From assembly GCF_011386835.1 (NCBI RefSeq), contig NC_088815.1, forward strand, positions 14,942,001-15,006,000: a stretch of 64,000 bases of DNA, read 5' to 3'. A program made the position numbers and the translations under genes. Of the stretch, positions 1 to 64,000 are shown piece after piece. Every line of letters starts with the position of its first letter. The stretch's first letter is position 1. Source of the stretch: Chrysemys picta bellii (Eukaryota). A model generated the notes under the pieces. The model did no database searches, was not told the origin of the DNA, and was given only the letters and a program-made list of their open reading frames with translations.

Positions 1-181
1 AGCGAGCTGGCGGTAAATCTGGGAAAAGAACGCAGAGTCCTAACTCCCAGGCCTCTGCTCTGACCACTAAACAGCCACACAAAGAACTAAAAATTAAACC
101 TGCCGTTAAGCAGCATGACCTTGGGGTAGGAGAGCACAGAGGGCATGAGATAAGAACCAGCAGTCAAAGGGTTAATACTAC

Positions 182-752
182 CTTTGGCAGCCTCTATGAG
201 GATCCTTAAACCGTTGTTTTCTGATACAATCATCTTGGCGTGATCATGGGCCTGGCCAAAGGGCACACGAATGTCATCATCAAATGTCATGACCCTGAGC
301 GCTGAGGAGGCCTCTCGGACCACGCCAGCACAGTCACCATGCCGGACAATGGCACCCGTCAGCAATGGCAGGATGCCACCTTTCACCAGTTCCTGGCGGT
401 TCTGCTCATGTTTCAGACAGGCGTGTCGGATGCACCGGATCCCAGCTAGAGTCATTTCAGCGTCATCTGCGTTTTCCTTCAGCGTTCGCAGCAACAGCTC
501 TTGGCCAGCAGAGTCGAGCAGGTCTGGCTGCCCATCCATGAGGGCAGAAAAAGCATGCAGGGCCTTGAGCATGGCACTTCTGTCTCCTGAGGCCAGCTTG
601 CAGGCAGACAGCACCACAGGACAGGCACCTTTCTGCCCAGCCAAGTAGCGGACAGCCAGCTGTTCTCTGCATTGCTCACTGAAGCACATGAGCTGCTCAC
701 CGACCTCACTGAGTGCAGAGTCAGCAATGGATTTCCTGAGTGAGTCTAATGT
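182..752 (-). CDS. ARMC6: ARMC6 large coding exon (ARM repeats)
   Basis: Acceptor ttttccttccttag at 754-753, donor GTAGTA at 181; in frame with ORF 87..689. Confidence 0.95.
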
Positions 753-3700
753 CTAAGGAAGGAAAATGGGGGTTAGTGTTAAACCCAAAATCTCCTGAGA
801 AAAAAATCCACTGGATCATCACATCTGCATATTTATAACCGTTTCGCCCCTTAAATTTAAGCAAATTTGGCATGGTGAGAAACACTAGACAGCCCAAGAG
901 ATAGCCATTAGTCTTTAGGCACACAATGGGGTGAGGATGTAAAATACTAAATGGCTAACAGGTAAGCATTAATCTTACCGGTTAACCAACCCTAACCATT
1001 AACCCCTGGCCCAGCCCCAGCCGCCCCAATGGCCCCAGCCCCTTTCCCTTTAACCGACTAAATGATCATTTTAATAGTTTAAACGGTTAACTTTTTTAAT
1101 GGGTATTTACATCCCTACAATGGGGTCAGAGGTGGCCTAGCACTGCTCTTCCCCCTGCAGCATGCCTCACTCCTGAGCTGCAGGGACCACCTCTAGGGAC
1201 GAAAGGGGAATTCAGTCCTCATGGCCCATTCAGCTCTTGGCCTCTCTGCAGCGTTTGCCTGGAAAATGCCTCTTGGTGATTTTTGTAAAGTGGACGAACT
1301 TGCCCATTAGCAAGTGGACTGGATCCCACTAACTCATTTCACTCAGGCCAACAAACAGGCATCGGTAAATAAGAGCATAAGCGCTGCCATACTGAGTCCG
1401 AATATGGTCCATCTTGCCCAGTATCGCATCTTTGACAGTGGCCTGTACCAGAGCTTCAGGGGGAGTGTTTGGAACAGGGCAATTATGGAGCGATCCACCT
1501 GTTATCCTCGTCTGGCAGTCAGATGCGTAGGGTCTCCCCGAGCATGGGGCTGCGTCCCTCACCACTTTGGCTAATAGCCATTAATGGACCTATCCTCCAT
1601 AAATGTAACCAGTTCTTTTTTGAACCCCAGTTATACTCTGGCCACTACAACATCCATGGCAATGGGTTTCATTCACAACAATTTGTGTGTTGTGTGAAAA
1701 AGTATTTCCTCTTGTTTGTTTTAAACCTGCTGCCTACTAATTTCATTGGGCGAGCCCTGGTTTTTGTATTGTGAGAAAGGGCAAACACCACTTCTCTGCT
1801 CACTTTATTTATCACACTGTTCGTGAATTTATAGACCTCTACGCCCCCCCCCCCCCCGTCATCTCTTTTCTAAGATGAGCAACCCTAATCTTTTTAGTCT
1901 CTCCTCATATGGAAACCATTCCCTACCCTTGATCATCTTTGTTGCAATTCTCTGAACCTTTTCCAGTTCCACTATATCATTTTTGAGATAGGGAGACAAG
2001 AACTAGACACAATATTCCAGGTGTGGATGCACCATGGATTTAAACGGGACATTATGATACTTTGTCTTATTTTCTACCCTGTCCTAAGGTTTCTAACACA
2101 CTGTTAGCCTTTTTTGACCACTGCTGCGCACTGAGTGGAAGTTTTCAGAGAACTATCCATGGTGACTCCAAGATCTCCTTCTTGGGAAGCCACAGCTAGT
2201 TTAGAACCCATCATTGTAAATGTGCAGTTGGGATTATTTTTTCCCCCAAGTAGGTTACTTTGTATTTATCAATGTTGAATTTCATCTGCCATTGTGTTGC
2301 CCAGTCACCCAGTTTTGCAAGATCCCTCGGTAACCCCTCACAGTCTGCTTTGGATTTAACTATCTTGAATAGTCTGCAAACTTTGCCACTTCACGGTTCA
2401 CTCCCTTTCCCAAATCATTTATGAATACGTTGAACAACATAGATCCTTGAGGGACCCCACTGTTCACCTCTTGGCAAAGTTATATTCACTGCTGACCTAG
2501 GGCTAGACTGGAACCAAAGACGAGAGGGGAAAGGCTCCACATCATGTTACCAATCCTCAGACTAGCCAGTGATCCCATTTATGTTATTCATGCCCTTTTC
2601 AGAACATCTATGGAGGTTTCATGTCAGGCTGACCCTTCCTTCTGGCCAAGAGGGGGCTGCCTGAAAGCTACTCAAGGCACTCCTTGCTCCTGCTGGCCAG
2701 GAAATATTATTTTGCACTTACATAACACCTTCCACCTGAGGTGCTTCAAGAGCTAACCCGGTACATGAATATCTCCATTTGACGAGTGAGGAAGCGTTAA
2801 AGCACGGTGAGGTTAGCCCTTCCTCAGGGCGCATAGAGAGTCAGTGGCAGAGTTAGAAGTGGAAGCCAGAGCTCCTTACTCGAACCACTAGACCACACAG
2901 CTTGTTGAAAAGCTACAATTAACATTTCCTACCTGCAAAATGTCGTGTTTTTGCTCTTGGCCATTTTCAGAGGTGGGTTTCCGTGCAGCTTTTACAATAG
3001 TACTCAGATCAACACCTAAAAGGCAAGAGAGAAGTAAGGAGGCAGGTGTACAGGAACTCTGGTGAAAACTGTGAAGAACATTAGGCTTATGTCTTTTTAC
3101 TGAGGGTTAACAAACACAGGCATGGATTATTAGGATGTTTGTTACATCCTTTGGAAGGGATACAAAACCAGAGTCTTGGCCATTTGCAATCAGAAAATAC
3201 CTTTTTTTAAAAGTAAGGGGCAATTCAGGCTAAATTCCAACTTGGAAAAAGTTCATTCTGCCTCTCTAAATTCCCTCCTGCTGTTTCAGCTTGAGCAGTT
3301 TTTCCTACCATGACCACTCCTTAAAAATGGGGTGTTGTAAACAACTTTGCCTCCCACCTCAGAAGAGGTTGCATTTTAGAGGCAGGCAACTGACCCTTAC
3401 ATGCAGATTCTCTGAAGAGCTTTGGGATCTTGCAGACCGAAGTGCCATAGGAAAAAGAACAAAATGGTTTAGAGAAGTGCTTCCCTTTATTAGCAGCCAG
3501 TTTCCAGAAAGAACTGAGGACATATTTTGGGATTCTTTAACACCCATAACTGGCTTATATGAGAGCTAAGTTAGCATTTCTAACACATACCCAAAAGCTC
3601 AGCAGACCCCTGATTTTTAATGTGTTGAAAGCATTTTAATTACATATCTGTCATATCCTTATTGCTTCAGAGTGAGATGGATTTGCAATACCCTGAGATT

Positions 3701-3812
3701 CAAATTGCTGGACGGCTTCTTTCGCAGCCTCATCTGGATCCATTTCAAATTCTGTGATGTTTTCTTGCACCACATCATCAAATGTTTCCTGTGTGATCCG
3801 TTTGGATGCCAT
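182..3812 (-). CDS. ARMC6: Armadillo repeat-containing protein 6, 5' coding exons (gene continues past the left edge)
   Basis: Coding exons 3812-3692 ([41 protein letters not shown]), 3015-2933 ([27 protein letters not shown]) and 752-182 (TLDSLRK...DGQPDLLD...[14 protein letters not shown]...[15 protein letters not shown]...LIEAAK). All have GT-AG boundaries with consistent phases (1, 0, 1). The peptide matches ARMC6. Confidence 0.95.
932..1117. mobile_element. hAT-type MITE
   Basis: TIR TGAGGATGTAAA / TTTACATCCCTA; perfect 8-bp TSD CAATGGGG (924-931, 1118-1125). Confidence 0.8.
1368..2472 (-). mobile_element. CR1 LINE, 5'-truncated, degenerate
   Basis: Reverse complement carries ORF2 C-terminal remnants and the 3' end (...gatggacc...cagtatggc..cttatgctctt) shared with the copy at 15905-17762. 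Confidence 0.8.
2765..2900 (-). mobile_element. MIR/CORE-type SINE fossil
   Basis: CORE-like text (ccatttgac...gagtcagtggcagagttagaa...accactagaccacac). Confidence 0.5.
3692..3812 (-). CDS. ARMC6: ARMC6 first coding exon (exon starts at 3852, ATG at 3812)
   Basis: Acceptor ...gatgacag| at 3853; 40 codons +1 nt, then donor GTATTG at 3691. Confidence 0.92.
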
Positions 3813-3964
3813 TTTATTTGATTATTAAACAGGAACCGAATGGCTTCTTGACCTGTCATCAGGAAAGCACAGAATTAGACTTGCTCCAAAACATTATGAA
3901 GTTTTTGACAGCGAGAAACAAAAATGTTTCCTTTTGACAGATAGTAGGGTGAGCTCAGAACCCA

Positions 3965-4200
3965 GAATCAGGGAAGTGTAGGACTGGAAGGGATCTCAAG
4001 AGGTCATCTAGTACAATCCCCTGCACTTAAGGCAGGAATACATAATAACTAGACCATTCCTGACAGGTGTTTGTCTAACCTGTTCTTAAAAACATCCAAT
4101 AACAGAGATTCCACAACCTCTCTAGGCAATATGTCCCAGTGTTTCACTACCCTGACAGTTAGGAAGTTTTTCCTAATGTCCAGCCTAAACCTCCTGTGCT
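3965..4200 (-). mobile_element. CR1 3' end fragment
   Basis: ggactggaagggatctcaagaggtcatctag...gattccacaacctctctaggc, the reverse of the CR1 3' terminus. Confidence 0.8.
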
Positions 4201-4204
4201 GTGA

Positions 4205-4560
4205 TGAAGATGGCTAAGGAGACTGGGAATAGGATGTAGAGCCCATCACCTATATAGGTCTTCAATTCAAATCTGGCCCAAGTTGGTAATGACCAGAAGG
4301 TATTACCATCCGACACCAGTTCAGTGGCTGTGGTTGAAGGGAGTTTGAGGTTTTCATTCCAGTTCCCAGTGGAGTGGCACAAAGCAAACCATCATATTTG
4401 GTGCTAATTGAGGCCCCTTTGTTGGCAGTCTCAACGGAGGCCAAGTTTATTTATTGACCATGGAGACTGAACGCCCATCTCTGTTAGAGGGAGCTCTTCA
4501 TTCTCAAGAGCCAGGCATACCGTCAGAGAGGAGCATGGAGAAGCTTAATTTGCTGCTACC
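4205..4560 (+). mobile_element. LF-SINE-like ancient SINE
   Basis: Blocks ccagttcccagtgga, ctaattg...ttgttggcagtctca..gaggccaag and gaccatggagactgaac resemble the LF-SINE consensus as recalled; not aligned computationally. Confidence 0.6.
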
Positions 4561-4829
4561 TATTCTGCATCTATTGCCGAGATACACAGTGGTTCTCAAT
4601 CTGCAACCTGCCCTAATCTTCCTTCACCAGCCTACCAATCCTGATATCACCCCAACAATTCATGATTTGTTCTGTGTTTTTTTAAAAAGCCATCATCAAC
4701 TTGAAATCTAATTAATTAAAAAAATATTTAAAGCAGTTTTAGATTCACCATGGAGAAGTGACTACAATTCAGGACTGGGAACCAGGGCTCCCTAAACTCT
4801 ATTTCTATTTATATGATTTAGTTGGGAAT

Positions 4830-4925
4830 TGATGATTTAGATGGGAATTGGTCCTGGTTTGAGCAGGGGGTTGGACTAGATGACCTCCTGAGGTCCCTTC
4901 CAACCCTGAGATTCTATGATTCCCA
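4830..4925 (+). mobile_element. CR1 3' terminus
   Basis: gagcagggggttggactagatgacctcctgaggtcccttccaaccctgagattctatgattc. Confidence 0.85.
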
Positions 4926-6229
4926 CTCAGCTCCTGAATCCTCTTATCAGTTTCTGCAGTTTTACAACCACATATTCCCATTTTTTAAAACATATTTTCT
5001 CTCCTGTTGCTGTGTGAAAGCCTCACAAAAACAACCGGGGAAATGGACTATACCGAAAGAGATGACCCAGAAAGCACCACTAAAAGTTCAAGACAGAGAG
5101 AAAAAGATATATATTTCCTTTATCTCTTTTAGTTACACTGAACTTGGATGTAACACTGATGGATCAAATTCACACGAGTTAATTTTTTTTTAAGTTGACA
5201 CTGTCCATTTATAAGCATTTTAAAAAAAACTGAGGCAATGAAGTGACTTGATCAAAGCCAGAAAGTTTCTGTATGTGATACCTCTGATTCAGAACACAAG
5301 AGTGTCTTCTTTTTTTTTTTAATTAAAGTATTGTGGCAACATTTGTGTAGTTTACCATTCCATAAAATAATTTTTAAATTTGATTCAGACACAGAATCAG
5401 AAACAGAATTTGAGGGGCCCTGGTTCTCAGTCCTGTATTCTAGCCATTTCACCATGGCACCAGATCCCAGCAGTTACAACATTACATATTTTAAACATTA
5501 GCAGGGTAACATGTCTATCCTATTGATTGTAAGCTCTTTGGAGCAAGTACCAGGTTTTCCTCTGTTTTGTATAGTTTCCATTGCACCGTGGCACTCAATA
5601 GGTAAGAGTAATCTCCAAGGAGAAGCTGTGCTTTTATAAGTTATTATTTAAAATTCAGTTACAAAAAAAAAAAAATGCAAAGCCACAAGACTTGGAACAA
5701 GGGGTCTTTGTTCCTGACTACAGATGCGAAGGTTCATATGGCACTGAGGTCACTGCAGCCCTACCTGTTCACAGCTCTGAACAGAAACTGCTGAGTTAGG
5801 ACAATGGCAATTTTGCCAGGCTGTGCTGGTGAGCCAGTCACGGGAGAAAGAGCGGACTGCATGAAGATATGACACCGCATTCTGAGTACCTGCCTGGGCA
5901 GATATTTATATGATCGAAAAGCCATAAGGCAGATGCATCCACCAGGATGGTCAAGGAGAACTGGGATAAGCCAGTGCTTGGCCCCCCAGGACTGGTATTT
6001 CAGGCACTAACAGCAGGTACGCTCAGCTTTTATCCTTAGCTTAAAGATAAGCCTCTGTGCTAGGCTCCAGCTTCCCTACCTGGGTCTCCACAATCTATCG
6101 GGCCCTGTAGCTTGGGATGGATAGGAATGGGGTGTTCGCTAAAATGCCACTCAGCGGGTCGGTAATGAAGGGCAGCTCAAGCCTGGCACAGGAGAGGATG
6201 CCCCCCCCTTATTGCATGGCAGCTGGAGG

Positions 6230-7620
6230 AGAGGAGCCAGGCACGTGTGGCCCCGGGGGGAGATTGGAAAGAACGGGGGCCAGCCTAGGGGAGAGAGGGG
6301 CTGGCCAGGGCTGTGTGCGAGGCAAGCGGGGTACTGCTAGGGTACAACGCAAAGGGCGCTGGGTGGGGGTTTATGAGGGGCTGTGGCGCCCCCCTGGGGG
6401 AGGGGGCGATCCCCCATGGAGGGGGGGGGGAGGGAGCTACCCCGGGGCGGGGGGCGATCCCCCATGGACGGGGGACCACTGGACTGGGTCCTCTGGTGAA
6501 GCCCATCTCAATCCCTTCCCCCCTCACCTGTGGGCCTCGCTGCTCGCCGTAGCTAGGTTCCGCCCCGGTCAACAAAGAACGAGAGACGCTCTGAGAACGG
6601 GGCTACCGCACTGACCCACTTCGGCCGCCATACGCCCTCCGCAGCGCAGAGAACCTCACCACACCACGCTCTCCCCGGCCCCGCTCAGCTGGGCGCCACA
6701 AAGCTCAGAGTACGCATGCGCACCGCGGCCACCACTTCAGCGTGAAGAAACTCACCCCATCCCACACGGCCCAAAAAGATCACGGAGACTGCGGACTGCG
6801 CAGGCGTCCGAAAGGGATATCAGTGCGCGTGCGCCACACACTCACGCGCGTTCCTCCAGCGTTAACCCAGGTGGGTCCTGCGCACGCGCAGAACCGTCCT
6901 GCGCGTGCCTATTCTCTTCCGTGCTCAGCGAGCGCCTTACCCTCTGCAGCGCATGCGCGGTGCGCGACCGTTCTGCCAGGCCAGGCGCCCTGTGGAGAAA
7001 AGTCGCAACTTGGACGAGCTGATCGATAAATCGCTGCTGCCGGGCTTTGGCGAGCCGCCGTCTGCACCGCCCGGGGGTGAGAGGCTGCGCGAGCTCTTAG
7101 TTAGTCCCGTCACCTCAGCCGCCCGTGTTTGGGGAGTTTCCTGGGGGTTCAAATGTTCAATTTTTAAATAAAAAATGAAGTGACCCCCAACCCCCGAAAT
7201 GCGTGTCAGGGGAGGGGGAGTGACTGCGCATGCGTGCGTGGGGAGGGACGGGGGGGGCAATAATCAGGGCGCATGCGCGACGGGGGCCTGCGTCAGGTGA
7301 CGCGCAGAGGCGGCTGGGAGTTTGCTGTACCGCACCGAGCGCGAGCGGGAGGCTGGGCGCGTCCTGCCTGCGGGAGTGGGGCGAGGTGCGGGTGGGGCTT
7401 GCGGTGGAGAAACCTGCTGAGGGGGAATTGAGGAAACCCCCCTTTAGAGACGCGTGACCAGCCTTCCTCCCTCTGCCCCGCGAGAGTGGTGGCTGGAGGC
7501 CTCGCCCCGGCCGGCGGCGCTTGTGGGGGCTCGGGGACCGGGGCAGCCTCAGGGAGTTGTGGAGCGATCGGTGGGAAGCCACCCAGGGCTGCTTTGGAGG
7601 CACTTATCACTTTCCTCCAG
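6230..7620. promoter_or_regulatory. CpG-island bidirectional promoter shared by ARMC6 and SUGP2
   Basis: High GC and CpG density between two divergent genes. NRF1-type GCGCATGCGC-like palindromes at 6712, 6797, 6879, 6949, 7225 and 7269; YY1-like GCCGCCAT at 6624. Confidence 0.85.
6528..6700 (-). other. ARMC6: Probable non-coding first exon of ARMC6 (TSS approximate)
   Basis: Consensus donor CAG|GTGAGG on the minus strand at 6528/6527, inside the CpG island. Confidence 0.6.
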
Positions 7621-7712
7621 GCTAGCAGGTCAGTCTGTATTGACGTCCCTTCCTGTATGGGGCCTCACGTTCTGGTCGGCCACTTGTGCCCAAGGGGGAC
7701 AGAAACACCCCC

Positions 7713-7771
7713 CCACACACACACACACAGAAACACCCCCCCACATACACACACACACACACTGTTCTTAT
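7713..7771. repeat. (CA)n compound microsatellite
   Basis: Two CA runs separated by gaaacaccccccca. Confidence 0.85.
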
Positions 7772-7944
7772 GAAAATGCTGCCCAGCCCCTCTCTCAGTG
7801 GAACACGCCACTCTTCTGTGGCCCTGTAAATGCACCCGACTTAGCCCTGCCTTTACAAGAGGCAGCTTGCTCTCCCTTGTGCAAAGAAAGGCAGTGAATG
7901 TATTTCAGTCAGAGATTGAGCATTTTTCTTGCTACAGAGTGAAA

Positions 7945-8059
7945 ATGGCCTCGAGACGAATTACGCGGGAGACTTTTGATGCTGTGGTGCAAGATAAAGT
8001 TAAAAGGTATCGGATGGACCGAAATGATGCTATAGAAGAGACAATCCATCATTTTAAAG
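7945..8059 (+). CDS. SUGP2: SUGP2 first coding exon
   Basis: Acceptor at 7937, ATG at 7945, MASRRITRETFDAVVQDKVKRYRMDRNDAIEETIHHFK +1 nt, donor GTAAGG at 8060. Confidence 0.92.
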
Positions 8060-11000
8060 GTAAGGCCCAAATCAATGCTCAGTTTGCCTCACCTGTGGAT
8101 TATGGCAGATGCGGTACAGATCATAATTTTTTTATATCTTTAAATTTTCTACTTTAAATTTGCATTAATATAGCTTTTCCCTGCATTTTTTTTGTGTAAG
8201 GGCAAAGAGGCGTGGCCCACACACTTTATAGCGGGGTCGGCAACCTTTTGGAAGTGGTGTGCCGAGTCTTCATTTATCACTCTGATTTAAAATGTATTTC
8301 ACATGTCAGTAATACATTTTAACGTTTTTAGAAGGTCTCTTTCTATAAGTCTAAACTATTGTTGTATGTAAAGTAAATAAGGTTTTTAAAATGTTTAAGA
8401 AGCTTCATTTAAAATTAAATTAAAATGCAGAGCCCCCCAGAGCGGTGGCCAGGACCTGGGCAGTGTGAGTGCCACTGAAAATCAGCTCGCGTGCTGCCTT
8501 GGGCACACGTGCCATAGGTTGCCTACCCCTGCTTTATAGTGATAGACTCAAGGAGCTCAGTCTGTTGACCTTAACAAAGGAAGATAAGGGGTGACTTGAT
8601 TACAGTTTGAGTATCTACACAGGGAACAAATATTTAGTAATGTGGTCTTCAGTGTAACAGAGAGAGGCGTAACATGGTCTAATGGCTGGAAGTTGAAATG
8701 AGATCAATTTAGACTGGAAACGAATAAATTTTTAACAGTGAAAGTAATTAACTATTGGAACAACTTGCCAGCATCGTGGTGGATTCTCCATCACTGATAT
8801 TTTTTTAAATCAAGATTGGGTATTTTTCTAAAGATATGGTCTAGGAATTATTTTGGGGAATGTCTAGGCCCTGTGTTATATAGGAGGTCAGATTAGATGA
8901 TCACAGTAGTCTCTTCTGTCCTTGAAATTTATGAATCTACGAATCCGATATTTTAAGTAATTATTTCTTGTGCAAAAACCCAGATTTTTTTAACATTTTT
9001 TGTTTTTCTATTACAAGGTGGAAAGTGCAAGATGAGAGAGAGAAATAGTTCATAGAATTGGACTTGGGCTCTCATTCGAGGAGATGTGTAGGAGTGCTGG
9101 TTGCTCAGATCTCTAAATGTGCTTGACCGCTCAGTACATTAATGCATTTTATGTTGTACTCATTTCTTCTTTTAAACTATTTCTTGCAGCTCATTCAAGA
9201 TCCGTTTCAAGACCCAGGTATGAAGACAGTTTTCATGATGATGGAAGATATTCACATGATGGTCCCCAACACCATCCGCATGACGACTGGAGAGGAGACA
9301 CTCGAGAGGACTATCCAGGGCCTTCTTATAGATCCAGTAGCCCTCTCATGAGGAAAGATGATTACTACCATGACCACTATGGCCGCCCTGCCTCTCGGGA
9401 CCGGGACTATGGCCGCCCTGCCTCTCGGGACCGGGACTATGGCCGCCCTGCCTCTCGGGACCGGGACTATGGCCGCCCTGCCTCTCGGGACCGAGACTAT
9501 GGCCGCCCTGCTTCTCGGGACCGGGACTATGGCCGCCCTCACCCTCGGGAATCCTCCAGATTGCATGACACTGACTTTGGCTCTTCTGAGCTCTTGGGTG
9601 ATTTTAGGTCACCAGGACTTGTGGAAGAGGAGTATGGGAACATAGAAAGTCAGGATTATGACCTGGAATATGGACTTCAATCTGAGAGTGAGTTCAGACC
9701 GCCAGTACGCAGAGGCAACATCGGTAGAGGAAGGATTCTGAGAGGAAAAAATATTACGAGAGGCCTGATTAAAACTAAAGTATTTAAAGGAGATATCAAA
9801 ACTCCTCTAAAGAAATGGAACACTAAAAAAACACTACCAGTGACTAATCAGAAGTCAACTCTGCAACCTGATCAGATGCCAGAAACTACAGACCGACCTA
9901 ACCAGAGGTCTGCAATTGCCCAGCGCCTTAATCAGAAACTAATCCTACGACCTAATCAGAGGTCAACTGTGACAACCCAAAGGCCTGTCATCCGAATTCG
10001 TAAGTCTGAGCATGTTCTCAGACATCTTAATTTTGATCTTGTGGACAAGTCTGACATATTCTCAACCTTTGGAATAGAAATAATAAAATGGGCTGGATTT
10101 CACACAATAAAAAATGATGCAGAATTTCAACAGCTGTTTGGGGCCCTCTTCGAGCTGGAGACAGAAACATGTGCAAAAATGCTTGCTTCATTCAAATGCT
10201 CACTAAAGCCAGAACACCGAGATTATTGTTTCTTTACCATCAAAAATTTACAACATGCTGCTTTGAAGACTCCCAAAGTAGACAATGAGTTCTTAAATAT
10301 GTTGTTGGACAAGGGTGCCATGAAGACTAAGAACTGCTTCTTTGAAATAATAAAGCCTTTTGATAAGTACATGATGAGGCTCCAAGATCGTCTTCTAAAG
10401 AGTGTCACACCTCTGCTTATGGCCTGCAATGCCTATGAATTAAGCATCAAGACAAGTGGTTTCAGTAATTCTGGAGAAATGGCAGGTGCTTTTGAGACCA
10501 CCATTTCTCTGTGTCGTAAGTCCTTGGCACTTTTGGGCCAAACCTTTGCATTAGCTTCTGCTTTCAGGCAAGAGAAAATACTTGAAGCTGTTGGTCTCCA
10601 GGAAATGGCTCCAGCACCAACGTCATTCCCAAATTTTGATGATTCAACATTATTTGGAAGAGAGTACATAGAGAACTTGAAAGCTTGGCTTGAGAAAAGT
10701 GGCTATCCAATTCAGATGAAGAAAATAGAACCTGAGTCCACAATACAGCTTAAAAAAACTGCTCCTGATACAAGACCTAAAATGAAGAGTAAGTTAAAAT
10801 GCCATAAAATATTTTTCTGATACATATTTATAAGATTTGTTTTCCCCATATAATCATGGAAGTTAAAGATGAAAAGGCCTATTAGACCATGTAGTCTCCA
10901 GTGCAAGACTATTCCCTATAATACACTCATTGGTGTTTTGTCTAGTCTAGATTTAAATGTGCCAAATGGTGGGACTTCCAACACTTGCCTTGACTTACAT

Positions 11001-14000
11001 ATAACTTGCATTTCACATTTTCATAGTAGTCTTCAAATATAACTAGTCTTCACAACACCCTTTTGATGCATATAAGTAATTCTCATTTTGTATGAGAGTT
11101 AATTTGCCCAGACTACGTAGGTGGTCAGCGACAGATCCACAATTAGATTTTGCAGGGTCGTGGCTCCAGCCCCATGCTCAGTCCCTTAATCCACACTGCT
11201 TCTCATAATGACACTGTTCCAGACCTAAGAGATCGATCCTTGAAGTTTTTCCTGATTTTTTTTTTAAGCCTTAATTTTCCCTTTCTTAATTTCTACTTGC
11301 ATCTTTTTTGCTAATATTTTAAAAGATAGGAAAATGTAACTGTAAAACCACAAATATTGAAAGGCAGACAAAGAGGTAAATATAGTAGCTGAAGCTACTT
11401 TTGACTTAAGTTTCAAGTTGGACTAGATTCCTCTAAATAAAATGACTTCACACCAATCCCTGCAGTATCCCAGTAGACGCTTCTCACAAATTTATTACAT
11501 TGCTGTTTGTCATGGCCCTTTGTTTATGGTTATTCATAGAGCCCTGCCTGGATAAATCTGCATCCGATCCGCAATACACAAAAATGGTTCATGGCTATAA
11601 AGTGGATAACCGCAGATTTGCAGGGCTCTAGTTATTCAGCCAAATACTAGTTCATGAGACACTTCCTATCCAAGCAAACTTGAAATAATTTTGAGTGAGA
11701 TTCTGAGATGTTTTCTATCCAATTATGTGCTAAAATTTGATTATGTTGCAAACAATAGCTTTTCTGTTAATATAAAAAGTTATCTTATTAGTTCTCAAAA
11801 ATTTGTTCTTTACAATGCCAATTGCTGTTGATTTCATCATCATGGATGTGTTGTGAGACTTTCCTCAATATTTGCTCCGGTATTTGACTGGGAATTGAAA
11901 CTAGACTTACAGCTAGTAATTGTCATGCTATAAAACTAGTATAATTAATATGATCCTGGCATGTATCTCCCAACCCGACATTCTTTAATTATTGCATGAT
12001 CACTTCCCCCTTTTATTATGCTGATTACATCTAAAATGTCAGTCTACCGAGAATGGGCCTGTGTAGTGTGTTAACAATAGCCGGCTTACTCCTGGAATAT
12101 TGCTATAAAAATGGTTGGACATCTTTACATCCTGTTGACAAGAATAATACAATGACCATGTTTTTTTGTTGTTACAGTTCCACAGCGAGCTGATCGGAGA
12201 GTTGTAGAGACGATTGAAAAGCTAGTGAACAGTATTGTTACAGGTACTTTGTCAGCAAAAGAGAGAACTGCTCAAAAAAGCTGCCCTGAATATTGGTAGG
12301 TATTTTGGTGAAGTTAATTCCAAATATACAGTAGAACCTCAGAGTTATGAACACCTCGGGAATGGAGGTTGTTTGTAACTCTGAAATGTTCGTAATCCTG
12401 AACAAAACATTGTGGTGCTGCTTGCAAAAGTTTACTACTGAACATTGACTTAGTAAAGTTTCAAAGCTGTATTATGCAGAAGAAAAATGCTGCTTTCCCC
12501 CTTTTTTTATTAGTTTACATTTAACACAGTATTGTACTGTATTTGGTGGTGGTTTTTCTTTGTCCCTGCTGCTTCCTGATTGTGTACTTCCGGTTCCAAA
12601 TGATGTATGGTGTACCAGTCAGTTTGTAACTCTGGTGTTTGTAACTCTGAGGTTCTACCGTAGCATAATACTTCTTTGCCCTATTTAGTGTCTGATCCTG
12701 CTCCATTGAAGTCAGTGGCAACTTTGCCATTGATTTCAATGGACTTAAAATCAAGTCCATAGTGGATATTTCATGTTAAATATGTTATGTTAAAATTAAC
12801 CTTTTTAACATACTTGGAAAGTAAGTGATATCTGCCCAGGAGTCCTAATTCTTAATCACCTGCTTTGTCTAACAGACTAGACTCCTTTTGATCTATCAAT
12901 CCACATGCAGGAGGGCAAAAACAATTTGAGTAGAAAGCCATAAGATATTTAGGTATAATGAATGTATGTTTGTATTAATTATGTATTTAGTCCCATGCTC
13001 AATGTTTGAAAACAGAACTTGAGACACATAATTGCATAAGCATGGTATAGTCTTAATTTTTTTCAAGTAAATCTCATTTTGTTCTAACAGCAATTTGGGC
13101 GTGACATTTAAGTTGCAACTTGCATTAAACTGAGATTGAAAAGTTTTGTAATGCTCTATTAAAGCTTGTTAGTCCAGGTTAAAATCCTGTTATATGAAGT
13201 TGATTTAATTTCAGTAATTTAACATGAATATTGCTTTTGAAGATGAAGAGGGCTGAGGCCCTGATTCAGCATTGACCTCTATGTAAGCAGATCCTTGTGC
13301 CCCCACATGTGTCCCCATGGCTCCAGACAGGCACAGGGATGTGCTTGCGGGGAGCTCACTGCAGGGTTAGGGTCTAAATTACAGAAGGTTAGAAAAGACC
13401 TGAATTTAAATCCTGGTTTAGGTTTCATATGAGCAAAAATGAACTTGAATCATCCGAAGAAGTGAGGTTTTTACTCACGAAAGCTTATGCCCAAATAAAT
13501 CTGTTAGTCTTTAAGGTGCCACCAGACTCCTTGTTGTTTTTGTAGATACAGACTAACACGGCTACCCCCTGATACTTGACTCCAATCCAGTCAGTTTGTC
13601 CAGATCTTTAACAATGCCATTTTATTTTAAAGCGACACTGTCTAGTTGAAGGGTGTTCGAGAATTGGCTTCTGTAGTCACAAATTACAGCTAGAGAAAAT
13701 TATTTTTCTAAACTTTTCCAGTTCGTTCGCTTTGCAGTTTGGACAGCACTTCGGCACTGATTCTAGAAGTTACTTAAAACATATGGTTAACTTTAAGCAT
13801 GTGAATAGCCCTAATGTCAATGGGACTACTCATGCTTAAGTACTTTCCTAAATCCAGGAAGTATAGTTTGTGTATCGTTAATTAACTGTTGCTTCTGTAC
13901 AGGCATTCCGTTTCTTTTCTTGCTGAAAAGACCTTTTATAAACATCGTGTGAAGTAGAAGAAAACTTTTTTTTTAATCCGAGACATACTCTTTAAAGAGC

Positions 14001-17000
14001 ATTCTTTCTTAAAATGGAATTATTTTAAATTAGTCAACTTTGAAAAAATTAATAAATCAAGTTAGAATCCTAGAATATCAGGGTTGGAAGGGTGATAGCG
14101 CCCCTTTGAATATGATCCCCACAGTATAGCTGTTTCATTACTGGCAACTTGAGCTCTATCTTAAAGCAATCTGTGATTTTGCAGCTTGACACAACTTATC
14201 TTTGCTTACTGCTTAGGAAATGGAACTACTGCTTATCGGAGGAAAACCCATACCTGTAGGTTGTTTTTACCAGGATAGGGCATCCTATATACTATCAACT
14301 ACCATGATGTTCTTGAAATATCGAAGGTTGCTTTCAGTATATGTTTTCATTACACATGCTGCATGCATTTTTCTTTTCTAATGTAGGTTCTTGTCTGAGG
14401 AGGATAGTCTAGAATACAAATATTACAGACTGAAGTTATCAGAGATGCAAAGATTGACATCATCTACAAAGGAGGGAGGCAGAGAGGGGAAAACACCAGA
14501 AGAATCTGCAACCGAATCAGTGAGGGCAATGTTGTATGCGAGGAAAGTAGCAAGTATCAAGAAAAGGCTCTTTAAAAGAAAAAGACTTGGAATTTTTACA
14601 CAACATGGAGTTAGAGGCAGGAAAGTGAGAAAATCAACTATAGGGACACAGACTGTGCTTTCAGCTGGTACGATGCTGAAACGTCAAGACAAGCTCACCC
14701 AAGGTTCGGTTCAGTCAAAATCTTCCATATCAGAAATCAGCATGTCTGAGAAGAACTCATCATTGGACACAGCTGGATCCTCACAGCATGCCACCAGTCC
14801 AGAAGTTTCTCTGTCACTGGAAGAAGTGGCAGACACTGAGGATTTATTGGCATCCACTGGACAGTCCCAATCACTGTTGTCTCAATTTCCTGATGGTAGG
14901 TGAAGGTCTGAAATTAGATCTTAATTATTAGCTCTAGTAGTATGAGCAAGGCATTAGTTCAGATGTCAGTAAAATACTCTACTTGGTATAATTATTTACC
15001 ATGTCATAGTGTCTTGAGAGTTCAGTTACTTTAGATCCCATTGTTCTAGGCACTGTACAAACACACTGTTTTCTTACTTGCAGTGGATGCTAAAACAATG
15101 GAAACTGCTGAGAAGCTGGCCAAGTTTGTTGCTCAGGTCGGACCAGAAATTGAGCAGTTCAGCATAGATAATAGTGCAGATAACCCAGATCTTTGGTGAG
15201 TAACCTATATATCCATATGTGTAAATAGTCTAATAAGAGAAATTACAACACCAAGCTTTTAATATAGCATTACTGTTTGACATATAGATCTGTCTTTTGG
15301 CTATTGGTAGCATTAAATTACATAGATTTTTGTTTATCACTGTCTTTTGGTCCTTAAAGAAGATATAAATTGTAATGTTTAAATATTTTTAGGAATGTAG
15401 GATTTGGATTTGTTTTACCGAGTCAGATTATTTATCCATCTTGTTTAACTCAGCGATTCTCAAACTGGGGTCCGTGAGTCATGTCCAGGGCCACCAGTCC
15501 CGCTGATCAACTCCTCCTCCTCCCTCCTAGCACCTCCTGCACGCTGCTGAACAGCTGTTCCATGGCATGCAGGAGGTACTAGGGGGGAGGAGGGAGAAGC
15601 GTGCACAGGGCGCGCTCGGGGGTGGAGGTGGGGAGTGGATTGGGGGCTGGGGCTGAGTGGGAGTTGAGCAGCCCCGGGGAAAACTAGAAGCGGTCTTGGA
15701 GGTCCACAAAACATTTGAAATCAAAATAGGGGTCCTCGGGTTGCTAAAGTTTGAGAGCCGCTGATTTAACTTATTGACCACTAATGGAGACAATATCTGA
15801 AGCTTGAGAGGAGGCCAAAATCTCTCCAGAATGCACAGTTGTCGTGATAGATGGGAGATGTAATTTTTTTACATCCACAGCCAGTCATCCTGCACCCCAA
15901 AGCAATTCTTTGAGGGTGTCAACAAACATGGACAAGAGTGATCTAGTGGATACAGTGTGCTTGGACTTTCAGAAAGCCTTTGACAAGGACCCTCATCAAA
16001 GGCTCTTAAGCAAAGTAGTCAGTCAGCGGATAAGAGGGAAGTTCCTCTCACGGATCAGTAACTGGCTAAAGGGTAGGAAACAAAGGGTAGGAATGAATGG
16101 TCAGCATTCCCAGTGGAGAAAGGTAAATAGTGGGGTCCACCAAAGTTCTGTACTTGGGCTTATACTGTTCAACATATTCATAAATGTTCTGGAAAAAGGG
16201 GTAAATGGTGAGGTGGCATTGTTTGTAGATGATACAGAATTAATCAAGATAGTTAAGTCCAAAGCTCAGAGAGGTAGCCGTGTTAGTCTGGATCTGTAAA
16301 AAGCAACAAAGAATCCTGTGGCACCTTATAAACTAACAAATGTATTGGAACATAAGCTTTCGTGGGTGAATACCCACTTCGTCAGACGCATGTAATGGAA
16401 ATTTCCAGAGGCAGGTATAAATATGCAGGAAGAATCAGTCTAGAGATAACGAGGTTAGTTCAATCAGGGAGGGTGAGGTCCTCTGCTAGCAGGAGGAGAA
16501 ACTGCTTTTGTAGTTGGCTAGCCATTCACAGTCTTTGTTTAATCCTGAGCTGATGGTGTCAAATTTGCAAATGAACTGAAGCTCAGCAGTTTCTCTTTGA
16601 AGTCTGGTCCTGAAGTTTTTTTGCTGTAGGATGGCTACCTTTAAATCTGCTATTGTGTGTCCAGGGAGGTTGATGTGAACCTGTGGGTATTCACCCACGA
16701 AAGCTTATGCTCCAATACATTTGTTAGTCTATAAGGTGCCACGGGACTCTTTGTTGCTTTTTACAAGTCCAAAGCTGACTGTGAAGAGTTACCAAGGGAT
16801 CTCACAAAACTGGGTGATTGGGCAACAAAATGGCAGATGAAATTCAGTGTTGATAAATGCAAAGTAATGCACATTGGAAAACATTATCCCAACTATACAT
16901 ACAAAATGATTGGTTCTAAGTTAGCTATTAGCACTCAAAAAGTGATATTGGAGTAATTGTGGATAGTTGTCTGAAAACATTTGCTCAGTGTACAGTGGCA

Positions 17001-17499
17001 GTCCAAAAAGCTAGCAGAATGGTAGGAACCATTAGGAAAGGGATTGATAATAAGATGATAAATATCATAATGCTGCTATATAAATCCCTGGCATGCCCAC
17101 ACTTTGAATACTGCTTGCAGCTCTGGTCAACCCATCTCAAAAAAGATATATTAGAATTGGAAAAGATACAAAAGAGGACAACAAAAATGATCAGGGTATG
17201 GAACAGCTTCCGTAGGAGGAGAGATTAAAAAGAGTGGGACTGTTCAGCTTGTAAAAGAGATGACCAGGGTGGATATGACAGAGGTCTATAAGATCATGAA
17301 TGATGTGGAGAAAGTGAATAAGTATCCTTCACCCTTTCACGTAACACAAGAACCGGTGGGGGGGGAGGGTCACCCAATGAAATTAATAGGCAATAGTTTT
17401 AAAACAAACATACGGTAGTACTTCTTCACACAATGCACAGTCAACCTGTGGAACTCATTACCGTGGGATATTGTGATGGCCAAAAGTATAACAGGACTC

Positions 17500-17530
<31 letters not shown>

Positions 17531-20500
17531 CATGGAGGTTAGGTCCATCAATGGCTATTAGCCAAGATGGTCAGAGATGCAGCTCCATGCTTTGGGTCCC
17601 TAAACCTCAGACTGACAGAAGCTGGGACTAAACGACAGGATGGATTGCTTGATAAATTGCCCTGTTCTGTTCAGTTCCTCTGAAGCATCTGGCACGGGAA
17701 GACAGGATACGGGGCTAGATGGACCATTGTTCTGACCAATTATGGCCATTCTTATGTTCTGAACTCTTTTTAGGACTTTAAACACAATGGGTTAAATCTT
17801 CTGATGGTGTAAATTGGCACGGCTCTACTGCTTTCTATGGGCTGTGCCAGTTTGTGCCAAATCTTTTGTTGGTGTAATGCCATTTGTGTTTGTCTAATTG
17901 GACCAAGAGACATTTTTTTACATGTGGTTGGGAGTTCCTATAGTATTTCATAATAGTACAAAAGTACCAGTGTAATGACTACATCTAATCTTTTTTTACT
18001 AAATCCATTTTTAATATCTAACTTTATGGTAACTCATAGGAATTTTCTTTTAGTTGTTGAATTTAAATGCTTTTCAATGCAATTTGTTTCTGCAATGCTT
18101 CCAGGTTTCTGCAAGACCAAAACAGTTCTGCTTTCAAATTTTATCGAATGAAAGTCTATGAATTGTGCCCATCTATCAACTTTAGTGCTGTTTCAGAAAT
18201 AGCTGCATCTGGGGAAAGTGATAAACCTGAAGAAAGAAATTTGGATAATTTAGAAGAGGAGGAGGAGGAAGAAGAGGAGGAGGAGGACAATGAGGAGGAG
18301 GAGGAAGAAGCTGAACTTGAGAATATCTCCCAGACCTTGGAAGAAGTGGAAATGGAGCATGCAGAGGAGGGGGAAGAAGAGGTCTCAGCAGGTGGTGCTG
18401 AGGCGATCGCATCCAAAGAGATGCTGTCCAAAACAGGAGAAGAAACTTCAACAGGTGAAATGCAGCCAAGCTCAGCTTCTGATAGTACTACACCAAATCT
18501 GTCAACACAGGTGCCAGCTTCTGCTCCTGGTACCCCTTTCCCTCGCAAAAGAATCAGCAGCAAATCTCTGAAAGTTGGCATGATTCCTGCATCTAAGAGG
18601 GTCTGCCTCATAGAGGAACCAAAAGGTAAGTATCATTTCAAGGATGTTTTCTGGCCCTCGGCAAGAGTCCTTGAATTCCTATATATTTGTAGTTCTTGGT
18701 TTAATAAAGTGAATTAAAAAAATATGCACTTCAGATGTCTGTTTACTAGTAGCCATTGGCACATCCCAGTGAACAGGTGGATAGTCATTGCATTCTGGTG
18801 CAATAGTAAAACTTGCTTCTAACTTGTGTGTGTTGTAAGGTTGACTCAACAATGCTTGTATTCAGTGAGCATATGTAGCTATTGCATACCCACACACCTC
18901 TCTGCTGTTGATTAAACAAAGTGATAAAAAGGTGGGTTGGGAGGGATTTCCATCACTTGTTTCTAGTTTTGAGCAATGTCTCAAATCTGGCAATGACCGT
19001 ATTTAGAAAGTCAGATTAATACTTTCACGTTGTAAAATGTTCATAACAGTTAATCAGGAAGTATTTTGGTTTGATATTTGTATCTCAAAAGTTAAGTGGA
19101 ATTTGTCAAGTAGTTTGACGGTATGGCCATGTTATCTCTTTTGTGTTCTAAAAGAACACATTCTAACAGTTGAGTGATACTTATGTTGAAAACTGACTAC
19201 TGCACATGTTCACTAACTACTTTCATGAGTGTCTTACCACACATAAATAAAAATGGTCTATGAATAGATGACTCCATATGTGCTGTGGGAACAAGACACA
19301 ATGAACTGATTTATGTGCCAGTCTTAACTTGGCTTTCCACCAAAACATTTTCAAAGTCAGTGGAGCTGAAACAGATATGAAGTCCTTGGACTATTGACAA
19401 TCTCCCCAAAAAGTAAAGGTACAAAGAGTAGTTAGGTGCCTGATTCCCATTGGAGTTAATTGCCTAGCCCCCACTTGTGCTTTGAAAATCTTTGTTTTTT
19501 GTGCACTCTAACCTTAATGCCCTTGGTAGTAGTAGTATTAGATTAAGGCATTAAATGGGAGTCATGCATATGAAGATGTATTTTGCTAGTTCCATATTAA
19601 AATTGGTCATCTTTGTGATTGACTTTTGTCTTTGCTTTAATTCTCAGTTCATGAACCTGTCAGAATTGCTTATGACAGACCCCGAGGCCGCCCAGTTACA
19701 AAGAAGAAGAAGGTGAGGAAACTCTGTGTGTAATTTCACTCTATCTTGTGAAAACAGTTCTGTAAATGTCTGCCATTGATTTCATGGCAATCTGAACCTT
19801 AGGCCTGGATCCTGCAAGGAACAGTGCACTGTTTGAGAGTAGCCAACTTCCCTCCACTCCCAGGGCAGACAGTGGAAGGTGACAAAGCTCAACACCCCCA
19901 CAGGTTAGGGCCCTTATTGAAGAATTAAATCATTTGTTAATCTGGTAGCTTTCTCTTACCTCTTAGAATAATTTTGTAAGGATGATATAAATGTGTTCAA
20001 TTGGAGTTTTTGTAATAGTGAGTGGGTTAATGTTTCAAATTTTTCATCCTGCTTTTGTTATCAGAAAACAACTATTAAAAAAGAAAATAGTGTGCTCTAA
20101 CGCTTTCCTATTTTTGATAGTGTGATTAAACAAACCAATGACACAAAATAAAGGTAGTTTGTCAGGTACATTAGTGTAGTACTCTGTAAATTGGCTACAC
20201 AAACAGTTACTCTTCAGAAGACATTTTCCATCCAGATGAAGAAACCTGTCACTTAAACATATACTTTTAAATCTGTTTCTGTACATTCAGGAACTTGGAC
20301 ACACTCAATTTGCAGAAGGTTTCTGGTGAAGAGATCAAACTGGTGGCTGCTTTCTGTACCAAAAACTCTCCCCCTGCTTTCTCTCTCTGCAGAAACCAAA
20401 AGACTTAGACTTTTTACACAAGAAATTAACAGTTAAGAATGTGGGTTTCCAGATGCTTCAGAAGATGGGCTGGCAAGAAGGACGTGGTCTTGGTTCACAA

Positions 20501-23500
20501 GGAAAAGGAATCAAAGAGCCTGTGAAAGTGTATGTAATGGGAACAAACTGCAGAAATATTAGACATATTTGGAAAATGCTTCTAGTAGCAATTGTGGATC
20601 CCTGTCCTGATGGGATCGGTCCTATGTCTTATTCCCACTCTTGGTCTGCTCCTTGGGCTGGTCAGAGTTGAGACTGGAGGCCTTGTGTCTCTACGAATCA
20701 GATTGGGTGGAAGTTGGTGTTCTAAGGGGAGGCTGTTTCCTGCCATCTGAATGGACATTGCTGAAGGCTGGGAGGAAATGCTTCCTGAGGCTCTTTATTG
20801 ACACCACCTAAACTCTGGCAAGCACCCTGCTGTGTGTGGAAGCCTTGTAATAACATAGGGGTGCTCCGTTAGAAGGAAAACACATAGATTTGACCTTGCA
20901 AGCTCTTTGCATGCAGAATTCCAATTGGTGCCTGGATATTGCCGTGATGTGTGCATTGTAATATATAAATAGACTTCATAGGAGTTCCACACACAGTACT
21001 TATGTGTTAAGGTAATACACCATCTCCACTGTAAACATAAGATTCTTTCCACTGCATTCTGCAAAGAGGTAAGTGCATCTCCTAGAAGGTAAGCATGCTT
21101 TTCTCTTGAAATGCATACATTATTATTTTACAGTCTTTTCTAACTTTTAAGGATGTCTTCTCCAATGTCCTCTTCCAGCCCAGATAGTAGGTTATAGTTC
21201 TTCCAAGCTGCAAATAGAAACACAGAGCACAAAAAAATGGTGATTTCACTCCACCAACTACATGGGAAAAACTCTAGCTGACTGAAGTACCTTGTTGGTT
21301 TACTGTTTCTTTTCTTAGGGAAAATTTTCCCCATCTTTCTCCAACAGAATTAGTTAATTTAGTTGGATGTCTTTTAGCCAAGTGTGTGTTTCTTTGTACT
21401 TCTGGGACACCCTGTGGTTAGGTGGCCTACCACCCTTAGTCTCCCACCTCCTTCCTTCAGATGGGAATGCCCTATGGGAAAGCACCCCATCTGGTCTATA
21501 GCTTTCTACTCTCTGCCAAGATACTGGATCCTTAGCTTCCAGAACTCCTCATCCCAACACACTTGCAGTTCCTTGGTTTCCCCAGCACGCAATTAATAGC
21601 TGAGTGTTAAAGCCTGTTTGGTCAATCCAGCTGCGAACCTACCAGGTTCTGAAGAAGGTTTAGATCTTCTCTAAAGGGAAGTGTTTTAGATATGAAAATA
21701 TGCTGTTGGTTTTTGTTTTTTCCCCAACTAAAGTTAGCTGCTCTGTCACTTATGGAAAGGCACTTGCCCAGAACAGACAAGTGAGAACTGTTTGTGCATG
21801 TACTCCTTGTACACAGCTCTCAGGAAAATTGTGCTGCTGGTTTTGGTCTAATGTACAGAGGGAGTTGCAGCTATGTCTCTAGGTAACTCCAAAGCACTAG
21901 ATTCTTTAATGGTCTCCAGTGCTCTTTCCTTTCTCTCTGGAGGCAAGTCTCAGGCCCAAATCTGAGATTATCTCAATGTGAGTGAGGCTGTCCTGGGCAA
22001 TTCACCTTTTTGTGTATCACTGTAGTGACCTTAATTGCTGTCCAGTGCAGCTTTTCATTTATTCAAGGTGATCCATGACTCTCCCTTTGGAAATGCTGCA
22101 TGCTTTAGAAACCATCAGCCTTTCTGTGGACAAGTACTAGTTGAGATGTGGTTAGAAGGCCCACAAATTGGGTAATTTTATCTCACCAAAGAGAAATGGA
22201 CAGAAGTAATATGTGTGAAGGTTTAGAGGCAGTCCAATGTAATGTTAGCATAGCCTTTTATTGCTGTGTTACAGCAACAAGAACATTTGCCTCCAGGATT
22301 GATGCACACAGAGATGTCAATCTTCTTGTATGTGGAGATGGAACAGAAGCTTGAGGCCTGCCTATGACAGGGAAAAGCTAATGACTAGTCTTGGAAAGGT
22401 TCAGAATAACATCCCTTTTCTCCTCTTGGGTTTCTCTTCCTTCTTCCATAGCGGAGATAAGAGATGGGGAACATGATGCCTCCTGCTGGAGCCAGTAGTT
22501 ACAGAAAGTTCAGTTATGGGAAGCCCCTGCTGGTCTTGCGTTCCTCTTCCTGTTTCAGAGAAGTGATTTGTGTCAGCTGTGGATCTGGCCAGTCCTGAGA
22601 TTGAACTGAGGGAAGGAAAATGTGAAGGCAGAAGAGCTTTAGATGATCACTCTTCTAACCAGTCTAATCTCTACCTTCTCTGATTAGTCACTTGTACTCT
22701 TGCCCTGAAAGTTATCCAAGAAGGGGGACTCTACAATACTTATCATATCTACAATAAAGTCTTCCTGGTTCACAAATCCATTATTACCTAAGCACCAATG
22801 GTTGGCGCTGTACAAGGCAGAAAATGAAGACAGTCCTTGCCCTGAAGTGCTGACAACCTAAAAGATGAAACAGAAGGAATGCATTGGGAGGTCCAGAGGA
22901 ATGATTAAGCTATGACATGTTACAGACACATTTATTTGTTCTCTGTTGTGCGCATCACAGAAATATCTTTGGGAAGATTTTTAAAGTGGTGACTTGGTGA
23001 ACTAGGATAGGAATGGCATGTTTCTGTGGGGCATGTGGAAAAAGGCACATTATGGACAGTGGCCTATCCCTGCCAGGAAGCCACAGAATTGTTGAATTGG
23101 TTTTATGCTCTTCCTACAGAGAGTTTTCTAACTTGATCTTGCAGCTCCCAAGGCAGATACTAATACTGCAGGGATTGCAAGGAAAAAACATCTTCCCAGG
23201 ACTTGGTTGCAGGCACAAAAGTCCCTGCGGACTGCAAAGGCTCAATCTACTATTAAGAGTGCACAAATATTCCAGGGCTATATGACCATATACTTGGTTT
23301 ATGTGGCCATGGCTATATAGTTACAGAAATTAGATAGTGAGGATGGTTTCTTTCTTGATGCCACTTATGCCACCTGAGTTTCCACTTGTGGCACAGCAAG
23401 CCCAACTACAGCTCACCAGACCCTGTGGTTGTGTTCAGGGCTGATAACTTGCCCTTTAATTATTTTTTCTCCAACATAAAGGAAGGGGGCTTAGTTCCCA

Positions 23501-23997
23501 AGAGATCTGGTGGTTTCTGTGCCATTTTGGATTTTAGAAACCATGCTACTTTGGGGTGCCATCATTTTGAATTGGGACCATGTGTGTCATGAATCAGGTG
23601 ATCAATCCAGAGGAGTCTGTGAAATTGATCTAGAGAACTACCTATATTTCCATTTATTCAGCAATATCACATGACCTTGGCTTTTTTCTGTTTCTGTCTG
23701 TGGGGAGGAAAAGCTATACACAGTTGGCCTGGCATATTAAGGGACACAGAAACTGAATTAGATCCTTACTCTGTAACTGTCTCTCTTTGAAACTATTGTT
23801 ATTTTACATCTCTTCTGCACTTTGTCAAATAATGTATTTTAATCAAATTGTGCTAACTATCCATTTTACTCCCTAGGGGTACTACCTCTGCAGGGGAGGG
23901 CTTGGGTGCTGCAGGGGAAGAAAATAAAGAAGATACATTTGATGTTTTCCGTCAAAGAATGATACAAATGTACAGGCAGAAAAGAGCAAGTAAATAG
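7945..23997 (+). CDS. SUGP2: SURP and G-patch domain-containing protein 2, complete CDS (1098 aa)
   Basis: Coding exons 7945-8059, 9190-10788, 12178-12295, 14387-14895, 15084-15195, 18105-18625, 19648-19712, 20393-20529, 23877-23997; 3297 nt, phases consistent. Two SURP modules (PQRADRRVVETIEKLV...EYKYYRLKL; KTMETAEKLAKFVAQVGPEIEQF...SAFKFYRMKV), a G-patch ([29 protein letters not shown]) and C-terminus DTFDVFRQRMIQMYRQKRASK. Confidence 0.96.
8232..8531. mobile_element. hAT-type MITE (300 bp)
   Basis: TIR C(A)GGGGTCGGCAACC / GGTTGCCTACCCCTG; perfect 8-bp TSD CTTTATAG. Confidence 0.9.
8545..8945 (+). mobile_element. Old CR1 3' fragment
   Basis: ORF2 C-terminal remnants and a tail ...ttagatgatcac...atgaatctacgaatc. 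Confidence 0.7.
9190..10788 (+). CDS. SUGP2: SUGP2 large internal exon (1599 nt)
   Basis: Inside ORF 9117..10820; conserved block FGIEIIKWAGFHTIK...LFGREYIENLKAWL; acceptor at 9189, donor GTAAGT at 10789. Confidence 0.95.
9375..9549 (+). repeat. 30-nt coding minisatellite in SUGP2, (DYGRPASRDR) x5 plus a partial unit
   Basis: Unit GACTATGGCCGCCCTGCCTCTCGGGACCGG; TAT codons at 9378, 9408, 9438, 9468, 9498 and 9528. Confidence 0.97.
11537..11630. mobile_element. Short hAT-type MITE (94 bp)
   Basis: Perfect TIR TAGAGCCCTGC / GCAGGGCTCTA; perfect 8-bp TSD GTTATTCA. Confidence 0.9.
12329..12660. mobile_element. Tc1/mariner (Tigger/pogo-like) MITE
   Basis: TIR CAGTAGAACCTCAGAGTTA / TAACTCTGAGGTTCTACCG; TA target duplication on both sides. 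Confidence 0.9.
13448..13570 (+). mobile_element. Penelope-like element terminal-repeat (pLTR) fragment
   Basis: Same text as the arms at 16267-16395 and 35640-35762 (gttagtct..aaggtgcc...ctccttgttg...gactaacacggctac). Confidence 0.75.
13450..13490 (+). ncRNA. Minimal hammerhead ribozyme variant (PLE-associated)
   Basis: TCAT-CCGAAGA-A-GTGAG/CTCAC-GAAA-GCTT-ATGC; the core has C in place of U4; stem III is reduced to the palindrome AAGCTT. Confidence 0.6.
15451..15763. mobile_element. hAT-type MITE
   Basis: TIR CAGCGATTCTCAAACT / AGTTTGAGAGCCGCTG; TSD GTTTAACT / ATTTAACT. Confidence 0.85.
16267..16764 (-). mobile_element. 5'-truncated Penelope-like retroelement with inverted pLTR
   Basis: The minus-strand ORF fragment HINLPGHTIADLKVAILQQKNFRTRLQRETAELQFICKFDTISSGLN resembles the GIY-YIG endonuclease C-terminus. 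The two ends are about 82-bp inverted copies. 12-bp TSD AAGTCCAAAGCT (16255-16266, 16765-16776). Confidence 0.88.
16350..16392 (-). ncRNA. Minimal hammerhead ribozyme (intact core)
   Basis: Reverse complement: GCGT-CTGACGA-A-GTGGG-tattca-CCCAC-GAAA-GCTT-ATGT. Confidence 0.75.
18253..18309 (+). repeat. GAG/GAA coding repeat, poly-Glu (E11-DN-E6) in SUGP2
   Basis: Read directly in ORF 18067..18717. Confidence 0.95.
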
Positions 23998-26900
23998 GTA
24001 TGTGCAATGGACAAGTCTGGTTTATGAATTCCTGCAAATATTAAAATACTGCAGTTAAAAAGCCTTCCTTTGAACAGAAGTGTTACTGTGTTTCCACAAA
24101 TGCACCTGGGTTTTTATTATTTCATGAAAATCCAGAACTACTTTGGACTGCTGAATTACCCAACATCTTACTTTCTAGGTTTGACGCAAGAGACTCATTT
24201 GCTAGAAAACATGGACTTGCAAAAGCTGTTGTGTGAAAGGTTTTCGGCATGCTGCCAGTATGAAGAACACTTTGTGCTGTGGCAGTGAACTTGAATACTA
24301 CTGTACCAAAAACATTTTCCAAGATTAAAGTTAGCCTTGTACTTAGATGTGCAAGCTGACAACTTGGATGTCATCTTCTGAGGAAGAAACAACGGATTTG
24401 CTCTCAGACGTGCCTGTTTACCTTTCACTTTGGCCAAGAATGCCTACTATGTGACAAGATGGTTTGCTCCAAACAATGTAAGCAACACAAAAAATATGAG
24501 CTGGAAAACCAGTCTGCCCCTTTCTCAGGCTGAGAAGATTTTCAAATTCAGATCTCTTTGAGAGACGGTTTTCCTCACTACCAGATGTTGCTTTATTTTA
24601 CTAAGCTTTTTTTGAATGGCTGCATCTTTTGAACTGCTGCTATGATCTGGACAAAGCCGTTCTTGATATTTTTTTCCATTCATAGAACAATTTAAGAACA
24701 AAACCTTCTAAAATAAGCATGTAGGAATCCATGCCTACCTATGTAGGACTAACATAATGAATCCATATAAGAACACCCCAACTGTACTGCCTAACAAAAA
24801 TTTCAGCTGCTCAGATTTTCACTGCAACAAGCAAGCAGTACCAATTTCAAGTGTACTTCTTTTTACATGACTTTACAGGTCTTGCTCAATAAAATCTTGT
24901 ATAGTTTCTTTCCCTCAAAGAAATAAATCTGCAAACAAGGTGTAACTTGGATTCTGCAGAAGATTGGAACTATGTTTTAAAATAGTATTGGAAGTCAAAT
25001 ATAGAAGATCATCTGGAAGCCGAACATCTGTTTTTGTAAGTCAGAGCATCACTTTAGGGAGTCAGCATATTTCTAATCCTATTGAATATTGCTCTTCAGA
25101 AGTTCTTTGACTGCAGGACTCCAGGAAAATGAAACAAAACCTGAAGTTGTTAAAGAACTTTGTATTCCATTGTTCTCTCTTTATTTAAATCAAAGATGAG
25201 ACTCCAGTAGTATACTTTGTGCTTCAGTAACTACAACAAAAAAGCATTCTTGGTGAAGCAGTTCTGAAGAAATGATGGAAGACTTAGCAGTAGTATTGAA
25301 GACAAATGTTCAAGGTCTAGTTGGTCATTTATCTTTCACCAGGTTTGCATGTCAGTAAAGAATCCATGACTGGATTGCTCAAAGTGACAATTTAATAATA
25401 TCAGTTGCACTTTTTAGCCTGCTCCTTTTTCTCCATCGTTACACTTCTAAAAATAGTTGAGCCTTCACTTTTTTTAAATGTGACAATGGCAGATTACTTC
25501 CTCTTGAAAGAGAATTTGTCTTGATCTGATGTATGTTTGGCTTACTAGGTGTGCAGGTTTGTTAATGATTTCATCTGGCACTATGCTGCTTGTAATGCAG
25601 ACAGCTTACGGTACAGTCAATACAAGTACCTTACAGTAAAGCACCAGTGTCTGGCATTCCTAAATGATGAATATGCAAGAAAACTTGATCTCTAGTTATC
25701 AACTCACCTGTGCCTATTGAGCAAAGGACAGTCATCTCCTCATTCTAAAAATAAATAAACCTGCCAATTGAAATTGAAAGGGAGTATCTTAATTTTCATT
25801 CTTTAGCACCAAAACCTTTCCATTCCTGTAAAATCAGTTTACTTAGTTTATGAAAGCAAGATTTCTCTTTGCTTTGTGTGTGTGTGAAAGCAATAAGCTA
25901 CAATATCATGCCACAGTGTAATTTTCTGATCACTCAATTTCAGTAGCTTGAAAGCACATGACCGCTAAAAACAGCAAATAGAGAAATGATTGTCATGTTG
26001 GTACAGTTAAATTTTTCCATGAACGTCACGCTTCTCCACCTTTACATTACAAGAAGTTAGAGCATCCAGGACCTTAAATACAAATGTATGTTCTCAAAGC
26101 TTGCCTGATTCATCATACTTTATTCAAGATATTTGGTGATACTACAAAGATTTATCCCATAGGTTTTGCTTGGAAATGTTTAGAAGCATAAACCGCACAA
26201 TCATGTTGGAGAAAGGCTGCCTTTAAGTTCAGCTGGTACAATATTTGGCAGTATTACACTTACCTGATAGGTTCCTATTTGGAGATGTTTTCCACTGCAC
26301 TTTTTCCCTTTCCCGTGATTAATTAGACATTGTGTTGAATGCAAAAACAGAGGGTTTTTTTGTTTTTTTTTTTTAAAAGAGGAGTTCCACCATTCATGGT
26401 CTGTTGTAGAAAATGATGCTCTGGAACCAATAGTGTTGGCCGCAGAGTTATTTCTCAGACCCACTAATCTGGGTTTAATTTTCCTTTGTTTCATTGATGA
26501 AGCTGCCATTGTTGCTGTTTTACAATTATTTTATTTTATTTTATTCCCACATGCTTCCAGTTCACCTCTTCTTTCACATTTACATTTTGGAAGAAAATCT
26601 CTTGACTACATGCTGTGCTATTTGCAGAAAAAGACACAAATCAGTGTGTGGCTTCACACTATGTTGGGATGCATTTTCTCAGCCCCCTCGACCCTGATCA
26701 TTCTGGGCTGTTCTGGTTTAAACAGATTGGGCACAGTACCATTTGGGGTACATTTGCTGAACACCTACTTATCCAGTCTGGAAAAATTCAGTATCCAGAT
26801 TGGAAAATGGTACATTCCCTGCTGATTTCAACTCAATTTAGAGCAATTTCCTTGAGTATTATGCACTCTTGAAAATGAATGTGAACAGTAGTTCCTAAGG

Positions 26901-29880
26901 GAATCTTAATCTGCTGCCCTGGATAACTAGTATGGTCAATCTTTCTTGTGCCAAGCGTTAATTTTGGACAAGATATCAGCAGAGCAGCACTGGTGCTAAG
27001 ATTCCAGTGTTGCTCTCAAGTGGGTTTCTGTGTACCACTTTTATCTTGTTTTACCAAGAGATGACCTTACTCTCCTTTGGCAAAAGGAATTCCCCTCCCC
27101 CCCCTTTATTTTAACCTGCTTTTGCAGGCAGCTCTGATTTGAAAATTTAAATACAGGTACATATGTGAAACATTGTGCGGATACATTGCCTTGTTTACTA
27201 GTTTCTTTTCTGTTATTTTAGTTTCCAGGCTCTCTTCCATGAAGACTACAAGCATCAGTGAACATTTTAACTAACTTCAGTGGTGTGTCTGCTGTCTTTT
27301 GGTTGTTTTTACTGTTGATGATCTTGTAGAGCAATTTGCTAGTTTTTGTTCTGTGCAAATTGGCAGTAGTGCTAAGCTAGTAATAAGTAGATGCTTATAT
27401 TATTGGATAACTAAAGTTTCTTTTTAGTACAAGTAAAGATTGTTAGCATTGTTAATCTTTTAAAATCTGCAATAAATGTAGAGGTAAACCGTTTCCTTCT
27501 GGTTTCAATGATGTTTTGCTTGTGAATGTGGGAAATATGCACCACTTCTTTGGTACTGATACATGAAATTGGGATTATATAGTGTTCTATCGCTACGAAA
27601 TCACCCATTTACAGGGTTGCTTTTTGGATTATTTCAGAGCTATTTGATTTTCCTAGGGTTCTGGTGCATTAAACAAGGGCACCATGGTGTTACCTCTGAC
27701 TTGAATGCCAGTTCCAGTTTGTACCAGCCAGAATGTGAGAGTTACGTTCTGGGCTCCTACATCCCAGGAGCCAAACCTTATCTCTGTGATTATCGCTGGA
27801 GCATTGAGCTGTTTCAAACAACAAGCAAAAATAGCTTTATATATATATAAAAAAATAACTAAAATCTGACCATTTGGGGGGCAGGGTGGAGCCACAGCAA
27901 GGTGAAACATTTTATCAGTAATAGCTGCTGTACAAGAGTCATTCGAGAAGTAAAGCCTATTTGGTGTTTGGTAATTTGGGAAAGAGATACAAACCCCAGT
28001 ACAAGAGCTGTCCCTTGCTCCGGTACTGACAGTTCCTGGTAGCTGTACGGAGGTGGGGAGTACTAAGTGTAGGGTCAGGGGAGGGAGACTCCACATTTGT
28101 TTGCTTGAAAGGTGCCCTAATGGAGCAGAAGAATCTCCTGTGCAAATAATGCACTGTTATTTGAAACAGATGTGTGGGACTAATACAACTGTTCTTATTC
28201 TGTTGCTTGCATATCTTAAATGGTATGTAATACCAATAATATATTTTCTTCCTGTTTATAAAATTTACAAAAATCTATAGCATCTTTAATATATAAATAT
28301 TTAAAAATGAAGAAATATTAAGCTTCTTAAATACAGCACACAGTGTTTTTATTTGTATTGATGTTCTGTTCTGCTGTGGCTAAAGTTAGTTGTGGTTCAT
28401 TTTGCCCAAAATAAGTCTGGCCCTCTTCTAAATATAATAAATTTTGATGCATAAAAATACATTCTTAGATAATTTTTCATCTTCTATCTTGCATGCATGA
28501 AGATTCTGTACTATCCTCCTCATTCACCGTATTTCATGGCTGTGGCTGGTGAGTCACAGCCAGATTGCAGGGTTGAACAGTAGTCACTTAAATGAGAATA
28601 CATGTAAGGACAACATAACGTGATTACTTTTGAAATAAATAGCTTTTGTGAACCTTGTTTGGATAAATTGCTAAATGAGGGCAGGTGTGGAAAATGTTTG
28701 CATTAGCTCTGGGCAGTAAAGTCATTGCTGTTTAAAAAGCATTGACATCCAGTGTGCTCTGTTTAGCTTTGTGCCAGAAGAATGTATTTAAAAGATTGCA
28801 GTTTTGCCCTTGAACTACTGCATGGGCAAAGCCTGAACTCTGAAGGGCTGGTAGCTAAGGGAAGCATTATCCAGCTACTATCTCATTGAGTATTAATAAA
28901 GAAAAATGATTTGCATGTATCTTTTTATTCTGTCACTTTGCCTACATGTCCAAGTTTAAAAAAGACCAGCTCAGGCAGAAGCTAACGGTGGAAACATCTT
29001 AGACAGTCGGAATCATCTAGCATTCCCCATTTGAAAGAATTGTCGGACCTGTTATTTCAGAAAATACAATCATTTTTCCATATATAGCATTAGGAACATA
29101 ATCTATTTTAAAAAATTCCTGACTTTTATTGAGGCTACATAGTCAAATCACAGTACAATCAGTGGAAAACAAGAGCCACCTGCTATGGTGTTGTTTTAAG
29201 TCTGATCAGTAGCTAGGTTATTTACATATCTTTTTCCTCAGTGCTGGTAAAGCATGGTCAACTCTGATGTGCAACACCCCCCACCCAACACGCATACCCC
29301 ATATATCAAATATAGATTGCAGCTGTATTCTGTCCTATTCTGTAACACTTTAGGTCTGGCTGATCAGGACTATCCAAATGCAAAACCTATGCACAAACCA
29401 TTTATGTGTATTTATGTAATCTAAAAAAATGTGAAGGGTGTAAATATAAAGGAAGATAAACTATTTAAGGTGTATAACCTGAGATGGGATAAAGCTGAAA
29501 AGGAAATGTGCTAAATACTAGGAAAAACTTTTTCCACTCTGTCTACTTTATTTGAATAGTATCTTACAAGAAGTGAGTGGGAAAATACCATCTACTAAAG
29601 CACTTAACTGGAAGAGTCAAAACACTAGAAAATGTAGTGCAGTGGAGAAAAAAATCCTACATTATTAAGTCAGTGGAGTGGATGACTAATAGGTCTCTTA
29701 TCTGTAATTGATTTTCCTTGGGTTCTAATACAGCAAATTTTTAGGGAAACTTTGGTAAATATACATGCAATGGTGTCAGTTTCTCCTGAGGGACTCCTTA
29801 GTTACTCTATGGTTATATTTCAAGTGGGAGAAAATGTACCTTTTTAGTTGACTAAACCTTTGAAGGTATTTGGATTTATC

Positions 29881-30012
29881 ACTTGAAGAGGAGTGCTGTG
29901 TAGCTCAAAAGCTTGTCTCTCGCAGAAGTTGGTCCAAATACAAGATATTGCCTCACCCACCTTGTCTCTCTCATGTCCTGGGGCCAGCATAGCTACAACC
30001 ACACTGCAAACA
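29881..30012 (+). mobile_element. Short repeat, probably the pLTR of a second Penelope-like family with a decayed hammerhead
   Basis: ttgaaga-g-gagt..gctc-aaaa-gctt-gtc followed by gaagttggtccaa...cacccaccttgtctctc...gctacaac. Confidence 0.55.
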
Positions 30013-30150
30013 GCTATTAAAGTAGGTTTTCTATCCAGTGGCTCTTCTGAGATGAAGCTGGAGTGGATAAAAGTTTATTTCATCACGTGTATTTTAGTTG
30101 CTTTCCATGAGTACTAAAACAGATTATACAAAACAAGTTGACAGTCTAAG

Positions 30151-30352
30151 TTTCATAGATTCATAGATTCTAGGACTGGAAGGGACCTTGAGAGGTCATC
30201 GAGTCCAGTCCCTTGCCCGCATGGCAGGACCAAATACTGTCTAGACCATCCCTGATAGACATTTATCTAACCTACTCTTAAATATCTCCAGAGATGGAGA
30301 TTCCACAACCTCCCTAGGCAATTTATTCCAGTGTTTTCTACCCTGACAGTTA
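30151..30352 (-). mobile_element. CR1 3' end fragment
   Basis: Terminal repeats tttcatagattcatagattc followed by taggactggaagggaccttgagaggtcatc. Confidence 0.85.
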
Positions 30353-30699
30353 AGTTGCTGTCCCATTTTGTTGTTTGTTTCTTGGTATAATTCCCCTGTG
30401 CTTTTCTAGTGTTCTTTCCTACAGAATGGGTACAGCAACCAGGCATGAGGGAGGAAAAAAGGGCATTTAAAGAATTATGAAAGAAATTCACACCCGCTCA
30501 AGCAAAGCTCCACTTAGTTAAATGTAGTAGTATGTTACCTACCTCCCCTCCCTACAGTGCTTCAGCCCTGATCAGTTTGGTAGTGTCACCAATTTCAAAG
30601 TGCAGCCTAAAAGCAAAACTTGTAGCCGAAACACTTCTGAAACATGCCGGTGCCTTAAATGCGGCAGTTGCAGCCAGCAAGCCCCGCACACAAACACAG

Positions 30700-31700
30700 T
30701 GACTCTGAAAGGTTATCCTCATGGCTGATGCTCCTTGATGTTATTTTTTGCAAATTACTAGTCGAGAACATACCTCCTTGGCCTTTTGGCGGCTTGCTGT
30801 GACGCTGTAGCTCCTGGCGGGATAGCAGTTCTTCGCTTTACCGCACCCACCGCGGCCCCCGGGGGCTGTCCGGCTTTAGGGGCACGAGGCGGGGCTGCTG
30901 CGAGCCTCGGAGACTTTTCCAGTCCAGGCGCCAGACGGACCCACCTTCCGCCTGCTCCCCGCCACGTGCAGCGGGTGCTTTCATCTTGCGTGGGGCAGAG
31001 GCGAGTGGCAATGACTGCCCCTTTCCCGCGGGGGCCGGAGCGCTCCGAGCGGCTTGGGGGGGCCGGGTGCGGGGCCGGAGAGGGCCCTGCGCCCTGGGGG
31101 GAGCGGGGCTGGGAGCGGGGTTGTGGCGCCGCGGGAATCTGGGGCGCGTGGGGGCCCAACCGTCTCCTCCCGGGTAATGCGGCAGTTGGGGGGCGGGGGT
31201 GGCTCCAGGGCTGGAGTGAGGTGGGGCTGGCTGAGGGGGTTCCCTGAGGGTTGGAAGGGGAGCTGGGGGGGGGTCAGGATGTGAGATGGGGGGTGGCCCT
31301 GGTTTCCTGGAGGGAGGGGTGGGGCTGTGGAGGTTCTTGGGGGATTGGGGGGGGGATCAGGGTGCTGGAGGGGTCTCGCAGGCTCCATTGGGACCTGCTT
31401 TGCAGTGTATTTGCGAGTCACTGAGGCTCCATTACCCTCTACCAGCCCCCCCTCCACTCCCCAGGAGCCGTAGAAGGGGTTGGATTGGGGGGGCTGGGTG
31501 ATGGCGAAGGCCCCCCACCCGCCAGCGTGCCCTGGCCTTCCTTTCTCCTGCGAGGGGAAAACTGTGTTGGAGACGCCCCCATCCTGCGGGCGAGCGTCGT
31601 TCCCACAGCCCAGAGCCCCTTTCGGGTGCAGCCTGGTGAAGGGGTAAACGGGTGGGAGAAGGAACTGGAGGCTGGGATCGTTTGTTAGAACGTCTACTAA
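30700..31700 (+). promoter_or_regulatory. CpG island, probable promoter / non-coding first exon of the semaphorin gene
   Basis: GC/CpG-rich island about 1 kb upstream of the signal-peptide exon; CACGTG E-box near 30963; G-run rich segment 31250-31350. Confidence 0.7.
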
Positions 31701-32614
31701 GTAACTGAGACCTTGTGGACTTCACACAATATAGGCTTTTGAGCTCTGTCCAGTGATGCCCTCCTATCAGGAGTGGCATTAGGGGGTAGAAAGTGGGGCA
31801 GTTGCCAGGGGCCCCATGCCACTGGGGGCCCTACGAAGCTAAGTTAGATGATCAAGCTTTGGTTTGAGCCCTGGGTGGCGGGGTTCGGGCTTGGGCCGCT
31901 TAGTTTCTGGCCTGGGCGCCAGCAATCTAATGCCGGCCCTGCCTCCCACCTACCCACACGCCTTTCCGTTCACTTTGGTACAATTGCACAAAGAACATAT
32001 TTCAGATCCTTTCTCTCCCAAAAGGAGACCATGGATTCAGATAAAGTCTACCACTGTGGAACAAAGACCTGAAACACAGCTGAGACAGAAACATGCAAAA
32101 GCAAAAATAATCTAAACGAAAGCTGCGCACATTGTTACGTTACCTCTGTTGTGTCTACTTATTGCAGGATGCAGTAGATCTGATCAAAACATTCATCCAT
32201 ACAGACAAAGGTTGACTAGTGTCAGGTAGGAATGGCTACCAATGTACAAGGTAGCTGTATAATACAAACGAAAAAAGCCTTTTAAGAGTGCAGAATACAT
32301 TTTTGTTAGGAACGCTAAGGTAATTGATCTTTGTTTAATCAGTCGAAGGTAATCAGTTGAATTGATCTTAAACTGCTTTTAATTTTAGGGTATGTCTAGT
32401 GGATGTTGGTGAAAAAGTTTATTTGCAAATAGAACAATTTAAAAGGCTATTTTGATTTGCACAAGCTTCATAAAATGTTAAAAACTACAGATATTTACAT
32501 CTGAGACCTCCTAACAAGATATTTTCAAGAACCATACAGAAAATGCTGACTGTAAATATTCAAATTTCAAGGAATTAAAACTAGATAGATTATATTCTAA
32601 CTGGATTTCTGAAA

Positions 32615-35600
32615 ATGAGTGGCACCCCCGCTGTCCTCTGTCTCTCTCTTGTTTATGGATTAATGCAACAGATGGAAGCCTCTATCCTGAGCTGCATTCC
32701 CAGAAAAACAGTAACATACCAAAGTAAGTGTGATAAAACTCTTGTGTTAAAGATACATGCTGAAGAGTAGTAGGGTTCCCTCTGTGTGGTAGGGATGTAA
32801 GAATTGTCAGCTAAAGTAACTGAAACAACAATTACTTTATTTTCAGTTAGCTTTTGACCAGGACTAGGATACTAGTCTTATGAACTCCAATCTCTTGAAT
32901 GCTATGATATCCTATCTTTAATCCCCACAAGATGTTTTCACATGTTAGGCTTTATGTGTCATCTGAAAGATGGTATTTTCAATAACACAGTGTCACCTAA
33001 CACCAAGTTGAGGCATTGATTTTCAGTACAGGCTCAGAGAAAAGAATGCCACCTACTGCATAACCAACCCATCTTTTGTCATCCCTTAGCATTTCCCCAT
33101 CCAAGTACTGACACATTCCAAATCTACTTAACTTGTGAGATCTAACAGGTAGAAGAGTTTCGCTTTTCATGCAAAGAACCCTTTGTGATAATCTTGAAGA
33201 CAACACAGTTTTCAACACCATTGGTCACTCTTTCTCCCCCAGATTCTTGTATGCATGTTCTGCTGTGATTTACCCTAACATTAAATCTCGTGGCTGGAGA
33301 CTTTGGTGTCCAGTTAATAATGATTTTGTGTTGGTTATGTTTCTATAGAACAGTGGAAATAAAATATCTATATATAATGAAAATTATTTAAAACACGATC
33401 CTGGAAAATGTGAATAAAATATAAGCCTTTGTCTCACTGCTATCCCTTTTTCAGTCTGGTATTTTTGTTTCATGACAATGGTATTTTAGCAGCAAATAAT
33501 TTTTAAAATAACTTTATAACTTGTATGTTTTTAGATGGAAATATAAAAACTTTTCTGAAACCAGGATTATCCAATTTTTCCACACTCTTGGTGAGTGAAG
33601 AAACTGATATCTTATTTGTTGGAGCCAGAGATGCAATATTTGCACTTGACTTGAATGACATCTCAAGAGAAATAGCCAATGTAAGCTGAACTATTTATCC
33701 CTTTTTAAAAAACTTGTCTTGCTTAAGGCTGTATTTTTTCTGAAATTTAATTTTCAGATCTTTAAAGACAACAAAGCAATGTCTTGCAACTGTTAGTAGG
33801 AGACGGATGTTCACTCCTCTGATCTGGGGAATTACAACTGTCTGTGAAGTTTTTCCGGTAGGAATATTGAGCACTGTACTTAAGAGGTTACAAATTCAGT
33901 GTAGTGCTCAGTGATGATAATGGACCTTTCAGATCTGGGAAAATGTAGAGCAAAGGCCAAATCCTTACTCCTGTGACTGGGCCTTCTGTAAGTAGAACCG
34001 TTGAAAGCAGCTGAACTACTTATCCTTATTCACATGAGTAAGAGTTTGCCAGATTGGGATCAATGTGCTTAATGCATATGAGTGCGTGTTGTAATGACAA
34101 TAAAAGTAAGGACCTTTTTGTATGTTTTGCTTCTTGGTGCTGCAAAATGTTGAGCATCACTGAGTTTAGTTGGAAATGAGATTGCTCAGAACCTCAGGTT
34201 TCAGAATGGCAGCCATGTTAGTCTGTATCAGCAAAAACAACGAGGAGTCCTTGTGGCACCTTAGAGACTAACACATTTATTTGGGCGTAAGCTTTCGTGG
34301 GCTAGAACCCACTTCATCAGATGCATGGAGTGGAAAATACAGTAGGCAGATATATGATGAGATAACTGGCTCTGTGGATGAGGGGAAAGCAGTGGACGTG
34401 TTATTCCTTGACTTTAGCAAAGCTTTTGATATGGTGTCCCACAGTATTCTTCCCAGCAAGTTAAAGAAGTATGGGCTGGATGAATGGACTATAAGGTGGA
34501 TAGAAAGCTGGCTAGATCATCGGGCTCAACGGGTAGTGATCAACGGCTCCATGTCTACTTGGGAGCCGGTATAAGCGGAGTGCCCCAAGGGTCAGCCTGG
34601 GGCTGGTTTTGTTCAATATCTTCATTAATGATCCGGAGGATGGTGTGGATTGCACCCTCAGCAAGTTTGCAGATGACACTAAACTGGGAGGAGTGGTAGA
34701 TACGCTGGAGGGTAGGGATAGGATACAGAGGGACCTAGACAAATTAGAGGATTGGGCCAAAAGAAATCTGATGAGGTTCAACAAGGACAAGTGCAGAGTC
34801 CTGCACTTAGGACGGAAGAATCCCATGCACTGCTACAGACGTGGGACCGAGTGGCTAGGCAGCAGTTCTGCAGAAAAGGACCTGGGAGTTACAGTGGGGA
34901 TGAGAAGCTGGATATGAGTCAACAGTGTGCCCTTGTTGCCAAGAAGGCTAAGGGCATTTTGGGCTTATGAGTAGGGGCATTACCAGCAGATTGAGAGACG
35001 TGATCATTCCCCTCTATTCGACATTGGTGAGGCCTTATCTGGAGTATTGTGTCCAGTTTTGGGCTCCACACTACAAGAAGGATGTGGAAAAATTGGAAAG
35101 AGTCCAGCGGAGGGCAACAAAAATGATTAGGGAGCTGGAGCACATGACTTAGGAGGAAAGGCTCAGGGAACTGGGATTGTTTAGTCTGCAGAAGAGAAGA
35201 ATGAGGGGGGGATATGATAGCTGTTTTCAACTACCTGAAAGGGGGTTCCAAAGAGGATGGATCTAGACTGTTCTCAGGGGTGGCAGATGACAGAACAAGG
35301 AGCAATGGTCTCAAGTTGCAGTGGGGGAGGTTTAGGTTGGATATTAGGAAACACTATTTCACTAGGAGGGTGGTGAAGCACTGGAATGGGTTCCCTAAGA
35401 AGGTGGTAGAATCTCCATCCTTAGAGGTTTTTAAGGTCGGACTTGACAAAACCCTGGCTGGGATGATTTAGTTGGGGATTGGTCCTGCTTTGAGCAGGGG
35501 GTTGGACTAGATGACCTCCTGAGGTCCCTTCCAACCTTGATATTCTATGATACACAGTACATGAAAAGATGGGAATCGACTGACCCCCCCACTCGGTAAC

Positions 35601-47600: not shown

Positions 47601-50600
47601 GCTTCTAGGTAAAGTGTGTGTTTGTTTTGTTGGACATTGAGGATCTATTTGGAAATCTTCCATATCAGAAGAGCCTCAATGTGGGGAAATCTTCCAAAAT
47701 CGGGGACTTCTCCATTGCTTCAAAAAATCATTACTTCTTACTTACCAGAAAGTGAATGGAGAAAATATTGCTGTGGAACATTTAGGAAGTTTCCTGTCCT
47801 CAAGATTCATTTTCTAAATCTCTAGAAAAGGCTGATGAATTTGAAAACTGAAGTGAAAATGCTGTTATGTTATGTTTGAACATGTTTCTCTTTAAAAATA
47901 CATTTCATTTTATGCAGATAATGGATATTTGCATAAAGCTCTCAACTGCGACGGGGAAATGTTCATTATTGAGGAGATACAGCTGTTTCAGTCCCCAGAG
48001 CCTGTACAGTCTCTTAAACTGTCTTCCAAAAAGGTAGATTCTCTATCTCTGCATATGCAAAGGGATTGGTATAATGGTATGCTTCAGGCCTTCCTCTTTT
48101 TACACTGTGCATCTGGATTTTCGATGTTATGTGTATACTACATACTCTTTTCTAGCATCACACTGATTAATAATAAAAGCATATATGAGATTTTATCTGT
48201 GGAAGTAGATTTCTTTTGCATTTTAATATAACTGAAACAAACTTTCAAACACACATTTGGCAATTTATATCACTTTTAGTCAAAAGCAATTCCCAAAGTT
48301 TTCATACAGACTGTAATCTCTTCAGGCCAGGAATCTTGTCTTTTCATATGTTCTGCAAAGCACTGTGTATATTCTCATGCTCTTTCATTAGTAATCTATT
48401 ATTTCAAAGTATATAGTTGATTTATTGTCAGATCACAGAAGTTGCTGTCTGGATGCCATAAAGTTTAAAAACTTTCACAGTGCTATAAAATAACAGCTCA
48501 ATGCTACATTTCTAGGGCCTGCTGTATGTAGGGTCTCCATCCCAAGTGGTACAACTCCCTGTTTCAGTATGCAGCCGATATAAACACTGCTTGGATTGTG
48601 TTTTGGCAAGGGATCCTTATTGTGCGTGGTCTGAGTCTTTTGAGAAGTGTTCTCCAGTGGCTAATCAAACAGGAGACTTGCAGTAAGTAAAAAGATATTG
48701 CTTGAGGTCCATACCTGAGCTGATATTTATCTTGCTTTTTAAATTCAGTTCTACAAGTCAGTAAAATGTAACAAAACCAGGATGCATTCTACAGCTAATA
48801 TCCTAAAAGTTTGAACATTTTTACATGCCTTCATGGTGTATTTCTTTTATTCATCTCTCTCTTCCTCTAGGGATTTAATTCAGAGTGTTAAAAATGGTGA
48901 TGCTTCCAAATGTCCTAAAATAGGTACGTGAACATTTATCTTTAATAAAATATTGTTGAAATATAGTAGAATTATTTTCATTTTGTATCATGTGGGTCAT
49001 ATATCTGTGGTCATTGAAATGTCTGATATTTTAGCTAAATTAAAATACAACCCAGGGGTAAAAATGATATTGATTCTTGACAAGAAAACACTGAGCTGAT
49101 TTGGCTTGTTTGTTCTTAATGGTTTTGAACTTGGGGTCAGGATATTCTAGTTCAGACTGAAACCACTAATCTCATGAAAAGTAGAAAACGTGAGCCATGA
49201 CTTTTGAGGCTGTTGGTATGTTTTCCCCCATGCTACAGAAGTCACGTGGGACATAAGAAGTCCTGTTAGCTCTGTTACTGCGACTGACACTTGGTATTGC
49301 TCTGCAGAAATACAGCTCAGATAGTCAGCTATTTTTAAAAAAACTGCTGGTTCAGAGAGAGAAATTTTAAAATATGAATTTGTGATTAATTTTTTAAAAG
49401 TTTTTAATGTTTAAATGTTTGCAGGATTAGGGACTTTAATCTTAAACTGCACTGAAAACTAAGGGGCAGCTATTGCAGATTATAGGTCATCAGTGTAATG
49501 TAGTAAAGTCGAAAGCATTTGTATCCTCAAAGCCCTGTCCAAGCAATATCTAATCCTCACACCTGCTTTGTGAGGCTAGAACAGCAAGTGTGCAAATTGG
49601 GTGTAGAAATTGAGGCACAGAAAGGTGAAGAGATTTACTCAAGGCTACATACTGTGTTAGTCTGTGGCAAAGTGAGAATTTAAACTCAAGTTCCTGAATT
49701 CCAGCCCATATTCAGACTGTTAGATATCACTGGGAATAAGGCCAGCTAGAACCAATCTGTGCTATCATGCCCTTTTAGCAGATGGGAGGAGACAGTTAAA
49801 TCTGTCGATTTCTCTAGTTTATTCACGCACCTTAAAACACTCACTGTCCTTTGTGTCATGTTCCTTAATTAATCGTGATGTTTCTTTGAACATAAATGTG
49901 GCCAGGCAGGTTAAATTAAGGCTTCATTGTTTTTAATTAAACCACCCTTCACAATTTCAGGAAATGTCAAAAACTGTCCCGTTAGCATTGGCAACAGTGT
50001 TCATCTTAAATGCGCGCCCATGTCCAACCTGGCTAGGATGGTGTGGAAGTTTAATGGGAGCAGTCTTCAGGCAGAAGATTCTAAATACCTACTTTATGAT
50101 GGAGGAATAGTCATATTTAATGTGACAGTGGCTGATGCTGGATTTTATGACTGTCATTCTGTAGAGAGCGCTAATGGGAAAGAATTCCCTGTTACTGTGG
50201 CTAGCTACGTTCTTTATACCCAACAGGACAGCGTTTTCATTATTACTAAGAATTACACCACAAATCAACCAAATGCAGACACAACTCTGAAGGTTAAATC
50301 TTTGGTATCATCTTCCTTGCTGAATGACCCAGCAAAACAAAAATCCCTGGAAGACCAAAAAGAGAAGCTTATTTTAAAATTCTTGGGAGCTGGATTTGCA
50401 CTCCTTTTTTCTTCCTTGCTGGTTTGGAACTTTTCCAAAGGCCATCTGTCTGTGCCTTGGAAGAGCAGAGAAAAAAGCTCAAAAACAGCAAATGCAGATT
50501 GTTTGCCAGGTCCACCATTGGCTACAGAAGGGTCGGACGCTATGAGGAAAAGTTCAGCCACGCGAACGAACACCTCCACTGTTAATGAATCAGTACCACT

Positions 50601-50742
50601 TGTGAGCTTTCCTTCAGAAGAGGAACGCAGCGCTAATGTACAACACAACACAAGTCTCACAAAGAGATCTGGCACTTGCAGCTCACAAAGCTGTTTGGTT
50701 GAGGATGAGACGATGTTTCCTATTGAGGAATGTGGAATGTAA
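32615..50742 (+). CDS. Class-4 semaphorin, SEMA4D/SEMA4E-like, complete CDS (816 aa): signal peptide, Sema, PSI, Ig, TM, cytoplasmic tail
   Basis: Coding exons 32615-32723, 33535-33680, 37026-37085, 37676-37774, 38802-38901, 40261-40371, 41897-42048, 42379-42554, 45961-46117, 46502-46724, 47918-48033, 48516-48682, 48871-48923, 49961-50742; 2451 nt, no stops or frameshifts. Motifs [67 protein letters not shown], Ig C...W...DAGFYDC and [18 protein letters not shown]. Confidence 0.93.
34285..34324 (-). ncRNA. Minimal hammerhead ribozyme (intact core)
   Basis: Reverse complement: GCAT-CTGATGA-A-GTGGG-ttctag-CCCAC-GAAA-GCTT-ACGC. Confidence 0.72.
34353..35550 (+). mobile_element. CR1 LINE, 5'-truncated, relatively young
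   Basis: RT peptides [39 protein letters not shown] and [13 protein letters not shown] with a few frameshifts; terminus gatattctatga. Confidence 0.95.
35551..35624. repeat. 74-bp palindromic element (24-bp perfect arms), MITE-like
   Basis: TACACAGTACATGAAAAGATGGGA ... TCCCATCTTTTCATGTACTGTGTA. Confidence 0.85.
35623..35646. repeat. (TA)n microsatellite
   Basis: Read directly from the sequence. Confidence 0.95.
35669..35708 (+). ncRNA. Minimal hammerhead ribozyme with a mutated stem III palindrome
   Basis: GCAT-CTGATGA-A-GTGGG-ttttag-CCCAC-GAAA-GGTT-ATAC. Confidence 0.6.
42743..43634. mobile_element. Probable DIRS-like (tyrosine-recombinase retrotransposon) non-autonomous remnant with two pairs of inverted repeats
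   Basis: 42752-42786 is inverted at 43284-43320, and 43329-43392 is inverted at 43570-43634; no TSD seen. The family call rests on recalled terminal motifs only. Confidence 0.5.
44354..44474. mobile_element. hAT-type MITE (TAGGGTGACCAGA family), copy 1
   Basis: TIR TAAAGTGACCAGAT / ATCTGGTCACCCTA; perfect 8-bp TSD TTTATTCC. Confidence 0.9.
49555..49725 (-). mobile_element. MIR/CORE-type SINE fossil
   Basis: gaaattgaggcacagaaaggtgaagagatttactcaaggctacat, a CORE-like segment. Confidence 0.55.
49961..50742 (+). CDS. Semaphorin last coding exon (Ig domain, TM, tail)
   Basis: Inside ORF 49927..50742; acceptor ttcag| at 49960. Confidence 0.93.
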
Positions 50743-50871
50743 AGTTTGAGTAGGAATCACAAGCCCAAAATCTAGTGAGCCAAGCTGCTAAACATACATT
50801 CATTTTCAGTTGCTGCTTTTGAAAAAGATTGTTACATCAGTTTTTGGTATTTGTTTAACGTGTGTTGCAAG

Positions 50872-50877
50872 AATAAA
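50872..50877 (+). terminator. Candidate polyadenylation signal of the semaphorin gene
   Basis: AATAAA 130 nt after the stop, followed by GT/T-rich sequence. Confidence 0.5.
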
Positions 50878-51059
50878 CGTTTGTTAAAAGTTGGTATTGA
50901 GCTCCTTTTCTGTAACACTGTGTGTTGCTGCACCATTATAGACATTAAAACTTCAGGAGCTGTTAATAATCTTCAGCACTTAAATAGCGCTTTTCACCTT
51001 CAGAGGGTGTCTATTTACTCTACAAATACCACCTTATTAAGTCTTCCAATGTCCCTGTG

Positions 51060-51200
51060 TAGGTATTATCCCCATTGTACAAATGAGATTAAAGGACATG
51101 CTCATGGCCACAAATGGAATCGGTGTCAGAGCCGTGGATTAGCGATTAGAAATTCCTGACTAATCTTCCTGTGCTCACACCACTGACCACGAAGCCTCCA
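51060..51200 (-). mobile_element. MIR/CORE-type SINE fossil
   Basis: gtaggtattatccccattgtacaaatgag...accactgaccac. Confidence 0.5.
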
Positions 51201-54084
51201 TCTTTCTCTCTCTCTCTCTTCTTAGGTCTTTAAATCTTCAAGGCATTGTACACACATTAATCTAAGTTCCTAATGTATTGTAAAGAAGGTCATTAAAAGG
51301 TATCTCTCTCTGTCCCAAACAGCCTCATGCCCCAGTTCATGTACTGCATAACTGATGCAAATGTATTACCTCAGAGCATGGCCAAAATCCAGGTACCATA
51401 ACCCTGTTTGTTAAATATCTTTGAATACCCTATATATTTGCCTGAAACAGTCTCCATCTCCTCCTTGGAGAGCAGCCTAGGTTCTCCGCACTGAAGTCCC
51501 CAAACAAAGAGCTGTTCTGCCTCTCTCCATGTCTAGTGCCAGAGGCATGCAGAGAGTGAGTGGATTCCACTGCTTTCTTCTCTCCTCTCCCAAACATGTA
51601 CAGTTTGCTTTCTCCAGTTCTCAAGTAGCCTTAGAAGCAGAAGTTTCCAGGCCTGCTTTGAACCTGACTCTCCTGGCCAGAAGCACTTTTCTGCCACACC
51701 ACCACATTTGCTTTAAAAAGATAATTGAAAAAGGTGCTTAGAAACCAGGGTGTTGAGCGCAGTATAATGATCGATAGAGAAAAGACCAAATCAGTTGTTG
51801 TTTAATGTTTCCTTCACACTGTGGGTTAAAGTGTTTTTACACTAAAGTAGAGTGCCAATCTCTCCTTTTGAATCCATCTTTTATTCCTTAAACGGTGTGC
51901 TTTACAATAAGGGCCTCTTGTATATCGTTATGTGCAAATGCCACACAAATTGTGGCCTCTGTTGAAACATACTAACACTCAGCAATGTTCATGTTCCCAG
52001 ATCTCTGTTTTGCAGATGCTAATTAATAACCATTTGCACTTTTCAAGGAAAGAGCTAAAGGTGGGAATAGCCATTTGCCTTTCTAGCAGGATCGAGTAAT
52101 GGGGTTGGAGAGTGAGAAGAGGATTTTACATAAAAAATGTACAGCTGAAAATGAAAAGACTGAAGAGCTGCTGCGAAACCATAATGCTAAGGCTTCTCTG
52201 ACTGCAATCACCCGTTGTATCAATGAACTGCAAAGAGCTAGTTTGAAGGTGTGTATCTTGGCCAGAGAATGTGATTTGAAAGGGATTGTACTGCCGTTAA
52301 GAATACCCTTTAGGCAGCGATCTGTTGTGTGGTCTTGACTGAGTTCTGAGCCACTGTGTAAAGAGCTGCGGGAAGATTAATGGTGCAAACTTGACAATAG
52401 CTGTGTAACTAATGACATGGGGGTGATCACAATATCTCATTTCTGTTCTCTTCTGGAGGGCAGGAAACAATAACTGCCTCCCTCAGGGGGAGAAGGCACA
52501 AATGGAACAAAAACCCTGTTAAAGGACACCTCATAAGGTTACTAACACCTGCTTTTAGTGCAATTCCTGCTGATCTAATTACCCTAATTTTAACATGTAA
52601 AATAATTAGCTTCTGAGAAGAGCCATAGATAACCTACTGTTAGCAGGTCAATATGAAAGATATTGTGTGTCCTACTTTCAGCAGAGTCTTCAGTGTGGTT
52701 TATTTTAGTCCCTTTGTCATTGGTGGCCAGGTTGTGCGTATGAAGGACAGAGAAAATGGAGCAGAAGGAGTAAGGACCCAATTCATCTCTGGCCTGGCGT
52801 TGAACTTGGTTCTGGGCCTGGGAGAGGAGGCAGTCCTGGAGCTGTTGGTTCATCTGCCAGCTCAAGTTAGAGAGGCATCAGAGGCTGTTTTCACCTGTTG
52901 CTGTGGCCTTTCTGACTATGCCCCAGTGTCCACTTGAGAAATTTCAAAATGTTCCCATAATTTCTAACACTTGTTCAGCTCCACTGGTGTCAGTGCTGGG
53001 AGCTCTGGTATAGATGGGTCATTGGCTGCTGCATCATCTCACCTTTCTCAGTAAAGCTGACATCATGGTTAAAACATTGGCACTAGGGGTTCCCAGCACT
53101 GTTAACGCTGCTGACAAAGGAAGAGGATTTTAGATACATTTCCCTTCTGTGTATACTGTGAAAGGTTGCAGGTGGAGGGGATACCCCGATAGAGAGAGGA
53201 GGGGGAGGAGCAGCAGTACTGTTGCAGTATCTAAAGGTCCGAGACAGGCACCAGGCCCTGTTCTGCCAGGCACTCTGCACAAATATAACAAAAAGTCCCG
53301 TGCCCCAAAGAGCTTACAGTCTGAGCGAGGGGAAACCTCATGTTTGTCATTTTTATATAAGCTCCGTCTGAAAACTGCTAAAAGAATGGATGCTACCCCA
53401 GCATTTCCTTGAACATGGGCACAGCTTATCATTGTCGTGCAAGCCTGCAGTGCCCAGAAGTTATTAGGGCATGGAAAAGTTAATGTGCAGAACAGGCTGG
53501 AATTAATGCAAACTCTCTTGGGGAAATTCCTTATTAATGCAGGTGACCTAATAAAATCACAAGCAAAAAATGAGCCACGGCTCCTCCAGTAGCCACACAA
53601 TGGAACACCACTGGCGATCTGGTCAGGCGAGGCCTGGCGTTAGACTAGTGGGGGGTTGAGGCACAGTGGCAGTGCTGTTTGTGGGAGCCCTGTGACTCGT
53701 ACCGCTATAAATCAAGACTGAAGCGCATTGGCAGAGCTGTGTTCATGGGGATGCGGAGAAGTCCTGGAATACTGTCCTGCTGCAGGCCCACGTGCATTGC
53801 TAGAAACGTGAATGTGAGCACTTGCACAACTGTTGCCTGCTCTAGTGAGTGCATGTGCTCACACCCTCAGACCCAGGTGCAAACATAGCTGCCAGAATTT
53901 AATGTGCAAAGTATCTGCAACAGACCATTGATTTCTCCCACACACACACCTCAAATGTAGTGGATACTGTTCAAGACGAGATGTGATTTATTTATTTTAT
54001 TTTTTTGGTCCCTATGACAGAAAGACACTGCTGTTCACAGCAGGGGCCTATGTTTGTACTGCATCCAGAATGCTTCCTATGAGT

Positions 54085-54339
54085 ACCCTGCGATCTCTAC
54101 ACGATACAGCTGTGCTGCTGCAGCGTGTGTGGTGAAGACACCCTATGGCGACGGGAGAGAGCTCTCACTGCAGCATAAAATAACCACCTCAGTGAGCGGC
54201 AGAAGCTATGGTGGCGTAGTGCTGTGCACACGAGTGCTTATGTTGGTGTGACTTATGTCACTCGGGGGGAGGGGTTGGAATGCCAACACCCCTGAGCGAC
54301 ATACGTTTTGCTGTCATAAGTGGGAGTGTAGACATAACT
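54085..54339. mobile_element. Degenerate PIF/Harbinger-like MITE
   Basis: Ends ctctacac... / ...gtgtagacataac, similar to the element at 57018; TSD not resolved. Confidence 0.5.
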
Positions 54340-55085
54340 GTGTGTTCTCTATCAACAACTTGGAGACAAATATTTAGGGCCTGATCCTGTATTGCTCTGC
54401 TCTGTGTCTCATCATTTGCAGCTGAGCAAAGGGAATGTAAAATGCTGCTCTTCTAATCTGGTAGCACTTTGCATTCTGCCCTGGCACAAATGATTGAACA
54501 AGGTGCAGGTCATCCAACTATGTAGGGCTAAGTTCATCCCTGGTGTAATGCTGGGGAAGTCAGTGGACTTCCAGCTGGGAAGGGTCTGGCCCATTGTGTT
54601 TGGACAGCACCCAGCACAATGGGGCTCCAGTTCTGATTGGGGACTTGAGTATTATCGTAATAAGTATATTTACTGCAACTGCTAAGCTACCTGCTATCTG
54701 CATGAAGATATATTTTCTTTAATATTGTCTAATCTATTTCCATCCCTAGATCCTAGTGCTTCTGTTTGTCTGTCTGTCCCCATCTCTAGATTCGGGTGTG
54801 TTTTTCTATCCATCCAACCTGCCCTTTATTCATACATCTTCTCTAGGGGCCTCATTCTCCACTGCTTCAAACCTAGTTCAGCTATTTCCACCTGTGCAAA
54901 TTGGATGTAAAATGCGAGCAGATCAAAATGTCCGTGTTTCACACTCGCTCTGCACAGCTGCAGATGATGGCGCAAGGAACAGGGCAGTAGAGGGATCAGG
55001 CTCTGTCTTTCTGAAAGGTTCTGGCTAGATTTAGATAAAAGATGTGGAGTTTGGTTTTTTAAACGTTAGCCAATATGTTTTAAAA

Positions 55086-55243
55086 CAGGGGTCAGCAACG
55101 TGTCCGTGGTAAAAATGTTGAGGTCGGTGGTAATTTTTTAAAAAATGGAATGACTGAATGACATAACCCCTTGCCAATGTCCGTCACTAAGTCCGGTAAT
55201 TTTGTCAGGTGTCCATCACACAACATGGTGGTGCCAACCCTTG
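55086..55243. mobile_element. hAT-type MITE
   Basis: TIR CAGGGGTCAGCAAC / GTGCCAACCCTTG; 8-bp TSD TTTTAAAA. Confidence 0.75.
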
Positions 55244-56145
55244 TTTTAAAATGTTAATGTAGAAAGGGTAAATTGTATTTTAACATGGACTAGCTGATCA
55301 AGCAGCTTTGATCCTAATCTAGACAAACCCAGAGCCTTTATCTATTAGATTTTACAGCTTAAGAAAGTCCAGAAATGGAGGAAGTGGGAAGTGGGGTTGG
55401 GACATCTTTGCGCTGGGCTGGTATCTAGCAGCTTGGTGTTGCAGTGGGTGCAGAGTGCAGCTGTGCCCAGCAGATGGTGCCTCTGAGCCAGATGGAACCC
55501 ATTGGAAATAAAGTGAGGAGAAAGAAAAGAGAAATGTGATGAGATGGGGCAGTTGGCAGAGGAAGGAAGCAGATAAAAAAAATGAGAGAGAGAACAAAGA
55601 AATCGCGACCAAGACGAACAAACTGTGGAGGCAGCTTCACTTTGGGGGCTGTGGAAAGAACTTCCAGGGTATCTCAGTCGCTGGAATAACAGGGAGCAGG
55701 CTGCACTGCTGCAAAGGGTTTGCAAAAGGAGCAAATAATCTGGTGGCTGCTGCCCATGCTGAAGGGAAAAAGGGATCCTGTGAGCAAGAGCGAGGAGGAA
55801 ACTGCCTGCCGGAGACTGCAACATTTCAGTAGCAAAGTGTGCTCCAAAGTTCCCTCCAGGATCCCCTGGGCTGCAGCTCTTGGTGGGGAGAACCCCCAGC
55901 CGGGAAGGTTGCCCTAGCTCTCACCCCCTGCCCCTCCCACGCATGCTTTGGGATTATAGGTCATTTTTGAACAAACAACAAAACTAGCGGATTTCAGAGT
56001 GAAATTCCGGAGGAAATTTAAAGAGCATCCGGATCCGGAGAAAGAGAGAGAGAGAAAGAGGAAGGAAAAAATAAATAAAAACGTGGAGTGAATCTAAGGC
56101 AACCAAAGAAGGGACGAGGAGAAAGAAACTGACACTGACGTGGAG

Positions 56146-56150
56146 ATGGG
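56146..56150 (+). CDS. HOMER3: Probable HOMER3 first exon coding tip (ATG GG|gtgaga, M-G-EQPIF type start)
   Basis: A purine-rich leader ends in GAGATGGG|GTGAGA, the 5-nt coding first exon typical of Homer genes. HOMER3 lies downstream of and co-oriented with SUGP2 in human. The EVH1 exons are not in the window, so the call is indirect. Confidence 0.55.
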
Positions 56151-57017
56151 GTGAGATTGGCAGTTTTATTATTTGCGTGTTGTTTATTGTATTAATAATT
56201 TAAAGACCCTGATGTGTTTTTAATGCAGCAGAGTTGAAGGGATAAGGATTTCGAGTTGCAGTAAAGAAATTCAAGTTTAAATGTGAAAAAGTCCCCTAAG
56301 CTTTAGGGGTTCGGGAAGTAGATAGTTTCAGAGATTTGTAACTTACCTTATGTGACCCAAGGTGTGGGTGGAAGGCTCCAAGGGGATCCATATCTTGTAT
56401 AAAATTCAGAATGGCCCTTTGGGGTGAAGTAAAGCACCTACTACCTTTGCAGCCCTTCCCAGAAGTTAGAGATTTCTGATTTTGTTTTCTGTTGTGTTCA
56501 GTAAAGTGGACCCTACTTACATTTGTAAATGGGTAAATAGCTTGACTGAAAATCTCTGGTCATAACCCCTAAATTCTTTCAGGGGTGAAATATACTCTAA
56601 GTGGCTACCAGGCATTGGCATAGAAATGGGAGTTTAGCCTGGTATTTGATTTATGCATTCATAATAAACCCCAACTGTGTCATTTAAGGATCTGACATGC
56701 TGCTGTGAGTAAGTTGCTTGTGTAATGAACACTTCTGGGCCACTTAGAAGCACGCTGGAGCTGGAGAAAGCCCCTGTCTGCTCCATCTCTCCAAGACTTT
56801 GAGTTTGACATTAGAGGAGAAATAAGTAACATTTTAATGGCTTGTGTTTCTTTTGCTAAGTTTTTGATTTCCCTCTTGGGCAGCCTGGGTTAAAAGACTG
56901 AATAGGGTGAAACAGATTCAGGTGGCAGAAGGGACACAGACATTAATTCCGATCTCAGAGTCTGTGAATCTAGAGTAAATCCATTTAAGTCAGTGTGGTT
57001 TACACTGGGCCAGCTTA

Positions 57018-57303
57018 GGGCAGGTCTTCACTATGGGGGTGGGGTCGATTTAAGATACGCAAATTCAGCTACGCGAATAGCGTAGCTGAATTTGACGTAT
57101 CGGAGCCGACTTACCCCGCTGTGAGGACGGTGGCAAAATCGACCTCCGCGGCTCCCCGTCGACGGCGCTTACTCCTACCTCCGCTGGTGGAGTAAGCGCG
57201 TCGATTCGGGGATCGATTGTCGCGTCCCGACGAGACGCGATAATTCCATCCCCGAGAGATCGATTTCTACCCAACGATTCAGGCGGGTAGTGTAGACCTA
57301 GCC
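57018..57303. mobile_element. PIF/Harbinger MITE, CpG-rich
   Basis: TIR GGGCAGGTCTTCACTA / TAGTGTAGACCTAGCC; 3-bp TSD TTA on both sides. Confidence 0.9.
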
Positions 57304-58929
57304 TTAGATCAGAAACTGTCCCCTGCTTCCCTGTATCATCTCTGCAATCCATATTGTGACTCCCAAACCCTCAGCCTTGGAATTGCCAGGAAGGGTGCAG
57401 CAGGTGGATAGGTTAGGACTGGCATCTTATTTTCCAGGACTATGGGATGGATCCTTCTTCTTGGAACTGTCATGCTACACCCAATGGCTGTGCAGTTTCG
57501 TTAGAAGGTTGCCACTTCTCATGCAAAACGTTGGGATTGTGGTCACTGCGACAGAGTTCTTAGATTTCACTCTAATGATAGTGTCAAGGCAGCAACATTA
57601 TAGTCAACGTGGAGATGACATTTCCACCCAACCCCCTGTCTTCAGTCACAGAGAATTGCTGAGTGGAAAGGTCTTTGTGTTGTGCATAGATTACATGGAA
57701 AGGTTGAATAGCCAGCAGCAGGTTAGTCCCCTGGATTCCCAAGAGATTAGGAAAGCGTCACCTTTGAAATGATTTCCCACCAGTAGGTTTTAGTTGATTT
57801 ATATTTTAAGCAAGGAGTTAGTCCTTACCCCCCATTGACGCTTGTCAGGTTTCCTTGTAACCCTTGTTCCAGTAATATCCATGGTGTAGCTTTCATGGAT
57901 AATTCATTCCTGAACTCGAACATATCTCTGGCGTACTGTAGGTTTTAGAGCATTGCCTTTGTACCTTTAAATAGCTAGTTGTAAATGTCACTTGGGTCAC
58001 AAGGGAAGTGAATTCAGTCACCTCCTAGCTGAGCCCATACTGGGCATTTGTCCACATTTCAAACTAGCACAGGACAGGCTGAGGAAAGGCCTAGCGTTGG
58101 CTGTTGGTCATGCTTCAGGAGCAACAGAACTAAGGTGCGTTGGCAGAGCTGTGCAGGCTTCCCTGTGTGTGACCCCTGCTGTGCAATGAAGACACATGAG
58201 CAGAAATGGGTGTGAGCACGAATGAGTGTTAAGGCCTGGAGGTGCAATACTATATGGGAAGCCCAGGACTGGCATAGTAGGTGTGCTGCAGGTCAGGGCT
58301 GAGGTGTGTCAGCAGAGCTGTGTGCACACCTACGCCTGGTACTAGCTGCTGTGATGGGTCTCGCTTTCTGGAATATGTAAATATTACTTAGATACATTCA
58401 GGACCCATACCAATGGAGGAAGTGGATTGCTGTGCATATAAGCCCCTTGGTTTGTGTGTGGCAAAGGAGGAGCCAAGAGACCTTGGAAACAGTGGGGGAC
58501 AGCCATCCCAGAGTGGTAACTGTGCCAAGTACACTGGGCACCCAGCAGCAGCAGGTCATCCCTGCTCAGGACGCGCCACCGGTGGGGATAGGATTCTGGT
58601 AGAAGAAATGCTTAACAATGTGCTGGGCCTTTAAGTGGAGTCCCTGGTCTCCTTCCCCGTGCCTGAACTTGCATGCTTGGCATTGTGTTCCCCAGGCTAA
58701 TCCGACTGGAGCATATACAGCCAGGATTCCTCAGGCGGCTTTTATCTACAAACAGGCTGGGAGGGAGCCGCTTTTCATTCTTCATACGGAGCTTTCCTGG
58801 CTAATTCTGCAGAGGGAGAAGCGGCCCTCGGTGCTTCCCACCACTGCATTCCCACAAAGCAGTGGTGTGCAGTGTGGAACGGAAGCAAGCTGCAGCTAAG
58901 AGGGCTTGTGAGCCTGAAGGGAAGAGGCA

Positions 58930-59040
58930 GTATCTCTAGTGGTTAAAGCCAGGCGCTGAAAGTCAGGACTCCTGGATTGTATTCCCAGATCAGGAAGGAC
59001 GTGTGATCTAGTGGCTAGGGCAGTCAGGCCCTTAGAGGCA
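58930..59040 (+). mobile_element. tRNA-derived SINE head fossil
   Basis: gaggcagtatctctagtggttaaagc...gtcaggactcctggattgtattcccag (A-box/B-box-like). Confidence 0.5.
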
Positions 59041-59384
59041 GCTGCCTGAGTCCTGGGGAGAAGGAGCGCCCAATCTACGTCCTTTTCACTCGCCCCCTGG
59101 CTAACCTAGGAGTAGCTTTGATGGGCTCTGGAGGGGATCCTGTAGGCTCTCCCCTGCTCCGCCCCAAGCAATGTCACAGGAAAGTCAGCGGGGTTGCAGA
59201 CTAAACTGGGGAGAAAAGTCAAGGCACTGAAAAGGGCATGTTGGGGGAGGGAAAGAAGGAAAGGAGGAATCAGTCCACATGCCCCACATTGCAGTTCTGA
59301 GATCCAGGACTTGGTCTGTCTGACACACACCAGAATCCCGTCCTCCCCCAGGAAAAAACGTCATGTGGAACAATCCTGCTGTCT

Positions 59385-59458
59385 GTGGCCTGCAAAGTGC
59401 AGGAGGTCAGACTAGATGATCGTGCTGGTCCCTTCTGACTTTAGAGTCTATGAATCTT
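59385..59458 (+). mobile_element. CR1 3' tip
   Basis: caggaggtcagactagatgatc..ggtcccttctgac...ctatgaatct. Confidence 0.7.
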
Positions 59459-59504
59459 TCCCCTCATTGAGACCTCTGGTTCTGAGAGCTGATAGAGGGG
59501 AGAG

Positions 59505-59695
59505 CAGTGCTTAATTTGCACCAGCAGGGCCTGGCAGTTCAGAGCCCCGGCACCTCTGGGCTTGGCAGTTCAGAGCCCCGGCACCTCTGGGTCTGGCAGT
59601 TCAGAGCCCTGGAACCTCTGGGCTTGCTGCATCCGTTACGAATGTAAAAAAATTGCTTGAGCCCCAGCACCTCTTTCATTATAAATTAAGCACTG
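59505..59695. mobile_element. hAT-type MITE with three internal 31-nt tandem units
   Basis: TIR CAGTGCTTAATTT / AAATTAAGCACTG; TSD GGGGAGAG / GGCGAGGG (6/8); units start at 59532, 59563 and 59594. Confidence 0.8.
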
Positions 59696-61667
59696 GGCGA
59701 GGGCCCTGTCCCCGCTGCATCCAGCACAATCTCTTAGCTGACTCAGCAGGACAGTGGGCTGAATTCCAGAATGGAGCCAGGTGACGGTTCTCTTCCCCGG
59801 CCCCTTCCACTCCCCTATGAGCTGTTCCACCCAGGAACCAGAGCTAGGGCTGGGGGAGAGAAAGGACGGTTAGGATATGAGAATGTGAGTAATTAATGGG
59901 AATGGCTTTAAAATGGAATCCCGTAGAACAGAGCCCATCCAAAAGGGGAGGAGACGGGGGGTCTAAACCCTCGAGTCTCATCCCCCTTAGAGCTACTTCT
60001 GATGTCCACCTGGATGCTCCAGTGAGTGCAGAACATATCTACGCCTTCTGCTGGCTGGCACGAACACGGCTCTGCAAAGGTCTGAGCCGAGGCCCAAGTT
60101 GGGAGCCCCGTGTCTCTCGTACCTTACCACAACGGCTGGGAAACCTTTGGTGCTCTCTGAACCTGAGTTTAATCACTCCATGGCTTTCTCATCTGGGGGC
60201 CTTTGCCTTTGGGCTTGCTGACTTTGGCAGGCAGCAGAGCCCAGGTCTGACAACCTGCAGGGCACAATGTGAAGACGTGTTTCTTGCAGTGATCCTACTC
60301 TCTGTGCTATGAAAATACCCTGCAGCCCAGGTGGAACGTGCTCTAGAAATGGCAGCTGAAGCCACAACCCCAGAGCACTTCCCTGCCCCCCGGCCCGGGG
60401 GCTGCTGCGCAAGTCTGGTTTATCTGGGCAGATCATTCTGCTGATCTGATCCTTTGGGGCCTGCCGCAAGGTGTGTTGTGCTTTGGATGGCATGAGGCCC
60501 ATGTGCTGCCCGGGTCTGGGCTGAATGTTACAACACCAGCATCTGAGAGAAAGGAGAAGCTGCCCTGCCCTGCCCTGGCAGGTAATTCAAAAGCCCTGCA
60601 GCGTCAGTGTGGATTCCTCAAACAGGCCTCACTTGGGCAGTGGGGGCAAGCTTCCTGCATGCGCCATCACGTTTACCGGCATGGCTGAACCACAGCAAGA
60701 GGGGCAGCTCATTCTCCGTGGCCCATCCCCCCATCTCTGCTGGCCAATGAGGGGGCCAGTTACTGGATGCATATGGGGACTGGGCTGAGCCCCACCAGCC
60801 TAATTTCGCACCAGCAGCTTCCGACTGCTGCCCTAGTGGTAAAATGCCTCATTCTAAATCCCGCAGGCTTTCGCGGGAGTGCCCCAGAGCGGAAATCTCA
60901 CTCTGAGATCTGCCAGAGCAAATCTTCCTCTTAAAAATCATAGTTAACAATCGTATCTTGGGCAGAACCGCCCCTCCCCATGCACATACTTCAGAATTTA
61001 TAACAGGAGGGCGCTAAGCATCAGCTTCTCTTGAAGGAGCAGCCGTGTTAAGGACCATCACCAGTGCAAAGATTAAAACAAATGTCTGGTCTCCACTCAT
61101 TCAGCACAGGGGGCCGGGCAGGTGAACAGGACATGATAAGCGATTCAGTGAACCAAGCGTGCATGCCACAGGCTGGCGGGCAGGATTGCTGGGCCAGGAT
61201 TGATGGCGGCAAAGAACGAAAGAACCTCCAAGGGGAAAACTTCCCCATGAGTATGCAATAGTCAGGGAAAGGACAGGGAGAAAGATGGAAGGGAGTGAAA
61301 TAGCTTGAGCCAAAGGCAGCTTTGTAGTAGACAGGAGAAACCGCTCTCTGCACCCTCCTTTTGTTCCCACCCACCAAAGAAACCCGTTGGATGCAATAGA
61401 GGATCTAAAGCAACCAATAAGAGCCTGCCTCCCTATCTCCACCCCACCCCACCCCACGAGCCTTGGCAGGAGGCTGCATTTTAACACATGCCCTTGTGGT
61501 TAGGAATCCACAGCTGCGGGAGGAGTTGGAGAGATCTTGGAAATGTCAGGCAGGAATTTAACAGATTGCTGCTGCCTGCGTTGCACTGGATTGCACTCCT
61601 GAGAAAGCAGAGCAGTGACTGAAGAAACATCCTTTCCCCGAGGGCTCAGGCAGGGCTAGGACCCTGC

Positions 61668-61790
61668 TAGGGTGACCAGATGTCCCGATTTTATAGGGAC
61701 AGTCCCGATTTTTGGATCTTTTTCTTATATAGGCTCCTATTACCCCCCCTCTCCCCCGTCCCGATTTTTCACATTTGCTGTCTGGTCACC
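61668..61790. mobile_element. hAT-type MITE (TAGGGTGACCAGA family), copy 2
   Basis: Near-identical to 44354-44474; the right end has lost a few bases, and partial TSD CCCTGC remains. Confidence 0.88.
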
Positions 61791-62019
61791 CCCTGCTAGG
61801 CAGCAAGGATTGTGTCAAAAGAGAGAGAACAGAGAGGATGACCAGTGAGAAGCACTGGAGATGCTACTGCACTGTACAAACTCAGCTACTGAACGGGCTT
61901 TTGAAATTCTACCCCTTTATCTGACCTGGTTTATTCCTGACTATGGGAAAACACTGCTTTTGTAGGATTTTGCACCATCGTCCCCTTGGGAAGGGGCTAG
62001 CAAATGTTGTTAGTGCTTA

Positions 62020-62115
62020 GAAGGGGAGTAAATTCTAACCCCAGCTCTGCCACTGACTCCTGTGTCCTGGGGCAAGTCCCTGCCCCTCTGTGTCTCAGTT
62101 TCCACACCTGTAAAA
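62020..62115 (+). mobile_element. MIR/CORE SINE
   Basis: cccagctctgccactgactc...gggcaagtc...ctctgtgtctcagtttcc...ctgtaaaa. Confidence 0.7.
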
Positions 62116-63334
62116 CAGCTGTGCAGCTCTAATAACGAGGATTAATGAGTGACCACTGTGAGCTGCTCTGATTAAAGGCATCCGTAGCTGCATGCTGGAA
62201 GTGTGCGAAGGTGTGCGTGACTGCTCACTCAAACAATCCCTTGGGACGGTGAAGATGAATGATGGGATCTGAATCAGGAACGGGCTCAAGAACTGAGCTC
62301 CCCAGTGGCTGCGTCAGGCTCCTCGGTTACAGTGTGAATGTTGTCTTGCTGTAGCCTGCCAGGCCTGCATCTGTGATGCGCGTGTTTCTGTAGATCCGTC
62401 CCAGTGCGTGCATTACAGACGCGTTCACGCAGACTTTCCTGGGGCAGGCTCGGGAGGGTCGCATGTCAGATGTTTCTCGGTGGGTGTGCACAGGGAGCGG
62501 GGTAGAGGGAGGAGGAAAGGAAATGGGGGGCCTCTGGAGATAGGGATTCATGTGTGCATACACTACTTAAACCACAGGGGGTCTGACTGGGATTCGATTT
62601 GATCCCTCTGCTCAGCAGGTTCATCCTATCGCTCTTCAGTGCTGTCTCCTAAGAAGGAGCAGCTGCAGCCTCTCTTGATGGGGCCCTCACTGGGAGACGG
62701 GGTCTCTCCTTTTCCAGCAGGTGGGGGTGGTTCAGTTGCATTCTCTGAATGGACGGGGTCAGGGCTATTTAAAAAGATACCCCTTCCGAATGGGCCTGTA
62801 GGAGAAGCTGCCAAAGGAGAGGGGGATGCGTTGTCCTGGATGGACCGGACACCCAGCTCTCCCCCAGGGCTCAGTCGTGCCATGATTATTAGAGAATAGA
62901 GGGGTGAGCATTGGCTTTTAACCCTCTCCAGGTTTTGTCTTGTTCAGTAAATGCAGCACTGGTGAAAGTGCTGGATCAGGAATCCTAGAAATCAGCGTTG
63001 TCTCCTTGTCCCTGGGATGGCAGACATTTGGGCATGCGTCCCTCACCCTACCCTGTGTCCTGACGCGGAAGGGCTCACCTCTAGGGGCTGGAGGGAATTC
63101 AGTCTCTTGGGCCCATTCAGTTCTTAGCTCCTCTGTCGAGACCACCAGCAATGGCGACACACCAATGATTAGCTGCTCTGGTGTTTGTGATGTGGGCACC
63201 AATCGGCCAGGAAATGAACTCGGACACTGAGGTGATGTCGGCCATATAAGAACCTAGCTAGAAATAAGGCCAGCAGACCGTTTCAGATAAACTGCCTTTT
63301 GGTGGGATGACCAAGCCCGGCCTAGGTTCAAATC

Positions 63335-63500
63335 AGTGACTGACTCTGGGACTGAGCGACAGGGGATGGATCACTTAATGATTCCCTGTTCCATTCATCC
63401 CCTCTGGGGCACCTGGCATTGGCCACTGTTGGAAGACAGGAGACTGGGCTAGATGGACCTTTGGTCTGACCCAGTGTGGCCACTCTTATGGTCTTACGAC
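63335..63500 (+). mobile_element. CR1 3' end (same tail family as 15905-17762)
   Basis: ggaagacagga..ctgggctagatggacc..tggtctgacccagt.tggcc..tcttatg. Confidence 0.8.
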
Positions 63501-64000
63501 TCAGAGGTGAATGGGTCCGTATCTCCTTGCCCAATCGCCAGTCTCCTCCCAACACCTGCTAGTCAATCTCAGCAAGTGGAGTTTTCCTCCTGGAGGCATC
63601 TCCTTCAGGATAAGATCTCATTGCAAGAGGAGAAAACAACACAGCCTTAAGACAGCACTGTGATGCTGCAATTCTTGTGTGAGGTGCCTTGATTCCATGG
63701 TGATGGGCACATTAGAAATCGCTAGATTAGCTAGACCATCTCTTTGTTCCCTTTGAAACTGCTGAGTTTTGCCCAGGAGAGTGGCTGGTTGGATTCCCTG
63801 CAGCCAGGAGGGTAGAACATATTCATCAGTCAGCAGGTCATCTTAAACTAACAGTGGGACATTTAATAAGCAAGTTCTCCCCTTCCCTCTCAGTCTGGGA
63901 CCAAAACCAGCGCAAAGGGGCCTGGATCCTTTCCAGTTGCCATCATCAGGCACTCACTGATCGGTCTCAGTCTGAGCCAGATCTTTGTCCTTTAACTTTG

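What the first reader, a model, noticed from the sequence alone, without database searches (positions are those of the whole stretch)
3692..8059. Head-to-head ARMC6 and SUGP2 have homologous first coding exons: possible gene birth by inverted duplication around the shared promoter
Seen: ARMC6 (3812-3692, minus) begins [38 protein letters not shown] and SUGP2 (7945-8059, plus) begins MASRRITRETFDAVVQDKVKRYRMDRNDAIEETIHHFK. They share 13 of the first 16 residues and 18/38 without gaps. Both ATGs sit in an aaaATG context in a second exon behind a non-coding first exon, and both exons end in a phase-1 intron. The rest of the two proteins (ARM repeats vs SURP/G-patch splicing factor) is unrelated. 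From memory, the human proteins keep the motif too (ARMC6 MVSKRIAQETFDAAV, SUGP2 [15 protein letters not shown]). Inference: an inverted duplication of the ARMC6 5' end gave SUGP2 its N-terminal exon and created the bidirectional promoter. Retention in two co-transcribed proteins suggests a shared interaction, localisation or degron module. I do not know of a description of this.
Basis: partly seen in the sequence, partly recalled or inferred. Interest (0 to 1): 0.88.

Follow-up and report, generated by a model that had tools for sequence, protein, structure and literature searches.

The report
SUGP2 first exon copied from ARMC6
In this turtle sequence two neighbouring genes that point away from each other begin with the same ancient 40-residue protein piece, because the tetrapod splicing gene SUGP2 took its first coding exon from a flipped copy of neighbour ARMC6's; this is a clean but not unprecedented case of building a gene from borrowed parts.

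Summary
Window 3812-3692 (-) and 7945-8059 (+) encode ungapped peptides with 18/38 identities. The alignment score is 101 against 20±4 for shuffles, and a profile-profile comparison gives 98.6% probability, E 6e-16.

The shared piece is the Pfam family ARMC6_N (PF27652). Precomputed Pfam hits already list it on SUGP2, so the domain-level homology is in a database. No paper in the searched library describes it.

Direction is ARMC6 to SUGP2. ARMC6 carries the module in a choanoflagellate, a hemichordate and protists. SUGP2 turned up only in tetrapods, and its N-termini form one clade (100/100).

The copy is exon-precise. In frog and platypus both exons run 121 nt from ATG to a phase-1 donor. The genes lie head-to-head in turtle, crocodile, frog and platypus.

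The claim that the duplication created the bidirectional promoter is not supported. In gar, bowfin and tarpon ARMC6 is already head-to-head with MAU2, about 1-2 kb away.

"Shared function" is doubtful. AlphaFold2 predicts the same two-helix hairpin for both, but the SUGP2 copy reversed its net charge (-8 to +2), lacks the following GVDL element, and decays in rodents, pikas and snakes.

Verdict: a real, ancient exon-shuffling event and a new example of a known kind.

The parts
3692..3852 (-). ARMC6 exon with the start codon (ATG at 3812). It encodes the two-helix ARMC6_N hairpin, residues 1-40 plus the first base of codon 41. The predicted acceptor lies 40 nt upstream of the ATG. The GT donor follows 3692, phase 1.
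   Evidence: 93% identical to Caretta caretta ARMC6 P0366 residues 1-42; the same 121-nt exon and donor occur in crocodile, frog, platypus, gar, bowfin and tarpon
2933..3015 (-). Next ARMC6 coding exon. It begins (G)VDLSTIVK, the third conserved element of ARMC6_N, which SUGP2 lacks.
   Evidence: AF2 places a beta-bridge between residues 4-5 and 42-43
180..752 (-). ARMC6 exon encoding the start of the ARM-repeat region, residues about 69-259. The rest of the gene lies beyond the left end of the window. Ends are approximate (tblastn).
   Evidence: 93% identity to P0366
6100..7700 (.). G+C-rich CpG-island-like interval between the two genes, the presumed shared divergent promoter region. GC fraction is 0.58-0.70.
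   Evidence: transcription start sites were not determined
7273..7385 (+). Predicted SUGP2 exon 1, which is 5' UTR or the coding extension of a predicted isoform. The GT donor follows 7385. The start coordinate is approximate.
   Evidence: 73% identity over 44 aa to the N-terminal extension of Chelonia mydas isoform X2, P0190; the junction AG|A GTG AAA ATG reads R-V-K-M as in P0190
7938..8059 (+). SUGP2 exon with the start codon (ATG at 7945). It encodes the ARMC6_N-derived hairpin, 38 residues plus 1 base. The acceptor lies 7 nt upstream of the ATG. The GT donor follows 8059, phase 1. It is 6 nt shorter than the ancestral 121-nt form kept in frog and platypus.
   Evidence: identical to the exon of Chelonia mydas SUGP2 P0001/P0190, which carry PF27652
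9190..10787 (+). Large SUGP2 exon 3. It holds a disordered N-terminal region with a 30-nt coding tandem repeat at 9376-9550, and the conserved central domain (FGIEIIKWAGFH...).
12171..23994 (+). Remaining SUGP2 coding exons, about 12171-12296, 14388-14894, 15062-15196, 18106-18624, 19647-19712, 20390-20530 and 23878-23994. They carry SURP1, SURP2, an acidic tract and the G-patch.
   Evidence: (tblastn with P0190), for the domains

Best explanation
The first coding exon of SUGP2 is a DNA-level, inverted copy of the first coding exon of its neighbour ARMC6. The copy was made in the lineage leading to tetrapods. It kept the start codon and the phase-1 splice donor, and probably the 5'-UTR acceptor, so it could splice in frame onto a SUGP1-like body of two SURP domains and a G-patch, giving a chimeric gene. 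The copied piece is the first two helices of the ancient ARMC6_N module. AlphaFold2 predicts a confident helical hairpin for both copies. After the copy was made, the SUGP2 version changed quickly on its stem branch, mainly by reversing its charge from acidic to basic. It was then held under purifying selection in most tetrapods. Inference: in SUGP2 the hairpin now serves as a modified N-terminal protein- or nucleic-acid-contact module, not as a carrier of ARMC6's original interaction. The divergent promoter was most likely not invented by this event. ARMC6 is paired head-to-head with MAU2 in ray-finned fishes, and in tetrapods SUGP2 occupies that position.
For: Homology: alignment score 101 against 20±4 for shuffles. 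The two-peptide profile found 777 proteins at E<=1e-3. Among the 150 best hits, which are the only ones listed, the full-length proteins fall into ARM-repeat ARMC6 and SURP+G-patch SUGP2, plus one protist deubiquitinase. hhalign of 42 SUGP2 against 55 ARMC6 N-termini gives 98.6% probability, E 6e-16. Pfam ARMC6_N (PF27652) is precomputed on both families. Among SUGP2 proteins it is absent exactly from the N-truncated and degenerate ones.

Direction and age: ARMC6_N is present in Monosiga brevicollis, Saccoglossus and metagenomic protists. Every listed hit of the two SUGP2 family searches is a tetrapod: all 119 hits and the 120 best of 228. They include frogs, salamanders, caecilians, turtles, crocodilians, birds, squamates, a monotreme, marsupials and placentals. 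SUGP2 N-termini form one clade (100/100) on a long stem of 0.69 changes per site.

Exon precision: the ARMC6 exon is 121 nt with a phase-1 donor in turtle, crocodile, frog, platypus, gar, bowfin and tarpon. The SUGP2 exon is 121 nt and phase 1 in frog and platypus, 115 nt in turtle and 109 nt in crocodile. The similarity stops at the donor, and the next ARMC6 exon (GVDLSNI) has no counterpart in SUGP2, so a processed retrocopy is unlikely.

Geometry: the genes are head-to-head in turtle (window), crocodile, frog and platypus.

Expression: Logan contigs of 3.5-4.2 kb encode full-length proteins of 962-1091 aa that carry the motif at or near the N-terminus (P0240, P0243, P0186). These must be spliced transcripts.

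Selection: turtle-crocodile dN/dS is about 0.11 for the SUGP2 exon and 0.21 for the ARMC6 exon.

Structure: helices at 8-21/22 and 26-39 with pLDDT above 90 in both models.

Promoter: MAU2 (Cohesin_load) is head-to-head with ARMC6 in gar, bowfin and tarpon.

SUGP1 kinship of the body: the best solved relatives of the SURP2 and G-patch regions are SUGP1/SF4 chains.
Against: No similarity survives outside the coding exon. The extent of the original duplication, and whether it included the promoter, exon 1 or the intron, therefore cannot be read from the sequence. The attachment point of the SUGP2 clade within ARMC6 is unresolved, because only 41 columns are available. Absence of SUGP2 outside tetrapods rests on word-limited searches and on three ray-finned fishes. 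Coelacanth, lungfish, sharks and lampreys were not examined, so the event could be older than tetrapods, and the polarity of MAU2|ARMC6 against SUGP2|ARMC6 is not fixed by an outgroup. A simple staggered-break inversion does not reproduce the human gene order recalled from memory. No functional data exist for the hairpin in either protein, and it decays in rodents, pikas, snakes and Xenopus.
Confidence: 0.85

Rival explanations
1. The event was not a small local mirror duplication. It was part of a larger rearrangement of the MAU2-ARMC6-...-SUGP1 neighbourhood, an inversion or segmental duplication. That rearrangement separated MAU2 from ARMC6, duplicated a SUGP gene, and left a partial inverted ARMC6 5' end at a breakpoint, where it fused to one SUGP copy.
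For: Fishes have MAU2|ARMC6->SLC25A42, and tetrapods have SUGP2|ARMC6 (window). In human, SUGP2, ARMC6, SLC25A42, TM6SF2, SUGP1, MAU2 and GATAD2A all lie within one region of about 0.7 Mb on chromosome 19, with SUGP2 and SUGP1 about 280 kb apart (PMC12270618). SUGP1 is the closest solved relative of the SUGP2 domains.
Against: I could not fetch SUGP1 or MAU2 loci of any tetrapod or fish beyond 10 kb from ARMC6. When worked through by hand, the standard staggered-break inversion model places the chimeric copy next to MAU2, not next to ARMC6. At least two steps would therefore be needed.
Confidence: 0.4
2. ARMC6_N is an old mobile module that SUGP2 acquired from some other source, and its position next to ARMC6 is coincidental.
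For: The module has moved at least once elsewhere. A protist USP-type deubiquitinase carries it inside its catalytic domain (P0092 and four cluster members).
Against: Among the listed hits, vertebrate ARMC6 and SUGP2 are the only two host families in animals. The exons share length, start codon position and phase-1 donor, lie 4 kb apart in mirror orientation, and are adjacent in every tetrapod examined.
Confidence: 0.05
3. The resemblance is convergent or a chance match between two charged helical N-termini.
For: Both are short, helical and rich in charged residues.
Against: None of 20000 shuffles reaches the observed score. hhalign gives E 6e-16. One Pfam model hits both families. The conserved positions are the hydrophobic core and the RITxETFD start, not the charged surface.
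Confidence: 0.01
4. The SUGP2 first coding exon is a gene-model artefact: a decayed ARMC6 exon copy wrongly attached to SUGP2 by annotation pipelines.
For: Most supporting proteins are computational predictions, and an older Chelonia model (P0001) reads through the upstream intron.
Against: The open frame, the ATG and the phase-1 donor have been conserved since the frog-amniote split, with dN/dS of about 0.11. cDNA-sized Logan contigs encode full-length SUGP2 proteins that carry the motif at or near the N-terminus. The exon 2 to exon 3 junction in the window reads through in frame.
Confidence: 0.03

Closest known systems
Pfam PF27652, ARMC6_N (N-terminal domain of armadillo repeat-containing protein 6)
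   Same: Both window exons encode this module. Precomputed Pfam hits list it on ARMC6 from protists to mammals and on tetrapod SUGP2.
   Different: The SUGP2 version is only the exon-limited two-helix part. It lacks the QGVDLSNI element, has a basic instead of an acidic surface, and falls below the Pfam threshold in rodents, pikas and snakes. The family is not in the local Pfam copy, so the window peptides could not be scored directly.
Chimeric genes made by partial gene duplication or exon shuffling (for example Drosophila jingwei-type chimeras; phase-compatible exon shuffling; from general knowledge)
   Same: A complete exon with its splice signals, and in the same intron phase, was copied from a donor gene and joined to the body of another gene. 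The donor is older than the recipient.
   Different: Here the copy is a mirror image placed across the donor's own promoter region. The donor and the chimera are therefore divergently transcribed neighbours that begin with homologous exons. The event is old, at or before the tetrapod ancestor.
Head-to-head paralogue pairs on a shared bidirectional promoter (for example COL4A1/COL4A2 and histone pairs; from general knowledge)
   Same: Divergent orientation, a short CpG-rich interval, and homologous sequence on both sides.
   Different: Only one 121-nt exon is paralogous, and the rest of the two genes is unrelated. The divergent arrangement at ARMC6 seems to predate the duplication, with MAU2 as partner in fishes.
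SUGP1 (SF4), the paralogue of SUGP2
   Same: Tandem SURP domains plus a C-terminal G-patch. SUGP1 chains are the closest solved relatives of the SUGP2 domains.
   Different: According to bioRxiv 10.64898/2026.06.30.735655, SUGP1 has a ULM and works with DHX15. The same preprint reports SUGP2 as largely DHX15-independent, chromatin-associated and a splicing repressor. Whether SUGP1 lacks ARMC6_N was not tested here. No protein of SUGP1 size appeared among the full-length hits.

Membership tests
Pfam ARMC6_N (PF27652) | Significant match to the family model | tested here: met
   Indirect. The model is absent from the local Pfam copy. Precomputed hits list PF27652 on Chelonia mydas SUGP2 (P0001, P0190), whose exon is identical to window 7945-8058, and on sea-turtle ARMC6 (P0366), which is 93% identical to window 3812-3687. 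My own profile of the two peptides recovers both families.
Pfam ARMC6_N (PF27652) | Two-helix hairpin with a conserved hydrophobic core (I6, F11, V14/V15, F/Y22, M24, A29, F37) | tested here: met
   AF2 gives helices 8-21 and 26-39 for ARMC6 and 8-22 and 26-39 for SUGP2, with pLDDT above 90 across the hairpin. The core positions are shared.
Pfam ARMC6_N (PF27652) | Third conserved element QGVDLSNI pairing with the N-terminal RI strand | tested here: not met
   ARMC6 has it, in the next exon at 3015-2933, and the model shows a beta-bridge between residues 4-5 and 42-43. SUGP2 lacks it: its next exon reads AHSRSVSRP and the model shows no bridge. SUGP2 is therefore a partial member.
SUGP2 orthologue group | Two SURP modules, a C-terminal G-patch and the conserved central domain | tested here: met
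   tblastn of P0190 maps ten exons in the window at 84-100% identity. Pfam finds Surp and G-patch on orthologues.
ARMC6 orthologue group | ARMC6_N followed by ARM repeats, about 470 aa | tested here: inconclusive
   Only residues 1-259 lie in the window. They are 93% identical to Caretta ARMC6. The ARM-repeat C-terminus is off the window.
Exon shuffling by DNA-level partial duplication | Homology bounded by exon borders, with the same intron phase in donor and recipient | tested here: met
   Exons are 121 nt against 121 nt in frog and platypus. The donor is phase 1 in all species checked, and similarity ends at the donor.
Exon shuffling by DNA-level partial duplication | Donor family older than the recipient's use of the module | tested here: met
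   ARMC6_N is present in a choanoflagellate, a hemichordate and protists. SUGP2 appears only in tetrapods. Lobe-finned and cartilaginous fishes were not sampled.
Exon shuffling by DNA-level partial duplication | Residual non-coding homology of the duplicated arms | tested here: not met
   The inverted-repeat search finds only the coding exons themselves: 59 nt at 75% in frog and 58 nt at 78% in crocodile. This is expected after more than 300 million years and is not informative.
Bidirectional-promoter gene pair | Divergent transcription start sites within about 1 kb in a shared CpG island | not testable with these tools
   A CpG-rich interval at 6100-7700 lies between the genes. SUGP2 exon 1 is predicted at about 7273-7385. 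ARMC6 exon 1 and both start sites are unknown without transcript data.
RIIa / DPY-30-type dimerisation-docking hairpins (considered from memory as a look-alike) | Sequence or fold match to the family | tested here: not met
   No Pfam match at E<=10. Foldseek against the PDB gives nothing below E=1 for either model.

The most novel reading that the evidence does not exclude
The two mirror-image hairpins, one acidic (ARMC6, net -8) and one basic (SUGP2, net +2), may pair with each other, or the basic one may dock on ARMC6. They are presumably transcribed from one CpG-rich interval. If they do pair, the exon copy would have created a physical link between ARMC6, a protein of unknown function reported to bind dsRNA and to be a proteasome substrate, and a chromatin-associated splicing repressor. 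That link would help explain why SUGP2 works so differently from SUGP1.
Probability: 0.1. Interest if true: 0.75.

Novelty: new member of a known kind. Interest (0 to 1): 0.5.

Why it matters
This gives a dated, exon-precise example of how a vertebrate gene was assembled. A start-codon exon was copied in mirror image from the neighbour and joined to the body of a splicing factor. The neighbour's older divergent partner, MAU2, was displaced. The finding also points to an unstudied, confidently folded N-terminal hairpin as a candidate for the functional split between SUGP2 and SUGP1. A 2026 preprint reports SUGP2 as DHX15-independent, chromatin-bound and intron-repressing. Finally, it flags ARMC6_N as a portable module, since a protist deubiquitinase also carries it, in a protein whose function is still called unknown.

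Tried and rejected
Several searches gave nothing useful:
- The local Pfam scan of the two peptides gave only noise.
- The PDB sequence search with the two-peptide profile gave nothing below E 0.07.
- Foldseek of both AF2 models against the PDB gave nothing below E=1, as expected for a bare helical hairpin. The RIIa/DPY-30 idea is therefore unsupported.

Two steps failed to reach their target:
- The first alignment (A1) was made one base out of frame and was discarded.
- The third homologue search was meant to reach SUGP1 and any fish SUGP2. It listed only amniote SUGP2 among its 120 best of 228 hits. Absence of the module from SUGP1, and absence of SUGP2 from fishes, therefore remain untested directly.

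Locus look-ups had mixed results:
- Two look-ups found no record, probably because the proteins were not the longest isoform.
- The caecilian and Saccoglossus loci showed no neighbour within 10 kb.
- Naming ten short N-terminal fragments gave no shark or lobe-finned fish entry point.

Other negative or unresolved results:
- No extra or relic copies of the exon were found in the window or in the fish loci.
- No arm homology was found beyond the exons.
- The tree could not place the SUGP2 clade within ARMC6, having only 41 columns.
- A single staggered-break inversion, worked through by hand, does not give the observed arrangement.


Full report
**1. The observation**

Window 3812-3692 on the minus strand encodes 40 residues starting [13 protein letters not shown], plus one base before a GT. 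Window 7945-8059 on the plus strand encodes 38 residues starting MASRRITRETFDA, plus one base before a GT.

- The peptides align without gaps at 18/38 identities and 28/38 positives.
- The local alignment score is 101, against 20.1±4.2 for 20000 shuffles. The maximum shuffle score is 54 and the Gumbel p is about 1e-11.
- Codon positions 1 and 2 are more alike than position 3, as expected for an old protein-level constraint.

Both phase-1 junctions read through in frame into the next exon. The ARMC6 junction is 3692|3015 and continues GVDLSTIVK. The SUGP2 junction is 8059|9190 and continues AHSRSVSRP.

A polypyrimidine-AG acceptor lies 40 nt upstream of the ARMC6 ATG and 7 nt upstream of the SUGP2 ATG. 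A G+C-rich interval at about 6100-7700 separates the genes.

Mapping sea-turtle proteins onto the window gives three ARMC6 exons and ten SUGP2 coding exons, at 84-100% identity. The window therefore comes from a turtle related to the cheloniids but not identical to them.

**2. What the shared piece is**

A profile of the two peptides, run against 1.84 billion representative proteins, found 777 matches at E<=1e-3. Only the 150 best are listed.

Among these, the full-length proteins are of two kinds:
- ARM-repeat proteins named ARMC6, from Monosiga brevicollis, Saccoglossus kowalevskii, fishes and unnamed protists.
- SURP+G-patch proteins named SUGP2, from a turtle, a caecilian and frogs.

One further host turned up, a protist USP-type deubiquitinase with the module inserted in its catalytic domain (P0092).

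Family-wide searches showed that the precomputed Pfam column lists PF27652 on both ARMC6 and SUGP2. A locus table names this family ARMC6_N. Among SUGP2 proteins, PF27652 is missing exactly from those that are N-terminally truncated or have a degenerate N-terminus: murid and cricetid rodents, hystricognaths, pikas and a python. The Pfam hit therefore lies on this motif.

A profile-profile comparison of 42 SUGP2 and 55 ARMC6 N-termini gives 98.6% probability and E 6e-16 over 44 columns.

The domain-level homology is thus already captured by a recent Pfam family. That family is not in the local Pfam copy. No paper in the searched library contains 'PF27652' or 'ARMC6_N', or discusses the two genes together except in association and copy-number gene lists. 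A 2026 preprint on all human G-patch proteins describes SUGP2 only as tandem SURP plus G-patch.

**3. Direction and age**

ARMC6 carries the module from choanoflagellates and other protists to mammals, and it is the best conserved part of the protein. SUGP2 was found only in tetrapods. Every listed hit of the two SUGP2 family searches is a tetrapod: all 119 hits and the 120 best of 228. All three amphibian orders and all amniote groups are represented. Every intact N-terminus carries the motif.

In a tree of the 41 aligned positions, the SUGP2 peptides form one clade with 100/100 support. The clade sits on a long stem of 0.69 changes per site. Its attachment inside ARMC6 is unresolved.

The donor was therefore ARMC6, and the transfer happened once, at or before the tetrapod ancestor. 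Lobe-finned fishes, sharks and lampreys could not be sampled, so the lower bound on the age is open.

**4. How it was copied**

The ARMC6 exon runs 121 nt from the ATG to a phase-1 donor (...CAG/CAA G|GT) in turtle, crocodile, frog, platypus, gar, bowfin and tarpon. Saccoglossus has no intron there.

The SUGP2 exon is also 121 nt and phase 1 in the frog Spea (...CTT GAC G|GT) and in platypus. The platypus SUGP2 exon ends CAG TTT AAG TCT CAA G|GT, beside CAG TTT GAA TCC CAA G|GT in platypus ARMC6. Sauropsids have lost 6 nt (turtle, 115 nt), and the crocodile has lost a further 6 nt (109 nt).

The similarity ends at the donor. The next ARMC6 exon has no counterpart in SUGP2. This pattern fits a genomic copy of a whole exon with its splice signals, not a processed retrocopy.

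The copy is inverted and adjacent to its source. The two genes lie head-to-head in:
- the window, with 4.1 kb between the ATGs;
- Crocodylus porosus, 2.8 kb;
- Spea bombifrons, 3.4 kb;
- platypus, 8.9 kb.

In frog and crocodile the two exons are among the strongest inverted repeats of the interval. Nothing outside them is still alignable.

cDNA-sized contigs that encode full-length SUGP2 with the motif at or near the N-terminus show that the exon is used (P0240, P0243, P0186).

**5. The promoter claim**

In spotted gar, bowfin and tarpon, the gene head-to-head with ARMC6 is a 598-residue Cohesin_load/TPR protein, that is, MAU2. It lies 0.9-1.8 kb from the ARMC6 ATG, with the mitochondrial carrier SLC25A42 downstream. 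These fish loci contain no second copy of the exon.

ARMC6 therefore most likely had a divergent partner before SUGP2 existed, and tetrapods replaced MAU2 by SUGP2 at that position. The duplication probably did not create the bidirectional arrangement.

In human, SUGP2, ARMC6, SLC25A42, TM6SF2, SUGP1, MAU2 and GATAD2A all lie within one region of about 0.7 Mb (PMC12270618). SUGP1 chains are the closest solved relatives of the SUGP2 SURP2 and G-patch regions. A local rearrangement that also involved SUGP1 and MAU2 is therefore plausible.

I could not fetch those loci. A single staggered-break inversion, worked through by hand, does not reproduce the arrangement. Without an outgroup, the polarity is the more likely reading rather than a demonstrated fact.

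**6. What it does**

AlphaFold2 with family alignments predicts the same hairpin for both proteins. The helices are at 8-21/22 and 26-39, and pLDDT is above 90 across them. Disorder follows the hairpin.

In ARMC6 a small beta-bridge joins residues 4-5 to residues 42-43. The latter belong to the GVDL element encoded by the next exon. SUGP2 lacks this closure.

The hydrophobic core and the RITxETFD start are shared. The surface is not. The first 38 residues carry net charge -7 to -9 in six ARMC6 orthologues and +1 to +3 in the non-placental SUGP2 orthologues. Placental values are -1 to +1. The switch lies at positions 18-26: [11 protein letters not shown] in ARMC6 becomes QDKVKRYRMDR in SUGP2.

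Since the switch, the exon has been under purifying selection in sauropsids. Turtle-crocodile dN/dS is about 0.11, against 0.21 for the ARMC6 exon. It has nevertheless decayed in rodents, pikas, snakes and Xenopus.

This pattern of a burst, then constraint, then lineage-specific loss fits a modified function better than retention of ARMC6's own interaction.

Neither hairpin has been studied. Published work calls the function of ARMC6 unknown. It reports ARMC6 as a proteasome substrate (PMC11374303) and reports its ARM region as a dsRNA binder (PMC11312991). SUGP2 is reported as chromatin-associated, hnRNP-associated and largely DHX15-independent.

My best guess is that the basic hairpin is a contact module for protein or nucleic acid that contributes to this divergence from SUGP1. 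This is an inference only.

Foldseek found no significant structural relative for either model.

**7. Verdict**

Creation of the bidirectional promoter does not hold on present evidence, and a shared function is doubtful.

The module is already a Pfam family that hits both proteins. The evolutionary event itself appears undescribed in the literature I could search.

It is a new, unusually clean member of a known kind: a chimeric gene made by partial duplication or exon shuffling. It is of moderate interest.

Noticed in passing
P0092 (with cluster members P0154-P0157; metagenome contigs, not in the window): A protist USP/UCH deubiquitinase, encoded as one continuous ORF of about 790 aa, carries an ARMC6_N module. 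The module spans residues about 202-253, includes the VDLGNI element, and is 54-67% identical to ARMC6 N-termini. It sits inside a glycine-rich loop of the catalytic domain. This is a third, independent host of the module.
   Followed up: partly
window 9376-9550 (+): A 30-nt tandem repeat, 5.8 copies at 95% match, lies inside SUGP2 exon 3. It encodes repeated YGRPASRDRD units, so it is a coding minisatellite in the disordered N-terminal region.
   Followed up: partly
window 45812-50742 (+): Exons of a class-4-like semaphorin (Sema domain, Ig, Sema4F_C-like tail with a transmembrane stretch) lie downstream of SUGP2 on the same strand. Platypus has the same neighbour (L007 31013-34517). A Falco SUGP2 gene model (P0229) carries a Sema domain, which looks like a read-through model.
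   Followed up: partly
window 15844-16299 (+); also 1859-1999 (-) and 2360-2467 (-): Reverse-transcriptase fragments lie in a SUGP2 intron (Pfam RVT_1, E 5e-10). Similar-looking ORF fragments lie in the ARMC6 intron and are probably decayed LINE/CR1 copies.
   Followed up: partly
window 3965-4024 / 4863-4922 and 4748-4815 / 5390-5457: Two pairs of inverted repeats, 60-68 nt long and 78-80% complementary, lie in the presumed ARMC6 5'-UTR intron. They are probably copies of an interspersed repeat and have nothing to do with the exon duplication.
   Followed up: no
window 7699-7762 and 6396-6454: A (CA)n microsatellite embedded in a duplicated 28-nt unit lies in SUGP2 intron 1. A duplicated G-rich 28-nt unit lies inside the CpG-rich interval.
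   Followed up: no
SUGP2 orthologues P0231, P0234, P0237, P0242 (rodents), P0232, P0238 (pikas), P0261 (python), P0162 (Xenopus): The borrowed hairpin is decaying in several lineages. The changes include Phe11 to Leu, a deletion in the loop and loss of the Pfam hit. Monotreme, marsupial, bird, turtle and most amphibian sequences keep it well.
   Followed up: partly
L003 10001-10150 (Saccoglossus) compared with L001, L002, L004, L005, L006, L007: The phase-1 intron after ...QFESQ|G in ARMC6 is present in every bony vertebrate checked. It is absent in the hemichordate, where the exon continues into GIDLSNII.
   Followed up: partly
window 18106-18624 (+): The SUGP2 exon after SURP2 contains a long, almost pure Glu/Asp tract (EEEEEEEEEEEEDNEEEEEE...). 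This is a possible intramolecular partner for the basic N-terminal hairpin. The idea is pure speculation.
   Followed up: no
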